Positions 1 to 64,000 of a stretch of DNA of 64,000 bases are shown in pieces. A program made the position numbers and the translations under genes. Under the pieces are notes generated by a model. That model worked only from the letters and a program-made list of their open reading frames with translations. It ran no database searches and was not told the DNA's origin. Position 1 is the first letter of the stretch; each line of letters begins with the position of its first letter. Source of the stretch: Deferribacteres bacterium. Its GTDB lineage: Bacteria > Zhuqueibacterota > Zhuqueibacteria > Zhuqueibacterales > Geothermadaptataceae. The stretch lies in contig JACKDF010000011.1 in assembly GCA_020633655.1 (NCBI GenBank), forward strand, positions 65,827 through 129,826, given 5' to 3'.

Positions 1-136
1 CCCCTGCGGATATTGCCCGCAGCCTCACCAAATCCCACCGTGTGAAATGGTGGTTTCTGGTGTTTTCAGCACTGGCATTCATTGCCGGACTTGGTTGTGC
101 GGTGAAATCTATTGTTCCAGCTTCATAATACAACCA

Positions 137-345
137 GGGCTGAATCAAAACATAAAAATGCTGTATCTGAATTTTTTTGCAAAGTCCATCGGAGGACAGA
201 TCAGCGAAAAAAGCTGGGACAAGGATCTGTTCTGCACAACACTTGATAATGTAACGCAAGTACTGAGTCAAATTTATGTACGCAACTGTCGGGCCCAATT
301 CTTCCAAAAGGGGAATTGACTGGCTAAACTTTCCGCCATAAATCA
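137..345. repeat. Partial, diverged copy of a ~300-bp MITE-like element (family with GGGGCTGWGTCAAAAC termini)
   Basis: The left end GGGCTGAATCAAAACAT starts at 137. The internal blocks GGACAGATCAGCGAAAAAAGC, CTTGATAAT and GGGGAATTGAC are colinear with the full copy at 7119-7426. The right terminus is not recognisable. Confidence 0.5.
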
Positions 346-403
346 AAACGACTACATCGAACGGCATATTTATTCATTAAAATTATCCATCTCAGGAGAT
401 AAA

Positions 404-610
404 ATGCCCGAACCGAAGATCCTCAAAGTGGAATGTGCCCACTGCGAAAAAATTTTCCATGCCCGTTCCGACCAGGAAGCGAAGGACGACTCGCCTGTGG
501 AAATCGCTGTCAATTGTCCCTATTGCGAAAAGCCGAATATCATACAAGTGCCGAAATTTATGACCCATAAAATGACCACTTATCGGGGTACCAAATCCCA
601 GGAACAATAA
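404..610 (+). CDS. Small Zn-ribbon protein (two CxxC pairs, MJ0042-like finger), probably co-transcribed with the CHAT-STAND gene
   Basis: 68-aa ORF with CAHC...CPYC. GGAG lies just upstream of the ATG. The stop is 15 nt before the start of the next gene on the same strand. Confidence 0.55.
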   Translation: MPEPKILKVECAHCEKIFHARSDQEAKDDSPVEIAVNCPYCEKPNIIQVPKFMTHKMTTYRGTKSQEQ

Positions 611-625
611 CACCTCGGGGGCGCC

Positions 626-3313
626 ATGCGTAATGCCTTGCCAATCACCATTTCTCCACAGCTGGACGATAACCAGCGCCGTAGCGCCGTTCGTTTGACC
701 AAAGAATTTAAGGACATGCTCGAGCAGCGGCCGGAAAGCAAAGAATCCGCTGCCGACAAAGAACGCCGTGGGAAAAAGTTCGCGCACACTTTCAACGAGC
801 TTGCCGGCACGCTTGGCGCGGCGCTTTTCGATTGTGTCGAGGGGGGCGCAGAAGCGTTCAAAGAAAAACTCGAAGACGCTGTCCTCAACACTGAATTTCT
901 GCAACTCAACATCACCGGCGACGAAACGATCCAAAGTCTGCCGTGGGAAGTGGCTGCCCACGCCGATCCGAAACTTGGCCTGCTCGCGCACAATCCCGAT
1001 ATTGCTTTTGTCCGCCGCACGCGAAAGTTCAGCAAAGAGTTGCGCAACCTGCCGCCAAAACCGCTGCGCATTTTGCTGTTTATCAGCGCACCGGAGGATC
1101 TTGATCCCGAAAAAGTGCGGTTGGACTACGAAGGCGAAATCAACAAAATTGAAGCGGCTTTGGATGAGGCCATTACTGCCGGAACCGTCGTTCTTGATAT
1201 TGCCGAAGACGGCCGTTTGAGCACCCTGGAGCGTTGGCTTGGCAGTCACACCTACCACGTTGTGCATTTCAGCATGCATGGCAACCGTGGCGAAATCGAT
1301 CTCCTCACCCACGAAGAAAAGCGACCACCGGCCTTGCATTTTGAAGACGAGCAGACAGGCAATGCCCGGGCAGTGAGTCCGGAGGAGCTGGCGGTCTGCT
1401 TCCAAAATGCGCAAAACCGCCCACCGCTGCTGGTGCTTTCCGCCTGCCAGACCGCCGATTTTGATTCCCGCGATGGCATAGCCTCCTTTGCCTCACGCAT
1501 GCACGCTGCCAATTTTGCTAACGTGATCGGCATGCAGCTTTCAGTGGCGGATAGCAGCGCGACAAAATTTGCCGTGGCGCTGTACCAGGCGTTGCTGCAG
1601 GATATGCCCCTCGATGCCGCCATGGCACGGGCACGGGCGGCTTTGAAAGACGACGGTTTGCAATGGAGCATTCCGGTGCTGCACTCCTCGCTGGAAGATC
1701 TGAACTGGAACAACGGCAGCAGCGAAAAAATACCGGCGCGACAACATGTGCGCGATATACAGATCGGGCAGATACCTTTCCGCAGCCAGGGCTTTATTGG
1801 CCGGCGGCGTTTTATCCGCGAGCATTACCGCCCCTGGGCCAGCGGACGCAATCCGCACTTGCTAATTCATGGCATTGGCGGCGTCGGCAAAACCACGCTG
1901 GCGGGGCATTTTGCCCTGCGCCTGCAACGGGAAAAAGCGGACACCGCCATTTTTACCCTGGCGCCGCCCTTTGAACTGGAAACATTGATTGAGCAATTGC
2001 AACAGGCTTGTACCGCTCACAACGTGGTCATTGAGGAAAAACAAAAACAGGCGGCCAGTGAGCCTATGCAGGTGGTTTCCTTGTATGTGCATGCGTTGGT
2101 TCCGGAATTAACCTGCATTTTTATTCTGGATAACCTGGAAGATGCCCTCGCTTTGGCGCCCATGGAATTTTTGCCGGATTTTAGCGAACTCGGCGATCTG
2201 GTTACCCTGCTCATCAGCCAGCCGAATACACACACGGTGCTCACCTGCCGCCACCCCATAAGCAGCGAAAGCGTGCGCGCCCACACCACACCGGCACCCC
2301 TCGGCGACGCCAGCCAGGGCGATATTTTGCGTTTGCTGCGCAACTGGGACTGGCCGCTCGAGGTGACACCAGAAGTGAAAAAGGATATTTACACCACCCT
2401 GGGCGGTAATTTCCGCAGTTTGGAGTGGTGCGCCTGCCTGCTCGGCCAGGCGCGTGACGGCGCCGACAGCACGGCCATGAGCCACAGCGGCTGGAACGCC
2501 CTGAAACAGGCCTACGAAAAAGAGAAAACGAAAACAGCGGAAGTGGCGACGCAACAGGTTGTGCAACATATGCAACAAAATCTGTTGTTTAACCACCTGC
2601 TCGATCTGCTTGCGGAAGAGGAACAAAAATTCCTCGCTAAAATGGCGTTGGAGGAAAACCTGGTGCCGGAAGATGCCGCCACAGCCCTGTGGCACGGCAA
2701 AAAAGCCTCAGCCTTACTCGACCGCTGCACCAGCCTGACCTTGCTGCAGCCCAGTCCGCACCCGTTCGGCTTGCTCTTTTATTTCACCCCGCCACTGGTG
2801 CGCGAACTGCTGCAAAAAAATATCCGGCTGTCCGTTGCAGAGGAAAAGGACGCCCACGCAGCGCTTGCCAGAATCTGGCGCTATTTCGGTGAACACGTAA
2901 CCCGGCTTATCACTGATGATTTATTTGCCATCTCCCATTTTGAACAGGCCGACTTGGTTCAAGAGGCTTTTATCCTGCGTGCTGATTTAGGGGCCCGACT
3001 TGTCGATAACCAGCGCTTTCGTGAGGGTTTTACAATGCTTTTACAATGCTATCAGCAGAATGCTGATGCAATGTCAACGAAGGCTTTAAATGAGCTTGGT
3101 CGATCGTTGCATTTACTAGGAAATTTAGATAGTGCGTTAGAAATCTACCAAAAGAATCTCATCACTCTTCAACAAATCGGCGATAAAAGCGGCGAAGGCA
3201 CGACGCTGAATAATATCAGCCAAATTTTCAAAGCACGGGGCGACTACGACACCAAATCTATGATGCAAAAGGCGACTACGACACTGCGTATCTTGAGCAA
3301 TCGCTTGCGATAA
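626..3313 (+). CDS. CHAT (caspase-like protease) - NB-ARC/STAND NTPase - TPR protein; ORF ends prematurely inside its own TPR repeat array
   Basis: VVHFSMHGN and LLVLSACQTA match the CHAT His/Cys dyad context. LLIHGIGGVGKTTLAGHFA is a P-loop and CIFILDNLEDA a Walker B. The C-terminal repeats are of the form GDKSGEGTTLNNISQI(F/Y)xAxGDYDT. The ORF runs 895 aa and stops at a repeat junction. Confidence 0.85.
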   Translation: MRNALPITISPQLDDNQRRSAVRLTKEFKDMLEQRPESKESAADKERRGKKFAHTFNELAGTLGAALFDCVEGGAEAFKEKLEDAVLNTEFLQLNITGDETIQSLPWEVAAHADPKLGLLAHNPDIAFVRRTRKFSKELRNLPPKPLRILLFISAPEDLDPEKVRLDYEGEINKIEAALDEAITAGTVVLDIAEDGRLSTLERWLGSHTYHVVHFSMHGNRGEIDLLTHEEKRPPALHFEDEQTGNARAVSPEELAVCFQNAQNRPPLLVLSACQTADFDSRDGIASFASRMHAANFANVIGMQLSVADSSATKFAVALYQALLQDMPLDAAMARARAALKDDGLQWSIPVLHSSLEDLNWNNGSSEKIPARQHVRDIQIGQIPFRSQGFIGRRRFIREHYRPWASGRNPHLLIHGIGGVGKTTLAGHFALRLQREKADTAIFTLAPPFELETLIEQLQQACTAHNVVIEEKQKQAASEPMQVVSLYVHALVPELTCIFILDNLEDALALAPMEFLPDFSELGDLVTLLISQPNTHTVLTCRHPISSESVRAHTTPAPLGDASQGDILRLLRNWDWPLEVTPEVKKDIYTTLGGNFRSLEWCACLLGQARDGADSTAMSHSGWNALKQAYEKEKTKTAEVATQQVVQHMQQNLLFNHLLDLLAEEEQKFLAKMALEENLVPEDAATALWHGKKASALLDRCTSLTLLQPSPHPFGLLFYFTPPLVRELLQKNIRLSVAEEKDAHAALARIWRYFGEHVTRLITDDLFAISHFEQADLVQEAFILRADLGARLVDNQRFREGFTMLLQCYQQNADAMSTKALNELGRSLHLLGNLDSALEIYQKNLITLQQIGDKSGEGTTLNNISQIFKARGDYDTKSMMQKATTTLRILSNRLR

Positions 3314-3850
3314 GACAACAAATCGGTGATAAAAGCGGCGAAGGCACGACGCTGAATAATATCAGCCAAATCTATGATGCGAAAGGCGACTACGACACCG
3401 CGCTTTCGTATCTTGAGCAATCGCTTGCCATAAGACAACAAATCGGTGATAAAAGCGGCGAAGGCACGACGCTGATTCAACAAACAAATCGGTGATAAAC
3501 AGCAAATCGGCGAAGGCACGACGCTGAATAATATCAGCCAAATCTATTATGCGAAAGGCGACAGCGACACAGCGCTTTCGTGTCTTGAGCAATCGCTTGC
3601 CATAAGCCAACAAATCGGTGATAAAAGCGGTGAAGGCAAGACGCTGAATAATATCAGCCAAATCTATTATGCGAAAGGCGACAGCGACACAGCGTCGTGT
3701 CTTGAAATCGCTTGCGCGGCAACAAAGGCAGCGGCGAGGCGACTGAATAATATTGGCAGGGTATACAGATCATGGGGAGACAATGAAAAAGCACTTAAGT
3801 ATTACGGACAATCGCTTGCGATTCAACAACAAATCGGCGATAAAAGCGGC
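3170..3850 (+). repeat. Tandem 120-bp (40-aa) TPR-coding repeats, near-identical at DNA level, with scrambled junctions
   Basis: CAACAAATCGG(C/T)GATAAAAGCGGCGAAGGCACGACGCTGAATAATATCAGCCAAAT recurs at 3170, 3317 and 3437, and again near 3610. The 3317 to 3437 spacing is exactly 120 bp. There are aberrant junctions near 3255, 3475-3520 and 3690-3740. Confidence 0.9.
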
Positions 3851-4141
3851 ATGATTGCGACATTGCATAATATGGCCCATATCGCCAAACAGAACGAAGA
3901 TTATAAGCAGGCAGTCGCCTCATTTTCAAAGGCATTGCTACTCGCGCAGGAAACACAACGCCCGTATGATATTTTTGATGAACTGAGAGACCTTGGTATT
4001 CTCCTGTGCCAGCTCGGCAACAAAAAACAGGGATTGCCACTGCTGCAGCAGGCGCTGCAGCTCGGTCAGCAGGTTGGCATCCCCGGCACGGAGCGCATCG
4101 CACAGATCATCGCCCACTTCAGCGGCACAGGCACGGCGTAA
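3314..4141 (+). pseudogene. Frame-broken continuation of the CHAT-STAND gene (remaining TPR units plus C-terminal tail)
   Basis: TPR-coding sequence continues in shifting frames. The last piece is an intact 96-aa ORF at 3851-4141 (MIATLHNMAHIAKQNEDYKQAVASFSKALLLAQE...), which still reads as TPR helices. Confidence 0.7.
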
Positions 4142-4190
4142 ATTCACTAAAAATGGAGCAGGGTGGGTGGGGGGAGGTGCAATAGTGGGA

Positions 4191-5784
4191 AGGTGCGACG
4201 CACTTCACGCCGAAAGGACTGCACATTGTGGAATCTGGTGTACACTCCGGGAGAAAGTGCGTCGCACCTGTGAACCCAACAGGTTACAGAGCTTGTCTGC
4301 ACTGAGCAAAGTCGACGTGCCCGGTTGAACCTGGTCCGGCTTCGGCATGCTCAGCCTCCGTGGTTTTTTACAGACTCCGAACTGCAAATCATAAAATCTG
4401 AACGAAGTGATGACGGCATTATCCACAGGAAGTCATTTTGCTTCGCCGGCTTTCAGCTCGCTTGCCTGCTTTTCGGCATACCGGAATCCCCGGTTTCCTG
4501 CCTCGTACAAAAAGATGCCGGGATTCGATAAAAAGCATCGAACCCGGCATGACGCCAAAAAAAGGAAAGGTGCGACGCACTTCACGCCGAAAGGACTGCA
4601 CAATGTTGAATCTGCTGCACATTCCGGGAGAAAGTGCGTCGCACCTGTGAACCCAACCGTTTACAGAGCTTTTCCGCACTGAGTACTGTCAACGTATGAG
4701 GGTGGGACCTGGTCCGGCTTCGGCATGCTCAGCCTCCGTTGGTTTTTTACAGCCTCCAAACTGCAAATCATAAAATCTGCACGAAGTGACGATGGCTTCG
4801 TCCATAGGAAGTCATTTTGCTTCGCCGGCTTTCAGCTCGGTTGCCCGCTTTTCGGCATACCGGAATCCCCGGGTACTTACCTCGTACAAAGGGATGCCGG
4901 GATTCGATAAAAAGCATCGAACCCGGCATGACTGCCAAAAAAACGAAAGGTGCGACGCACTTCACGCCGAAAGGACTGCACAATGTTGAATCTGCTGCAC
5001 ATTCCGGGAGAAAGTGCGTCGCACCTGTGAACCCAACCGGTTGCAGAGCTTATCTGCACTGAGCACGACCGACGTACCCGGGTTGAACCTGGTCCGGCTT
5101 CGGCATGCTCAGCCTCCGTGGTTTTTTTACAGACTCCGAACTGCAAATCATTAAATCTGCACGAAGTGATGACGGCATTGTTCACAGGAAGTCATTTTGC
5201 TTCGCCGGCTTTCAGCTCGGTTGCCTGCTTTTCGGCATACCGGAATCCCCGGGTGCCTGCCTCGTACAATAAGATGCCGGGATTCGATAAAAAGCATCGA
5301 ACCCGGCATGACTGCCCAAAAAACGAAAGGTGCGACGCACTTCACGCCGAAAGGACTGCACTTTGTGGAACCTGCTGCACATTCCGGGAGAAAGTGCGTC
5401 GCACCTGTGAACCCAACCGGTCACAGAGCTTTTCTGCACTGAGTACTGTCAACGCATGAGGGTGGAACCTGGTCCGGCTTCGGCATGCTCAGCCTCCGTT
5501 GGTTTAAACACTGTTCAGAATGCAAATCATTAAATCTGCACGAAGTGACGATGGCATCGTCCATAGGAAGTCATTTTGCTTCGCCGGCTTTCAGCTCGGT
5601 GGCCTGCTTTTCGGCATACCGGAATCCCCGGGTGCCTGCCTCGTACAAAAAGATGCCGGGATTCGATAAAAAGCATCGAACCCGGCATGACGCCAAAAAA
5701 AGGAAAGGTGCGACGCACTTCATTCTGAAAGAACTGCACAATGTTGAACCTGCTGCACATTCCGGGAGAAAGTGCGTCGCACCT
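4191..5784. repeat. Noncoding tandem array: four ~380-bp units (A-B-A-B pattern) plus a fifth terminal hairpin module
   Basis: AGGTGCGACGCACTT starts at 4191, 4568, 4948, 5328 and 5706, giving periods of 377, 380, 380 and 378 bp. Each copy pairs with AAGTGCGTCGCACCT about 49 nt downstream, a 15-bp perfect stem. Each unit also carries a second conserved hairpin, ATGCCGGGATTCGAT-AAAAAGC-ATCGAACCCGGCAT. Confidence 0.9.
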
Positions 5785-5911
5785 TGTTGCTTCAACTCTC
5801 CCAATTCCTGCCTAAAGCTTCTTCCCCTGTCCTAAAAAATACCTTGCAAAATGACCATAGGCTTGTTATTATTCATCTCAAAATGAACATATGTTCATAA
5901 ATAGGAACGTC

Positions 5912-6337
5912 ATGCGAAAGCCGTATCGAAAAAGAAGAATAGAAGAACCACCGAGTTTTCAACATTTCAAGCCTTGCGGCATCCCGAGGCGACAATTGAA
6001 AACCATCTCCATGAGTATTGATGAATATGAAGCGTTGCGTTTGGCGGATTATCAGGGTTTGAACCACGCACAGGCAGCGGAAAAAATGGCTATTTCACGG
6101 CCAACATTCACCCGCCTTATTGAAAAAACGCGACACAAAATCGCCACGGCAATTATCGATGGCATGGAGCTGACCATAGGTGGCGGCAACATTGAATTTG
6201 CCAACACCTTCCACCGCTGCCGTGATTGTGGCAACGAACGGCTCGGGCCAGCCCACAGAAAAAAACCAGATTGCCCGGCATGCGGCTCGACTCATTTCGA
6301 AGACACTGCGGAAGATTTCATGAAGAACGAAGAATAA
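5912..6337 (+). CDS. DUF134 (UPF0251) family predicted DNA-binding protein with C-terminal CxxC...CxxC
   Basis: MRKPYRKRRIEEPPSFQHFKPCGIP...EYEALRLADYQGLNHAQAAEKMAISRPTFTRLI is the typical DUF134 N-terminus plus sigma-70 region-4-like HTH. CRDC...CPAC follows at the C-terminus. An alternative ATG lies at 5891. Confidence 0.75.
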   Translation: MRKPYRKRRIEEPPSFQHFKPCGIPRRQLKTISMSIDEYEALRLADYQGLNHAQAAEKMAISRPTFTRLIEKTRHKIATAIIDGMELTIGGGNIEFANTFHRCRDCGNERLGPAHRKKPDCPACGSTHFEDTAEDFMKNEE

Positions 6338-6377
6338 GGTGGTGTCAAAAATACCATGAAAAAATAAAAAGAACACT

Positions 6378-6508
6378 GGGGCTGTGTCAAAACACATTAT
6401 TTTTGACCCAAACATCAATTTTCATAGAGCGAAAGCGTCCTCGCTGAGCGTAACGCACGTTTCACTCGGCGGGACGCCTTCGTTCTATTGATGTTCTGAC
6501 ACAGCCCC
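6378..6508. repeat. 131-bp MITE-like element Y1 with terminal inverted repeats
   Basis: GGGGCTGTGTCAAAAC...GTTCTGACACAGCCCC. The interior is homologous, in inverted orientation, to the copy at 20537-20664. Confidence 0.8.
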
Positions 6509-6651
6509 GAGACTGTCGAAAAACATGCAAATTCGGGCCCTGAGCTTGCCGAAGGGCCCGAATTCGAGCGTGGAAGCGGGCGTTTCGGCACTTCGACTTT
6601 ACTCAGTGCTGGCAAGCTCAACGTCCGGTTTATCCCTTTTTCAATAGTCTC
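6509..6651. repeat. 143-bp hairpin element X1
   Basis: The ends are GAGACTGTCGAAAAA...TTTTTCAATAGTCTC. An internal 11-bp perfect stem is AATTCGGGCCC-N13-GGGCCCGAATT. A near-identical copy lies at 20710-20852, and degenerate reverse copies sit inside every unit of the 4191-5784 array. Confidence 0.8.
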
Positions 6652-6688
6652 GTCAGTGTTGACACTATGTGACACAAGGAGAACGCGT

Positions 6689-7027
6689 ATGAACAAACGT
6701 TTTGCTGTCCCGACCATCGACGGGACATTATGCACGCATTTTGGCCATTGCCAAAAATTTGCCATCATAGAAGCCGATGATTCTAAAGTGATTAGCGAAG
6801 AAATTATTGATCCTCCGGCGCATCAACCCGGTGTTTATCCACAGTTCCTCGCACAATTGGGTGTAAATGTCGTCCTCTCCGGTGGCATGGGGCAGAAGGC
6901 TTTACAACTTTTTGCGCAAAATAACATCGAGGTGTACACGGGTGTGAATGCAGAATCGCCTACGAAGCTCGTTGAAAACTTTTTAAGCGACCAACTGCAG
7001 GCTGGTGCGAATCGCTGCGATCATTAA
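6689..7027 (+). CDS. NifB/NifX-family (dinitrogenase FeMo-cofactor biosynthesis-like domain) small protein
   Basis: MNKRFAVPTIDGTLCTHFGHCQKFAIIE...GVNVVLSGGMGQKA matches the NifX/NifB C-terminal-domain pattern. AAGGAGA lies upstream of the ATG at 6689. This family is the classic neighbour of DUF134. Confidence 0.75.
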   Translation: MNKRFAVPTIDGTLCTHFGHCQKFAIIEADDSKVISEEIIDPPAHQPGVYPQFLAQLGVNVVLSGGMGQKALQLFAQNNIEVYTGVNAESPTKLVENFLSDQLQAGANRCDH

Positions 7028-7118
7028 ATGAAGCATAGATGCGAGTTGAAGAAGCTACAACGCTTTTAAAAATAGTCATATAACCTGGATTATTTATGCG
7101 TTATTGAAAATTGTCGAT

Positions 7119-7426
7119 GGGACTGAGTCAAAACATAACTTTGCTGTATTAAAACACAAAACGCTGAATTTTGCTTTTCAAAGTCCACTCTCGGGAGGGG
7201 ACAGATCAGCGAAAAAAGCGAAGCGGTTTTTCGCGATCAGGGGTGGGTTCTGAGCAACTCTTGATAATTTACGCAAGCGCTGTGCTCAAAACTTACCTAC
7301 CCCGAGCCCTCACGGGCCCACCCCTTCCAGAAGGGGAATTGACAGGCGGTCGCTTTGCTCCGCCTGTTTTCAAGTATTCAAAAACTCGTAAATTTATGCA
7401 CTAAAACCATGTTTTAACACTGCCCC
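7119..7426. repeat. 308-bp MITE-like element Z1
   Basis: The termini are GGGACTGAGTCAAAACAT...ATGTTTTAACACTGCCCC. The interior is shared with 137-345. An internal hairpin is ACAGGCGG-N10-CCGCCTGT. Confidence 0.75.
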
Positions 7427-7469
7427 AATCATGGTAATTATAAATTAAGCCTTATAAAGGAATTAAGCA

Positions 7470-8615
7470 TTGGCTGATAAATTTCAGACGGGGAAAGTTG
7501 TCACTATCTCATTCGGGCATTTAATTAACGATACCTATTCCGCATTTTTTGCACCCATGTTGCCTCTGCTCATCGCCAAACTTGGTCTCTCGCTTTCCCT
7601 GGTTGGCTTGTTGGATGTTGTGCGAAAAATCCTCCTTATTTAATCCTTTCATCGGTTTGCTCGCCGACAAAATGTGTGTGAAATACATCGTTATCTGGAC
7701 ACCGGGTTTTACAGCCCTGTTCATGAGTTTGGTGGGATTATCGCCTTCGTATCTGATCTTGTTCATTTTGCTGTTTGTCAGCGGCATCAGCTCGACGTTG
7801 TTCCACGTGCCTGCTCCAGTGATGATCAAACACCTTTCCGCCGAAAAAACAGGCGCGGGCATGAGCTATTTCATGTTCGGTGGTGAATTGGCGAGAACCT
7901 TGGGACCGCTCATTATTACCGCTGCAATGTCGTTGTGGGGCTGGAAGGATCCTTTCGCACCATGCCTGTGGGCGTGCTGGCTTCTGCCATTCTCTATTTT
8001 AAGTTGAAAGATATTCAACCGATCAGCCGGAATAATAAGAATAACAAAACCAACGCCGGTGCCACCATTAGGCGGCTTGTGCCATTTTTTATCGCAATTT
8101 CAGCTTACCAATTTTTTCGGGCAGCGATGAAATCCGCCTTAACGCTTTATCTGCCGACCTATCTGGCTAGCAGGGGAGAGTCGCTGTGGGTTGCCGGCAT
8201 TTCCTTGTCCATCATACAACCTGCGGGTGCGGGTGGTGTTTTTCTCACCGGTTTCATCGCCGATAAAATCAGTCACCGCACGATGCTGCTCATTCTCGCG
8301 GTGACCAGCCCTTTTCTCATGTTCGCATTCGTCACTGCCAACAAGGTGCTGATGATACCACTTTTAATTCTCCTCGGTTTTGTTGTTTTTGCCTCCGGAC
8401 CGGTCATCCTGGCGCTTGTTCAGGATACAAACACCGAAAGACCGGCATTTGTTAACGGCATCTATATGACCCTCAACTTTACATTGAGTTCGGTCATGGC
8501 GTTAGCCGTAGGTATTTCGGGTGATCGATTGGGACTTGAAAGTACATTTCAACTGTGCGCCTGGGCGGCGTTTTTGTCATTGCCTTTTGTTTTTCTTTTG
8601 AAAAGGAAGGCGTAA
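7470..8615 (+). pseudogene. MFS transporter (Fsr / fosmidomycin-resistance-like), split into three frames
   Basis: GHLINDTYSAFFAPMLPLLIAKLGLSLSLVG is an Fsr-type N-terminus, and hydrophobic TM segments run throughout. The frame changes at an A5 run (7625-7629) and at a G4 run (7937-7940). Confidence 0.7.
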
Positions 8616-8661
8616 TTTTTGCTAATCTCTGCATGGTGTTTTATTCGTAAGTCCCAATATT

Positions 8662-8771
8662 GGGGCTGAGTCAAAACATGATTTACTGACTGTAACTCGA
8701 CATTTATGTCGAAAGCTTGGTCCTCAAGGAGGGCAACATGAATGTCGCGTTACAAGTTTTGACACAGCCCC
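8662..8771. repeat. 110-bp MITE-like element W (same termini, different core)
   Basis: GGGGCTGAGTCAAAAC...GTTTTGACACAGCCCC. Confidence 0.75.
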
Positions 8772-8821
8772 ATCGCTCACTTGGAGCATCGCATAAATAA
8801 AGCAGAATAAAAAAGGATTAC

Positions 8822-9327
8822 CATGGATCATATCCAAAATCTTTCCCGCGAAAATTTGCTCAAACTCATTGATGTTTACGCCAAAAATTGGCTCGCCCAT
8901 GATGGCTGCTGGTTTTAGCGGCAGAAGAAAAGTATGGCATGGAAACAGCGATGGAGTTGACGCGAAATCGTGGGAGCGATTTGCGGTCTCCGAAGCACGA
9001 CGCATAATGCAAACTTTCGCCATTCCATCTGACGGTGGTTTAAAGGCTCTGGAACAGGCTTTTCAATACCGATTATATGCAGCGATTAACAAACAGGAAA
9101 TTGAGTGGCCTGATGAAAATACCCTGATATTTCGCATGGTCGAATGTCGGGTGCAAAAACGCGTCGGCAAAAAAAATCTGCCGGATTTCCCCTGCAAACA
9201 AGTTGGTATTATCGAATTCAGCCAGTTCGCCAAAACAGTGGATAAACGCATCAAAACAAAGTGCATCGCCTGCCCACCGGATAAAAGTCGGGACTTTTTC
9301 TGTGCCTGGGAGTTTACTTTGGATTGA
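8822..9327 (+). pseudogene. Conserved hypothetical protein (tentatively DUF6125-like), one frameshift near 8915
   Basis: MDHIQNLSRENLLKLIDVYAKNWLAHDGCWF runs into a stop. The sequence continues in the next frame as ...AKSWERFAVSEARRIMQTF...CIACPPDKSRDFFCAWEFTLD. Confidence 0.45.
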
Positions 9328-9346
9328 GGAATTTGATCGATAAAAA

Positions 9347-11743
9347 TTAAAACTTATACCCCAAAACAAAATACACCAAATTCTGCTTCTTGCGCTCTCC
9401 GATGAACACCTTGTCTCCGTGACTAAAGATCACTTCGATTGGCCCTACCAGCGACAGCAATTTTACACCAACTCCAAATCCCGTCACATTGTAGGGATGG
9501 AGTATAATCGGACCCGAATCATATTCCAGGTTGTGGGCGATATTCGCCATGAGTTTAAAGAAGATATCCTTTTTGTATTGGTAGCGGTAATCGAAACGCA
9601 GAATGCCGATTTGCGTACCGAAGAGCTGGTCGTAGTCCAGACCGATAAAATATTCAGGTTTTCCGAGGTTCAGGTATTTGTAAATTGGGACTGTTTTCGT
9701 CGTGCCCCAGTAAGCAAAGAATCGCGTTGTATGCCGCTGGTGAAATGTGTGATAAATATTTGCAGCAGTGGAAAATAAGGCGTAATTCAAATCCGAATGC
9801 AATTCTTTAAAACTGCCTTCGTAATAACTTCGACATCAAATCCGCTTCTCGGTAGCAGCACATCATCCAGCTTGTCAATGGTCATGGACGCCTGCACTTT
9901 GCGCAATTCATGCTTCCAGGTGGGAAAAATAGACGGATCGGAGAATGCAATGTTCGGTGTGACATTCATGTATTCGTGCTGGTATTCGATCTCTGCATTA
10001 AAACATTTTTAAACAGCAAGCCAGAGCCGACCCCAATATAACTTGACCGGTTTTTGTAACTGGCGATGAGATCGCCGCCGCCACCATCGTAAATATTGGT
10101 GGGAATATCCTTGAAACCAAAGTTGAGCAGGGGATAGACAGGCATGCTGATCGTACGGGTCGGGTAATAGATTTTGCTGTTGTAGTTCACCAGTCCGGCA
10201 AATTGCAGTTCTTCTTCAAAGCGCAGACCCGGAATCAGCCAGTTCACTCCGAGAACGTTGACAATCCCCACAAGTTTGTGAAAATCATCGTAACGCAAAC
10301 CAACCCGCATCCGCTGCGTCGGCAATTCCTTGATCTCCAGCTTCAGGGTGACTTTGTTTTCGCCAATGGGCTCGACCTCGTATTTGATGTACTCGAAATA
10401 ACCCAGGCCGTACAGTTCCATTATCCGGCTGTTCAGGGCCTCGGTGTCCAGCTTATTGCCGGGTTGCACGCCCAATAATTGATAAATAAAAGTAAATGGA
10501 AGTACGTCGTTGCCCTCTATGGTGATGCCAAAAATCATCGGCTTTTGTTTTTCTTTCACATGGATGATAAGCCGGATATCGCTTTCTGACAGGGGCACAA
10601 TTTCATAGGAAACATTTTCAAAATAACCGGAAGATTTCATCTCCGCTATGCGGTCTTTTAAAACGATAAATCCAAACGGTCCGTTGGTTTTATGTGCAAT
10701 TGTTGGTAGATAAACTGAAGGGGATGGCAGTGTGCCCGGTGATTTGCAGGTCATAAATTCTTGGTTGTTTGTTCGCCAGGGCAGTGATACCCGGTTCCTG
10801 CATTCGGTGGAGGTGATACTTCTCTTTCAGCTTGAGGAGCTGTTCCACGTTGTCCTGGGCAGCGATACACCCTCGTTGAATTATCTTTACGATCTGATCG
10901 TCATCAAAATCTCCGGGGTGAATGCTCCAGATCCGGTCGTATGTGGATATCGATTAACTTTTCGTTTCTTCGGCGTTGTTCCAGTCCGAGCAAACCAATC
11001 GTCTGTTCAAGAACGGACAGCACAGTGCCGAGCTGCTTGCGTTTTTTCAGCGGGCTCTCAACATCCACAGCAATAACGATGTCTGCTCCCATTTCTTTTG
11101 CGATATTTATGGGTAAATTATTGGAGAATCCACCGTCGATGAGCAGGGAATCGCCGTACTCCACCGGTGTGAAAACGGTTGAATGGCCATTGTTGCCCGC
11201 ATTGCTTTGGCCAGGGAGCCGCTTTTTAAAATCACCTGATTTCCTGTGACCAGATCCACCGCAACACAACGGTAGGGGATGGGCAACTTATCAAAATCGG
11301 TTATGCTTTCGTATGGAAAAGTCAAGCTCGAGAACAACAGCGAAACCTTTTGGCCATAAATTATTCCACTGGGAATGACAGGTTTCACCCCATCCAAACC
11401 AAAGACGAGTTGGAATTTGCCTGTTTCTTTACGCACGAGGTAGGGCAATTCCGTTCTGCGGGGAATGTCGGAAAAGATTTCGTTCCAATCGGTTTTGTGA
11501 ACGATGTGTTCCAGGTCGTGTCCGCTGTAGCCAATGGAATAGAGCGCGCCAGCAATACCACCCATGCTCGCACCAACGATATAATCGATGGGAATTTGCA
11601 GGAATCCAACATTTTAAAGCACCGATATGGGCGAAACCTCGTGCTCCGCCACCGGAAAGCACCAGGCCGATTTTAGGGCGATCTGTCTCCTGGGAGAACG
11701 CAACGGAAGTAAGGAAAAATGAAAAAGAAGAACGCATTTCCAT
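9347..11743 (-). pseudogene. Patatin-like phospholipase - POTRA - Omp85 beta-barrel (PlpD-like, type Vd autotransporter architecture), split into at least 6 frames
   Basis: The gene opens with a signal peptide. LVLSGGGARGFAHIG is the patatin glycine-rich loop and GASMGGIAG the GxSxG motif. A POTRA-like segment lies at 9966-10754. The C-terminus ...NLVYFVLGYKF is an Omp85 beta-signal ending in Phe. Confidence 0.75.
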
Positions 11744-12254
11744 TTCGATTTGCTAATTTTCATGCTCTTGTGGGGCATGCAATTAATCCTCCTGCGTGAA
11801 TTTCCCCGATATGAAAAATTTGTGTGTGTGGAAGATACAGTTTATTGCATCGCAAATCAATTGTTTCGTCAAGTGGTATTTGGAAATTTGTGCTTATCTC
11901 TCGGGATCAATGCCCTGTCAATAGCATGCAGTCAGGGGAAACTTGTTGTTTTAACCGCAAAATGGATAGAAATACTTCAATTTAAATTTTGTCAAAGTCA
12001 CTTTCACTTCAATCCATACATCCCTGAATTTGCAGAGGAATACGTGCCAGGTTCCTCGAAAGCACAGGTTGCGATCGAAAAAATGCCAAAGGCCATAACT
12101 ATTTTTTCCATCTGGTTCGTAAAAATGCCTTGTAACTTTATACAAGCATAAGTATGTTTTAACTCTTCTCTTTAGCAGTATTCAAAAAAGCGCACCAGAA
12201 TGAATTTCTGAGCGCATCTCTTGCAATCAGGGGCTAAATTTCTGGGAGGTGATC

Positions 12255-13729
12255 ATGCGACCTGTCCTCACGAACCGCAATTTATTTCTTTCTATTTCTC
12301 TGTTTTTCTCACATCCAATCTCGTTTCACAAGCCCCAGTTTCATTCAGGGAAGTCGCTGCCATTTATGGTGTTGCCGGTGAAGGCCTTCCTACGGACACA
12401 GTTCGGCCCTCATGGATTTCAATAATGATGATTTGTTGGACATTGGCTTTACGGTAAAAACAGCCAGAAATTTTCTGTTCATTAACCGGGGAAATGGCCA
12501 TTTTGATGAAATTGCCACAGCAGCCGGCCTCAATAAACGCACGGATCAGCGTATTCGCGGCATGTCTGTCGCTGATTATGACAACGATGGCGACCTCGAT
12601 GTCTACCTGACAGCAGGCAGAGCGAGTCAGTTTTACCGAAACAATGGCGATCTAACTTTTACAGATGTGACGAAGGCTGCAGGTGTCGAAGATTTTGGCA
12701 ACGGACTCATCGCCTCCTGGGGAGATTACAACAGGGATGGTTTTATCGATTTATACGTATCGAATTGGGATGACAGCCGGCATGCATTATTTAAAAACAA
12801 AGGAGACGGGACCTTTAAAATGTGACTCAGGAAGCGGGATTGGGCAACGATGCCAATAACCATGTCGGCTTGTGGTTGGACTTTGATAACGATGGTGATC
12901 TGGATATGTTTGTCAGTCGTGCGTTCTACAAGCTTTTTCGCTTGTGGCGCAACAACGGTGATGGAACATTTACCAATATTGCCGGGCGCGCAGGATTGGA
13001 ATGCGATGTCTTCGGCCAGGGCTCCACAACAGCTGACTACGACAATGATGGTTTTCTCGATATTTATGTCGCCAGCTGTTACGAGCGCAACATACTTTTT
13101 CATAACAATGGCGATGGCACATTTACCAACATCGCCGGGCAAGCGGGCGTCGATGGTTCCGGAAGGTCTGTGGATTGTGTGAGTGGTGATTTCAACAACG
13201 ACGGTTGGATGGATATTTATGTTGGCAATTATGACTGGAATCCGGGCGATCCGGATTATGGTGGTAATCCGGAAGGCTACAACAGGTTGTATTGGAACAA
13301 TGGCAACGAGACATTCACCAACGATCCGGGAATTACCGCTGACCGGTCGCGTACAATCGGATCCTCCATCGGCGATCTCAACAACGATGGTTTTGATGAT
13401 CTTTACACGGTCAACTCTTCAACGCTTAACAAACTTTACGAAAATAAAGGCAATTCCAATAACTGGTTGCAGATCCAATTACAGGAGTGAAAAGCAGTCG
13501 CGATGCGATAGGCACAAGAATTGAGCTGGAAATTAATGGGAAGAAACGCATTAAGGAGATTTCAGGAGCAAGTGGTTATTGCTCGCATTCATCGCTCATC
13601 CAGACTTTCGGCCTCGGGTCTGCCAACAATGTTGATCGTATTACAATTAAATGGATAAGTGGCACCGTCGACGAACTAAATAATATTACGGTTAATCAGC
13701 GATTAAAATTAAAGGAAGGCCAGGTTTGA
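12255..13729 (+). pseudogene. FG-GAP/VCBS repeat protein with C-terminal ASPIC/UnbV domain (CRTAC1 family), split into at least 4 frames
   Basis: Repeated DYDNDG(D/F)LD(I/V)Y and NNGDGTFT(N/D) motifs. The C-terminal part reads AIGTRIELEINGKKRIKEISGASGYCSHSSL. Frame breaks lie near 12385, 12825 and 13490. Confidence 0.75.
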
Positions 13730-15493
13730 GTAGCGTTGATTCATTGTTTTTATCGATGTAAATTCTGCTGTTCTCACACCGAATGAAGCGAAGATTTCCT
13801 GGCAGACAAATAAAACTGCGCGAGGATTCGTCCGGTACGGATTAACGGAGGACTTACTCAATACCACCGACTCTACTATTGTACCGGGATTTTTATCTGC
13901 TATAACGCTAGAAAACCTGACTGCAGATACGACGTATTATTTTCTGGTTAGCGCCATGGATACGACGGGGGATGGAATTGAGAGTGAGATGATGTCCTTT
14001 GTCACAACGCTTATCCCTGTCCTTGCCGAGAATATTGCAGCGCAAGCACTCCTGACAGCGAGCAGTGAAAATGAAAATGGAAACAAACGGTGGATAAAGC
14101 AGTCGATGGTTTTGTGGATGGATACCCCGGGGACTACACAAAGAATGGGTTGCAACCACAGATCCGGTGGGTACATGGTTTAATCTGGAATTTGAGGATG
14201 GCCGGGTGATTGATAAAATTATTTTGCACGATCGTATCAATTTTTCGGATCAGATTCTGGAAATGCAGCTCACGTTTGATTCTGGAGATAGAATTATGAC
14301 CGGTCCACTACCAAACGACGGCGCACCCCTTGTTATCGAATTTACACCAAAGACAATAAAAATATTCGTTTGGAAGTGACAAAAGCGCAGGGAAGTTCGG
14401 TAGGTCTTGCGGAAGTTGAAGTATGGCAAGCTGCTAATAGCGTGAATCAACCCAGACTCGAAATTGAGCAGGTAAATGTCACGGATATCGATTCAAATTC
14501 TGCTGTTATTCATTGGCGAACAAGTATCGAGTGCACAGGCGAGTGTTATGTTAACGATGATACACTAACAACCACACTATCCAATTCGCACACTGTATTT
14601 GTCGAAAATTTATTGCCTGGTACTACGTATCCATTTTTAATTTTGTGGCGTCCACTGAAGGAGAGACGGCGCAGTCGGAGGTGCTCTCCTTTACCACAAT
14701 GGAAGCAAGCGTGCCTTCGACACCATTCCTGCGGATACAACCAGCACACCACAGGAATTGTTTGATATCACGGGGAATGGCCTGGTGACCGCGAGCAGTG
14801 AAAAAAGTCCGATGGGGACAAACCGCGGTAAAAGCTGTTGACGGCATTATTGATGGCTATCCCGGCGATTACACCAAAGAATGGGTCTCCGACGAAATGC
14901 CTGTTGGTGTATGGATTCGATTGAGTTTCCCGCAGCCTGTTTTTATTGGTAAAATTGTTGGCTATGACCGCCCAAATTTAAAAGACCACATCCGTGCTTT
15001 TCGCCTCCATTTCAGTGATGGGAGTCATGTAGAATATGGTGAAATGAACAACGACGGAACCTCGTCCATATTTGAATTCGAGCCGCGTCAAACGAATTGG
15101 ATTGAACTCGAAGTGACCGCAGCTGCCGGCGAAAATGTAGGGCTGGCGGAATTTCGGGTCTGGGGCTATATCGCCTTAGGGAAACAGCCGGGAACCGAAT
15201 CAAAGATTTTACCTCAAACCTTTTGTATCAGCAGCAATTTTCCAAATCCTTTCAATGCGATGACACAATTTGAAGTGCATATTCCGGAGCCCGGGTGGCT
15301 GCAAATGGCGATTTTCAATATTAAGGAGAGACCGTACAGGAAATCACAAACGATTTGGTTGCACCTGGCGTGCAGCGATTTCAGTGGGATGGAGAAAGCG
15401 ATACTGCTGGCGTGGTTAGCAGTGGCATGTATTTTCTCAATGCCACATTTCACGGGCAATCTGGCATTTTGCAAAGATACACAGATAAATTAA
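13730..15493 (+). pseudogene. Secreted FN3 / beta-sandwich repeat protein with decayed T9SS C-terminal domain, split into at least 5 frames
   Basis: There are two FN3-like modules (AKISWQTNKTARGFVRYG..., SAVIHWRTSIECTGECYV...). There are two copies of AVDG(F/I)(V/I)DGYPGDYTKEWV...GLAE(V/F)(E/R)VW(Q/G). The tail SSNFPNPFNAMTQFEVHIPEPGW is T9SS-like. Confidence 0.6.
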
Positions 15494-15526
15494 TGTATTT
15501 GAAATAAAAAAATACTGATTCTGAGC

Positions 15527-16366
15527 TCAGAATTTGATTACAGGCAGATACCCGGCTTCCTGTACAAATTTTTGTCCGGCATCGGTCATTGTCCAGTCGA
15601 TAAATTTTTTCACCTGTCCCCGCGGTTTATTCACGGTATATAAATAAAGATAGCGTGTGATGGGATAAGAATCGTTGCGTATATTTTCAGCAGTGATTTC
15701 AATATTTTCCACCCTCGCCAATTTAACGCCTTTGCCATAGGCTAGTCCACCATAACCTATGGCAAAGGGATTGTCTTGAACAGCGCGGACAATTGCTGAG
15801 GTTCCGGCTAAAACCTGCATATCCACAGAATAGGATTCCCCGTGTAAAACATGTTCACGCAGGTAATAACGCGTTCCGGAGTTTGGCGAACGTCCGTAGA
15901 GATAAATGGCCGTATCCTGCCACGCGAATTTGTTCCAGTTGTCCATTTCGCCGGTAAAATTTGTTTGATCTCCTCCAGTGTGAATGTTTCAACCGGATTT
16001 TCTTGATTGAGAAATATGGCAATGGCTTCCTTCGCAACGAGAAAACTGTATCCGAGGGTTCCATGATTTTCTACAATATTTTTCACTTCCTCAGGCCGTA
16101 ACGGTCGCGATGCGGTGCAAATTTCTGCGGCACCGACTGCAAGAGCCTGCGCGCCAGTGGCTGTTCCTCCACCGTCGACGTAAACAGAGATGTTCGGATT
16201 TTGCTGCATATAGGTCGCTGCCCAACGCTTGGCGAGGAAGGAGCGTATCAGACCCTTTGATACGAATAATCGCTTTCGATGGACCTAATTGTGAGGCACA
16301 GCCTGCAAGAAAGAGGAGTAGTGTAATAAGTAGGATTGGACGGATTTTGCTCTGTAAAAGTGTCAT
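15527..16366 (-). pseudogene. pstS: Phosphate ABC transporter substrate-binding lipoprotein PstS family, two frameshifts
   Basis: The lipobox is LLFLAGCAS. Further matches are IKGSDTL, YVDGGGTATGAQAL, FAIGYGGLAY and RYLYLYT. Confidence 0.7.
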
Positions 16367-16376
16367 CGTTCTTCCG

Positions 16377-18056
16377 CTATAGATTGTAGTCTGGCATTAA
16401 GAAACTGTGAATTGGGGTGAAATTCCACGCTTTTTCCGGTATTCCCAGGATTGAAATCAGTCCTAAAAGCAGGTTGCAATGCTGTTGAACTGCGGCATAA
16501 TTGATGGGTTGATCGAGATCATCAAAGGGGTGTGGTATCGTGTTGCTCCCTCAATCGATAAACCGTTGCACACCACTTTCATAGGTTGCATTGTCGTATT
16601 TCATTCCCTCGACAAGGGCAACTGTTGGTATTCCTCACGTGCAAAAGCAATCTGGTCTGATCTTCCAAGCGCATTTGAGTTGGCAAATATGGCAGGCACA
16701 GGTGAATACTCAAGAGAGAATCCTTTTGCCAGCTCCTGCAACAGGTTTTCCATCGTAGAATACTCTGCACCAATACCGACAAAATTTTTAAAGGTATCAA
16801 ACATTGCGATTCCGTCGATGTTCACCGCTGCGTAAGTTTTATGGAGCGGCACACGCGGATGATCAATGTAATATGTGGCGCCGAGCAAGCCTTTTTCTTC
16901 ACCTGTGGTAAATACAAGCAGGATGGATCGTTTAGGTTGTTGTGGTGCAGAGGCGATAATGCGTGCAATTTCGAGGGTGGCGGATACCCCTAAAAGCATT
17001 GTCTGCGACACCGTTGTAAATGGAATCCCCTTCACTGCTGGCCCGATGCCCAAATGATCGTAATGTGCGGCGATTAAAACAAATTGGTTTTTAAGCTTTT
17101 TATCCCTGCCGGGAATGAGCCCGATTACATTCCTGTCGACAAATTCCCATTCCTGAAAAATACCGGAGAATGCCAGTTTCCCGGTCATGTTAAAACTTTG
17201 GATCAGGTCAGCATTTTCCATATCGATGACATGGCGATATTCGAAGGGAGAACCGGAAAATAATGTCGTGGCCATTTCTGGATTGAGTAAAATATTGAGA
17301 TTGGTTGCGCGCGTATAAAGCAGAGATATTATCAAAAGCAAACTGGTGCTGCCAATAAGACCAGGGGGTGTCGCTTTCTGTTCTCGGGTTCGGTATCATG
17401 ATTGTTCCCAGAGCGCCTCGCGCCAGAGCGACCCGTCGTTTCACATCGGGATTGGCATGTATGGTATTGTGCGCGCCTGCGAAATAATCCTCATGCTCAG
17501 AAATTGGTTCGCCAGATAAAAGACTACAATTTTGCCAGCGACATCGATACCCAGGTAATCATTGTAATCATATTCCGGAGCGACAATGCCATAACCTACG
17601 AACGCCATTGGTTGCGGCAAAGCTATAAATGTCGATGCACCACAATCGTAAAGTAAATAATCTTTTCATGTTCGAAAACTCTCTCTTCCCCCGGGCAATG
17701 AAGCGCAACCGGGAATCTTTCATTGCCTTGCTCCCATGCATGGGAATGTTTTGAAAATAAGTGTTATGATCCCCGAAGGGTGTTATACCGAAATCGGCCA
17801 ATTGTGATGCGATATAGTCAGCTGCCAATTTTGCACCTGTGCTTCCGGTTGCACGGCCTTTCAGATCATCACTTGCGAGGTATGCGAGATGGTGTTTTAT
17901 GTTTTCTAGTGATATTGGGGATGGTGAACCGGATTGATCCTGAGCCTGGAGAAATGATACCGCTGCGAACAACACAAGCAAAATGTGTCGAATTAATTTA
18001 TGGATTAAAAGAAAGTGTTGGAGGCTTTTCTCATGCATGAAAGATAAAGTGTCCAT
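16377..18056 (-). pseudogene. M28-family aminopeptidase, at least 4 frameshifts
   Basis: IKHHLAYLASDDLKGRATGSTGAKLAADYIASQL is the M28 N-terminal pattern. Also present are LIAAHYDHLGIG, LLVFTTGEEKGLLGA and GRSDQIAFA. Confidence 0.7.
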
Positions 18057-18266
18057 GGCGAAATATCAACAGAGATATATTGATTGCTTTCATTCTGTCC
18101 GCTAGACTACTTCTTATTTCGGTACAAAAAATAATACGCAACCTCATCACATTTCGAGGTTCAAGGATCATGTACTTATCTTCAGTAGTTTAATTTATTC
18201 GCTCGCGAAAAAATCTCAGGGTATATTCTGCTTCCCTATCACTGAAGCAGTTCACAGAAAAAGTTG

Positions 18267-19481
<1,215 letters not shown>

Positions 19482-19626
19482 TTATCGACTTGTAATCACA
19501 TGTATGTAATCCTTAAACAAATCCGGGAGAGCGCTTTCATTTTCGCTCGAAAATTTGCATTTGCTTCCGGTTCTGTCTGGTCCGCAAATGCGTACAAAGC
19601 GAAGAGATGTGCCTTTTTCGTTGGTT

Positions 19627-20202
19627 CTAAATTATCGTATTGATCAGCGTAATCGTCAATTTTTGCACGAATTCAGTGATAAACGTATCACCCTGCGGGA
19701 CTTCGATTATTTCTTCTCTCCATGCGAAGTACGGTAAATTTGCGTAAGCCAGGGCAATCGATCCATCTTCGGCCAGTTGTTTGAAAACACTTCGTAATTT
19801 TTTTTGCAAAGTGGCCCAATCAATTTCAAAGGGATTTATCGTGAGCAATTTCAGATAGGCGTTATTCGCCTTGCCATATTCCTTCACGGCCAGTGCTGCG
19901 TCTCCGAAGTATCCCCAATAACGGGCAGGAAATTCATCGCCGTAATGTTTTGCTGCCACCTTAAGAATTTCGTATGCATCAGGGTATTTTTTTAAGTGCA
20001 AAGTGCAAACACCTTCATGAATAAAGTACTTGCAATTCGCCAGGGCACCCTGAGCATCGAATTCATCCAGCTCGCGCAAACGGCGTGCAAAGTAAATCCA
20101 GGTTTCTTTGTAATGTTCAGGAGCGCCGCCGAGATCGCGCATTTTTGCTTTCAACTCATTCCAAATTTCAGCGATCTCGCAGGAAGACGAATTTTCACTC
20201 AA
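19627..20202 (-). CDS. Hypothetical protein (helical, possibly TPR-like)
   Basis: 191-aa ORF with a TTG start in the track. I recognise no family motif. Confidence 0.4.
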   Translation of the reverse strand: MSENSSSCEIAEIWNELKAKMRDLGGAPEHYKETWIYFARRLRELDEFDAQGALANCKYFIHEGVCTLHLKKYPDAYEILKVAAKHYGDEFPARYWGYFGDAALAVKEYGKANNAYLKLLTINPFEIDWATLQKKLRSVFKQLAEDGSIALAYANLPYFAWREEIIEVPQGDTFITEFVQKLTITLINTII

Positions 20203-20536
20203 ACCGGCATTTTACACGATTTTGCGATTTCAATATAAAAATCGCAATTGCCAAGGGTGGGGTCTATCGATTTCGCTTCCTGCAATAGCGTTATTGATTC
20301 ATCGAACTGGAATTTTGCGAGTTTTTTTTGAACCTTTTTCAACCAGGTTATTCGCGTGAGAAAAAAGACTGTTTTGCATAGGGCTTTGTCTTCTGTTTAT
20401 TGGGGATAATCTGTTAAAACCAAGATGGTTAACTCTTATAGTGACGGAGAAGATAATCTGAATTTGTAAAAAAGCAAAGTGAGAAAAGTAGTTTTTAAAT
20501 TAATTTCGCCTGTTTAATTCATTAGCACCAGATGTA

Positions 20537-20664
20537 AGGCTGTGCCAAACATAATAAAACGAAAGCGCCTCGCTTAGTGGAAAATGCGTTACGCTCCGCG
20601 AGGATGTTTTCACTCTGTGAGAATTGATGTTTGGATCAAAATTAATGCGTTTTGACACAGCCCC
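20537..20664. repeat. 128-bp MITE-like element Y2 (inverted relative to Y1)
   Basis: AAGGCTGTGCCAAAC...GTTTTGACACAGCCCC. The interior aligns to the reverse complement of 6378-6508. Confidence 0.75.
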
Positions 20665-20709
20665 ATCATTTACTCAATACAAAGCAATGAATAATCCAGG
20701 AACGCAATT

Positions 20710-20852
20710 GAGACTGTCGCAAAATACGCAAATTCGGACCCAGAGCTTGCCGAAGGGCCCGAATTCGAGCTTGGAACCGGGCGTTTCGACACTTCGACTT
20801 TACTCAGTGCAGGCAGGCTCAACGTCCGGTTTATCCCTTTTTCAACAGTCTC
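20710..20852. repeat. 143-bp hairpin element X2
   Basis: GAGACTGTCGCAAAA...TTTTTCAACAGTCTC. It is near-identical to 6509-6651, including the GGGCCCGAATT stem arm. Confidence 0.8.
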
Positions 20853-21336
20853 GACAGGGCTCCAAGCCCTGGCATGGATAAACTCACTCCCTTTCAATTT
20901 AATCCACCAAATTCGTATTCGTCAATATTCGTTTTTTCTCGATTTGCAACGGAGTTTAATTATGGTCAACAAATCGGTTAAATGGAAAAATTAATATGTA
21001 ATATTACTGAGACACAGCGTGATTTAATAAGTGCTCTTCGCAACTTTTCCTCTCAGCAAATCGACTTGCAAAAAATTTAATTCATTTGAAATGGGCTTGC
21101 CTTTCGATGCAACTTTAAGTATTTTTTATCACTTGCATGATTTTAGAGTATTCAGACGAAAACTCGATGCTTTTTCAACCTGTGGAATTGTCTTGGGCGT
21201 TACAAAACGAGAGGGAATTCACTTCCCTTCTCGCCATAAGATGAATGAAATATAAGTGCGGTTCAACTTCAGTTTGGCCGTAGACTGAATAAGATAAACG
21301 TGATTTTCATGGTACTTAACCACACGGAGATGGAGC

Positions 21337-22506
21337 ATGTTAAATATTGCGTTATTCGGCCCCCCTGGAGCGGGAAAAGGTACACAATCGGAATTTCTGA
21401 TTGAGGAATACAATCTCTTTTATATTTCCACGGGCGATTTGTTACGAAAAGAGATTGCTAACAAAACCAGTTTAGGTATGCAGGCACGGGATATTATCGC
21501 CTCAGGCGGGCTGGTTTCCGATGAAATAATCGTACAGATTATCGAAAAAACCATTACGGAAAATCCTGACGCTGATGGTTTTCTCTTTGATGGCTTTCCA
21601 CGCACTTACATTCAGGCTTACATTCTCAGTGGCTTGATGATTAAACTCAATACAACGCTCAGTTGTCTCATCAGCCTGAAATTACCGGAAGAGGAATCTG
21701 TTGCACGATTGCTGAAACGTGGCGAAACCTCGGGGCGCTCCGATGATAATGAACAGGTAATTCGCAACCGCTTGCGGGAGTATTATGAGAAAACACTTCC
21801 TGTACTTCGTTTTTATAAAGAGAGGGGTATACTTTATGAGATTGACGGCAGTAAAAGTATTGATGATGTGAAAGCGCAAATTCGTGCTGTTATCAGCGCA
21901 GAATTGAGCAACCGCCTGTTTAACCTGGTAATATTTGGGTATCCGGGTTCCGGGCGAGGTTCTCAGGGTAAAAATTTAGCGGAAAAATATGGTCTTGAGT
22001 ATGTTGCAACGGGTAAAATGCTTGAGGACGAGATTGCAAAAAAAACTGTTCTGGGAAGGAAAGTTGAAAAATATTACAACAGCGGCCAACTTGTTCCAGA
22101 TGAAATTGTGGTGCAATTGATCGAGAAGAAACTCAAGAGACACAAAGAGGTGAAAGGCTTTATTTTCAAAGGTTTTCCCCGCACTTTAGTGCAATCATAC
22201 ATACTTGATGGTATGTTAAAAAAGATCGGAACACAGATTTCGCAAATTCTTGAAATTGAAGTACCGACCTTAAAGCTCATCGAGCGGCTTGATACACGCA
22301 GCAAAACAGATAAATGCATGCCTTACGATTCAAGTACAGCGAAAATTGTCAAGCGTTTGGAAGAGCACGAAGAAAAGACGGTTTCCGTCATCGAAAAGTA
22401 CAAGCAATTGCATGACGTCACTAATATTGATGGCAGGGGGACGTTTAATGAAGTTTCTGAAAGAATAATTACTGAAGTAGAAAAATTGATGCGAAAGCTT
22501 CGGTAA
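21337..22506 (+). CDS. adk: Tandem adenylate kinase fusion (canonical short-LID ADK + divergent second ADK-like module)
   Basis: Module 1 carries FGPPGAGKGTQ, STGDLLRKEI, DGFPRT and GRSDDNEQVIRNRL. Module 2, from about nt 21919, carries FGYPGSGRGSQG, ATGKMLEDEI and KGFPRT, and its LID segment lacks the RxDD pattern. Confidence 0.85.
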   Translation: MLNIALFGPPGAGKGTQSEFLIEEYNLFYISTGDLLRKEIANKTSLGMQARDIIASGGLVSDEIIVQIIEKTITENPDADGFLFDGFPRTYIQAYILSGLMIKLNTTLSCLISLKLPEEESVARLLKRGETSGRSDDNEQVIRNRLREYYEKTLPVLRFYKERGILYEIDGSKSIDDVKAQIRAVISAELSNRLFNLVIFGYPGSGRGSQGKNLAEKYGLEYVATGKMLEDEIAKKTVLGRKVEKYYNSGQLVPDEIVVQLIEKKLKRHKEVKGFIFKGFPRTLVQSYILDGMLKKIGTQISQILEIEVPTLKLIERLDTRSKTDKCMPYDSSTAKIVKRLEEHEEKTVSVIEKYKQLHDVTNIDGRGTFNEVSERIITEVEKLMRKLR

Positions 22507-22627
22507 ATTTGCTTAGCCTATTTATGAATTATGTAAAGTTAGCGAAGGATCGGGGGGAACTTCATACCACATCCGGATTCCATTTATAAATTAACGGAAA
22601 ATATTATTCGTGTAAATTCTGATAACC

Positions 22628-22661
22628 GATGCCGCTCGTTCAAAGAAGCGGCATTCCTTTT
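22628..22661 (+). terminator. Candidate intrinsic terminator after adk fusion
   Basis: GATGCCGCT-N10-AGCGGCATTC followed by CTTTT. The T-tract is weak. Confidence 0.4.
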
Positions 22662-22882
22662 AAAGGGATTCCACGTAATTTCGTTTTTCACTATTAATCC
22701 TCCTCAGTTCTATGAATTGTCGGTAATGTATACAGAATTCCACTCGCGAAAAATTTTCAAGTCCCGTTCCAATTCTGATTCTCAAGATATCAGTTCCACT
22801 TCCGATGAGCTAGTTCAGAACTTCGTCTTTAATTCAAAGAGGATAAAATAGTTTTGGTAAATTTTTGCGAATATTTGCACCT

Positions 22883-23941
22883 ATGTTAAAGAAACGAATG
22901 CTACACATAGATATTGCAAAAAGTATTGCAATCATCTGGATCGTTTATGGACATGCACTCGTTCAAATGCAAGGTACGCAATTTTATTCTAGCTATCTTG
23001 ATAAGCAGATGGGCTTTATGTTCACGCTGTTTTCCTTTCGATTGCCATTGCTTTTTATGATTTCCGGCGCCTTTCAACGGCGTAGGTTAGAGTATAGCTT
23101 CGCGTCCCATAAAGAGTATCTGGTTAAGATTTTTCAGACGATACTTTTGCCGTTCTATTCATTGTCCCTCATTTTTTTGCTCATAAATGTCACTATGAGT
23201 AAATATCTCAATTCACCTTCAATGAGTGAGATGATTTATTCGCTCCTTTTGCAGCAATCGAATAATAATATTTTGCCTTCAGGGGTTATGTGGTTTTTAT
23301 TCACATTGTTTAATTGTGCGTTTCTCACCTATTTCGCAATCCGTGTGTTCAAGCTAAGGCCAATTTACTTTCTGTTGTTTGCGTTGGTTTTAAAAGCAGT
23401 AAGTGGCGTGTTCACAAATGCATATTTTCTCGCTTTGGACACGACATCCCAGTTTTTGTTTTTCTTTGTTCTGGGTTATTATTTTGATAAATATGTTATT
23501 TATGAACCAATTCACAAATGGAAATATCTCGCCTGGTTTATCGTTGCTTATTTATTCTTGCTAGTCACATATTTTAACCTGTCCGCATTCCCGCCAGCAT
23601 TTGTGGCTGTATTTAAATTTATCAAATCATTTGAGATATTTGGTATTCTTGTAACGTTGATTATCTTCGGTATTGCACACAAATTAGCGGAAAAGTACAG
23701 CGAATCAAAAGTGCTGCGTTGGTTTATATATTGCGGTGCATCTTCCATGCTCATTTATGTTTTCCACATGCCAACATTCACTTTGCTCAATCTAATTATG
23801 AATATTGTGCATGTATACCCGGGAGTAGTAAAATTACTGCTTCTTTTTGTTCCAGGTGTTATATTTCCATTAATTTATGGCAAGATTTTGAGCTACAATA
23901 AAGCAGCGTATAAACTTTTAATAGGACGTGACCCGGGTTAA
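22883..23941 (+). CDS. Acyltransferase family 3 (membrane O-acyltransferase)
   Basis: (MLKKR)MLHIDIAKSIAIIWIVYGH and about 10 hydrophobic segments are typical of Acyl_transf_3. Start candidates are ATG 22883 and ATG 22898; the track ORF begins at TTG 22865. Confidence 0.75.
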   Translation: MLKKRMLHIDIAKSIAIIWIVYGHALVQMQGTQFYSSYLDKQMGFMFTLFSFRLPLLFMISGAFQRRRLEYSFASHKEYLVKIFQTILLPFYSLSLIFLLINVTMSKYLNSPSMSEMIYSLLLQQSNNNILPSGVMWFLFTLFNCAFLTYFAIRVFKLRPIYFLLFALVLKAVSGVFTNAYFLALDTTSQFLFFFVLGYYFDKYVIYEPIHKWKYLAWFIVAYLFLLVTYFNLSAFPPAFVAVFKFIKSFEIFGILVTLIIFGIAHKLAEKYSESKVLRWFIYCGASSMLIYVFHMPTFTLLNLIMNIVHVYPGVVKLLLLFVPGVIFPLIYGKILSYNKAAYKLLIGRDPG

Positions 23942-24216
23942 AAATACAGTTCTCCCTGGAATCCTTATCCATATTGTAAATATTCTTTTCCCTTGACCTT
24001 ATGAAATTTCTGCATTTTACCAATATGCAGATATCATTTATTAATTAATTTAAATTTAATCCCGTTATAAATCGGTTTCCAGCCCCATCACTCCCGGGAA
24101 TCCGATTTATGAAATATAACTTTTTCTTTCCTTACTTAATTGTTATTATTTGCGGATAACACCCGTTGATTTCGATAAAATATAAATAAGCCTGAGGATT
24201 TTCTGCGGATTGTTGA

Positions 24217-26034
24217 ATGAAGATTTTAGGAATTTCTGCATACTACCATGATTCAGCTGCCTGCCTGGTTGAAGATGGGAAGATTATTGCAGCAGCGCAA
24301 GAAGAACGCTTTACACGTAAAAAACACGATCATAATTTTCCCATAAATTCAATAAATTTTTGCTTGGAACAGGGTAAAATTTCAGGCAAGGATCTGGATT
24401 ATGTCGCTTTTTATGACAAGCCTTTCTTAAAATTCGAACGCCTGCTCGAGACATACTTACAATATGCCCCTCGCGGTATCAACTCCTTCATCAAAGCCAT
24501 GCCTTTGTGGATTAAGCAAAAGCTTTGGATGAAAGATGATATCAAGGAAAAGATCCATTTTGAGGGCACCATTCTCTTTCCCGAGCACCACGAGTCGCAT
24601 GCCGCATCGGCATTTTATCCCTCACCCTTTGAAAAAGCAGCGTTTCTCACTGTCGATGGCGTTGGCGAGTGGGCGACATCCAGTTTTGGCGTTGGCGATG
24701 GCAACAAACTTGAAATGCTTGCCGATATCAGCTTTCCACATTCCCTCGGTTTGCTCTATTCCGCTTTTACCTATTACACCGGTTTTAAAGTAAATTCCGG
24801 CGAATACAAAGTAATGGGACTGGCTCCTTACGGCGAGCCGAAATACGTGCAGCTCATCAAAGACCATCTTATTGATATTAAAGAAGATGGCTCTTTTAAA
24901 ATGGATATGTCCTATTTCAATTATTGTGTCGGTTTAACGATGACGGGATCGAAATTTCATAAACTTTTCGGTGGCCCGCCACGAAAACCTGAAACAAAAT
25001 TAACCCAACGCGAAATGGATTTGGCACGATCCGTTCAGGATGTGGTCGAAGAAGTTATCTTGAAAATGGGTCGGCATATTCGCAAAACAACGGGAATGAA
25101 GAATCTCTGTCTTGCCGGCGGGGTGGCCTTGAATTGTGTCGCCAATGGAAAACTTCTCCGTGAAAAAGTTTTTGATGATATCTGGATTCAGCCAGCTGCC
25201 GGGGATGCCGGTGGTGCACTTGGTGCTGCCTTGCTTACCTGGTATCAATATTTGGGAAATTCGCGTTCCGTTCAACCCATGTCCGATAGCATGCAGGGCG
25301 CATATCTGGGGCCAGAATTTAAAAATGGACAAATTGAGGCATTTTTAAAAACGAACAACATAGCACATCAACGATTGGAAGAAAATGAAGTGAGCAAAGT
25401 TGTCGCTGATCTCATTTCAAATGAAAACGTAATTGGCTGGTTTCAGGGGAGAATGGAATTTGGACCCCGTGCATTGGGCAGCCGCTCCATATTGGGCGAT
25501 GCGCGTTCTGCGAAAATGCAGGAAACAATGAATTTGAAGATCAAATTTCGTGAAAGTTTCCGGCCATTCGCACCTTCTGTTAAAGCTGAAAACGTATCCG
25601 ATTATTTCGAACTTGATCGTCCGAGCCCGTACATGCTGCTCGTTGCTGATGTCAACAAAAAGCGGCAAAGGCAAATGAGTCCAGAAGAAATGCAAAAGTT
25701 CGGACTCGATAAATTGAAAATTGTGCGCTCCGATATTCCCGCCGTTACCCATGTTGATTATTCTGCCCGGGTACAAACCGTGCACAAGGACACCAACCCA
25801 CTTTACCACGATTTACTTACTGAGTTTGAAAACACGCAAGGTTGTGCAACCGTGATCAATACATCGTTTAATGTACGTGGTGAACCCATTGTCTGCACTC
25901 CGGAAGATGCATACCGTTGTTTTATGCGCACAAATATGGATTACCTTATTCTGGAAAATTACCTGCTGGATAAGCGACAGCAGGCACCGTTGGAAAATGA
26001 TACCGACTGGCAAAAAGAATTTGAATTGGATTAA
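24217..26034 (+). CDS. Carbamoyltransferase (NodU/CmcH family)
   Basis: MKILGISAYYHDSAACLVEDGKIIAAAQEERFTRKKHD, LAGGVALNCVANG and a C-terminal YrdC-like half with NTSFNVRGEPIV. Confidence 0.9.
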   Translation: MKILGISAYYHDSAACLVEDGKIIAAAQEERFTRKKHDHNFPINSINFCLEQGKISGKDLDYVAFYDKPFLKFERLLETYLQYAPRGINSFIKAMPLWIKQKLWMKDDIKEKIHFEGTILFPEHHESHAASAFYPSPFEKAAFLTVDGVGEWATSSFGVGDGNKLEMLADISFPHSLGLLYSAFTYYTGFKVNSGEYKVMGLAPYGEPKYVQLIKDHLIDIKEDGSFKMDMSYFNYCVGLTMTGSKFHKLFGGPPRKPETKLTQREMDLARSVQDVVEEVILKMGRHIRKTTGMKNLCLAGGVALNCVANGKLLREKVFDDIWIQPAAGDAGGALGAALLTWYQYLGNSRSVQPMSDSMQGAYLGPEFKNGQIEAFLKTNNIAHQRLEENEVSKVVADLISNENVIGWFQGRMEFGPRALGSRSILGDARSAKMQETMNLKIKFRESFRPFAPSVKAENVSDYFELDRPSPYMLLVADVNKKRQRQMSPEEMQKFGLDKLKIVRSDIPAVTHVDYSARVQTVHKDTNPLYHDLLTEFENTQGCATVINTSFNVRGEPIVCTPEDAYRCFMRTNMDYLILENYLLDKRQQAPLENDTDWQKEFELD

Positions 26035-26042
26035 AATCGAAT

Positions 26043-26459
26043 ATGCTGCTAGATGATATAAAAAACATTGAAAGTGGTCGCGACCAGGTTAAAAAATTTG
26101 GTCTTTCCGTAGGTGGTGTTCTCATTTTACTGGCCTCCGTTTTATACTGGTATGCAAGTCCCAATGCACTCTATTTGTTCATTGCCGGACTTCTATTGAT
26201 GATTCCAGCGTGGCTTTTTCCCCTCGTATTAAAGCCATTGCAAATTGCATGGATGACTGTTGCGGTGATTATCGGATGGTTCATGACGCGTGTGATTTTA
26301 AGTGTGCTCTATTATGTTGCGTTCACGATAATCGGACTTTCGGCGAGGATTTTTGGGAAGCAATTTCTGGAATTGAAATGGGATAAAAACCAGAAAAGTT
26401 ACTGGAATCCAAGAAATAAGGGCGATTTTGATAAATTAAAATATGAAAAACAATTCTAA
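26043..26459 (+). CDS. SxtJ-family small membrane protein
   Basis: 138 aa. ...VKKFGLSVGGVLILLASVLYW... plus three TM segments. It occupies the conserved position directly after the carbamoyltransferase. Confidence 0.65.
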   Translation: MLLDDIKNIESGRDQVKKFGLSVGGVLILLASVLYWYASPNALYLFIAGLLLMIPAWLFPLVLKPLQIAWMTVAVIIGWFMTRVILSVLYYVAFTIIGLSARIFGKQFLELKWDKNQKSYWNPRNKGDFDKLKYEKQF

Positions 26460-26470
26460 AAGGAATCCGG

Positions 26471-26629
26471 ATGAGTAAGCTTATTATCGTAGGTGAATTC
26501 TGGGATTTTTTGAAAGCACGCAAAAAATGGTGGCTCATGCCTGTAATCGTATTTTTGGTTCTTTTAGGTGCAATTCTTGTGCTTTCTGAAGGTTCCGCAT
26601 TAGCGCCATTTGTTTATACTCTTTTCTAG
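26471..26629 (+). CDS. DUF5989-family 52-aa membrane peptide (absent from the ORF track, below size cutoff)
   Basis: I translated it by hand as MSKLIIVGEFWDFLKARKKWWLMPVIVFLVLLGAILVLSEGSALAPFVYTLF*. This matches the remembered DUF5989 pattern (F(L/W)K.RKKWWL.P....L.L.G.L......S...PFIYTLF) that accompanies SxtJ and carbamoyltransferase. Confidence 0.7.
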   Translation: MSKLIIVGEFWDFLKARKKWWLMPVIVFLVLLGAILVLSEGSALAPFVYTLF

Positions 26630-26706
26630 GAAATATGCACTGAACAGACGGGAATTTGAAGCGGGATCGGTCGCTTTTCAGAATTCTATTTAGCAACGGG
26701 ATCTTT

Positions 26707-27879
26707 ATGAACAACAAACGAACAGTTTTCTGGATATTATTTATTGTTTTAATTTTATTTCTAACAGACACACTGCTTTTTCTCGGTCTGTCTTTTATCA
26801 GCAAAAAGAAGAATATTTTTTACGGGCAAACTCGCATCAGCGCAACAAAGGTAGCCATGTGGCGTGAGAACAGTTTCGATCCCATGCTGGGTTGGAAATT
26901 GCATCGGGCGGAAGCAAACAATCTCGGTGCCCGCCGCAATACGGACTACGATCCAAAGCCAGGTTATGATATAAAAACTTTCGGAGATTCTTTTACTATG
27001 GGGGCAGAAGTTTCAACGGATAATACCTACCAGTCCTTCATCGAAAAAGAAACTGGTTGGGATTGTTTGAATTTCGGTGTTGGCGCTTATGGTCCTGACC
27101 AGGCTATACTCAGTTACAAGCGAATGGATATTAAGTCGAAGTATGCCGTCCTGGGCATTCTTTCAGAGAATATTGGACGCGTCGTTTCCTATTATCCCTC
27201 CTGGTATATGCGTGAATGGTTCCCGCCCAAGCCGCGTTTTAAAAAGGTTGATGGGGAAATTCAACTCATCGAAACACCAATTTCACGCAAGAAAAAAGCA
27301 GAACAATTATTGGATGATGATTTTATTGCAACACTGAGAAAGTCAGACTATTGGCCGGATTATTACGAAAATCAATTACATGCTCCCGCGAATCTGCAAT
27401 GGCCAGCTTTTTATACAATACTCGGGCATCTGCCTTTTTTCGCCTCTCGCGCCCAAATCGTAATTTCAAATCGCATGCATCCCACTTATGAAATGGAAAA
27501 AGAAAAATACAAATACACTCATTTGTATGAGTCGGATACGGAAGCATTGCAGTTGATGCGCTACATAATTGATACTTTTGCACAAATTGCTGAAGAACGG
27601 GGTGAAATTCCGATTTTTATTCTTTTTGCCGATCAGTTCTCAATTGATATTTTTCGGAAATATGATAAAAAAATATATGAGCCACTGGCGGATTATCTCA
27701 AGGAACAAAATTACATATTTTTAGATATTGGCGATATCTTCGCAAAAGAGAATTATGGAAAATATTTTCTCTATTATAACAGCCACTATTCGCCTGCTGG
27801 AAATGAGAAAGTTGCACAGTCACTTGTTGAGCTTGTAAAAAACCTCGAAGGCGATGAGTCAACTTTCAAGGTTGAGTAA
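26707..27879 (+). CDS. SGNH/GDSL-like hydrolase or acyl-esterase family membrane-anchored protein (tentative)
   Basis: N-terminal TM segment (VFWILFIVLILFLTDTLLFLGLSF). FGDSFTMGAEV is a GDSx block-I-like motif. The track ORF starts at TTG 26656; ATG 26707 is preferred. Confidence 0.55.
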   Translation: MNNKRTVFWILFIVLILFLTDTLLFLGLSFISKKKNIFYGQTRISATKVAMWRENSFDPMLGWKLHRAEANNLGARRNTDYDPKPGYDIKTFGDSFTMGAEVSTDNTYQSFIEKETGWDCLNFGVGAYGPDQAILSYKRMDIKSKYAVLGILSENIGRVVSYYPSWYMREWFPPKPRFKKVDGEIQLIETPISRKKKAEQLLDDDFIATLRKSDYWPDYYENQLHAPANLQWPAFYTILGHLPFFASRAQIVISNRMHPTYEMEKEKYKYTHLYESDTEALQLMRYIIDTFAQIAEERGEIPIFILFADQFSIDIFRKYDKKIYEPLADYLKEQNYIFLDIGDIFAKENYGKYFLYYNSHYSPAGNEKVAQSLVELVKNLEGDESTFKVE

Positions 27880-27933
27880 AGTCTTCTTGTATTGTCTTAG
27901 TCGAATTACTTTTCATTCCCCTTGAAAAACGTC

Positions 27934-27961
27934 GTTGCAGAGAAGCACTCGTCTCTGCAAC
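27934..27961 (+). terminator. Candidate terminator hairpin
   Basis: GTTGCAGAGA-AGCACTCG-TCTCTGCAAC is a 10-bp perfect stem. It is followed by CGTTTAAATT, a weak T-tract. Confidence 0.4.
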
Positions 27962-28232
27962 CGTTTAAATTACCAAAATTGATCGCAGCTTCTGCCACCC
28001 ATTGATCTTGCCTCAAGCGTTCTCTCAATAAAAATATACTTAAAAGACCTGACATTTTTGATAAATCGTTGGTTCTTCATCGCTTGCAAACCGATACCAT
28101 TTAAGGATAAATCAGTCGATAATGAAAGCATATGTTAAAATTTATTTTGATATTTTCTTCAATTGAACTATAGCATTTGTACTGATGTGGAATAAGCGAT
28201 TTTGTTTTATCGTAAAGTAAATCGAGGCCCTT

Positions 28233-29492
28233 GTGAAAATTTTAAATGTTGATAAATATTATTTTATCAAAGGTGGAGCAGAAAGATATTACTTTGAGCT
28301 TGCAAAAGTTCTTGAGGCATACGGACATGAGGTCATTCCCTTCTCCATGCAACACCCTGAAAATTTTGAAACGAACTATGCAGAGTATTTCGTGCCGAAT
28401 ATTGAGTTTAATGGCCTTACACCGCTTCAGAAAATGCGTCAGACGCCTGAAATATTGGGGCGCATCATTTATTCGCGAAAGGCGAAAGAAGCCGTCACAC
28501 GGCTCATTGAAAAAACAAAACCGGATATCGCTCACCTGCACATGATCGACCACCAACTCTCACCATCCATTTTACATGCTTTTCGGGATGCAGGTATACC
28601 GGTCATTCAAACATGCCATCAGTATAAGCTCGTTTGTCCCAGCTATCGTCTGTTCGTAATGCACACAAATGAGGTTTGCGAGCGGTGTATCAGTGGCGAT
28701 TTTTATCACGCCTTCGCTCAAAAATGCCTGAAAGATTCTCGGGGTGCGAGCGCTTTGGTCACTATCGAGAGTTATGTGCATAAATGGATGAAAATCTATG
28801 ATAATATAGATCTCTTTCATGTTCCGAGTCGTTTTTTGGGAAACAAGCTCATCGAAGGCGGCTTTCCGGAAGAAAAAATCTGGCATAATTTTTATACCAT
28901 CAATTTAGAGGATTATCCCTACCACCCGGAATATGGCGATTATTGTCTTTACTTCGGCCGTCTGTCGGAGGAGAAAGGGATTCAAACACTGCTTCGGGCA
29001 ATGAAAAGTATGCCTGAAACAAAATTACTGGTCGCTGGTGATGGCCCGTACCGGGCCTTTCTTGAAGGTTTGAAGTTTGAACTTGGCTTGGAAAATGTCA
29101 CCTTTCTCGGAAATAAGGGTGGTGATGAGCTGGTAAAATTAGTACAGAATTCACGCTTTATTGTTGTGCCCTCTGAATGGTATGATAATTCTCCACTGGT
29201 GATTTATGAAGCGTTCTCCATGGGTAAACCGGCCATTGTGAGTACGATGGGCGGAATGCCGGAATTAGTGGATGATGGAATTAACGGATTTCATTTTCAA
29301 GCCGGAGATGAAGAAGAATTGTCGGACAAAGTAGCAACCTTATGGAGTGATACTGATCTTATTCAAAAATTCAGTAAAAACGCACGCGAGAAAGCAGATC
29401 GTGAGTTCAGTCCGGCAGCGCATTATAATAACATAATTCAGGTGTATGAAAAACTGGTGTCGGAGAAAAAGTACCTGAGTAAGTGGTCTTAA
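28233..29492 (+). CDS. Glycosyltransferase family 4
   Basis: FGRLSEEKGIQTLL...PSEWYDNSPLVIYEAFSMGKPAIVSTMGGMPELVDDGINGFHF is the GT4 EX7E region. GTG start. Confidence 0.85.
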   Translation: MKILNVDKYYFIKGGAERYYFELAKVLEAYGHEVIPFSMQHPENFETNYAEYFVPNIEFNGLTPLQKMRQTPEILGRIIYSRKAKEAVTRLIEKTKPDIAHLHMIDHQLSPSILHAFRDAGIPVIQTCHQYKLVCPSYRLFVMHTNEVCERCISGDFYHAFAQKCLKDSRGASALVTIESYVHKWMKIYDNIDLFHVPSRFLGNKLIEGGFPEEKIWHNFYTINLEDYPYHPEYGDYCLYFGRLSEEKGIQTLLRAMKSMPETKLLVAGDGPYRAFLEGLKFELGLENVTFLGNKGGDELVKLVQNSRFIVVPSEWYDNSPLVIYEAFSMGKPAIVSTMGGMPELVDDGINGFHFQAGDEEELSDKVATLWSDTDLIQKFSKNAREKADREFSPAAHYNNIIQVYEKLVSEKKYLSKWS

Positions 29493-29601
29493 CCTGATTA
29501 ATTTATAAACATCGAGAATGGCAGGGGATATCCCATGTCCATCGCTAGCTCCAGACTACGCATGAATATACCAGATAAGATTGTATTAAAAAGGATAGAA
29601 A

Positions 29602-30738
29602 ATGGCTGAGAAAATTCGCGTTTTGCAAATTGTCGACGGATTTCGAATGGGAGGGGCGGAGAATAAGCTCTGGGAATTGGTCGAGCATCTCGACACAACC
29701 CGTTTTGAGTCTTTTGTTGCAAACGTCGGCCCTTCAGGCCCCCTGGAAGACCGTTTCAAATCCATCAATGTGCCGGTTTTTGATTGCAGCAGAACACACC
29801 GTTTTGATGTTGGCCCGATTTTTAAACTGAAAAACATTATGCAAGAGCATAAAATTGATGTTGTGCAGAACACACTTTTCTGGGCAGATGTGGTTGGATC
29901 AATTGCGGCAAAGCTGGCAAAAGTTCCGGTTGTGATATCCTGGGAAACGGTGACGCATGAGGGAAATCCCTATCACGCACAAATGCAACGACGTCTCGGT
30001 TACCAAATAGCGATGAAAATGACCGACTGCGTTGCGGCTGTCTCTCACGAAATCAAGCGAAGTTTGCAAAATCGGCGTCACTTGCCCGCGGACATGATTG
30101 AAGTCATTCATTACGGCGTCGACCTGGAAAAATTTTCCCCTAATGGATCCGTAGCGTCCAAACGCAAAGAACTGGAATTTGACGATAAAACGGTTGCCAT
30201 CGTAATCGTTGCCCGGCTCGAAAAGGTAAAAGGGCATCGTTATTTTGTTGAAGCGTTTTCACGAATTGCTGCAAAACACCCGAACGCATCGGTAATCTTT
30301 GTCGGGGATGGTGCAGAACGTAAGATGCTGGAAGAATTGGTGAACAAGGCAGGGTTGCAATCACAAATTCGTTTTATGGGAATTCGCCGTGATGTTGCGC
30401 AGGTTTTGAATGCCGTCGATTTTTTTGTCCTGCCTTCCATTGCCGGTGAAGGCCTGCCCAATGTTGTGCTCGAGGCCATGGCTTGCAGTAAACCGGTGGT
30501 TGCCGCTGACGTTGGCGGCACAGCCGAAGCAGTAAAAGATGGGGAAAATGGCTTTATCTTTCCACCCAAAAATATTGAGAAAATGGCAGAATCGCTGGAA
30601 AAACTCATAACCAACCACGAGCTGCGAAAACAATTCAGTACCAATTCCCGGCGTATCGCTGAAAATGATTTTTCGTTGCAAAAAGAGATCAATGCTTTTC
30701 AGGAACTCTACCAGCGATTGCTTGCAAAAAAGGGATAA
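29602..30738 (+). CDS. Glycosyltransferase family 4
   Basis: VARLEKVKGHRYF...PSIAGEGLPNVVLEAMACSKPVVAADVGGTAEAVKDGENGFIF. Confidence 0.85.
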   Translation: MAEKIRVLQIVDGFRMGGAENKLWELVEHLDTTRFESFVANVGPSGPLEDRFKSINVPVFDCSRTHRFDVGPIFKLKNIMQEHKIDVVQNTLFWADVVGSIAAKLAKVPVVISWETVTHEGNPYHAQMQRRLGYQIAMKMTDCVAAVSHEIKRSLQNRRHLPADMIEVIHYGVDLEKFSPNGSVASKRKELEFDDKTVAIVIVARLEKVKGHRYFVEAFSRIAAKHPNASVIFVGDGAERKMLEELVNKAGLQSQIRFMGIRRDVAQVLNAVDFFVLPSIAGEGLPNVVLEAMACSKPVVAADVGGTAEAVKDGENGFIFPPKNIEKMAESLEKLITNHELRKQFSTNSRRIAENDFSLQKEINAFQELYQRLLAKKG

Positions 30739-30882
30739 ATAATTGTAAAGATTGCTTCATATTGAAAAAAGAATTACAAATCTTTCGATGTATGACGTAT
30801 ATTCTTTTTTGATTTTCCCTGTTCCAGAGCGATTTTGCAAGCACCAACTACGAGTCATAGTAAAGATTCTACCAACAATCCA

Positions 30883-32316
30883 ATGAGCAAGTTACAGCGA
30901 CTATTTAAAAACACCCTCGTTCTCATGTTAGCCAATGTGCTGCAACCGGTAATGGCGTTTTATTTAATCGTCGTTATTAGTGATTTAATGGGGGCTGAAG
31001 GTCTCGGTGAATACAACACAATTTTTAATTATCTGCTCATTTTTCAGGTAAGCGCCGCGTTTGGGTTGCGGAATTTATTGACTCGTGATCTGGCTCAGCA
31101 TAAAGACAAAGCAGCCGCTTACGTTGTCAATGGCAGCCTTATCGCCCTGTTTTCCTCAGCTGCCAGCGCTGGATTAATGTGTTTGAGTGTCTGGCTCATC
31201 AGTGATGATCCAATAATACTGAGCGGTACCTTTATCGCGTCTTTATCGCTTGTTGCCACAGGTGTGGGTGATGTTTATGAAGGCGTTATTCGTGGATTCG
31301 AACACATTACCCAAATTGGCTATGCCTGGATAGCGGAAAATTTTGCCCGGGTAATCATCTGTTTATGGCTCATTTTTGCCGGGTATGGCATTATTCCCCT
31401 TGTTTGGACCTACGTGGCACTGCGTTTTCTTAAGATTGTTTATTACGGCTGGTACGTCAACAAGAATATTGTTCAACTCGTCCATCGATTGGAATGGGGA
31501 TTTGTCTGGGAACTGGTGGGCAAAACCAAAATTTTTGCTTTAACCGTATTTGCGGTAACGGTTTACTGGCGAGCAGACATTATTATGCTCGAGGCAATGC
31601 TCTCCGAACGGGATGCTGGTTTTTATTCCGCTGCCTATCGATTTTTATCCATCGCAATTATACTCGTCGACAGTTTTGTCAATTCTCTCTTTCCAGTGCT
31701 CGCAAATTTGCATATTGAAGAAGAGGAAAATTTTCATGGTGCCTGTCGTAAATCACTGCGGTTACTGGTCACTGCGGTGACACCAGTAGCCTTGCTCGCT
31801 TCTCTTTATGCTCCTGAAATTATTCACTTTGTCTTCCCAGATGAATTTGAACCCTCCGTCGCGGTTTTGCGCTTGATCATTTGGACGATCGTCCCGTATT
31901 CGATCTCACAAATTTTTGCTTATGCGCTTGTTGCGGCGAAGAAACAGCACATCGATTTAATGGTGAATGTCCTGGCAATGCTCGCAAACGTTATCCTGAA
32001 CTGGTTTTTCATTCCACGTTGGGGTATTATGGGAGCGACTATGGCAACGTTTATTTCCATATTTATTTACGTCGGAATTCAAACCCCCTTTGTCGTGCAA
32101 AAAACCATAATTTTTCCTACAGATGAAATATTCTCACGCTTCCATAAAATTGCCTTACCGCTTCTGGTTATTTTTCTGGTTTATCTCACGACTTCCGCAT
32201 TTTCCTGGCTCATCGTAACCCCAATCGCTTTCCTGCTTTATCTTGGCGCGCTGTTTGTTTCGGGTGGCATAAATAAAGGCGACCGTGAACTGCTGAAGCG
32301 TTTACTGAAACGCTAA
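30883..32316 (+). CDS. Polysaccharide flippase (Wzx / MOP superfamily)
   Basis: MSKLQRLFKNTLVLMLANVLQPVMAFYL... followed by about 12-14 TM segments. It sits at the end of the glycosyltransferase cluster. The track ORF starts at TTG 30835. Confidence 0.75.
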   Translation: MSKLQRLFKNTLVLMLANVLQPVMAFYLIVVISDLMGAEGLGEYNTIFNYLLIFQVSAAFGLRNLLTRDLAQHKDKAAAYVVNGSLIALFSSAASAGLMCLSVWLISDDPIILSGTFIASLSLVATGVGDVYEGVIRGFEHITQIGYAWIAENFARVIICLWLIFAGYGIIPLVWTYVALRFLKIVYYGWYVNKNIVQLVHRLEWGFVWELVGKTKIFALTVFAVTVYWRADIIMLEAMLSERDAGFYSAAYRFLSIAIILVDSFVNSLFPVLANLHIEEEENFHGACRKSLRLLVTAVTPVALLASLYAPEIIHFVFPDEFEPSVAVLRLIIWTIVPYSISQIFAYALVAAKKQHIDLMVNVLAMLANVILNWFFIPRWGIMGATMATFISIFIYVGIQTPFVVQKTIIFPTDEIFSRFHKIALPLLVIFLVYLTTSAFSWLIVTPIAFLLYLGALFVSGGINKGDRELLKRLLKR

Positions 32317-32807
32317 AGAAACAATTACCTGCCTGGAAGCAATTCGTCAAGTGGCGAAAATTCATCGGTCATCTTCCTGTTTAATCAAACCATTAAGTAA
32401 AGTAGCGCTCTCGACTTAATTATATCCTCTCATTTAAAAAATTTCTTCTGCAACATAATGAAACAGTGTTTGAGGTGAGCACAAATTTGCTGTTCACTGA
32501 TGAGACATCATGAACCGAATCCTATCCTAACCTTGCCTTATATCAGCTTGAATTATGAAGAAAATGCCACTGGCATAAAGTTTGTTAACGATGATGGATG
32601 ATAAAGCGATAATTAGATTATGTACTTAAATCTAATTTAGAGCGAGGAAAAGGATTCCCGCTCAATATAATATCCAGCCTTTTTTTAGGTGTTAAGGTTG
32701 GACCTGCCAATTCGGACCACTGTTCCCTTTTGGCAATCTTAGGCGTTTGGTCTGCAATCATTATTCGGTGACCGGGCGTGGTATTTGACGAATCAAGGAG
32801 AGAACGA

Positions 32808-35800
32808 ATGTTTACTCAAGTAAGCCGTGCAATGCGAAAAACTCAACACATCGTGGGATTAACCCTTCTCGTATTTGGATTAGGCAGTGCGGCCACTGTA
32901 AATGCCCAAAGCTGGACTGACGATTTCAATCGTGCGAACTCCACTGATCTGGGAGCAAACTGGTCTGAGGGCACGGGATTTGAAATTTCCAATAATCAAT
33001 TGATTATGCCAGTAACAGGAGAACCAGATGGATTTGATGGTTTTTGGGCCGTTTCGACTCAATCCATTAGTCCAAACTACGCGAAGATTACCTTCGGTTC
33101 CAATGCTGATCTTATCGGGATGCAATATACGGGTTTACTCGTCTTTGTTGAAAATGTCAACAACAAACCCGATGGTTATCTTATAATTCGGTCAAAAGGC
33201 AGCACCAATTATCAGGTAAAACTGTTTAATGTTGTACAGGGTGTTGTTAATCCATCCAATATTCAAGCGGTGACCTCGAGTACGAATACAGCACCTACGG
33301 TCGGAGGCACTTTATCTGTCGTTTTCACCAAATCCGGTAGCACAAGAAAATTTAATGTCTATCTGAATGGTAATTTGGAAGGAACAGTGACAGACAATAA
33401 CGGCTTGCATGGGGGGAGTTTGGCTGGCGTCATGGTGAATAACAATACCACGAATGGCATTGATAGTTTTTATATGGAGAAAGTTACAGATAATACAGCC
33501 CCTGCCGCCATCACATTAAATGCCGGCAATCCCACATCGAGCTCCATCGATTTGACATGGACAGCCGTTGGTGATGATGGCACTACCGGTCAGGCTTCGA
33601 GTTATGATATTCGTTATGGCACAGTGGCCATTACAGATGCTAATTTTGCATCGCAAACACAGATTACTGCTTCGGCTCCGAAAACAGCTGGACAATCCGA
33701 ATCTTTAACCGTAAATGGGCTTTCAGAAAGTACACCTTACTTTTTTGCAATTAAAGCTATTGACGAAGTTGGCAATATCGGACCAATTTCGAATTCTCCA
33801 TCGGCTACAACAACTTCCAGTAGTGGCGGCGGCGGTGGTGGAGGCGGCTATGTACCATCGACTATCATTACACAGACCGATGACTTTGAACGCGCCGGGC
33901 CAACACTTGGCGCCAGTTGGAGCGCGGATGCAACATTGAATATTGTGAGCGGGAGCGTGCAAACCACGACAACAGATCCCGATGCTTTTAATTATGGCGC
34001 CGTTTATACAAAAGCAGCTAAGCCGTACGAAATATCTTTTAAATGGGGAGCAAACGCCGATGCCAGCTTGCTGCAATACAGCGGGATTTTTATTGCAAAA
34101 AGCGCCAGTGACAATGCTAATGGTTATTTGATACAGCGACGAGTCGGTTCACCAGGTAGAACCGTTTTATATTCTGTTACCGCTGGTACACCGGGAGCGG
34201 AACTCAGTGCAGGAAACTCCATAAGTGCAGGAAATCCGGCACCTGGTTCTGAATTAAAAATTACGCTCGAATTTCTGGAAGCAGGCGAGTTATATATTCA
34301 AGTTTTTGTCAACGGAAGTTTTGACAGAGAATTTACAGTAGCAAGTCCAGGATTTGATCAGGATTCCGAATGGTGGGGTGGTTTTATTCTCAACAACAAT
34401 GTCGGCGGAACGGGAAATGAGATCGGTGAGTTTTCAGTAGGTATTGAACCTACCGGACCAACCGATTTAAACCTGATATCCGGTGGCAATCAGGAAACAC
34501 CAGTCGGTACAAATTTTCCCAATCCGGTTGTCATAGAATTACTCGACTCCAACGGTGATGCTGTAGTAGGCGAAGAAATCGAATTTATTGTTGATCCCCC
34601 CAACGCGGTAACTTTCGACAGAGTTGGTGATGGAAATATCCGTAAAGAAGCGGAAAATGGGACGATTGCAGGCGATGCAGGTATTGAAAATTATATGTTT
34701 GTGCGAACAGATGCCAATGCCTCCGGCGGCAAATATGTCACCTACGATGTTGGCAGTTCTTCGAGTGGACCTGACGGCTATGTGCAAATCGATTTTAATA
34801 TTCCCGAAACAGGCACGTATTATATCTGGATGCGATACCTTGGCAGCCAGAACAGCCAAAATATGTACAGTTATCAAATTGAATTAGATGAAGATGGGAA
34901 TAAATTTCTTTATGAATTAGGCTTTGCTGCCAACTGGCGCTGGGTAAAAGTACTGAAGAACGGGACGACGTTTGCGCCCCCGTTAACAGCTGGTCTACAC
35001 AATATTCGTTTCCATGCATGGCATGATCAAACCTGGTTGGATAAAGTCCTTATCACAAAAGATGCTTCTTATATACCAACCGATTTGGAACCTTCTGAAA
35101 GTTATGTAACCGACGCTAGTGGGCGGGTTTCTGCGGTACTTACAGCTGGTGATTTACCCGGCGATGTCGGCTTAACAGCGCGCTTTGGCGAACTGGAGAC
35201 GGTGGTTCCCGGGCTTTCCATCACCCCGGACGATGCCGCGACACTTTCGGTTGTTAAGCGACCTGGTGACGGCATAGCTGGTGCGGTGAGCGATTCTCTG
35301 ATCGTTCGTGTCGATGATGATAACGGCAATCCTGTACCAGGCTATAAAGTACACTTCGTCGTTACACAGGGTGGTGGTCGTTTGAATACGGCTGCTCCTG
35401 TCGTCACCAATTCCAAAGGTTTGGCTTATGTCTTTCTGACCTATGGTGCGCAAGCTGGCGTGAACATTGTAAAAGCTTATGCGCAAGGTTTGGCAGGTTC
35501 TCCTGCTTCTTTTACTCCATTAACAACTTCCGGTATTGCGAGCCAGTTGAGTATGGTGAGTGGCAACAATCAATCCGGTACAGCTGGTGAGGTGCTTGGT
35601 CAGAATCTTGTTGTTAAAGTGACGGATCAAGGTGGTGCAGCAGTGAAAGATTATCCACTTTCCTTTGTAACAATTGGTGATGGTGGAACAACCAACAGGA
35701 GTCAGCTTGTTCGAAATGGCGATCTTGAAGGCGAGTACGTCACAGCGGCGAACGGCAGCGGCGCAGTAGCACCAAGCTGGAATTCGTGGCGTGAAACCGA

Positions 35801-38800
35801 TGCCGCAGTCACCCACAGCAAAGTTTCCGGTTACCTGACCCAATCGGCGCAGCGGATAAATGTGACCGGAATGAATGGTGCGTCGATTTCACAATCTCTT
35901 GTGAATTTGCCGACGACCACGAAGAAGATGGCTTTGAGCTTTTATTATAAAATGACCGGGACTACCAATCCCGCAATGAACATTGAGCTACGCAAAAGTA
36001 CAACTGAAAAAATGGTTGAACTCGCTTTGCCGCCCCTTGAAGGCGCGTGGCAGCATTATGTCTATTATTTTGATTATAATCCATCTTACACGACATTGGA
36101 TTTACATATTATCGTGAATGCTGGAATGATTGTCGATCTGGATCAGATCCGCATCGACCATGTGTCCGATGCCAATGGGGAAGTATATGCAGCCTGGATG
36201 CTTGGGAATCCGGCCGGAACACAGCAAATCAAAGCTGAAGCCATGAAAGCAGGGTCACCGCTTATCGGTTCTCCTCAGACTTTCTCCGCGACAGCTGCTG
36301 CCGGGTATCCCTATGAAGTGAAAATTGTCCGTGGAAATGGGCAAGTTGGTGCAGTAAACACAGTTCTGCCTGTGCCACTGGAGGTACAGGTTACGGACCA
36401 GAGTGGCAATGGTATTCCAAATCATCCTGTGAAGTTTCAAAACATCCAGGGCGGTGGTTTGATGGATGGAAGTGCTGCGACCGAAAAGACCGTGAATACC
36501 GATGCACAAGGGTTTGCCTCTGTAACACTGACCCTTGGTCCCTCAAATAATGTCGATAATATGATTCGGTTCACCACCTCATATAATGGCACGGATCTCG
36601 TAGGAAATGGCGGCATTTTTACCGCAAGTACGGCGGAGCCAAGTAAATTTTCTATTCATTCCGGAGAAAATCAGGAAGGTTCGGCAGGTCTACCACTGCC
36701 GGAAGTAATCGAGATTCTGGTTCAGGATGTAAATAACACACCTATTTCAGGTTATCCCGTCAATTTTCAAGTGATTCAGGGTGGTGGAAATATTAATGGC
36801 GAGGTGCTTCTCGTTGTCCCCACCGACGAGAGCGGAATTGCCGCTGTTTCTTTTACTCTGGGAAATGAACCGGGTACCGTCAACACCCTCGAAGCCTCCG
36901 TTGGTTTCAGTCAGACAGCTTTGCCGATTAATGCGACGGCCGCAGATCTGAAAGAAATTGTTCTTCTGGACGGGAATAATCAGATTGGAACGGTCAGCTC
37001 GCAATTAGCGCAACCGCTCAAGGTCAAAGTGACGGATATGAAACTGAATGGCATTCCAAACTGGCTGGTGGAATTCAGTGTGACCGAAGGTGGAGGTCAT
37101 CTTGGAAATAATGATACGCGCAAGCAGGTTTACACCGACAATAATGGTGTCGCGCAAGTAGATTTTTTCCTTGGCCCCATTGCCGGAACAGCAAATAACA
37201 AAGTGGAAGCTTTTACAGATTACAAAGGTACCCGATTAACCGGATCACCCGTTGTTTTTTCTGCGTCCGGAAAAGCGGGTACGCCGCAAAAAATCGAAAT
37301 TGTCAGCGGCAATAATCAAAAAGGAGTCGTTGGTAATCCTCTACCGGAACCGTTGAAAGTCAAAGTGTCTGACCAGGCTGGTAATGGCATCATTAACCAA
37401 AGTGTTGTCTTTACGGTCATACTCGGTGGCGGCAAGTTGCAGGGCGCTACGACGCGTACAGTGAAAACAGATGTGAGTGGGTATGCGAGTGTCATCTTTA
37501 GTCTGGGTTCAACAGCTGGCGTTGATAACAATAAAGTCGAAGCCAGTGCGAAAAATGAGACAACACCATTGCAAAATTCACCCGTCACTTTTGTTGCGAG
37601 TGGCACGGCGAACAGTGCATACAGCCTGAATTATTCGATAGGAAATAATCAAACTGGCGCAGCTGGTCAAGCTTTAAGTGACTCACTTGTAGTTATTGTG
37701 AATGACCGTCAGGGCAATCCTGTTGGCCTGCATCCAGTTGAATTCAAAGTAACAAAAGGTGGCGGAAAATTGAATGGCAATATCGATACAACGGTTGTCG
37801 ATATTACGGACTCTCAGGGAAAGGCTATCGTTGCCTGGTATCTGGGAGGGGATCTCGGAAGCTCTGCACAGGAGGTGCAAGCTACATCCACGGACGGACA
37901 GGATTTATTGATAAATGCACCTGTCATCTTTAAGGCCACAGCTACGGCGGGTTTGCCCGATTCAGTCAAATCATTTATTGACGCTATCTCACCCGTAGTA
38001 GCAGACGGAACAACGAAATCCGAAATTGTCATTCACTTGCGTGATAAGTTTAACAATCCCTATGTTGGCGGATATGTCACAGTGCAAGTTTCCGGGAATA
38101 ATAACAATATACAGCAACCGTTAAGTGCTTCTGATGCAAGCGGTGTTGTGAAGGCGTACGTTTCCTCACGGGTTGCAGGCACTAAAACAGTAACCGCAAT
38201 CGAATTAACAAGCGGCGTCCATATCGACAATGGCACGACCATCCAATTCCTGCCACAAGCTGCGTCACGCATCGGCGCTGAGTCCGGCAATGGACAGGAA
38301 CGGAATGTTGGGACAGTTTTAGCCGATCCGTTTGTGGTGAAAGTTACAGATGTTAATGGCAATCCAATCTTTAATCACGCTGTTAATTTTGTACCTGAAG
38401 GCGGCTCAGGATATATTCTGGAGCAACAACCCGTACGCACCGATTCAAGCGGTCTTGCTGTTGTGAATTTCGTACTTGGACAGACGGGTTCAAGTAATAC
38501 AGTTCGTGCCTATGCCGATGGTCTGAGTGGTTCACCGGTATCTTTTATCGCCACGGCCCATTCTAATCCAGGCAGTATTATTCGGAAAGGGCAAGGCGAC
38601 GGACAAAGTGCTGCAGCCGGCGAACTGTTGCCAGAACAGCCCGCCTTGTTGGTTCTTGATAGCAACGGCGATCCTGTTTTTGGACATTTGGTTTCCTATG
38701 AAGTCACATATCCCACAGGTGATGGTGCCGGTACGGTTAATAATGCGGCGTCCGCACAAGTGCTTACCGACGCTTTTGGCCTCGCACGGGTTAACTGGCG

Positions 38801-40610
38801 ACTTGGACCCCATGTCGGCCCAAATATTATGAATGCAAGTGCGGCAAGTATTGCTCAGTCAACGACTTTTGAGGCTTATGGTACAAGTGGTACTGCTTAT
38901 GCACTCGCAGCTATCTCGCCAGTGACGCAGACAGGAACCGTGAATCAAAAACTGGCAGGTGGTCTGGCTGTTCGAGTAACGGATAAATTTAATAATCCTG
39001 TTTCTGGTGTCGTTGTGGCATATTCACTTGTCAGCGGAACGGGAGTTTTATCGGAAGTCCAAAAAATTTCGAATGCTGAGGGATATGTAAACGTTGATTT
39101 TACCTTTGGCTCAGATGCTGGTGAACGTATTATTCGAGTTTCTGGTAATGGCCTGACGAATTCCCCGATCAGCTTTAAGGTAACTGCACTAGCTGCAGCC
39201 GCAACGTCCATGACAATGGTTGATGGTAACAATCAGCATGGGACTATCGGTAAATTTCTTTCCTATCCAGTTCGTGTGAAGGTTACGGATAGTGATGGTA
39301 ATTCGGTTGTCGGTACTTCGGTTTCTTTTATCATCACCAGTGGTGGTGGGAGCATGAAATCTTCCCAGGTTGTCACGGATGAGCGTGGTTATGCAGCAGC
39401 AATCTGGAAATTAGGTCCACTTGTTGGATCGAATGGAGTCAAGGCGATTCTTGATGCCCGCAGCTCTCAAACAGTGCAATTTAGTGCGGAAGGCGAGACA
39501 AATAATTTCCCTGTCTTTGTTGATATCCAACCTCAAGAACTCTTTGAAGGGAGCTCTATTACCTTCACGGTTTCTGCTTCGGATGCGGATGGTGATCCCA
39601 TTGCTCTGACGGTAAAACAGAAACCTGCCGGTGCTGTATTCAATGTCAGCGGAAACAGACGCTTTGAGTGGACAACAGGGAATAACGACGCGGGCTTCCA
39701 TGATGTGATTTTTGTAGCTGATGATGGAAGAGGTGGTGTTTCAGAGTATCTTGTTCCTATTAAGGTGATTAATACGAACCGGGCACCGATTATTTCCACA
39801 TCCAATCCTGCAGCCAGTGCCGTATTTGTCGGCACCAGGCCGGAATTCGAATTCAGTGTCTCTGCAACGGATGCGGACGGTGATCAGCTCTCTTATTTGT
39901 GGTATCTCGATGGCAAACATGTTGCTTCAACGAGCGTGTATATTTACCGGCAAGGTTCAGGAGAATTCCACACGGTGAAGGTGGTTGTAACTGATGGTGA
40001 GCTGGATGCAACAAGGAGCTGGGATGTAACGAATTCGGTGCAATTAATCAATTTTTCTGCTTCAGCTTTGGCTGGGGAAGGAGTAACGCTACACTGGACG
40101 ACTGGCAACGAGATCGATAATTATGGATTTAATGTCCTTCGCAGTATCCGAATAGCAGATGGTTATGAAGTCATTAATACAGAAATAATAAAAGCCAACG
40201 GTTCCGGTGCTTACCACTATATTGATAAATCAGCAGTAGCTGGAGAGCGGTATTATTATAAACTGGAAGATGTCTCCTATTCCGGTGCAAAAAAAGAGCA
40301 CGGCCCGGTTTCAATAATGATGGCTGTACCCGAATCGTTTTCCCTCAGCCAGAATTATCCGAATCCATTTAATCCGGAAACAAATATTCAATTCCAGTTG
40401 CCGGAAAATGTTGATGTAACCCTTAAGATTTTTAACACCCTTGGTCAAGAGGTTAAAACATTGGTCAAACATCGCATGAATCCCGGTATCCATACCGTAT
40501 TGTGGGATGGAAGAAATAACTCAGGTGTTCGCGTTCCATCAGGCGTGTACTACTACCAGTTTATGGCTGGTCGGTATCACGAATCACGCAAAATGTTGAT
40601 CCTCAAATAG
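32808..40610 (+). CDS. Giant (~2,600 aa) secreted adhesin-like protein: LamG-like modules, FN3, CBM-like modules, ~13 Big_1/invasin-type Ig repeats, cadherin-like and PKD-like domains, T9SS C-terminal sorting domain
   Basis: The signal peptide is ...LLVFGLGSAATVNAQ, with AAGGAGAG upstream of ATG 32808. About 13 occurrences of xG(N/G/E)(N/G)Q.G..G..L..P(L/V).V.V.D..GN(P/G)(V/I) recur with a period of ~95-100 aa. EAENGTIAG is a CBM-like motif. SASDADGDPI and SATDADGDQL are cadherin/PKD-like. The C-terminus is FSLSQNYPNPFNPETNIQFQLPENVDVTLKIFNTLGQEV. Confidence 0.85.
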   Translation: MFTQVSRAMRKTQHIVGLTLLVFGLGSAATVNAQSWTDDFNRANSTDLGANWSEGTGFEISNNQLIMPVTGEPDGFDGFWAVSTQSISPNYAKITFGSNADLIGMQYTGLLVFVENVNNKPDGYLIIRSKGSTNYQVKLFNVVQGVVNPSNIQAVTSSTNTAPTVGGTLSVVFTKSGSTRKFNVYLNGNLEGTVTDNNGLHGGSLAGVMVNNNTTNGIDSFYMEKVTDNTAPAAITLNAGNPTSSSIDLTWTAVGDDGTTGQASSYDIRYGTVAITDANFASQTQITASAPKTAGQSESLTVNGLSESTPYFFAIKAIDEVGNIGPISNSPSATTTSSSGGGGGGGGYVPSTIITQTDDFERAGPTLGASWSADATLNIVSGSVQTTTTDPDAFNYGAVYTKAAKPYEISFKWGANADASLLQYSGIFIAKSASDNANGYLIQRRVGSPGRTVLYSVTAGTPGAELSAGNSISAGNPAPGSELKITLEFLEAGELYIQVFVNGSFDREFTVASPGFDQDSEWWGGFILNNNVGGTGNEIGEFSVGIEPTGPTDLNLISGGNQETPVGTNFPNPVVIELLDSNGDAVVGEEIEFIVDPPNAVTFDRVGDGNIRKEAENGTIAGDAGIENYMFVRTDANASGGKYVTYDVGSSSSGPDGYVQIDFNIPETGTYYIWMRYLGSQNSQNMYSYQIELDEDGNKFLYELGFAANWRWVKVLKNGTTFAPPLTAGLHNIRFHAWHDQTWLDKVLITKDASYIPTDLEPSESYVTDASGRVSAVLTAGDLPGDVGLTARFGELETVVPGLSITPDDAATLSVVKRPGDGIAGAVSDSLIVRVDDDNGNPVPGYKVHFVVTQGGGRLNTAAPVVTNSKGLAYVFLTYGAQAGVNIVKAYAQGLAGSPASFTPLTTSGIASQLSMVSGNNQSGTAGEVLGQNLVVKVTDQGGAAVKDYPLSFVTIGDGGTTNRSQLVRNGDLEGEYVTAANGSGAVAPSWNSWRETDAAVTHSKVSGYLTQSAQRINVTGMNGASISQSLVNLPTTTKKMALSFYYKMTGTTNPAMNIELRKSTTEKMVELALPPLEGAWQHYVYYFDYNPSYTTLDLHIIVNAGMIVDLDQIRIDHVSDANGEVYAAWMLGNPAGTQQIKAEAMKAGSPLIGSPQTFSATAAAGYPYEVKIVRGNGQVGAVNTVLPVPLEVQVTDQSGNGIPNHPVKFQNIQGGGLMDGSAATEKTVNTDAQGFASVTLTLGPSNNVDNMIRFTTSYNGTDLVGNGGIFTASTAEPSKFSIHSGENQEGSAGLPLPEVIEILVQDVNNTPISGYPVNFQVIQGGGNINGEVLLVVPTDESGIAAVSFTLGNEPGTVNTLEASVGFSQTALPINATAADLKEIVLLDGNNQIGTVSSQLAQPLKVKVTDMKLNGIPNWLVEFSVTEGGGHLGNNDTRKQVYTDNNGVAQVDFFLGPIAGTANNKVEAFTDYKGTRLTGSPVVFSASGKAGTPQKIEIVSGNNQKGVVGNPLPEPLKVKVSDQAGNGIINQSVVFTVILGGGKLQGATTRTVKTDVSGYASVIFSLGSTAGVDNNKVEASAKNETTPLQNSPVTFVASGTANSAYSLNYSIGNNQTGAAGQALSDSLVVIVNDRQGNPVGLHPVEFKVTKGGGKLNGNIDTTVVDITDSQGKAIVAWYLGGDLGSSAQEVQATSTDGQDLLINAPVIFKATATAGLPDSVKSFIDAISPVVADGTTKSEIVIHLRDKFNNPYVGGYVTVQVSGNNNNIQQPLSASDASGVVKAYVSSRVAGTKTVTAIELTSGVHIDNGTTIQFLPQAASRIGAESGNGQERNVGTVLADPFVVKVTDVNGNPIFNHAVNFVPEGGSGYILEQQPVRTDSSGLAVVNFVLGQTGSSNTVRAYADGLSGSPVSFIATAHSNPGSIIRKGQGDGQSAAAGELLPEQPALLVLDSNGDPVFGHLVSYEVTYPTGDGAGTVNNAASAQVLTDAFGLARVNWRLGPHVGPNIMNASAASIAQSTTFEAYGTSGTAYALAAISPVTQTGTVNQKLAGGLAVRVTDKFNNPVSGVVVAYSLVSGTGVLSEVQKISNAEGYVNVDFTFGSDAGERIIRVSGNGLTNSPISFKVTALAAAATSMTMVDGNNQHGTIGKFLSYPVRVKVTDSDGNSVVGTSVSFIITSGGGSMKSSQVVTDERGYAAAIWKLGPLVGSNGVKAILDARSSQTVQFSAEGETNNFPVFVDIQPQELFEGSSITFTVSASDADGDPIALTVKQKPAGAVFNVSGNRRFEWTTGNNDAGFHDVIFVADDGRGGVSEYLVPIKVINTNRAPIISTSNPAASAVFVGTRPEFEFSVSATDADGDQLSYLWYLDGKHVASTSVYIYRQGSGEFHTVKVVVTDGELDATRSWDVTNSVQLINFSASALAGEGVTLHWTTGNEIDNYGFNVLRSIRIADGYEVINTEIIKANGSGAYHYIDKSAVAGERYYYKLEDVSYSGAKKEHGPVSIMMAVPESFSLSQNYPNPFNPETNIQFQLPENVDVTLKIFNTLGQEVKTLVKHRMNPGIHTVLWDGRNNSGVRVPSGVYYYQFMAGRYHESRKMLILK

Positions 40611-40669
40611 ATAGGCGATATTGCTTGATTCCTTAAGTAGTTTCTTTTACTTTGATTCGTCATCAAATG

Positions 40670-40705
40670 AAAGCCGTGGCTCATAATTGTGTCACGGCTT
40701 TTTTA
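40670..40705 (+). terminator. Intrinsic terminator after adhesin gene
   Basis: AAGCCGTG-N14-CACGGCTT followed by TTTTT. Confidence 0.7.
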
Positions 40706-40839
40706 TCTGGATTTACACAACAAAGATGAATATTTTTGTGTAAACAATTTAACACTTTCGCATCTCGAATGTCTTGTTAAAAAAAAGTATATCAAATCCC
40801 GCCATCCTAGTTCTAAAAATTTGCAAATGGAACCCGATT

Positions 40840-41889
40840 ATGAGACATATTTCGATTTATTTCATGGTTTATTTCCTGTTTCTTTCCTGTGGTGGAACGA
40901 ACTCGAGTATTCCTCCATCGGAAATTGGATCATTATCTCGTGGGAGTATTATTTACTCCCATGATTTAAGTGATGCTATCACCGATTTTTTGCCTTCTGT
41001 CGTCGAAGTAATTTGTATGATGGATTACGACGTTGAGCATTATGTTTATCAAATTGAAGATGGGCAATATATTATTGATGCAACCAGTCCAACAGGGTTT
41101 CGTCTAGAACCAGGCGCGGGGATATTGAAGGATAAGAAAAATTTCCGTGCATTTGGAGGAGGTCTTATTGTTGGCTGGAGTGACCGAGAATATTTAATAT
41201 TAACGAGTCGCCATATTGTAACGCAGGAAGATACGGTAACTCACTACGTTAAAGAGAATGGGGATGATACCCCAATTATTCGCACTCAGGCATTTCTTCG
41301 GCGTCTTCGATTTGCAATTCGAGGCCAGCAACATTCCTACCTCCGTGAAGCCAGGGTCGTCGCAGATGACAGCAGGGCAGATCTTGCACTTGTTGCCGTG
41401 CTTAAACGTGATAAAGTTGGTGAAGCGTACAAAGGAAGTGTGATCAAGAGTTTTGAAAATGTTTGGGGATCCTTAGCTGTCATTGCTGGTTATCCATCAG
41501 AAATTCTACAGATTGCAATGGGACTGACCTCTGCGGCGCCTTATCCAGGCAATTTTAGTCTTGATGTTAACGGCACTTTTGGGTATTCTGGGGGGCCGGT
41601 TTTTACTTTTGACGAACAAAAGGGATTATCATTTGCGGGCGTAGGCCGTTCCATCCCTGGGAAACATGTTTTTCATGTTGCACCAGACTCCACTCTTCAG
41701 TTTGCCACCAAATTGCTTCCGTCAGATATTTATCACCTTCAAATCGAGGAAATACCAGTTTTTGGTGCAGCACGGATGTATGCTGTAGATATACGTTTTA
41801 TATTGCGTTTCCTTTCTGATGCAATGCTTGAACTTAGGAAAAGTGGGTTTGAGTTAACAGAACCGTTTGAAAAAATCCTTTCAGATTGA
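40840..41889 (+). CDS. Trypsin-like (S1/S1C-fold) serine protease lipoprotein
   Basis: The lipobox is FLFLSCGG. The candidate triad contexts are ILTSRHIV (His), RADLALVAV (Asp) and TFGYSGGPVF (Ser). The track ORF starts at TTG 40774. Confidence 0.65.
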   Translation: MRHISIYFMVYFLFLSCGGTNSSIPPSEIGSLSRGSIIYSHDLSDAITDFLPSVVEVICMMDYDVEHYVYQIEDGQYIIDATSPTGFRLEPGAGILKDKKNFRAFGGGLIVGWSDREYLILTSRHIVTQEDTVTHYVKENGDDTPIIRTQAFLRRLRFAIRGQQHSYLREARVVADDSRADLALVAVLKRDKVGEAYKGSVIKSFENVWGSLAVIAGYPSEILQIAMGLTSAAPYPGNFSLDVNGTFGYSGGPVFTFDEQKGLSFAGVGRSIPGKHVFHVAPDSTLQFATKLLPSDIYHLQIEEIPVFGAARMYAVDIRFILRFLSDAMLELRKSGFELTEPFEKILSD

Positions 41890-41925
41890 ATTTTGCGTTT
41901 AAATTGTGAAATATTATCACTAAAG

Positions 41926-42171
41926 TTATTGCAAGTAAGCTTTTTTTGCTTTATCTTTAAAGTTGGTTCCTTGACTTGGAAGATTATAGGTTTGATCGAA
42001 TCTTATATACCAGGTTTTCATTGATCCGACAACTATTGAAATAATTTTATGCGATTTTTTATAAACGACCAGAGTATTGATTACTTCTTTCTTGTTGTAA
42101 ATACGCATATTAAATAACTTGCATATCCAATTGAAATTCATTATTTTCTTCCCGTTTGTTTGCTTTTTCAT
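41926..42171 (-). CDS. Hypothetical 81-aa protein (AT-rich, may be spurious)
   Basis: ORF only. No motif recognised, and Lys/Asn-rich. Confidence 0.25.
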   Translation of the reverse strand: MKKQTNGKKIMNFNWICKLFNMRIYNKKEVINTLVVYKKSHKIISIVVGSMKTWYIRFDQTYNLPSQGTNFKDKAKKAYLQ

Positions 42172-42183
42172 GGGGGAGATAAT

Positions 42184-42209
42184 GGATCACAGATGTTTCT
42201 GTGATTTTT
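42184..42209 (+). terminator. Terminator-like hairpin 20 nt upstream of ffh start
   Basis: ATCACAGA-TGTT-TCTGTGAT followed by TTTTT. Confidence 0.5.
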
Positions 42210-42229
42210 ATTATTTAGACTAGCAGCCG

Positions 42230-43552
42230 ATGTTTCAGGAACTTTCTGAAAAATTTGAAGGAATATTTCAACAGCTTAAAGGGCATGGAAAAATTAGCGA
42301 AAAACATCTTGATGAAACTATGCGAGATGTGCGGCGTGTCCTTTTAGAAGCTGATGTTAATTTTAAAGTTGCCCGCCAGTTCATTGATGAAATAAAATCT
42401 AAGGCACTGGGTGCTAATGTTGTACAAAGTATAACTCCCGCACAGCAAATCATCAAAATAGTTAACGAAGAGTTAACATCCTTGATGGGGGGAGTCCAGG
42501 TTCCTTTAAAAACAGTACATGTTCCACCTGCAGTTATAATGGTCATTGGTTTGCAGGGTGCTGGTAAAACGACGTTCTGTGGAAAATTAGCTCTTCACCT
42601 TAAGAAGCAAGGCAAGTCTCCTTTGCTTATTGGTGCCGATTTACAAAGGCCTGCAGCTGTTGAGCAATTAAGGATTATCGGTGAACTAACACAGGTTGAT
42701 TTTTACTCGGATTTAAAGTCTACTCCTGTGCAAGTCTGTAAAAATGGATTCAGTCTAGCTCGAAAAGATGGTCGAGATGTTTTAATCGTCGATACTGCAG
42801 GGCGCTTACACATCGATGATGAACTGATGGATGAACTCATCTCGATTAAAACAGTGCTTAATCCTCACGATATTCTATTTGTTGCCGACGGAATGACAGG
42901 ACAGGATGCAGTAATCGCAGCAAAAGCTTTTCTTGACAATATTGATTTTTCCGGCCTCGTTTTAACAAAAATGGATGGAGATGCACGTGGTGGAGCTGCT
43001 CTTTCCATAAAAGCCGTTACTGGTCGTCCAATACAATTTATTAGTACGGGTGAAAAATTCGAGTCTTTGGAGAAATTTCACCCTGATCGGATGGCTTCCC
43101 GCATTTTAGGTATGGGAGATATAGTTTCTCTCGTCGAAAAAGCCCAAGACGCTGTCGATCTAAAAAAAGCTAAAGAACTTGAAAAAAAGCTACGGCGTGC
43201 AGAATTTACGTTCGAAGATTTTTTCGAGCAATTGCAGCAATTGAAAAAGATGGGTCCTTTGAGTCAAATTATAGGTATGATACCGGGAATTAACTCGAAA
43301 GCGATGAAGGACGTATCAGTTGACGACAACGCTCTTGTTAGCGTTGAAGCAATTATCAACTCGATGACATTAGAGGAGAGACGACAACCACGAATAATTA
43401 ATGGAAGTCGGCGACTACGAATTGCAAGAGGGAGCGGAACTTCTGTTCAGGAAATTAATCGGCTTTTAAAGCAGTTCTTTTCGATGCAAAAAATGATGAA
43501 AAAATTTAATAGAAAAGGCATGCATGGTAGAAACATGCAATTTCCATTCTAA
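42230..43552 (+). CDS. ffh: Signal recognition particle protein Ffh
   Basis: GLQGAGKTTFCGKLA, DTAGRL, TKMDGDARGGAALS and a Met-rich M domain (MGPLSQIIGMIPG). Confidence 0.95.
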   Translation: MFQELSEKFEGIFQQLKGHGKISEKHLDETMRDVRRVLLEADVNFKVARQFIDEIKSKALGANVVQSITPAQQIIKIVNEELTSLMGGVQVPLKTVHVPPAVIMVIGLQGAGKTTFCGKLALHLKKQGKSPLLIGADLQRPAAVEQLRIIGELTQVDFYSDLKSTPVQVCKNGFSLARKDGRDVLIVDTAGRLHIDDELMDELISIKTVLNPHDILFVADGMTGQDAVIAAKAFLDNIDFSGLVLTKMDGDARGGAALSIKAVTGRPIQFISTGEKFESLEKFHPDRMASRILGMGDIVSLVEKAQDAVDLKKAKELEKKLRRAEFTFEDFFEQLQQLKKMGPLSQIIGMIPGINSKAMKDVSVDDNALVSVEAIINSMTLEERRQPRIINGSRRLRIARGSGTSVQEINRLLKQFFSMQKMMKKFNRKGMHGRNMQFPF

Positions 43553-43581
43553 ATATAACATAAAAAACTGGAGGATTTGAC

Positions 43582-44070
43582 TTGGCAGTTCGTTTGCGCC
43601 TTCGCAGAATGGGTAAGAAAAAGCAACCATTTTACAGAATTGTTGCTATTGATTCACGCGTGAAACGCGATGGAAGATACTTAGAAAAAATTGGCACATA
43701 TAATCCTATTAAAGAACCTGCAGAGTTTACTGTCGACTCGGAACGGGCGCTTTATTGGCTTGGTGTTGGAGCTCAACCTTCAGATACTGTTCGCACTTTG
43801 TTGCGCAAAACTGGTGTAATGCTACGTTTTGATATGCTGAAAAACGGTAAAAGTGAAGAAGAAATCGAAAAAGCGTACAAAAAGTGGTCTGCTCTACAGG
43901 ATGAGAAACAAAAGCGCCTCGATGCTCAGAAAGTTCAATTAGCTAAAGCAAAAGCTAATGAGAAAAAAGCAGAGCCTGTTATTGAGGATGAACAAACTGT
44001 AGTAGATGAACCTGATGTAGTCCCAGAAGAGAATACTGAAGCAAAACCTGCTGAGGATTCTGTGGAATAG
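43582..44070 (+). CDS. rpsP: 30S ribosomal protein S16 with ~75-aa Lys/Glu-rich C-terminal extension
   Basis: [45 protein letters not shown] start. 162 aa against the usual ~85. Confidence 0.9.
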
Positions 44071-44208
44071 CACTTTAGTCGTTTTTTGAATCAAAGTAAA
44101 GCTTCACGCGAACCAAGAATAACAGCGAATTATCTCCAATCGAAATTTTATATTGTTCAACTGTTAAATAACCGCTTAATCGGAACTGGTTAAAAAGGGT
44201 GGTAGAAT

Positions 44209-44439
44209 ATGAAAGAATTTCTACTGTTTATCGTGAAGCACCTTGTTGATAATCCTGAAGCCGTAATCGTGAATGAAATCGATGGTGAACGCACAGTTGT
44301 ATACGAACTTCGCGTTGGGCCGGGGGATATGGGGAAGGTGATTGGCAAACGTGGACAAACAGCAAAATCGATTCGTACTCTTTTGGCGGCTGCATCAGCA
44401 AAAACCGGAAAACGTGCTGTTCTAGAAATTTTAGAGTAA
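44209..44439 (+). CDS. KH-domain RNA-binding protein (YlqC/UPF0109)
   Basis: GKVIGKRGQTAKSIRTLL is the KH GxxG motif. It holds the conserved position between rpsP and rimM. Confidence 0.85.
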   Translation: MKEFLLFIVKHLVDNPEAVIVNEIDGERTVVYELRVGPGDMGKVIGKRGQTAKSIRTLLAAASAKTGKRAVLEILE

Positions 44440-44506
44440 AATGCGCTTTGGTGGTTGCGAAAGAATTTAGAAATCGATTTTAAGTGTAATCATTGTTGGT
44501 TGTTCT

Positions 44507-45043
44507 ATGCAAAATTCGTATGAAGAATTAAGGATCGTTATAGGAAAAATTTTAAAGCCACATGGTATTCAGGGGGCTGTAAAAGTTTTACCAATGACTG
44601 ATGATCCGAATCGCTTTCAATTGCTCGATAGAGTGGTTGTACGAGATTCTTACACACAAAAAGTGGTTGAGCTCAGCATCGAAGATGTCAATATACAAGC
44701 CGACAGTTTATTTATTAAATTTGTTGATGTCAACGATCGAAATAGCGCTGAAAAATTGCGAGATAATGAACTTCTAATCTTGCGAAACGAGTGTCTCCCT
44801 CTTGAAGATGGTGTACATTATATCTTTGACTTGGAAGGTTTGAATGTCGAAGATACAAATGGGCAATGCTTGGGCAAGATTGATCAGGTTTTGCAATATC
44901 CAGCACACGATATATACGTAATGCAATATCACAATACTGAAGTAATGATTCCGGCTGTTTCAGAATTTGTAAAAAAAATCGAAATTGCGAAGGGTCGGAT
45001 AATTATCAATACTATGCCTGGTTTATTACCAGATGAAGAATGA
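44507..45043 (+). CDS. rimM: 16S rRNA processing protein RimM
   Basis: IGKILKPHGIQGAVKV..., a PRC barrel at the C-terminus, and operon context. Confidence 0.85.
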   Translation: MQNSYEELRIVIGKILKPHGIQGAVKVLPMTDDPNRFQLLDRVVVRDSYTQKVVELSIEDVNIQADSLFIKFVDVNDRNSAEKLRDNELLILRNECLPLEDGVHYIFDLEGLNVEDTNGQCLGKIDQVLQYPAHDIYVMQYHNTEVMIPAVSEFVKKIEIAKGRIIINTMPGLLPDEE

Positions 45044-45720
45044 ATTTTCACATTATTTCCGCGTTTCCAGGAGTATTTGAAAACTTTTTAAATGAGAGTA
45101 TAATCAAACGTGCAAGCCAAATTGGTGCATTTCGGTATTATTTGCATGATTTGAGAGATTATTCGACAGATAAGCATAAAACAGTCGATGATTATGCGTT
45201 TGGTGGTGGTCCGGGGATGATTTTAAAACCTGAACCCATTTTTTATGCTGTTGAAGACATAATTAGTCGATTTGAAATTGATGACCCACGTATTATTCTC
45301 ACCAGCGCCATGGGAAGAATACTCGATCAAACGTACGTCAATGAAGTTGCATCGAATGTTAGCTGTACGTTGATCATAATTTGTGGTCATTACAAGGGTA
45401 TAGATGAGCGAGTCCGGCAATACCTCGCTACTGAAGAAATTTCCATTGGGAATTATATTTTAACTGGTGGCGAATTGCCTGCATTAATTTTAGTTGATTC
45501 AATAGTGCGATTATTACCCGGTGTTCTTGGTGATTTTGATTCAGCAACGAGTGATTCCTTTCAATCTGATTTATTGGATTGTGCTTATTATACTCGACCA
45601 CAAAATTTTCGTGATCTAACCGTACCTGATATACTGCTTTCAGGGCATCACGAAAAAATTAAAAAGTGGCGTCATAAAAGTTCGATAGAAAATACTGGTC
45701 GCCAAAATTTGAAAAAGTAA
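45040..45720 (+). CDS. trmD: tRNA (guanine37-N1)-methyltransferase TrmD
   Basis: DDYAFGGGPGMILKPEP, ICGHYKGIDERV, GNYILTGGELPA and LLSGHHEKIKKWR. The start overlaps the rimM stop by 4 nt. Confidence 0.95.
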   Translation: MNFHIISAFPGVFENFLNESIIKRASQIGAFRYYLHDLRDYSTDKHKTVDDYAFGGGPGMILKPEPIFYAVEDIISRFEIDDPRIILTSAMGRILDQTYVNEVASNVSCTLIIICGHYKGIDERVRQYLATEEISIGNYILTGGELPALILVDSIVRLLPGVLGDFDSATSDSFQSDLLDCAYYTRPQNFRDLTVPDILLSGHHEKIKKWRHKSSIENTGRQNLKK

Positions 45721-45764
45721 AAAATATATAGAGAATTTTAGTTGTTATCCTGGAGGATTTTCCA

Positions 45765-46106
45765 ATGAGTCGTATTGATGCCATAACCGCATCTCAATTA
45801 AAAATTGAATTGCCAAATTTTGGCCCTGGTGATACGGTTTCCGTTCACTATAAGGTTAAAGAAGGCGAAAAAGAACGTATCCAGATTTTTAAAGGTGTCG
45901 TAATTAAACGAAAAGGTGGCGGTATTCATGAAACCTTTACAGTACGCAAAGTTTCGAACGGTATCGGCGTCGAACGAATTTTCCCCTTGCATTCCCCGAA
46001 TATTGCTCAAATTGATCACGAACGTCGTGGAAAGGTGAGAAGAGCAAAATTGTATTACTTACGTGGATTGAAAGGGCGTGCAGCCAGAATCACCGAAAAA
46101 AAATAA
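45765..46106 (+). CDS. rplS: 50S ribosomal protein L19
   Basis: [44 protein letters not shown]...RRAKLYYLR. Confidence 0.95.
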
Positions 46107-46125
46107 TTATTACCTACTTTATAAG

Positions 46126-46158
46126 AAAGCCACTTCATTTCCGAATGTGGCTTTTTTT
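46126..46158 (+). terminator. Intrinsic terminator of the trmD operon
   Basis: AAAGCCAC-N13-GTGGCTTT followed by TTTTT. Confidence 0.75.
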
Positions 46159-46222
46159 ATTTAATTAATTACAATTAGCAATTACCAGAATAGTTTAAGT
46201 CCAACGACACTTTATTTAGTGA

Positions 46223-47569
46223 ATGAAGAGGCTGAAAGTGAAACGTCAATTTGCCAAAATTATAACTTCGATTCCCGGACCCATGAGCCAAAAATTGATG
46301 GAAAGAAAATCCCATGCCGTGCCGAATGGAGCAATTACAAATATTCCAGTATTCATTAAAAAAGCGGAAAATTTTCTTCTGAAAGATGTAGATGGCAATG
46401 TTTTTATCGACTTTGGCTCAGGAATCGGTGTGATGAACGTTGGGCATGCAAATGAGATGGTTGTTGAATCTATCACTGCACAGGCACAAAAATTTACCCA
46501 TACATGTTTTCACATGGCAATGTATGAATCCTATATTGAAGTGGCGGAAAGGCTAAATAAATATGCACCCGGAAGTTCGCCAAAGAAAACATATCTCGTG
46601 AATAGTGGCGCGGAAGCGATTGAGAATGCAGTTAAAATTGCCCGGCGATTCACAGGGAAGAGTGCTATTGTTGCCTTTGAACATGCTTTTCATGGCCGTA
46701 CTTTGTTAGGTCTAACACTTACTGGAAAAGTATCACCTTATCGTGAGGGATTCGGCCCCATGGCTCCAGAGGTTTACCATTTGCCTTTTCCTGGTAAGGC
46801 TCGAAAACCAATGAATGTAGATACAAATCCAATGCAATACAATGCTGATTTCATCACTGAGCAGTTGAAAACCGTCGTACCGACTTCAAGTATCGCGGCA
46901 TTTATTATCGAGCCGGTACTCGGTGAGGGTGGTATCCTACCTTTTGATAAAACCTATCTCAACGCATTGGTAGAATTTGCTCGGGCGAATAACATTCTTC
47001 TTATTGCTGATGAAATTCAAACAGGTTGGGGACGAACAGGACATCTTTTTGCCATGGAACACTTTGACCACGAACCTGACATTCTGGTATCTGCGAAGTC
47101 GATCGCAGGTGGAATGCCACTGAGTGCAGTTGTTGGTAAAGCAGAGATCATGGATTCTGTTCAACCAGCGGGAATTGGAAGCACATACAGCGGTAATCCA
47201 GTCGCCTGTGCCGCCGCCATTGCCAGCATCGATTTTATTGTTGAAAACGATCTGCCTAAAAAAGCAAACCACATAGGTAACGTCACACGAGAACGGTTGA
47301 ATCAGCTAGTTGAAAAATATGAATTTGTATCTGAAGTACGCGGTCTGGGGGCGATGAATGGCGTTGAATTTGTGGTTGATAAAGTGGGATATAAACCAGC
47401 TCCGGATAGTGCGAAGCGCATTCAAAAAATATGCTACGAAAACGGTCTGATTGTACTCAAAGCCGGTTCTCACAGTCACGTTATGCGTATGTTACCCCCT
47501 TTGACAATATCCGAAGCTGCTTTGAATGAAGGATTGGATATTTTTATTTCGGCCGTGGAAAATCTTTGA
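46223..47569 (+). CDS. Class-III PLP aminotransferase (4-aminobutyrate aminotransferase-like)
   Basis: DFGSGIGVMNVGH, NSGAEAIENAVKIAR, FHGRT, LIADEIQTGWGRTG and SAKSIAGGMPLSA (PLP lysine context). Confidence 0.85.
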   Translation: MKRLKVKRQFAKIITSIPGPMSQKLMERKSHAVPNGAITNIPVFIKKAENFLLKDVDGNVFIDFGSGIGVMNVGHANEMVVESITAQAQKFTHTCFHMAMYESYIEVAERLNKYAPGSSPKKTYLVNSGAEAIENAVKIARRFTGKSAIVAFEHAFHGRTLLGLTLTGKVSPYREGFGPMAPEVYHLPFPGKARKPMNVDTNPMQYNADFITEQLKTVVPTSSIAAFIIEPVLGEGGILPFDKTYLNALVEFARANNILLIADEIQTGWGRTGHLFAMEHFDHEPDILVSAKSIAGGMPLSAVVGKAEIMDSVQPAGIGSTYSGNPVACAAAIASIDFIVENDLPKKANHIGNVTRERLNQLVEKYEFVSEVRGLGAMNGVEFVVDKVGYKPAPDSAKRIQKICYENGLIVLKAGSHSHVMRMLPPLTISEAALNEGLDIFISAVENL

Positions 47570-47574
47570 TCAGA

Positions 47575-48438
47575 CTACTTTTTTATTAAATCCTGAATAA
47601 TTGGAGTTACGATTAGTTCCATCGCTAATCCCATCTTGGGTCCGGGAACGACGATGGTATTTCTCCGGGAAATAAACGAGCCCTCAAGCATCAGTTTTAA
47701 ATAGGTCAGGTCGATATCGTATTCTTTGATTATTTCCTTTTTAATACGAATCACTACCAGGCTCTCATCAGCCGAAGGCACATCCCGGGCGATGAACGGA
47801 TTCGATGTATCAACTGTTGGAATGCGTTGGAAATTAATGTCGGTCCGAGAAAATTGTGGTGTAATGAAATCGACGTAATCATCCATGCGTGTCTTAATTG
47901 TATTAACAACCTCCTCTGCGGTGTATCCTCTGTGTGAAATATCTCGTTGTATCTTTTGAATCCATTCGAGATTTATGATTGGAACGACGCCAATCAATAA
48001 ATCCACAAAAGGTACGACTTCTTCAACGCCACCGTGCAAACCCTCATAAAATAACATATCATATTCCGGCTTGATCTCTTCCCATGGTGTAAATTGTCCA
48101 GGTTTGAGCTCAGGCCAGGCAGCGGCTTCCGCATCGGAATGCAAATAAAAACGTCTTTTCCCACTCCCGGTACTCTTGAAGGTTTTAAAAAGTTGAGCCA
48201 GCTCATCAATAAGGTTGGCATTTTTGCTAAAGTGACTGCAGTATTTACCGACCTTGATCGCTTGGGCAACCCGTTCTTTCATTTCTTTTCTGTCGTATCG
48301 ATGAAAACTATCTCCTTCGATAAAAACTGCTTTGATATTTTCTCTTAACATGACATGACCAAACGCAGTTTTTACCGTTGTCGTTCCTGCTCCCGATGAA
48401 CCGGTAATTGCTACAACAGGGTATTTATTTTTATCCAT
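47575..48438 (-). CDS. prk: Phosphoribulokinase, bacterial class I type
   Basis: AITGSSGAGTTTVK, FIEGDSFHRY, LFYEGLHG, VVPIINLEWIQKIQRD, TDINFQRIPTVDTSNPF and ADESLVVIR are colinear with proteobacterial CbbP/PrkA from memory. Confidence 0.9.
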   Translation of the reverse strand: MDKNKYPVVAITGSSGAGTTTVKTAFGHVMLRENIKAVFIEGDSFHRYDRKEMKERVAQAIKVGKYCSHFSKNANLIDELAQLFKTFKSTGSGKRRFYLHSDAEAAAWPELKPGQFTPWEEIKPEYDMLFYEGLHGGVEEVVPFVDLLIGVVPIINLEWIQKIQRDISHRGYTAEEVVNTIKTRMDDYVDFITPQFSRTDINFQRIPTVDTSNPFIARDVPSADESLVVIRIKKEIIKEYDIDLTYLKLMLEGSFISRRNTIVVPGPKMGLAMELIVTPIIQDLIKK

Positions 48439-48494
48439 GTTTGGATCCTATCGCTTACGAATTTTAACTTAGTTCATTGAATGTTGACTTTTAC

Positions 48495-48545
48495 AGGCTG
48501 TAAATTGACAGATGTGTAATGAAAAATTTTGAAAATTTACAGCCT
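48495..48545 (-). promoter_or_regulatory. Intercistronic hairpin between cbbM and prk
   Basis: AGGCTGTAAATT (48495-48506) and AATTTACAGCCT (48534-48545) form a 12-bp perfect inverted repeat with a 27-nt loop. No T-tract follows on the transcribed strand. Confidence 0.5.
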
Positions 48546-48558
48546 AATTCTTGAAAGA

Positions 48559-49956
48559 TTAGATCCCTAATTTCTCCCTCCAGCCAGGATAAATCGCATC
48601 TGCATCTTTTGGGAAGGATTCGAATGCTCGAGCAAAGGCTTTGTGTTCTTTTGCAAATTCGAAAACATCGGCACCTTGTTTCCAGCACTGCTCCGCCTGA
48701 CGCATGGAGTTGGCACCTTCGACCGGACCATCAATGTGTCCATAAGAACCACCGCCTGCAGTCATGATGACATTGGAATGTCCCATATTTTTAAAGAATC
48801 CTCCAACTCGTAACGCATTCATCCCGCCGGAAATAATCGGTGTGGTTGGATTCATGCCCAGCCAATCCTGTCTAAACACAACCCCGTCCGCTCGATCCTG
48901 TTCAATCATGAAGGCAATAATCTTGTCGCTTTTATCCCCTTCCATTTTGCCATAGCTCATCGTTCCCACATGAATTCCGGAGGCTCCTTGCAGTCGCGCC
49001 ATTTTTGATAAAACGAAAGCTGAATATCCCCTGTTCGCAGAGGGGGAGGTAATGGCGCCATGACCGGCGCGGTGGTAGTGCAAAAATTGGTTAGGAAAAT
49101 ACCGTCGTGCTGTTGCAATTGCCGTTGGGCCTCCAACATATCCATCGATAAGAAATGCAACATGACTGGCAAATTCACCGAATGCATCGAGAATATATTC
49201 TCCCCGGGCTATAATTTCAAAAGGATCATCAGCGGTTATATTTGCTGAGAATAATTTAGCTTTCCCTGTTTTATCTTGTGCTCGTTTCATCGCATCCACA
49301 ACGAGGGGGATAGTTGCCTTCATCGGTGCGAAAACCTGATTTCCCTGCGGCTCGTCATTTTTGATGAAATCGCCTCCGAGCCAGAAATCGTAGGCTGCAT
49401 CAGCGAATGGTTTTGCCTGCAAGCCAAGTTTGGGTTTAATTATCGTGCCAACAATAAATCCGCCGTCAACTACCGGTCGACCCAGCACTCGCCACAAATC
49501 AGCAATGCCTTTTGATGGACCGTCGAACAGGGCTAAATATTTAGGCGGGATATAAAAATCCAGCATTTTTGCGTAAGCGATATCACCCATACCCTGGTTG
49601 TTTCCGATAGCGAGCGTAAGAAAGGAAACGATCATCGCCCGCCCGTCGGTGATGTTGCGGTCGAATAGCTCAATCGGATAGGCGATGCGCATTTCTTCGG
49701 CTTCCGGATTCACAGCATAGACGATGGCATCTACGGTTTTTGTAAAATCATCCGTTGTGCTTACGTCAACATTTGTACCTGTCGATGATTCCGCGGCGAA
49801 GTGTGCTGCAGCGGCTAAATAATCTTTTTGCGATTTTGGATTTGAATAATGATCTGGACTCGGTTTCATCTTGTAGTAAGTCAGGACATGATTGCCGCCG
49901 GAAATGAGGTGCTCTTCTTGCAACTCAAGATTTGTATACCTTGAAGATTGGTCCAT
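48559..49956 (-). CDS. cbbM: RuBisCO form II large subunit
   Basis: [21 protein letters not shown]..., [50 protein letters not shown] (carbamylated-Lys context), [20 protein letters not shown] and TAGGGSYGH. It is colinear with Rhodospirillum rubrum CbbM from memory. Confidence 0.95.
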
Positions 49957-49977
49957 GATTCCACCCTTTTGCTAATG

Positions 49978-50970
49978 TTAATGTTGTTTCATTGCATTGA
50001 TTTTCATCAATTGACCGTGTGCTATATGCGATTCGATATAGCGAATTGTTCCTGTTTCACCCTTCATCATAATGGAGTGCGTAATTGCATTTTGCCCCGT
50101 ATACTGTACACCGCGTAATCCGGAAGTTCTGCCAGAAATGCCAGTTGCCGCAAAATAAATATCCTCACTGCGAATGAGATCATTAACCGAGTAAATTGTA
50201 TTGAGATTATAACCACTCTGCAATACAGCGTCCTTTTCCTTTTGCGATTGCGGGGCCAAGCGACACAATATTTCTCCGCCAATAATTTTAATCGCCGTTG
50301 CAGCCAAAACTCCCTCTGGCGTTCCGCCGATGCCCATCATAACATCGACCGTGGATTCATCTGAAACTGCCATAATCGCACCGGCGACATCGCCATCGCT
50401 GTGCAGTTGGATGCGCGCCCCGGCTTTTCGAATTTCTGTAATGAGTTTTTCATGACGTGGCCGTTCGAGGACGAACACCACGAGATCATCTACATCTTTG
50501 CTTAATGCCTTCGCTATATTTCGCAGATTCGTTTCGATTGGTGCATTGAGATCGATTACTTCTTTTGCTTTTGGTCCAACCACTAATTTTTCCATGTAAA
50601 AAGCCGGACCTGGATTAAACATCGTGCCGCGTGGTGCAAGCGATACAACCGATATCGCATTTGGTTTTCCGGTTGCAAGTAGACTCGTGCCTTCAACCGG
50701 ATCAACTGCAACATCCATCTGCGGGCCTTTTTTTGTCCCCAGTTCTTCGCCATTATAAAGCATTGGCGCCTCATCTTTTTCCCCTTCCCCGATGACCACG
50801 CGACCATCAATATCCATAGCGTTGAAACTCCAACGCATGGCATCCACGGCCGCGCCATCGCCGGCTTCCTTGTTTCCTCTACCTAACCAACGGGCAGCTG
50901 AAAGTGCTGCTGCCTCTGTAACACGGACTAAATCTAATCCCAAATTTCTTTTGCATGCTTCCTGAGGCAT
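49978..50970 (-). CDS. glpX: Class II fructose-1,6-/sedoheptulose-1,7-bisphosphatase (GlpX)
   Basis: LGLDLVRVTEAAALSAARWLGRGNKEAGDGAAVDAMR, VIGEGEKDEAPML, DVAVDPVEGT and MGIGGTPEGVLAA. Confidence 0.9.
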   Translation of the reverse strand: MPQEACKRNLGLDLVRVTEAAALSAARWLGRGNKEAGDGAAVDAMRWSFNAMDIDGRVVIGEGEKDEAPMLYNGEELGTKKGPQMDVAVDPVEGTSLLATGKPNAISVVSLAPRGTMFNPGPAFYMEKLVVGPKAKEVIDLNAPIETNLRNIAKALSKDVDDLVVFVLERPRHEKLITEIRKAGARIQLHSDGDVAGAIMAVSDESTVDVMMGIGGTPEGVLAATAIKIIGGEILCRLAPQSQKEKDAVLQSGYNLNTIYSVNDLIRSEDIYFAATGISGRTSGLRGVQYTGQNAITHSIMMKGETGTIRYIESHIAHGQLMKINAMKQH

Positions 50971-50994
50971 TTCATCCTCCCTGGGTTTGAATTT

Positions 50995-51675
50995 TTATTG
51001 TAACATCTTTTCCCCTGCGGTACGAATATCCTGCATCGCCTTGACGATATCCGGCTTGTTAAAAATTGCACTGCCTGCTACCAGAGTATCTGCACCGGCA
51101 GCAATTACCTGTGCAACCGTTTCTGTATTGATTCCACCATCCACTTCCAATCGTATATTTCTTCCGCTTGCCTCGATCAAGTTGCGAGCAGCCCGAATTT
51201 TATCCAAACTGCGCGGAATGAATGTTTGACCACCAAAACCTGGATTTACCGTCATAATGAGAATTAAATCGAGTTCATCGATGACATCTTCGAGAGTATT
51301 CACGTTGGTGGCGGGATTTAAAGAAACGCCGGCTTTCATTCCACACTGACGAATCGCCTGCAAAGTGCGGTGTAAGTGCGTGCACACTTCCTGGTGTACC
51401 GTGAGTATTCCGGAACCAGCTTCAGCATAGGCTTCAATGTACATATCCGGATTGGAAATCATTAAATGTGTATCGATGGGAATGTCCACGAAACGCTTGA
51501 GGGTGGCAACCATGTTATGGCCGAAAGTTAAATTGGGCACAAAGTGACCGTCCATCACATCGACATGAATGAAATCGGCGCCGTTTTTTGCAACCTGATT
51601 TACCTGCTCTTCCAGCTTGAGAAGATCAGCAGACAGGATGGATGGTGCCATGTAAATTTGGCGTGGATTTGGCAT
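50995..51675 (-). CDS. rpe: Ribulose-phosphate 3-epimerase
   Basis: APSILSADLLKL, HVDVMDGHFVPNLTFG, HLMISNP, MTVNPGFGGQ and VDGGIN. Confidence 0.95.
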   Translation of the reverse strand: MPNPRQIYMAPSILSADLLKLEEQVNQVAKNGADFIHVDVMDGHFVPNLTFGHNMVATLKRFVDIPIDTHLMISNPDMYIEAYAEAGSGILTVHQEVCTHLHRTLQAIRQCGMKAGVSLNPATNVNTLEDVIDELDLILIMTVNPGFGGQTFIPRSLDKIRAARNLIEASGRNIRLEVDGGINTETVAQVIAAGADTLVAGSAIFNKPDIVKAMQDIRTAGEKMLQ

Positions 51676-51696
51676 TGTTTTCCCTGTTTTAAAGTT

Positions 51697-52143
51697 TTAA
51701 TCCTGCTCAAAGCTTGCAATTAAATCGACTCTCCTCTGGTGTCGGTCACCTTCAAATTCCGTATCCAACCAAATATCGACCATGTCAAATGCCACTTCCT
51801 TTCCCGTTGTGCGGCCACCCATGGCGAGGACATTTGCATTGTTATGGGCACGACTCATACGTGCTGTGTACGCATCGTGGCACAACGCAGCACGAATGCC
51901 CTTGAATTTGTTGGCAGAGATGGAGATACCTATACCCGTACCACAGAGTATGATACCGCGTTCGCTTTCCTGCTTTTGCAGAGATCGGGCAACTTTGGCT
52001 GCCATTTCCGGATAATCCACAGAGTGGTGCTCAGAATCCGTTCCCATGTCTATAATTTCGATCCCCGGTTTCTTTTTTAAATAGGCTACAATTTCTTTTT
52101 TTAGTTCAAAGCCAGCATGATCTGAAGCGATACTAATTTTCAT
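51697..52143 (-). CDS. rpiB: Ribose-5-phosphate isomerase B
   Basis: MKISIASDHAGFELK, GIILCGTGIGISISANK, AALCHD, SRAHNNANVLAMGGR and RHQRRV. Confidence 0.9.
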   Translation of the reverse strand: MKISIASDHAGFELKKEIVAYLKKKPGIEIIDMGTDSEHHSVDYPEMAAKVARSLQKQESERGIILCGTGIGISISANKFKGIRAALCHDAYTARMSRAHNNANVLAMGGRTTGKEVAFDMVDIWLDTEFEGDRHQRRVDLIASFEQD

Positions 52144-52624
52144 TTATAGTCCTTTGTTAGTTTGTACAGGCCAGTCAAATATTTTTTCCAATAAAAAACT
52201 GAAAGTGAAACCGTTCGCATGATTTTTTCATGTGTTGTCTGCAGAGAGCGATGAGCTGGGATATTCTCTTCCTAATTTTAATATTTCTGAATTAAACAGA
52301 TTAAAATTTCCCGTCAATAAAATTCTATTGCGGCAGGTTCAACACAGTTTCTCATGCCCAATAAAATTAAAAAACTACGGAAATTACCCAACAACGAACA
52401 TTGTTTCTCATTGACAAATTGTTGACTTTTTTGAATGAGCGAAATGCATTATTTGAAATTGATGAGGGTGTTCAGTGCGAAGTTATGGCAATTTTCAATG
52501 GATGTTAAAAATCGAATGGATGAGCATTAACCTTTAATCCACTATTTGCAGGATTTAAACCGCACGATTAAATATACTCATCCTTTATCTTCTAAATCAA
52601 TCCTTATTCACTACAAAGCTCACT

Positions 52625-55402
52625 TTACTTCATCAAAGTGAGCTTTCGAGTGGCGATAAAAGAACCGGCACGTAGAACATAAAAGTATACGCCATTTGCG
52701 ACAGTCTGGCCAGAATCATTTCGAGCATCCCAGATAATTTCATAGCTGCCGCTGGCATAGGATTTATCCACTAGTTTTCTTACGCATTGTCCCGCAGTAT
52801 TGAATATCTCCAATCGGACGTTAGTGGCCTGCGGGAGTGCGAAACGAATTTTCGTGGAAGGATTGAATGGGTTGGGGTAATTTTGACTTAGTGAAAAATC
52901 CGTAATCTCAGCCTCTTCTTTTACAGAGAGTGGTATTTCCACATGAATCGTGCCTTGACGAGAATTCAGTATTAGGTTTGGCAGCAGTGAGTTGCTGATC
53001 TGGCAGGAATAAGCTCCTGCAACAGTTGAATCTGTTGCTGTGATAATGTAAGTCGAATCGGCCGCATTCGGAATTGCGATACTGTTATGAAACCATTGGT
53101 AGTGATTTTGACTGCCGGAAACGGAAACGGCCAATTCAGCCGATTGATTTAACTCCAGTGAAATATGCTGTGATTCCCCAATACTGTCCTGAGGTGAGTA
53201 CTCGAGCGAATAAAGTGCTGCATTCAGTTCAAGATCGGCAAAATCCAAACGATTATTTTGCACTTCCACTGAATCGAGCTGACCCATTGAAGTGAAATCC
53301 GGTATTCCGGTCAGTTTATTGTTGTTGCATCTCAGTTTTGTTAATTCAGTCAATTGCGTGATTTCCTCTGGTAAGGAACCACGTAAATCATTTGCCGATA
53401 GATCGATCGCTGTGACTCGATCGTTCGTAAGAGTTACTCCATACCAGGTCGCCAGTGATCCATTCAACCAATTTGAGTTCTCTAACCAGTCTGGTCCACC
53501 GGTGGCATAATACAGCGAAACCAGGGCCAGGGAATCTGCTTGCAGTAAAGTGCTGCAGGAAACCATAACCGTCGCTGGGCGCTGGTGCAATGTCAAGTCC
53601 GGAAAAAGTGTGTTACGAATTTCACAGGTAATCGTCGTCGAATCACTGAATTGTGGTGCGATGTACAAATAGGTGCTGTCCACCGCTTCGGGGATGCTTA
53701 AACCGCCACTGAACCATTGGAATTGCGAATTTTTGCCTCTACTTGCGGCATGAAATAAAAGACTATCTCCCGCTTGAATCGCGAAACTCGTATCTGAACC
53801 AATGCTATCTTGCGGCGAATAACTTAAGTTGGCAATAGTGAAATTAGGCTCGAGGTCTTCGAATGCCAGACGATTGTTCTCGACAGACAGATAGTCAAAG
53901 ACCGGCAGTTCGGAAAAGTCAGGCAATCCGGAGATTCTGTTGTTTTGTAAAAAAAGTTTGTTGAAAGATTCTTTATTCGCCAAAGGTACGGCAGGAACAA
54001 TGCCCTCAAGCTGGTTGTCATTGAGATAGACATAAGTTAAAAAGGGTGGAGTCCAGAGATTGGCCGGAATCGTTCCTGCAATTGCATTATGGCTGATATT
54101 GAGATAAACCAGAAATGGCGCATACCCCAGCTCAGGCGGGATTTCTCCGGTGAGTAAATTGTTTTCCAAAACCAGATATTTCAAACGCTGCATTTTGGCA
54201 AACTCTGGTGAAAGCGCGCCACGGATTTGATTGTTGGCCAATTCCAGGTTGCGCAGGTAGCGCATATTGTAAATTTTTGTGGGAAGCGTTCCGTCCAGGT
54301 TATTGTCACTGAGCTTGATTTCAGCCACATGGGGACCATCCATCGTTATGCCGTGCCAGTAGCGAATGGGTTGTGAACTCCCCCAATTGCTTCTATTTTT
54401 CCATCGATTCCCTTTTGTGCTGTTGTATAGCTCGATTATTGCCAAGGAGTCTGCCTGATCCGTCGTGGGATATTTTATCCAAACAAGTCTCGGTGCAGAG
54501 TAGAGTGTCATATTTGTAAAAATGTCGTTCGTCATGCGGCAGACATAGGTACCGCTATCGGCAGCGCTTGCATTTGCAATATTATATGGATTTTCTGTTG
54601 CGCCCGGGATTTCGACACCATCTTTCATCCATTGATAGTGCGATGAACTTCCTGCGTAAAGTACCGCCCCACCTATCCCGCTTGATCTTCCTTCATCAAT
54701 AATAGTTTTCGTGGAATAATATACTGAATCTTGCGGAAAGTAGCGGTCTCTATGACCAAGTAAGTGGTTTGCATTCAGCTCAAGATAGTGAAAACCGAGC
54801 TTGTTCGAACTTACGTTAATTTCTTTGAGGGTTGTAATTTCTGCAAGAAGAGGTATGCTGATGAATCTGTTGTTCTGAATTAAGAAACTTTCCAACTTCC
54901 GATAATTCGAAAGGGTAGAATACATGTATCCTTCGAAATTATTATTATTAAGATGGAAGGTTTTCATGTTCGTCAGCGTTTCAAACGGTGAGTTTATACC
55001 CCCTTCCAAATTATTGTAGGCAACAGAAAATCGCTCAAGGTAAATGACATTTTTAATTTCGTCTGGTATTCGACCTGTTAAATTATTCGATTGCAGCCAT
55101 AATTCTCTGATATTTCTCAGATTGAACAGATCGCCTGGAATCTGCCCTTGTAAATTATTATCATGTAAATCAAGTGTGGTGACTCGATTTCCCTCTGTAC
55201 CGACACCGTACCATTTTTCTACGGGTTGATCGCTTAACCAGTTTGTGTTATTCGACCACTTGGAACCGTTGGTCGAGTTGTAAAAGGAGACAAGAGCAAG
55301 CGAGTCTTCAGCGAGCACCTGACTTTTTATATGAGAAGATGGAATGATTAGACAGAATGCGGCCACAAGCAAAGTAAAACAAAGGCTATTTTTTGAATGC
55401 AT
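52625..55402 (-). CDS. Secreted leucine-rich-repeat / Ig-like protein with T9SS C-terminal domain (three LRR+Ig modules)
   Basis: The cap motif ADSLAL(V/I)..Y..T.G..W.N..NW......W(Y/H)G(V/I)T occurs three times, each followed by LxxLxLxxNxLxGxIP repeats and an Ig-like segment (SGTYVCRMTN, AGAYSCQISN). The tail is FSLSQNYPNPFNPSTKIRFALPQATNVRLEIFNTAGQ. Confidence 0.85.
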   Translation of the reverse strand: MHSKNSLCFTLLVAAFCLIIPSSHIKSQVLAEDSLALVSFYNSTNGSKWSNNTNWLSDQPVEKWYGVGTEGNRVTTLDLHDNNLQGQIPGDLFNLRNIRELWLQSNNLTGRIPDEIKNVIYLERFSVAYNNLEGGINSPFETLTNMKTFHLNNNNFEGYMYSTLSNYRKLESFLIQNNRFISIPLLAEITTLKEINVSSNKLGFHYLELNANHLLGHRDRYFPQDSVYYSTKTIIDEGRSSGIGGAVLYAGSSSHYQWMKDGVEIPGATENPYNIANASAADSGTYVCRMTNDIFTNMTLYSAPRLVWIKYPTTDQADSLAIIELYNSTKGNRWKNRSNWGSSQPIRYWHGITMDGPHVAEIKLSDNNLDGTLPTKIYNMRYLRNLELANNQIRGALSPEFAKMQRLKYLVLENNLLTGEIPPELGYAPFLVYLNISHNAIAGTIPANLWTPPFLTYVYLNDNQLEGIVPAVPLANKESFNKLFLQNNRISGLPDFSELPVFDYLSVENNRLAFEDLEPNFTIANLSYSPQDSIGSDTSFAIQAGDSLLFHAASRGKNSQFQWFSGGLSIPEAVDSTYLYIAPQFSDSTTITCEIRNTLFPDLTLHQRPATVMVSCSTLLQADSLALVSLYYATGGPDWLENSNWLNGSLATWYGVTLTNDRVTAIDLSANDLRGSLPEEITQLTELTKLRCNNNKLTGIPDFTSMGQLDSVEVQNNRLDFADLELNAALYSLEYSPQDSIGESQHISLELNQSAELAVSVSGSQNHYQWFHNSIAIPNAADSTYIITATDSTVAGAYSCQISNSLLPNLILNSRQGTIHVEIPLSVKEEAEITDFSLSQNYPNPFNPSTKIRFALPQATNVRLEIFNTAGQCVRKLVDKSYASGSYEIIWDARNDSGQTVANGVYFYVLRAGSFIATRKLTLMK

Positions 55403-55554
55403 GAAATTTTTCCAGGTAAGCAGTAATGTTGTAATTACGGGTTGTTACAAGGATACATTCAATGAATGGATTGCGCGGTCAATTTTCTGGGATTTTAAAA
55501 AGGGTTTTTGGAGTTGTTAATCGAATATGTTGCACATGGTTTTTTAAGCGAACA

Positions 55555-55607
55555 CAGAAACAGAAGACAGCTCTCAAAATCTACACGTCGAATTTTGGGA
55601 GCTGTCT
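55555..55607 (-). terminator. Candidate terminator after the crystallin-domain gene
   Basis: AGACAGCTC(T/C)CAAAAT arms form a ~16-bp stem with one mismatch. On the minus strand the stem is followed by TCTGTTTCTGTGTT. Confidence 0.5.
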
Positions 55608-55632
55608 CCATATACAATAAACTTAGACTAAA

Positions 55633-56679
55633 TTACCGGACGAGTGACATCTTCTTCGTGAAAATTTGCCCGCCTGTAAATAACCGATACAAATAAATTC
55701 CCGAGCTTACATTGCGTCCAATGCTATCTCGTCCATCCCAAACAATTGTATGCACCCCATTGTTTTGATGCTCATCAACAAGTGTTATGATTTCTTTTCC
55801 GGAAATTTCATAAACGAGGAGATTAACATTGCCTGCTTGATTGATAGAATAGCGGATTTGCGTTTCCGGATTGAATGGATTTGGATAATTTTGGAATAAT
55901 TTGATTTCCGTTGGTAAATCAATTTGGGATGATGTTACATCTGTGGTTTTGATTTTTTTGATACGAATGGATGAGACGTTATCGTTGAAATGAATCGTTT
56001 TTCCCAGATTCGAGTAGTCAGCGTCAACAAGCATCGAATCGCCCTTAAAATTTATGTCAGTGTATAACCAAATAACGTAGGTTAAATGCATCAATGGGAA
56101 AGGCTGTTTGATCCACAAACTGGAAGCGGTATCATTAAAGCCTATCGTTCTCAGGTCTGGAATATCTTGCCATATTGCTGCTGTGTGTCTTCCTGTAAAT
56201 CCGGCATCTGCAAATAAAGCAATCCCAGTACCATGTGTTCCGAATATATAGCCTTTGTTGGGATAATCTGGGGGACCATCTTCCAATTTGCCCATGCTTA
56301 CAATTTTACCGTGTTGCTTGTAGAGCTCTCCTACGTTGTCAGGAAAACAGTGCTGCGTTGGCATTTTTCTTCCACCAGAAAACGCATCGCAATCTCCAGC
56401 ACCCTGTCCTGAGAAATATACCAAGATTTCAGCAGCTGTTCGTTTACGTTTAAAACGATTGTAAACCCGAGTTCCATCAGCATATCGAATATACCACCAG
56501 TCATGCCAAAAGTTGTCTTTGAGGGTTATGTATACTTCCCATCCAACTTCACACACTGTAATGGTCGCACTAATATATATGTTCCCTTGGCTAATGACAT
56601 CCGCCAAACTTTGAGCTTTTGTCTGAGGAGCTGTCGCGAAAAGAAGTATCAGCAGAAAGACTGCTAATTTTGCTTTCAT
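55633..56679 (-). CDS. Secreted beta-gamma-crystallin-domain protein with T9SS C-terminal domain
   Basis: A signal peptide is present. The Greek-key-like motifs are ALFADAGFTGRH...FNDTASSLWI and WLYTDINFKGDS...FNDNVSSIRI. The tail is LFQNYPNPFNPETQIRYSINQAGNVNLLVYEISGKE. Confidence 0.7.
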   Translation of the reverse strand: MKAKLAVFLLILLFATAPQTKAQSLADVISQGNIYISATITVCEVGWEVYITLKDNFWHDWWYIRYADGTRVYNRFKRKRTAAEILVYFSGQGAGDCDAFSGGRKMPTQHCFPDNVGELYKQHGKIVSMGKLEDGPPDYPNKGYIFGTHGTGIALFADAGFTGRHTAAIWQDIPDLRTIGFNDTASSLWIKQPFPLMHLTYVIWLYTDINFKGDSMLVDADYSNLGKTIHFNDNVSSIRIKKIKTTDVTSSQIDLPTEIKLFQNYPNPFNPETQIRYSINQAGNVNLLVYEISGKEIITLVDEHQNNGVHTIVWDGRDSIGRNVSSGIYLYRLFTGGQIFTKKMSLVR

Positions 56680-56749
56680 TTTAATCTCCTTAAATTTTTG
56701 ATGAGAAAATTTTTTACAATTATTTGAATTATCCAGTTTTGGCCATTGT

Positions 56750-57079
56750 TTATGACAAACCCTGTAATATCCCTTTCCACATACTCAATGGCAGGGAATC
56801 AAGTAACGATCGTGTTCTCCCCGGGCCGGATCCACCACCGATTGTGGAAGGTTGTGAATAACCATATGCTGGTGATTTTTTTGATGTTTGAGTTTGATGG
56901 ATAAAATTCGAATTTGGCTTGTCAGAAGAATAATACGCAGGAGCAAAATACATGAATTTTTTACCCGGGTGCTTTGTTTGAAAAATCATGCATGCCTCTT
57001 TGTTAGAGCTACTAAACGCAGATTTTAAAGCGAGGATGGTTACGATGAAAACGATGGATGAATGAATGGATTTTTTCAT
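56750..57079 (-). CDS. Small secreted hypothetical protein (109 aa)
   Basis: Signal peptide MKKSIHSSIVFIVTILALKSAFS. AAAGGAGGA lies 8 nt upstream of the ATG. Confidence 0.55.
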   Translation of the reverse strand: MKKSIHSSIVFIVTILALKSAFSSSNKEACMIFQTKHPGKKFMYFAPAYYSSDKPNSNFIHQTQTSKKSPAYGYSQPSTIGGGSGPGRTRSLLDSLPLSMWKGILQGLS

Positions 57080-57144
57080 TTGTGGATCCTCCTTTTGGTG
57101 ATTATTCTAATCGCTTCGTCAGGAACGATTTCGAGATTCCAAAG

Positions 57145-57159
57145 GCGAAGTCTGTACCA
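57145..57159 (-). promoter_or_regulatory. Candidate sigma-54 (-24/-12) promoter
   Basis: The minus strand reads TGGTACAGACTTCGC. GG and GC are separated by exactly 10 nt, as in the consensus TGGCAC-N5-TTGCW. It lies 66 nt upstream of the ATG at 57079 and directly downstream of the activator gene terminator. Confidence 0.4.
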
Positions 57160-57163
57160 CAAA

Positions 57164-57197
57164 TAAAAAAGCCATTTGAAACAATCTTCAAATGGCT
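57164..57197 (-). terminator. Intrinsic terminator of the sigma-54 activator gene
   Basis: The minus strand reads AGCCATTTGAA-GATTGT-TTCAAATGGCT followed by TTTTTT. Confidence 0.8.
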
Positions 57198-57297
57198 GAT
57201 ATAATTTAAGTTATCTAATCGTTCAATTTTGCGAATACGACAGTAGCTGTTGGATTTTTTTATTTTATTAAATAAAACTTATTCCATTTAATAAATT

Positions 57298-59973
57298 CTA
57301 TCTTTCTTCCAGCAGTCCGAGTTTGCGCATCTTGGAGATGAGAGTTTGATCCTTTAGTCCCAACATTTTAGCCGCTCCATTTTTCCCTGTTTTTCTCCCG
57401 CCAGAGCGCTCAAGTGCTTTTAAAATATGATCCTTTTCCATTTCTTCTAATGATTGGAAATTATAGTTTTCCGGCGAGGATACCGTTTTATACAATTCCG
57501 TTGGGAGCATTAGTTTTTTGCCATGGGTAATTATGACCGCACGTTCGATAATATTGTCCAATTCACGAACGTTGCCTTGCCAATCGCTTTCCTGCAATAA
57601 GTGCATGACATGTTGTGGAATATGATCGATTTGCTTTTTTGTCTCTCGGCAGTATTTTTTTACAAGATGGTTTACCAATAAAGGTATGTCTTCTTTCCTT
57701 TCACGAAGTGGCGGGAGGGTGATAGGAAAAACATTAAGCCGATAGTACAAATCTGCTCTAAAATGGCCCTGCCGAATCGCCTCGGTTAGATCCCTGTTTG
57801 TAGCAGAAATTATCCGCACGTCTATCTGAATTTTTTTGTCAGAACCAAGTGGTTGAATTTCCTTTTCCTGCAATACCCGGAGAAGACGCAACTGCATTAC
57901 GTTGGATATATCACCGACTTCATCTAAAAAAACCGTACCACCGTTTGCGGATTCGAACAATCCTTTTCTATCTTTAATCGCACCAGTGTACGCCCCCCTT
58001 ACATGACCAAAAAGTTCGCTCTCAAGTACATCATCCGGCAATCCAGCACAATTGCTGGCCGCAAAAATTCGATTTTTACGTGGGCTATTATAATGGATTG
58101 CGCGAGCGATTAATTCTTTTCCGGTACCAGTTTCACCAAGAATAAGCACCGTTGCGTCCGTTGAAGCTACTTCTTCGACCTTTTGCAATGTATTCTTTAA
58201 TGCCTGACTATTCCCTATTATTTCCTCGAAATTCTGCTCCATTTTTATTTCTTCAAGCAGGTAATCCTTTTCATCTTCCAGTTGTCTTTTTAAATGCTCA
58301 ATTTCACTGCATAATTGTCGTTGTTGCTCCGTTTGATTCTCAGCTGTGATGCGTCTTGATCTCTCCTTTTCTGCTTCCTCTTTGAATTTGTATAAATGAA
58401 ATCGGATCTGTTGAACGAGCAACCAGGGAATGAGGCCAAGGAAGATCAAGCCATATAAAATTCGTGGGCCCCAATAGATTGTTATGTTCTGAAATAAGAA
58501 ATATTTTAACCATTGATAATGTCTTGTAAAAATACCCATCTTGAGAACGCGGAAGTAATTCTCATTGGCAACAAATAATCCAATGTTCTTAATAAAGGCT
58601 AGTTCCTGGCAATGTTCGAATCGGGTTTGCAAATTATTCTGGTACCAACCGTTTAATGTATCCGTGGGAGGGTAGGGAAAGTTGAAACTATATGTATTTT
58701 GGCGTTCTTCAATGAACCATGGCTTGAACCAAAAATTACCGCTACGGTCGGACACAATGAGTGTGGAGTATGGTTTGTCCATGATTGGATCTAATTCACA
58801 AAGAACCGCCCCCTCAAAATAAGCATTGTCGACTTTTAGCAGCGTCTCCGATTTTTCCTGGTGTATGTTTTTAAAGTTTAGATTTTCAAAACCCCCTGTC
58901 CACTTCACATACTTTACATACCCCGTGGCATCTGTTGTAATAAGTCCTGGCTCAGCATCGATAATACACATGCAGGAACCTTCTGGACGACCGGATTTTG
59001 TGTTTCCAGGTAAAGAAGTAGCATCAATTAATGTTGGATTGATTTGGTTGGAATCGTAAAATGCTGTGGAATCGAGTTTAAATAAAATGAGTTGCCCCTT
59101 TTCATTTCCCGCAAATTTTTCTGCATTTGTAGAAAAATAATACGATGCCCCTTCCATTTTGGGATGCACGGATTCTATACTCTGCCATCCGGAATAGAGC
59201 TGATAGCCAAAATCAATATGTGCAAGAGAAGTGATAGGATTTATTTCCAGTTCAATATTTTTATTTCCCCTGCCTGTAAAAATTGGATGATTTGAATCTA
59301 TAGGATTGCTGTTTTTGAATAATGGGCCAAAGAAATCCAGGAACCGTATAGTGATCTGATTATGCTTCATTTCAGCGTCGATGCCATTAAGGGAAATTGC
59401 TTGATGTACATGAACATCCGTCGTCTTTATATCTGTCAGCTTTCTGTAAATCAATTTTTTGTTTACTGCTGTAGGCGGGCAACTGTCAATAACCAGGTAA
59501 TATAGATTGAACTGATTATTATCGATTTCAAACTGACGTGGTGTTATTCCACTTTCTGATATTTGATCAATAACCCATATGGATTGTCCTTCATCGGTTG
59601 GATGGGGGAAGTTGAATTGAAGTTTTTTGATTCTCGAAAAATTAAGAAGGGTATCCTGCACTGTTTGATAGACACGTGCCCTAATAATGCCTTTGGCATT
59701 TTTATCTTTTCCCATTGGATTGATTTCAATAATGCCCGGGATAATGACTCGTTGCTGTGTTCCCATCTCAAGCTTAATATTATAGCCATGTATCAATCCA
59801 TCCTGGTTTTCAACATGCACGCCCGGGCTTTTGGAAGCTAAAAAGACCTTGGGCAACAAACTATCTTCTCTAATGCGTTTTTCAAAAAATCCTATTATGA
59901 ATGGAATTAACACGAAAACCACCAGGCAAACCCAGCGAATGACATAACGCGTTTTACTCATCGAACGTCCCAT
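57298..59973 (-). CDS. Membrane-anchored sigma-54-dependent transcriptional activator (bEBP) with large extracytoplasmic N-terminal domain
   Basis: TM1 is YVIRWVCLVVFVLIPFIIGFF and TM2 is ILYGLIFLGLIPWLLVQ at about aa 500. A coiled coil follows, then an AAA+ domain with GETGTGKE, ELFGHVRGAYTGA (a GAFTGA variant), FLDEVGD and RADLYYRLNV. The C-terminal HTH is AAKMLGLKDQTLISKMRKLGL. Confidence 0.85.
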   Translation of the reverse strand: MGRSMSKTRYVIRWVCLVVFVLIPFIIGFFEKRIREDSLLPKVFLASKSPGVHVENQDGLIHGYNIKLEMGTQQRVIIPGIIEINPMGKDKNAKGIIRARVYQTVQDTLLNFSRIKKLQFNFPHPTDEGQSIWVIDQISESGITPRQFEIDNNQFNLYYLVIDSCPPTAVNKKLIYRKLTDIKTTDVHVHQAISLNGIDAEMKHNQITIRFLDFFGPLFKNSNPIDSNHPIFTGRGNKNIELEINPITSLAHIDFGYQLYSGWQSIESVHPKMEGASYYFSTNAEKFAGNEKGQLILFKLDSTAFYDSNQINPTLIDATSLPGNTKSGRPEGSCMCIIDAEPGLITTDATGYVKYVKWTGGFENLNFKNIHQEKSETLLKVDNAYFEGAVLCELDPIMDKPYSTLIVSDRSGNFWFKPWFIEERQNTYSFNFPYPPTDTLNGWYQNNLQTRFEHCQELAFIKNIGLFVANENYFRVLKMGIFTRHYQWLKYFLFQNITIYWGPRILYGLIFLGLIPWLLVQQIRFHLYKFKEEAEKERSRRITAENQTEQQRQLCSEIEHLKRQLEDEKDYLLEEIKMEQNFEEIIGNSQALKNTLQKVEEVASTDATVLILGETGTGKELIARAIHYNSPRKNRIFAASNCAGLPDDVLESELFGHVRGAYTGAIKDRKGLFESANGGTVFLDEVGDISNVMQLRLLRVLQEKEIQPLGSDKKIQIDVRIISATNRDLTEAIRQGHFRADLYYRLNVFPITLPPLRERKEDIPLLVNHLVKKYCRETKKQIDHIPQHVMHLLQESDWQGNVRELDNIIERAVIITHGKKLMLPTELYKTVSSPENYNFQSLEEMEKDHILKALERSGGRKTGKNGAAKMLGLKDQTLISKMRKLGLLEER

Positions 59974-59985
59974 CTTAATTCCCTT

Positions 59986-60330
59986 TTAACTAGAATTCAA
60001 AGACGAATTACTGAAAATAAAACAATGACAAATGAAATGGGGTGCGTTGTGCAAAATTAAATTCGATCCCCGGATTGGATTCACACTTTTTGAATCGATG
60101 GCATTTAAAATTTTGCACAACGGGTGAAATAGATAACTTTTATCTTGTTTTTCTTGCTCGTAGGGGAGTGCGAGTTGTTGCATCATGTCTGGTTTAACTT
60201 TTTCAATGTGCATTTTGTATTCTATATATGCCCATGGAATTGCAGTAAACAAAAAAAGTACCACAGAATATATTAATTGGACTCCGATTATTTTCAATTT
60301 CCCTATTGGAGCGATTTTTTTTTTTTTCAA
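59986..60330 (-). CDS. Small membrane protein, probably co-transcribed with the activator
   Basis: 114 aa with one TM segment (GVQLIYSVVLFLFTAIPWAYI). The stop is 12 nt before the activator start. Confidence 0.45.
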   Translation of the reverse strand: MKKKKIAPIGKLKIIGVQLIYSVVLFLFTAIPWAYIEYKMHIEKVKPDMMQQLALPYEQEKQDKSYLFHPLCKILNAIDSKSVNPIRGSNLILHNAPHFICHCFIFSNSSLNSS

Positions 60331-60616
60331 TAGAGGATAATATCATTCATCGATTTAGGTCTTAAAATATCGGAATTCAAATCATTCTCGTCTGAATATT
60401 GGATTTTCGCAATGTTAAACGAACGACATGAGTTATACCATGATGATTTATGGCTAAAAATAAAAACAAAATATAGTCTAAAGCACAGCCGCGAAGGCGC
60501 AGAGTTTTCAAAAAATTTTTCTCTATGTAACTCTGCTTTTCGGCAGCTTTGCGTTTTAAAAGTTCGATTTATTTAGTTCGTAATTTAGATATCTCCTTAC
60601 ACAGAGCGATGAATTT

Positions 60617-61423
60617 CTATTCCTCTAAAATCTTCACCTCAATCTTGCGAAATTCTGTTGGATGGCTCTCTGCCTGCAATGCGATGTATCCCTCACTCAG
60701 TAATAAATCGCCGGATGCCGGGATGAGTTTTTGCGCGTCTGCATCGTTTTCATCGTACTGGGATTGTTCGTATACCAGAACGGTGTCGCCATTCACGACG
60801 TGGTAGACGTCGCCACTGCCGTGCACAATGACTTCCACCGTGACCCACTGGTCGCCATGATATGTTTCTGATATCGAGTTTGTACAGTGCTGTGTGATTA
60901 ATTCGTCGTCCATTACGATGTTCGTGCCTGGCGTGCACACATTTCCGGTTGAACGTTCGTCTGTGCCGTTGCCACCGAGAAGTTGTGCTTCTATGGATAC
61001 AGGGAAATCCTGATCCAACCGCATGCTTTCCGGTGATTGGCTGTGAAACATGATGCCGTTGTTGCGAAAAGCCCAGCCTGGTCCTCCTGGCACCTGGTCT
61101 CCAATAAAACGGTATTCCAGTCGTACCACATAATTTGAAAATGGTTTTTCATAAAAAATGTGCCCGAATTCATTATCAAATTTTTCGTATTCATCATAGG
61201 ACACGACGAGTTTACCATCTTCAACGCGGAATGTGTTTTTGTAATTGTCCCCAATCTCATGTCCTGAAATTTTGATTTTCCAACCACTGAGATCTTTACC
61301 ATTGAACAGACTGGTCCATTCTTCCTTAGGAGAACCGGAGCGACAGGACGTAAGCGCAAAGAGAAACATAAGGCTAAAAATAAAAATAGCTGACTGAACC
61401 GATTTTTTCACAAGCAGTTTCAT
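60617..61423 (-). CDS. DUF1080 (3-keto-disaccharide hydrolase-like) family secreted protein
   Basis: WTSLFNGKDLSGWK...FRVEDGKLV...NYVVRLEYR...NNGIMFHSQ...GYIALQAESHPTEFRKIEVKIL. Confidence 0.8.
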   Translation of the reverse strand: MKLLVKKSVQSAIFIFSLMFLFALTSCRSGSPKEEWTSLFNGKDLSGWKIKISGHEIGDNYKNTFRVEDGKLVVSYDEYEKFDNEFGHIFYEKPFSNYVVRLEYRFIGDQVPGGPGWAFRNNGIMFHSQSPESMRLDQDFPVSIEAQLLGGNGTDERSTGNVCTPGTNIVMDDELITQHCTNSISETYHGDQWVTVEVIVHGSGDVYHVVNGDTVLVYEQSQYDENDADAQKLIPASGDLLLSEGYIALQAESHPTEFRKIEVKILEE

Positions 61424-62058
61424 AGCGGATCCTTTGCAAATGAGTAAAAGGCATTATCACCAAAGGAGTTACTCCGTTTTCCTGTTCGACAGTGATAACT
61501 GGATTTGGTTAAAATTCAACTGGAATTTGGAATAGGACTCCTGATGTATGAAATAATAATTATTGAAAATTTAAACATAATTTTGAACATGACCAATCAA
61601 ATCTGAAAAATATTCTATACAATGAGCGAGAATATTTGTAAATTCTTGCACTATTAAATAAGTCTGCAGAGCCGACTACTAATCAACTTATCCATTCCAT
61701 AGCGTATCCGTCACGGGAAATTTCAATCCCGTGTGTGAATCTTCTCCTTTCTTCTCAAATGCGATTATTATAATCGGAAACGATAGTGCCTTTACGATTG
61801 ACGGGAAATCACATCTTTCATTTCAACTGCAGACACTGCGAATTCAGGTCGCTTTCGAATATGTAAACTTTTATTACCCGGCTGCTCAAAAAACTTGACA
61901 GGCACGAATACCCGAAGTCCTTTATCGTGCGAAGGATGTATTCTTGTTTTCTGGAGGTTTTTTGACATGTTCATGACAATGCCGGCTGCCGGGCTGAATA
62001 TATTGCTTTCGCATTGGTTTTGTTGTAAAAACTGAACTGTTTTGCAAAGGAGTGTGTC

Positions 62059-63135
62059 ATGAAAAAATGGATCGTTTTTATCGCATTATTTTCTTCTTCT
62101 GTTTGTTTCGCTCAAGAAAAACTACTCGTTCTCCAACCGTATGAACCTGCAAATACCCTCGAAGATATCAGCACAATTGGCATTTTATTCCGGCATTCGG
62201 TAGAAAATTTTTATGAGGGCAGGGTTTTGTACCATAGTACTCCCTGCCAGGACGAAGAGCAGGCAGTTGCACTTGCTGTGGAAATGCAATGCGACGAAGT
62301 TATTTTTTCTGAAATTCACCGTTTGGGTGGCAAATGGATATTCACTGCGAGTCTTCTGAGTGCAACAGGTAAAGTCGAATTTAACGAGCGCGGGACAGCA
62401 CAAAATATTGAAGACTTTGAGCCATTAACCAATCGAATGGCACGAGCGTTAATTATGCGCGAGTCTCTGGATGCTGCTGCCACAACAGAAAATATTGTGG
62501 CGCAGGAAAAAGAAGAAGGGGAAGAAGGGCGTCGATTGAGCAATTTTAGTACTGGGCTCACTATTGGTTACATTTTTCCAAGCGGAAATAATTTGGCTTA
62601 CTATGAAAGAGATGAACCGCTGTTTGGTCCAGCGAGTGAACCCCGCCTCCATACCTACACACAGATGATTAAACTGGGTTGGATGAATATATGGGAATTT
62701 CATAACAATCTTGCCGTAAGTGCGGAGGTACTTTCTTTTATTCCTGCCTCCATCGGCTGTGATGTGAATTTTCTTCATTTGAAAAAGAAAACGGATGTAA
62801 CGCCATTTTTTGGTGGCGGTATCGGTGCACACATAGTAGCGGCGGATAATCTTGAGGACAATTCAAATAAACGGAACTCCGGGCCAACTTTCAATGTGCA
62901 GGCAGGTGCCATGTTTTTTCGAACTTATAATATGCATGTATTGGCACGCGCTCAGTACCATCTCATCATTAACGAGGATAAAGATCAGGGATTGAGCCTG
63001 GATATTTCCGTTGTGATGCGGAAAAAAGAGAAAGACCGGAGCAGCAATCATTCCGATAGCTTTGATGTGCCCTTGAAATATCGAATTATTGGTGCGGTTA
63101 TCGTCGGAGCCATTGCCGCTCTTGCGGGAGAATAG
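62059..63135 (+). CDS. Hypothetical secreted / outer-membrane-like protein with C-terminal TM
   Basis: Signal peptide MKKWIVFIALFSSSVCFAQE. The second half is rich in beta-strands, and the C-terminus is IIGAVIVGAIAALAG. No family recognised. Confidence 0.5.
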   Translation: MKKWIVFIALFSSSVCFAQEKLLVLQPYEPANTLEDISTIGILFRHSVENFYEGRVLYHSTPCQDEEQAVALAVEMQCDEVIFSEIHRLGGKWIFTASLLSATGKVEFNERGTAQNIEDFEPLTNRMARALIMRESLDAAATTENIVAQEKEEGEEGRRLSNFSTGLTIGYIFPSGNNLAYYERDEPLFGPASEPRLHTYTQMIKLGWMNIWEFHNNLAVSAEVLSFIPASIGCDVNFLHLKKKTDVTPFFGGGIGAHIVAADNLEDNSNKRNSGPTFNVQAGAMFFRTYNMHVLARAQYHLIINEDKDQGLSLDISVVMRKKEKDRSSNHSDSFDVPLKYRIIGAVIVGAIAALAGE

Positions 63136-63423
63136 AGAATGGCTATGTGGATGTCTCGCTTTGAAAATTAGTTTGATTGAGTTCTGCGTGCTATATTTTC
63201 TTCGATTTTTAAAATTACTGCCAACGTCTGCTTTCGTTGTCACAGTTGAATTGTTTGTATTAAGTTTAAATTCCTTCGAGTTGTCGCTATTCAAAATTAG
63301 AGAGCTACCCGTGCCATCGCGATCAACTGCAAGCGCCGGTAGGCAGGGATTTGCGAAACAACTGCCCAAAACTCCAACCGAAAATACATAGAAATCTTCT
63401 CCAACTTGATAGCTTGCAATACG

Positions 63424-63981
63424 CTAATTTGATAAATGTATAGATCCACCACAATCGACGTAAACGATTTGTGTTCCAATACTGATAAATTCAGTCCGTA
63501 TTTTTTCTTTCGATTTTTTCCAAGCTGCATTCGCGGCCTCACTTTTTGTACCTTCACAGCTAGTTTTAATCAAAATCACAATTGATTCGTTAAAAATAAG
63601 CATAAAAGGAGAAGATTTGATCATTCTATTTTTTGCATCTTCGAGTTTTTTTATTCCGCGACAACCATCAAAACCAGAAAGGAATTTTACAATAAGATTT
63701 TGAGTGTGCATTGAATCATTGTAGCTGTATGCAAAAAATTTTAATCTTTGATAAACCTTAATTTCCCCATATTTATATTTTTCATTCGATTTGAAAGTTG
63801 TTTTAAAAATTTCAGTGAAGTTTGATTTGTCAAATATTCTAATCAAGTCCGTTTTTTCAGTAACTTCATGGTAATCGTTTGCTAAAATTTGTTTAATATT
63901 TTCCAGTATTTTGTTGAAATTTTCGCTATGTAAATTGGTCGAGAATACTACAAAATAAATAAAGCAAAATAGATATTTCAT
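63424..63981 (-). CDS. Hypothetical secreted protein
   Basis: 185-aa ORF with an N-terminal hydrophobic signal (MKYLFCFIYFVVFSTNLHS). No family recognised. Confidence 0.45.
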   Translation of the reverse strand: MKYLFCFIYFVVFSTNLHSENFNKILENIKQILANDYHEVTEKTDLIRIFDKSNFTEIFKTTFKSNEKYKYGEIKVYQRLKFFAYSYNDSMHTQNLIVKFLSGFDGCRGIKKLEDAKNRMIKSSPFMLIFNESIVILIKTSCEGTKSEAANAAWKKSKEKIRTEFISIGTQIVYVDCGGSIHLSN

Positions 63982-64000
63982 AAGTAACTCACAGTAGGAG

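Follow-up and report, generated by a model that had tools for sequence, protein, structure and literature searches.

At the left edge of the window, by which we mean the whole stretch of 64,000 nucleotides that was analysed, lies what we are inclined to read as one instance of a conserved, NLR-like conflict system of three genes. It would serve abortive infection or programmed cell death, with an NTPase-TPR switch and a CHAT protease controlling a membrane effector via a Zn-ribbon adaptor. The unit of a transmembrane (TM) protein, a Zn ribbon and a CHAT-STAND-TPR protein is previously undescribed and is conserved widely. The copy in the window is probably impaired: its protease and NTPase are intact and its TPR array carries two frame-breaking insertions.

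Conservation and genomic context of the module

The genes in the window are part of a three-gene unit, whose third member, the small TM gene, runs past the left window edge. Of the 17 distinct loci whose sequence was long enough for a judgement, 15 contain all three genes together. These loci span several phyla, and module homologs reach down to 26-28% identity. Source labels of the module loci include KSB1, Calditrichota, Pseudomonadota and a multicellular magnetotactic Magnetomoraceae genome, as well as Desulfobacterota-type MAGs, and one genome with the module has a size of 9 Mb. The initial annotation had suggested that the Zn-ribbon gene could be a partner of the CHAT-STAND gene. Our survey of other genomes supports this, as the pair recurs and the two genes are adjacent in 18/20 distinct module-bearing loci. 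We did not find the Zn motif in 37 loci of more distantly related CHAT/STAND proteins, nor the module in phages, plasmids or viral contigs.

We observed three gene orders: TM-Zn-CHAT, CHAT-TM-Zn and Zn-CHAT-(two genes)-TM. Since the linkage persists through rearranged gene order, the module genes appear to be functionally coupled. In loci L047 and L051, the TM and Zn-ribbon pair adjoins a different NTPase plus a TPR protein, without CHAT. Proteolysis therefore cannot be the universal activating step, and the protease may act midway in the pathway instead of being its effector. A large TPR array is present in every partner type of the pair. The large gene had been proposed to work as a single-chain system; however, this did not hold, as the product of the conserved third gene, a three-helix TM protein of ~140 aa, is the likelier terminal effector. 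The window edge cuts this gene short.

The segment encoding CHAT and the NTPase has 55.4% GC, a z of about 4 relative to the 42.9 ± 3.1% of 2.5-kb windows from the rest of the window, and the genes next to the module differ between genomes. Both observations fit accessory DNA, as had been suspected for this GC-rich islet. MITE-like repeats had been described on both sides of the locus, but repeats are present downstream only and the spacer at 129-403 is free of them, so the locus is not bracketed by such elements. A tandem array with 4.2 copies of a 380-bp unit lies at 4190-5784, downstream of the large gene. Neighbours of the TA or defence type are AbiEii and a UvrD helicase in the sister MAG, and BrnA, giant helicases, HicAB and an integrase in other loci; these are anecdotal observations, not a statistic, and many module loci lie amid ordinary metabolic genes. 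No module component significantly matched any catalogued defence system, including Avs/AVAST, in PADLOC-DB v2. Matches to the module proteins were sub-threshold: a generic TPR model, SAVED_CHAT for the CHAT part (6e-4), mad8 (8.5e-4) and PDC-M14A (1.7e-3).

The zinc-ribbon and membrane proteins

The zinc-ribbon gene (404..610, + strand) encodes 68 aa and matches the Zn-ribbon HMM with an E of 2e-26. A Shine-Dalgarno sequence, AGGAG, is positioned about 8 nt ahead of its ATG at 404, and a promoter-like match at 377-405 is weak. Its stop codon ends at 610 and the ATG of the large gene follows at 626 on the same strand, so the gap of 15 nt given in the initial annotation is correct. The spacer between the TM and Zn-ribbon genes (129..403, + strand, 38.9% GC) is a variable intergenic region, with 275 nt in the window, 151 nt in the sister MAG (L061) and 50 nt in L001. 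Compared with the sister MAG, this region is heavily rearranged, though both adjoining genes are identical; for the Zn-ribbon gene, the DNA identity is 100%.

The Zn-ribbon protein has two CxxC knuckles (C11/C14 and C38/C41; CAHC...CPYC), a KxFH motif and a disordered C-terminal tail with a conserved T..RG motif. Its AlphaFold model contains four strands, and the pLDDT of tail residues 54-68 is below 50. The family comprises 35 clusters among 1.84 billion representatives and ranges from 68 to 83 aa in length. A hydrophobic residue or T, followed by R or K and a small residue, comes after the ribbon in 34 of 36 Zn-ribbon proteins, within the low-confidence tail. Since only 0-3 residues follow the conserved Arg in several of them, a docking motif fits this Arg better than a cleavage site. 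We obtained no significant Pfam or PADLOC match for the Zn ribbon, and the fold search returned generic ribbons alone, with E above 1. The Zn ribbon, a predicted cytoplasmic protein, is most likely an adaptor or inhibitor which couples the NTPase-TPR partner to the TM protein.

The first module gene is represented by its 3' end (1..128, + strand), that is the last 41 codons and the stop. Its translation, PADIARSLTKSHRVKWWFLVFSALAFIAGLGCAVKSIVPAS, shows 80% identity to the C-terminus of a 141-aa protein upstream of the closest homolog and matches the TM-family HMM with an E of 3e-9. The DNA of this segment is identical to that of the sister MAG. Members of the TM family have 135-150 aa (~140 aa), which three helices fully account for. 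The predicted structure is confident (pLDDT 83.5) and contains three hydrophobic segments, and the loop is basic, with a mean K+R of 6.8 versus a D+E of 1.4. The protein is predicted to be an inner-membrane protein of three long helices, whose charged N-terminal helix and strongly basic loop would be cytoplasmic.

For the TM protein, no Pfam or PADLOC model was significant. The PADLOC PycTM model gave weak matches in 10/39 TM-family members (best E 3.3e-3) and the RTasSLATT model in 2/39 (best E 3.7e-4). Pfam PycTM matched 2/39 members at E < 0.01 and none at the gathering score, and precomputed PF18967 flags were present on about 14 of 55 TM-protein homologs. In the fold search nothing was significant; the sole near-hit was NINJ1 (E 0.18, TM-score 0.41). 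A Pfam search of the TM and Zn-ribbon proteins against gasdermin models gave zero matches.

The CHAT-STAND-TPR protein

The large gene begins with an ORF of 895 aa (626..3313, + strand), identical to NCBI MCB9503717.1, which covers positions 2-871 of the 1064-position family HMM. Residues 90-342 (893..1651, + strand) form a CHAT caspase-fold protease domain (Pfam PF12770). The initial reading of HFSMHG and LSACQTA as the context of a His/Cys dyad agrees with the score of 97.7 bits against a cut-off of 24 (E 1.1e-27), and PF12770 matched 21/21 family members. The predicted catalytic residues are His218 (nt 1277-1279) and Cys274 (nt 1445-1447). Both are invariant in the 21-member family alignment, together with G219, the P-loop G416-T423 and D502. 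By domain and motif, the window copy is a predicted CHAT peptidase with intact catalytic motifs.

The STAND-type P-loop NTPase core follows at residues 391-551 (1796..2278, + strand). It matches AAA_16 with 34.1 bits (cut-off 32.6) and AAA_22 with 29.1 bits (cut-off 27). Walker A (GIGGVGKT) is located at nt 1871-1894 and Walker B (DNLE, within FILDNLED) starts at nt 2129. Both motifs had been assigned to NB-ARC; they are indeed present and invariant in the family, but the NB-ARC label has to be replaced by AAA_16 and NACHT-like. NB-ARC (PF00931) gave no match at E <= 0.01 for the window protein and did not rank among the 25 families seen most often in the 21-member alignment; precomputed PF00931 flags were found on distant relatives only, at 25-28% identity. 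NACHT (PF05729) scored 26.0 bits on the window protein against a cut-off of 26.7 and matched 15 of the 21 relatives at E <= 1e-3, at best with 2.7e-8. The hhhhDNLE form of Walker B resembles that of NACHT.

Between the NTPase core and the TPRs lies a helical arm (2279..3025, + strand), which has no Pfam model and carries a family-conserved GNFRS.EW motif. G594, N595 and R597 of the arm are invariant in the family alignment, and the NTPase_arm HMM matched all family loci. The protein thus has the STAND layout of P-loop, Walker B, helical arm and C-terminal TPR array, and the arm and the array are present in all members.

Comparison with known systems

Next to bacterial gasdermins lie CHAT proteases with a fused NACHT or TPR domain, which cleave the gasdermins and thereby activate them (Johnson et al., bioRxiv 10.1101/2021.06.07.447441). 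The operons of gasdermins with CHAT/C14 proteases, which are fused to NACHT, TPR, LRR or WD40, resemble the module in having CHAT fused to an NLR-type NTPase/TPR protein beside a small membrane-acting protein. The proposed logic is the same too: one protein would couple recognition of a ligand to activation of the effector. However, the partner here is an integral three-helix TM protein of ~140 aa with a separate Zn ribbon, a CHAT-less variant exists, and cleavage by the window family is a proposal. No neighbour is annotated as gasdermin and neither small protein matches a gasdermin model, so we rejected a bacterial gasdermin-protease system.

The small membrane protein EACC1 pairs with caspase-STAND proteins (Kaur et al. 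2020, PMC7159879). Here too, a small membrane protein gene is paired with an N-terminal caspase-superfamily peptidase and variable domains, including STAND NTPases and repeats, and the system is enriched in organisms with multicellular habits. EACC1, however, has one conserved TM helix and is found mainly in actinobacteria, whereas the window family has a three-helix partner, a Zn-ribbon gene as an obligatory third member, and hosts labelled KSB1, Calditrichota, Pseudomonadota and Desulfobacterota-type MAGs. We rejected the EACC1-caspase system because of the three helices and because EACC1 was absent among the listed Pfam matches, on the assumption that this model is included in the Pfam copy used.

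Among bacterial STANDs, forms that carry a caspase-like protease at the N-terminus have been described (PMC13581612). The module shares with these Avs/NLR-like STANDs the arrangement of effector, NTPase and repeat sensor in one chain and the STAND-type P-loop and Walker B; in contrast, the window clade is tied to two accessory genes. Avs/AVAST models were absent among the listed PADLOC matches at E <= 0.01.

In the type III-E Craspase, TPR-CHAT (Csx29) cleaves Csx30, a small, separately encoded regulator, upon activation. This TPR-CHAT has no NTPase, and its gene lies beside gRAMP/Cas7-11 and a CRISPR array. The likeness lies in a CHAT protease with TPRs and a small, separately encoded protein. 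The order here, however, is CHAT-NTPase-TPR with a P-loop switch, and what the TPRs bind as a trigger is presumably a protein or ligand, not RNA. No gRAMP or cas gene is annotated in any fetched locus, which together with the architecture excludes a Craspase and agrees with the initial annotation, which saw no cas genes and no III-E locus.

The effectors PycTM, from Pycsar, and SLATT are likewise small helical membrane proteins in conflict-type operons, with weak, recurrent HMM similarity to the TM family, but all these matches are below significance or gathering thresholds. SLATT is described as a two-TM domain, whereas the TM protein of the window family has three helices. Pycsar has a cyclic-nucleotide-binding domain on its effector and a cyclase gene in the operon. 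The TM protein lacks such a domain and no cyclase is annotated in any locus.

Proposed mechanism and alternative functions

In the conflict system that we favour, a trigger would be bound by the TPR array and the NTPase would then oligomerise, like other STAND switches. Oligomerisation would bring the CHAT domains together and activate them. The protease could act on the Zn-ribbon protein and/or on the cytoplasmic N-terminus of the TM protein; both have a conserved Arg within a flexible segment. The TM protein, freed by proteolysis, would oligomerise and breach or depolarise the membrane. More tentatively, the TM protein and the Zn ribbon may be a portable, previously unrecognised membrane-death cassette, driven by NLR-like NTPases, either through the caspase-like protease fused to them or, where CHAT is lacking, independently of proteolysis. 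If so, it would be a gasdermin-independent path from an NLR/caspase switch to membrane rupture and would conceptually parallel NINJ1-type membrane rupture in animals.

The wiring could also be the reverse, although we consider this unlikely: the TM protein and the Zn ribbon would be the input, sensing envelope damage or phage entry at the membrane, and CHAT would be the effector, cutting cellular proteins once the NTPase has driven assembly. Kaur et al. 2020 (PMC7159879) proposed this wiring for EACC1-caspase pairs and read the small membrane partner as a sensor. The pair stays constant as the NTPase partner varies, and the catalytic dyad of CHAT is strictly conserved. The role that CHAT would have resembles that of the caspase-like protease of type IV Thoeris, which has broad specificity. 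However, the C-terminal repeat array is normally the sensor in STAND proteins, and it accompanies the pair with every partner type. Reverse wiring would also leave the CHAT-less variants without a recognisable effector, and the weak similarities of the TM protein are solely to the membrane effector domains PycTM and SLATT.

Quite improbable, in our view, is a role other than anti-phage defence. The module would then be a proteolytic switch in regulation or development, acting for example in kin-selective cell death, in the signalling of membrane stress or in the control of differentiation, and its hosts would be lineages whose lifestyles are complex or multicellular. HetF-type CHAT proteases are an example of such switches. 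The occurrence in a multicellular magnetotactic bacterium and in the 9-Mb genome, the many loci among housekeeping genes, the absence from phages, plasmids and viral contigs and the lack of a significant PADLOC match are in line with this role. On the other hand, a patchy distribution, unconserved flanks, atypical GC and TA/helicase neighbours are typical of accessory conflict genes, and the TPR arrays consist of highly similar repeats and rearrange rapidly, as is typical of diversifying sensors.

State of the copy in the window

The TPR sensor array (3026..4141, + strand), delimited by TRF and repeat families, ends in a family-conserved C-terminal cap. The TPR repeats noticed earlier are real, with units of ~120 nt from about 3026 to 4141 and TPR_12 matches both in the 895-aa ORF and in the ORF at 3851-4141 (E 2e-11 for the latter). 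The array is interrupted, as 626-4141 is not one ORF: the frame changes at ~3254 and ~3476, and a unit at ~3690-3750 is garbled. Three frame pieces (635-3271, 3253-3474 and 3491-4120) are collinear with the family HMM. The first frame-breaking lesion (3254..3285, + strand) is a partial TPR-unit insertion. Its length is 32 nt by repair test, or 26 nt as the net difference from the sister copy, which is 92% identical, lacks the insertion and reads GDYDTALSYLEQ in frame. The second (3476..3527, + strand) is a partial-unit insertion of 52 nt that changes the unit spacing to 172 instead of 120; it is also missing in the sister MAG, whose copy keeps register there.

The chances are about even that this copy is a decaying pseudogene or that its frame breaks are assembly artefacts of the near-identical 120-nt repeats, which concerns this copy and not the function of the family. 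The two insertions with the garbled unit, and the absence of both insertions from the sister MAG, point this way. An MFS transporter gene nearby is likewise divided between frames (MFS_1 profile positions 46-154 in one ORF, then 158-344 in the next), and the contigs of P0002 and P0195 both end within the TPR array, which indicates that the array is hard to assemble. However, all catalytic residues and everything upstream of residue ~876 are intact in the large gene, the Zn-ribbon gene is unchanged from the sister copy, and insertions of 26-52 nt are atypical of single-base sequencing errors. Moreover, the 32- and 52-nt insertions jointly restore the frame, and removing both yields a clean ORF of 1,143 aa.

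A three-gene module with a membrane protein, a zinc ribbon and a CHAT-STAND-TPR protein

The zinc-ribbon gene (404-610, plus strand) has a product of 68 aa with two CxxC pairs. As the initial annotation had described, 15 nt separate its stop codon from the start (ATG at 626) of a large ORF on the same strand (626-3313, 895 aa), and the four motifs that the annotation had quoted from the large protein (HFSMHG, LSACQTA, GIGGVGKTTLA and FILDNLED) were all found in this ORF. The CHAT and TPR calls were borne out by Pfam: PF12770 matched residues 90-342 with 97.7 bits (cut-off 24) and TPR_12 repeats make up the third recognisable part of the protein. The NTPase had been called NB-ARC, but no such match was obtained for the window protein; AAA_16 (34.1 bits, cut-off 32.6) and AAA_22 (29.1 bits, cut-off 27) scored above their cut-offs and NACHT (26.0 bits, cut-off 26.7) just below. 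In an alignment of 21 CHAT-STAND-TPR relatives, NACHT was matched in 15 members and NB-ARC was outside the 25 commonest families. Since NB-ARC was absent from the matches and NACHT was present in most relatives, the switch is a STAND NTPase of the AAA_16/NACHT-like type and not an NB-ARC. H218, G219, C274, G416-T423 and D502 are invariant in the same alignment. A PDB sequence search with the large protein returned TPR proteins as the sole matches.

Minus-strand ORFs of 340, 163, 153 and 195 aa lie within 392-2695, opposite the GC-rich stretch of the CHAT gene, and were taken as chance ORFs rather than genes. The Rfam scan of the window gave no match and no tRNAs were found in it.

The window opens with the 3' end of a further plus-strand gene (1-128), which is cut by the window edge and whose translation ends in PADIARSLTKSHRVKWWFLVFSALAFIAGLGCAVKSIVPAS before the stop. 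In the closest homologous locus (L001), which comes from a Calditrichota MAG and has a CHAT protein 73% identical to that of the window, the zinc-ribbon gene is directly preceded by the gene of a 141-aa membrane protein (TM), and the C-terminus of this protein shares 80% identity with the product of 1-128. The module therefore consists of three genes, and the left boundary first placed at 404 was too far to the right.

The module recurs with variable gene order

Homologous loci were gathered both from the relatives of the CHAT-STAND protein and from those of the membrane protein, and all their six-frame ORFs were scored with HMMs built from the three family alignments. The pattern search for TM loci used a reduced alignment, the full one being too diverse. 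A contig scan with the CHAT-STAND alignment was dominated by the generic P-loop pattern and yielded almost entirely distant relatives, which were used solely as a negative control for the zinc-ribbon motif; the motif was absent from all 37 of these loci.

The proposed survey of zinc-ribbon and CHAT-STAND co-occurrence had a positive outcome. We obtained 20 distinct loci with the membrane protein; the zinc ribbon adjoins in 18 of them and the CHAT-STAND-TPR gene was found in 15. Three loci stop too soon to judge the large gene and two (L047 and L051) have another partner. The two loci without a zinc ribbon lie on short contigs (1.3 and 2.4 kb) with the order CHAT-TPR, then TM; an order such as that of L048 would put the zinc ribbon past the far side of CHAT, outside the reach of these contigs. 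Three gene orders were seen: TM-Zn-CHAT, as in the window; CHAT-TM-Zn (L042, L043, L045, L058 and L060); and Zn-CHAT-TM with two inserted genes ahead of TM (L048). The flanking genes vary between loci, and identity among the small proteins goes down to 26-28%. Source labels of the module include KSB1, Calditrichota, Pseudomonadota, Tectomicrobia and Candidatus Magnetomoraceae. Phages, plasmids and viral contigs searched with the TM protein gave no match.

The inserted genes of L048 (9047-9653, Ca. Magnetomoraceae gMMP-15) lie on the opposite strand between the CHAT-STAND-TPR and TM genes and encode proteins of 160 and 50 aa, neither with a Pfam match; we suspect a toxin-antitoxin pair. A phage-type integrase is found about 3 kb beyond them.

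Two small families

The TM family gave 55 matches in a word-indexed search. The structural model is confident (pLDDT 83.5, pTM 0.71) and shows three long helices (H15-63, H74-90 and H102-138); family-averaged hydropathy shows three hydrophobic segments. The loop 91-116 is strongly basic (K+R 6.8 vs D+E 1.4). These features fit a predicted topology in which the N-terminus is inside and the C-terminus outside, so that both the basic loop and the charged N-terminal helix are cytoplasmic. No Pfam model was significant for the TM protein, and the PDB fold search gave nothing significant, with NINJ1 as the top match (E 0.18, TM-score 0.41). Weak matches were obtained with PADLOC PycTM (10/39 members, best E 3e-3) and with a SLATT model (2/39, best E 4e-4), and precomputed PF18967 flags were present on about 14 of the 55 homologues. 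A literature search linking PycTM with CHAT found nothing relevant.

The zinc-ribbon family is small, with 35 clusters at 50% identity within 1.84 billion representatives. Its model is a four-stranded ribbon with a low-confidence tail (residues 54-68). Past the ribbon, 34 of 36 members carry a hydrophobic residue or T, then R or K, then a small residue, with 0-31 residues after this motif. A PDB search gave generic ribbons and nothing more specific. The PADLOC candidate PDC-M14A matched 12 of the 36 members weakly (best E 9e-5), and no literature on PDC-M14 was found.

A partner swap favours TM and the zinc ribbon as a proposed downstream cassette

In the two loci with another partner, TM and the zinc ribbon are followed by a different NTPase and TPRs. 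In L047 (7001-10995) a 112-aa protein comes first, then a P-loop protein of 435 aa (motif GHRGSGKSTE, AAA_16 E 1e-5) and a separate TPR protein of 541 aa, and a CHAT domain is absent from the set. In L051 (7884-12508) a 110-aa remnant of a CHAT N-terminus (8698-9030) comes after the pair, then unrelated DNA, a 468-aa NTPase and TPRs; the arrangement looks like a displacement event. The two NTPases are homologues (27% identity, E 5e-39) with a common P-loop GHRGxGKSTE, and they have nothing in common with the window NTPase past the P-loop. Since the partner changes, the TM and zinc-ribbon pair is the constant element. A P-loop NTPase occurs in both partner types, and so does an array of the TPR_12 type; this favours placing the pair downstream, as a cassette coupled through the zinc ribbon. 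The CHAT-less partners also mean that proteolysis cannot be the sole means of controlling the cassette.

We propose that TPR-triggered assembly of the NTPase would activate CHAT. By acting on the zinc ribbon, on the TM protein's cytoplasmic N-terminus or on both, CHAT would then free a membrane-damaging activity. That the NTPase/CHAT switch drives a membrane arm made of TM and the zinc ribbon is, in our estimate, slightly better than an even bet. The wiring could also run in reverse, with TM and the zinc ribbon as the sensor; we consider this unlikely. A regulatory role of the module outside defence seems improbable to us. The earlier interpretation, a single-chain protease, switch and sensor with the zinc ribbon as a possible partner or substrate, is supported in part, and the third gene and the partner swap extend it beyond the two genes.

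Bacterial NLR-like STANDs that bear caspase-like proteases are regarded as ancestors or analogues of the eukaryotic inflammasome and apoptosome logic, and the downstream target known for these proteases in bacteria is gasdermin. With its 140-aa membrane protein and 70-aa zinc ribbon, the module would represent another, compact arm downstream of the switch. Proteins of the CHAT-STAND-TPR type are well known in themselves; the trio appears to be new to description. It shares its logic with the gasdermin operons with CHAT-NACHT/TPR proteases (bioRxiv 10.1101/2021.06.07.447441), the EACC1-caspase pair (Kaur et al. 2020, PMC7159879), STANDs with caspase-like N-termini (PMC13581612) and Craspase, but the defining features of these systems were not found in it. 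Membership in type III-E, SAVED-CHAT, gasdermin and Pycsar systems was considered and dropped after membership tests.

The trio is experimentally tractable. It offers defined parts and conserved catalytic residues, and its natural variants differ in gene order (three arrangements), in the partner (swapped for one without CHAT) and in the sensor (damaged in one copy); the coupling of an NTPase/protease switch to membrane damage therefore becomes a directly testable question. The two small families, which have no Pfam or PADLOC model, join the catalogue of candidate conflict genes and would improve the annotation of KSB1, Calditrichota and related uncultivated genomes.

The TPR array of this copy is broken

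Three-frame translation of 3101-4203 showed that TPR units go on in other frames to the stop at 4141. The plus-strand pieces at 635-3271, 3253-3474 and 3491-4120 are collinear with the family HMM (1064 positions), on which they map to positions 2-871, 854-929 and 840-1063. The frame breaks are caused by partial-repeat insertions, with TPR units 146 and 172 nt apart where 120 nt is regular. Removing 32 nt at ~3254 and 52 nt at ~3476 gave a single ORF of 1,143 aa (626 to 4141), in which a unit at ~3690-3750 is still garbled though in frame. The sister copy (P0195 in locus L061, 92% protein identity) keeps the normal register across both break points before its contig ends inside the array. Since it is free of the lesions, these are particular to the window's strain or to its assembly.

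The copy is either a real pseudogene or misassembled. We kept both readings because the insertions exceed the length of ordinary base-calling errors, two related contigs stop inside the same TPR array, and close by, the MFS transporter gene at 7470-8615 is likewise split into three ORFs of different frames. Among these, 7549-8007 and 7935-8615 match MFS_1 profile positions 46-154 and 158-344. Whether the window copy works is a separate question from the function of the family. Other ORFs of the 7-20 kb region also seem short for their families (POTRA 261 aa, FG-GAP 222 aa), which together with the split MFS gene suggests assembly indel errors or widespread local gene decay.

Composition, repeats and neighbourhood

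The GC-rich islet of the initial annotation was confirmed: the CHAT-NTPase segment has 55.4% GC (GC3 0.62) vs 42.9 +/- 3.1% elsewhere in the window (z ~4; highest value 50.5%). The first 2.5 kb of the gene are also GC-richer than the flanks in 6/8 related loci, so the bias may be partly intrinsic to the gene. The MITE-like repeats said to flank the locus are present downstream only, where a tandem array of 4.2 copies of a 380-bp unit (~90% identical, 4190-5784) starts 49 nt past the 4141 stop. The units carry long hairpins (e.g. GGTGCGACGCACTT...AAGTGCGTCGCACC) and are strongly structured, with RNA fold z-scores of -4.65 (plus strand) and -3.92 (minus strand). Rfam gave no match to the unit, and further copies were found neither in the remainder of the window nor in 50 related loci. 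The array is outside the conserved module and is no MITE pair; satellite, structured RNA array and degenerate mobile element are candidates.

When window 129-610 was compared with L061 6427-6784, the zinc-ribbon gene was 100% identical in DNA, as were the first bases of the CHAT gene. The TM 3' end differs at a few bases over the aligned stretch, and the TM-Zn spacer (129-403) is rearranged, with 275 nt vs 151 nt in the sister MAG. Divergence is strikingly uneven for one operon, with 100% identity for zinc-ribbon DNA, 92% for the CHAT protein and a rearranged spacer.

In the NCBI records compared (MCB9503717.1 and MCA9735263.1), the window's source MAG is labelled 'Deferribacteres bacterium' and its sister with an identical zinc-ribbon protein 'candidate division KSB1', and the nearest homologues are from Calditrichota and KSB1; the label of the source may be imprecise. 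Directly upstream of TM, the sister locus (L061 1579-5952) carries a UvrD-type helicase (1,193 aa, with an MJ0043_C domain), an AbiEii-type nucleotidyltransferase (176 aa, NTP_transf_5/AbiEii-like) and a 66-aa gene, a defence- or TA-like neighbourhood. Similar genes probably lie just beyond the window's left edge.

Follow-up and report, generated by a model that had tools for sequence, protein, structure and literature searches.

The window analysed here is a stretch of 64,000 nucleotides, and it is ordinary chromosome of an FCB-group bacterium, with genes for ribosomal and Calvin-cycle proteins and with type IX secretion tails. A tandem array lies at 4190-5784, for which Tandem Repeats Finder, run on the window, returned a period of 380, 4.2 copies, 90% matches and a score of 2581. 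Two kinds of hairpin, here termed H1 and H2, recur in the array together with a stretch that resembles a repeat (X) found twice elsewhere in the window. The features are given below, with positions counted from the first nucleotide of the window.

4190..5785, no strand: the tandem array in full, with 4.2 units of 377-380 bp each and H1 at both termini
4191..4269, no strand: H1 copy 1, 15-bp arms AGGTGCGACGCACTT / AAGTGCGTCGCACCT and a 49-nt interior; aligns with the Calditrichota H1 family
4278..4377, minus strand, reverse to X at 6509-6651: decayed X-type mobile-repeat body of unit 1, ending in the terminal-repeat-like TTTTTTACAGACTC; strong in unit 1 only
4378..4514, no strand: 137 nt of unit 1 for which no relative was found outside the array, including a 5-bp mini-hairpin GAYGA/TYRTC
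4515-4550, minus strand: H2 copy 1, a bulged 14/15-bp hairpin, then CTTTTTG on the minus strand
4551..4566, no strand: linker GACGCCAAAAAAAGGA; on the minus strand, a T7 run directly after H1
4568..4646, no strand: H1 copy 2, from the arm search
4894-4929, minus strand: H2 copy 2, by sequence match to copy 1
4948..5026, no strand: H1 copy 3, with the same interior as copy 2
5274-5309, minus strand: H2 copy 3, by sequence match to copy 1
5328..5406, no strand: H1 copy 4, from the arm search
5653-5688, minus strand: H2 copy 4, by sequence match to copy 1
5706..5784, no strand: H1 copy 5, terminal, its interior carrying substitutions on the left side that no other copy has

The arm AGGTGCGACGCACTT and its complement were found 10 times, as five inverted pairs at 4191/4255, 4568/4632, 4948/5012, 5328/5392 and 5706/5770, with 49 nt between the arms in each of the five pairs. 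This search of the window bore out an earlier note on the same DNA, which had described five hairpins with identical 15-bp arms at these positions and an array bounded by H1 on both sides (copies at 4191 and 5706). No H1 arm was found outside the array in the 64 kb when 2 mismatches were allowed; shuffled sequences gave 0.08 matches.

The 380-bp unit as a whole consists of H1, an X-type miniature transposon in decayed form, a piece of 137 nt and H2 as a minus-strand terminator. The second conserved hairpin that had been noted in each intervening segment is H2, which reads ATGCCGGGATTCGAT-AAAAAGC-ATCGAACCCGGCAT and was present in all four units. A hairpin with a T-run that is 93% identical to H2 was found in a Calditrichota locus (L071:253-300), 30 nt past the stop codon of a dehydrogenase-like gene. 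With its G+C-rich stem, its T-run and this post-gene relative, H2 is an intrinsic terminator of the ordinary kind on the minus strand; no gene precedes it in the array. The two X copies at 6509-6651 and 20710-20852 are 92% identical, and the reverse X-like stretch of unit 1 gave a local score of 46 against a shuffle maximum of 24. The corresponding stretches of units 2-4 were weak, yet collinear with that of unit 1 at the same offset, so that the claim of a degenerate reverse X copy in each unit holds for the X pair and clearly for unit 1, whereas it is weak for the other three. As we read its sequence, the linker GACGCCAAAAAAAGGA may represent the opposite terminus of the X-type repeat, in which case H1 would be set inside an X-type element. 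Both sides of the mini-hairpin in the 137-nt stretch change between unit types. In a search for relatives of the spacer between H1 copies, BLAST against the fetched H1 loci matched H2 only, and in metagenomes a 22-mer from an invariant block of the 380-bp unit gave 4 chance matches only.

Stops were present in all six frames of the array, and when the four units were compared, synonymous differences were not in excess in any frame. Pfam gave no match for three array open reading frames (ORFs), and a 113-aa array ORF had no homologue among 5.8 billion proteins. Together with the ORF list and the counts of synonymous and non-synonymous differences per frame, these results rule out a coding reading, and the array is non-coding as first described. 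The Rfam search that the earlier note had suggested matched no family: Rfam 15 at E <= 10 returned for the window microRNA-model noise far below threshold, and at the gathering threshold it returned none for H1 in 18 related loci, ruling out a known RNA family for both. No promoter-like site was found inside the array by a scan limited to the sigma-70 type. The 52 ORFs of the window included no integrase or transposase, and there was no Phage_integrase match. Nothing was found that links the array to the CHAT-STAND gene, to which a functional tie had been considered; a link to DUF134 or CHAT-STAND genes was dropped, no ORF family being common to the H1 loci.

When the four units were aligned, 64 of the 380 columns were variable, and these were clustered. 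Invariant runs of 26-40 nt were also found outside the hairpins, equal to the H1 arms in constancy among the four units. Because such non-hairpin blocks are equally invariant, the array by itself shows no special selection on the H1 stems, and the earlier argument for selection on the palindrome, from stems conserved against drifting loops, is weak in the array. The long invariant blocks (the 137-nt piece and 4330-4362) could reflect constraint instead of recent homogenisation. Pairwise identity among the units was 88-92%; 12 (+2) columns followed an ABAB pattern, which supports the A-B-A-B arrangement and the ~760-bp higher-order duplication proposed before, whereas 7 ABBA columns and 1 AABB column do not follow it, so that the pattern is only partly right. 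Since all three kinds of column coexist, the units are mosaics, of the sort that gene conversion or unequal exchange would produce.

The distribution of H1 was examined with the pattern GCGACGCACTT-N40-60-AAGTGCGTCGC in one genome per species, the four outer stem positions being left free. At least 113 H1 loci were found in Anaerolineales and other Chloroflexota, Calditrichota, KSB1, Ignavibacteriales, Cytophagia and a few others, often with many per genome; the H1-rich genomes include Calditrichota CLD5 (QQUM01), Anaerolineales MAG_39 (JABWBV01) and Cytophagia CAZIKB01. H1 is an ~80-bp element of a widespread, multi-copy family of intergenic palindromic repeats. Among the outcomes that the earlier note said would reduce the array to ordinary selfish repeat DNA, that of a common dispersed repeat applies to H1, which is dispersed and occurs in any intergenic region, but not to the 380-bp unit, which was not found elsewhere in the fetched loci or in the metagenome scan. 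A viral origin of H1 was rejected, as no viral contig carries the hairpin. A sequence search of the literature returned two chance occurrences only, in works on unrelated topics. The sequence GGAAGGTGCGAA, which we take to be the IS5 terminal repeat, has 9 nt only in common with the H1 arm, and we treated this as a coincidence.

Over the at least 113 loci, the H1 arms are invariant across phyla and the interiors are not. The interiors are 40-59 nt long (mode 50), alike within a family and unrelated between families; their self-complementarity (mean z of -0.3) indicates that they are unstructured, which rules out the interior as a long hairpin. In 109 distinct copies, the four outer stem positions were complementary in 84-95%, and one of them covaries (G-C 65, T-A 23, C-G 5, A-T 4). 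Complementarity was 39% at position 5, one step beyond outer positions 1-4, and 13% just inside the stem. Because it falls so sharply at both boundaries, the stem is exactly 15 bp long; positions beyond it are not conserved. Each arm is itself a near-palindrome, A-N-GTGCG-A-CGCAC-T-T, and nine further arm pairs, obtained with the central base left free, had A at the centre of the 5' arm and T at the centre of the 3' arm. G-T mismatches in the stem were not favoured over other mismatches, and the arms are spaced 61-74 bp centre to centre with no helical phasing. The H1 copies of the window belong to a Calditrichota sub-family in which the interior is conserved in sequence (CCGAAAGGNCTGCA) and in which, beyond the 15-bp stem, only a 3-bp CCG/CGG extension is paired. 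Arm conservation is a property of the H1 family, in which the inverted repeat is needed or recognised, and not evidence for a function of the array. Selection on the palindrome, for which the array argues poorly, is supported by the same arms at so many loci in distant phyla and by the covariation in the outer stem.

Nearly all H1 loci lie between ORFs. Among the loci listed, both flanking genes were on the plus strand in 24 cases and both on the minus strand in 24, with minus followed by plus in 15 and plus followed by minus in 14, proportions that are roughly those of random intergenic DNA. No gene family was common to the H1 neighbourhoods beyond secreted-protein tails and ABC ATPases, both of which are common. 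Direct-repeat matches at the arm ends were at the level of chance for k = 2-8 (0 of 112 above chance), ruling out H1 as a transposon with target duplication. H1 forms the central module of larger miniature transposons in two families. Those of family A (Anaerolineales) have ends GGGTGTGTTTCA and 9-bp target duplications (L030, L032), and those of family C (Cytophagia, KSB1) have ends CCTGAATAATTCA and duplications of 4 bp in 6 copies, a seventh matching at 3 of the 4 bp. Because the carriers differ in their ends and in duplication length (9 bp vs 4 bp), a single transposase lineage is inadequate. One family-A copy (L012) holds another inner module of the same architecture, with arms AGACCTC(G/C)GAGGTCT. 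Miniature forms of H1 with 3-4-nt loops are rare (L025, L090, L111); those of L025 and L090 are 33-34-nt palindromes. H1 is mostly solitary among the loci listed. Tandem clusters with a spacing of 100-125 bp were found at L051 (3 copies, 100-bp spacing), L057, L085, L020 and L111, and H1 lies on both sides of genes at L102 and L091.

In the Calditrichota genome CLD5, a shared left-flank motif identified 16 H1 copies, of which 13 are followed after 7-21 nt by a ribosome-binding site and a start codon. A promoter cassette, for which the conserved block upstream of H1 in CLD5 was a candidate, was rejected, as there is no relation among the genes downstream, the block looks like the end of a transposon, and orientation in family C is unbiased. 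An invertible switch was not adopted either: of 13 CLD5 loci, 3 have the interior inverted with respect to the block beside it, and no flipping was found in families A-C.

We then compared H1 and the array with known repeat systems. A REP sequence is a short (20-40 nt) imperfect palindrome that folds alone, with a stem of 8-9 bp and a loop of 4-5 nt, and REP sequences are normally species- or genus-specific; REPINs, a subject of Bertels and Rainey, are reportedly RAYT-associated. The arm palindrome of H1, with its 5-bp half-sites and one central base, is too short to fold alone, and a typical H1 is 79 nt long with a 49-nt unpaired interior, palindromes of REP-like length being confined to the rare L025 and L090. 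Unlike REP sequences, the H1 arms are identical across phyla, and no RAYT/TIRYT gene was found beside H1 in the window (52 ORFs) or in the fetched loci. H1 also has no GTAG or CGTC tag, which REP carries unpaired at one end (PMC3733652). In form, H1 is nearest to REPINs, the doublets of REP, and to families of self-complementary terminal repeats, which Di Nocera et al. (2013) described as dimers and clusters adjoining Y1 transposase genes (PMC3733652). As in REPINs, two inverted copies of a short palindromic sequence enclose a less conserved spacer, the arms being 100% complementary in the array; as in both groups, the copies are extragenic and numerous, occur as singlets, dimers and ordered clusters, and have no target-site duplication at the repeat ends.

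The analogy drawn in the earlier note with E. coli BIME and pneumococcal BOX elements was apt, in that the array, like them, is composed of repeat modules and is broadly similar in type: non-coding, intergenic and palindromic, with a variable copy number through recombination or slippage. The array differs from both in its unit of 380 bp instead of tens of bp and in its linker, which is a mosaic of another mobile repeat and a terminator, and H1 is unrelated in sequence to REP and to boxA/B/C. With MITEs such as Correia, ERIC and RUP, H1 shares small size, lack of coding capacity, terminal inverted repeats, dozens of intergenic copies, and placement in 5' leaders or behind genes, and its family A and C carriers have terminal repeats and target duplications. 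However, only these larger carriers are flanked by duplications, of 9 bp (A) and 4 bp (C), and H1 is an inner module of at least two carrier types; we therefore describe it as a MITE-like module without a target duplication of its own. It resembles integron attC sites in its paired conserved ends, its variable centre, the site-segment-site layout of the array and its spread across phyla, but it has no R''/R' core sites (RYYYAAC ... GTTRRRY), its arms pair perfectly over 15 bp, and the array has neither ORF cassettes nor a nearby integrase. The array differs from CRISPR in that its 'spacers' are 300 nt long and mutually 88-92% identical instead of unique. Set against a tandem small-RNA cluster, in which each unit would have a promoter and a terminator of its own and be transcribed, the array shows terminator-like unit ends on the minus strand, and the sigma-70-type scan found no promoter site in it. 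H1 is outside the REP, attC, CRISPR and Rfam families.

The reading that we prefer, with a probability of roughly 0.55, is that the array arose by tandem amplification, specific to this lineage, of non-coding repeat debris lying between genes. Two H1 copies would at first have lain on either side of a ~300-bp segment composed of repeat debris and the terminator. These copies would then have acted as direct repeats, so that unequal homologous recombination or replication slippage multiplied the segment, and two-unit duplication together with gene conversion would later have given the A-B-A-B / A-B-B-A mosaic. Recombination between the flanking H1 copies would explain why the array is bounded by H1 at both termini, and the seeding of recombination or slippage by H1 pairs would explain why H1 clusters recur in other genomes. 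One simple crossover does not fit one detail: on their left side the internal H1 copies agree with copy 1 and on their right side with copy 5, and a crossover between copies 1 and 5 predicts the opposite combination; several exchanges, or later private changes in the terminal copies, are needed for this pattern. We infer both the mechanism of amplification and the absence of a function of the array; the array is real, non-coding and probably inert.

The strongest of the rival explanations holds that the array acts at the level of DNA, and we consider it unlikely. Here the arms would be operator-like sites for a dimeric DNA-binding protein, and ten such sites in 1.6 kb would make a locus for high-avidity binding, a sponge, an insulator or a recombination locus; the candidate binders are a transposase, a recombinase, a Y1-HUH (RAYT/TIRYT-like) enzyme or a nucleoid protein. 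The arm as a near-perfect 15-bp palindrome, the sharp limits of the stem, the constancy of the arms across phyla beside variable interiors that are not self-complementary, and the lack of a preference for G-T mismatches all favour this explanation. So do the second inner module of L012, built in the same way from other arms, the miniature versions at L025, L090 and L111, and the precedent of terminal-repeat families beside Y1 transposase genes (PMC3733652). These features of H1 suggest a protein that would read either the duplex or a folded DNA hairpin. Against this, neither the window nor the 113 loci yielded a candidate protein in the vicinity of H1, the spacing of the arms is without helical phasing, and a symmetric dimer would not enforce the constant centre of the arms, which is A in the 5' arm and T in the 3' arm.

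A functional RNA array, most plausibly on the minus strand, appears rather improbable. It would comprise four paralogous small RNAs of ~300 nt or one structured RNA, with the 15-bp H1 stem giving stability or serving in processing. Each unit does end, on the minus strand, in two terminator-like structures, H1 followed by T7 and H2 followed by T5, but the T7 run is accounted for as the end of the X-type repeat, no promoter-like site is present in the array, and Rfam gave no match. The array folds better than shuffled sequences on both strands (z of -6.7 and -5.7), a result that the inverted repeats themselves account for. In the mini-hairpin of the unit, T-A is replaced by C-G on both sides, with G-U tolerated on the plus strand only; this sole covariation inside the array is, however, one event, common by descent, and the stem covariation across H1 loci is equally expected from DNA inverted repeats. 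The placement of H1 in 5' leaders in CLD5 would suit an RNA element, whereas outside CLD5 its orientation and position relative to genes are unbiased.

The site-segment-site layout with H1 at both ends, the conserved ends and variable centre of H1, and the genes flanked by H1 on both sides (L102, L091) recall an array of cassettes assembled through site-specific recombination between folded hairpins, with H1 as an attC-like site and no integrase nearby. We regard this as very improbable, since the integron-like reading fails every defining feature that was tested: H1 lacks the RYYYAAC/GTTRRRY core sites, its stems are perfect and without extrahelical bases, the 'cassettes' are paralogous non-coding segments, the 64 kb contains no integrase, and H1 is mostly solitary. 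Equally little credit is due to an assembly artefact with a wrong number or order of units. In its favour, same-organism short-read contigs at the locus, from exact-protein look-ups, are only 0.5-1.4 kb long with none covering the array, and many genes are split at 1-20 kb of the window, as fits indel errors; the organism is present in samples ERZ28655779, ERZ27309388 and related ones. Against it, the 8-12% divergence of the units with structured site patterns is not what collapse or expansion artefacts make.

The significance of the array itself is modest: it is one more example of dispersed palindromic repeats that seed tandem amplification and break short-read assemblies. H1 is the more interesting object, as an identical 15-bp inverted repeat is found in Chloroflexota and several FCB phyla inside unrelated miniature transposons. 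That the arms are kept exactly from phylum to phylum, and that each is self-palindromic, points to a possible specific binding partner, and if such a partner exists, the five-site array might matter to it. As a quite improbable but specific proposal, the H1 arm pair would be the recognition site of an undescribed hairpin- or DNA-binding enzyme or factor common to the FCB group and Chloroflexota, captured repeatedly by different miniature transposons, with recombination at the site building arrays. If true, this would represent a new site-specific system, with a logic comparable to that of attC/IntI or REP/RAYT. The combination of an identical sequence in distant phyla, sharp stem limits, self-palindromic arms and unrelated carriers is not predicted by ordinary REP or MITE evolution, and implies either that the sequence is read by a conserved partner or that the module has moved extensively between phyla.

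In a Calditrichota genome rich in the palindromic hairpin element H1 (CLD5), a conserved block, GTGTCAAAA-N8-ATGAAAAAAT(G/A)AA, was found at loci L019, L024, L026, L048, L064, L065, L071 and L085, and the same block occurs in the window at 6342-6375. At the CLD5 loci, H1 starts directly after this block, with the junction reading ..ACTTAGCC|AGGTGCG. Downstream of H1, no more than about 20 nt away, come a ribosome-binding site and a start codon, and the genes at these positions are unrelated to one another. This block may be the end of a transposon; alternatively, it may act as a portable promoter with its leader.

In 3 of 13 CLD5 loci (L080, L028 and L064, as against L065, L098, L071 and others), the H1 interior, which lies between the two 15-bp inverted arms, was reversed with respect to the block and gene beside it. 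Such reversal could have arisen through inversion between the arms or through insertion in either orientation. Flipping of this kind was not seen in families A-C of the H1 loci.

Variants of the H1 design were observed at several further loci. At L012 (about 60-206, minus strand), the transposon ends of family A, the Anaerolineales miniature transposons that carry H1 at their centre, surround another inner module, in which the self-palindromic AGACCTC(G/C)GAGGTCT occurs twice, about 66 nt apart, in the same architecture as H1. An unusual H1 variant at L111 (970-1131) has its left arm in a 22-bp tandem repeat and, after that, a hairpin whose loop is 3 nt long; mini-palindromes of 33-34 nt, consisting of the H1 arms only, are present at L025 (4779-4815) and L090 (269-305). 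In the window, the sequence immediately upstream of the first H1 copy (4143-4189) is GGGAGGTGCAATAGTGGG; it includes AGGTGC, the initial 6 nt of an H1 arm, and may be a leftover of an earlier copy.

A miniature transposon of 131 bp with 17-nt terminal repeats (GGGGCTGTGTCAAAACA) neighbours the mobile repeat X at both X loci, and its inner part is also present at CLD5 loci L071, L073 and L098. Its copies in the window are as follows.

6378-6508: complete element, abutting X directly at 6509
8756-8771: 16-nt end
20585-20664: partial copy, inverted, separated from X by 45 bp (20665-20709)

Apparent split genes are numerous at 626-4141 and 7500-20200: either these genes are pseudogenes or the splits come from indel errors in a long-read assembly. 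They include the following.

626-3313 and 3851-4141: CHAT-STAND-TPR gene, in at least two ORFs
about 7935-8007: break in an MFS transporter gene

Fragments of Omp85/POTRA, D-Ala-D-Ala ligase, M28 peptidase, PBP-like and FG-GAP genes are also among them. Within the TPR-coding portion of the CHAT-STAND gene, tandem repeats of period 120/172 (3252-3647) are recently duplicated TPR units. Pfam ADK matched two stretches of a 389-aa ORF at 21337-22503, corresponding to two adenylate kinase domains, the ORF being a duplicated or fused adk. A Calvin-cycle cluster on the minus strand (47575-52140) encodes phosphoribulokinase, the RuBisCO large subunit (48559-49953), a glpX-type FBPase, ribulose-phosphate epimerase and RpiB, and the genome carrying it looks like a Calditrichota-like member of the FCB group.
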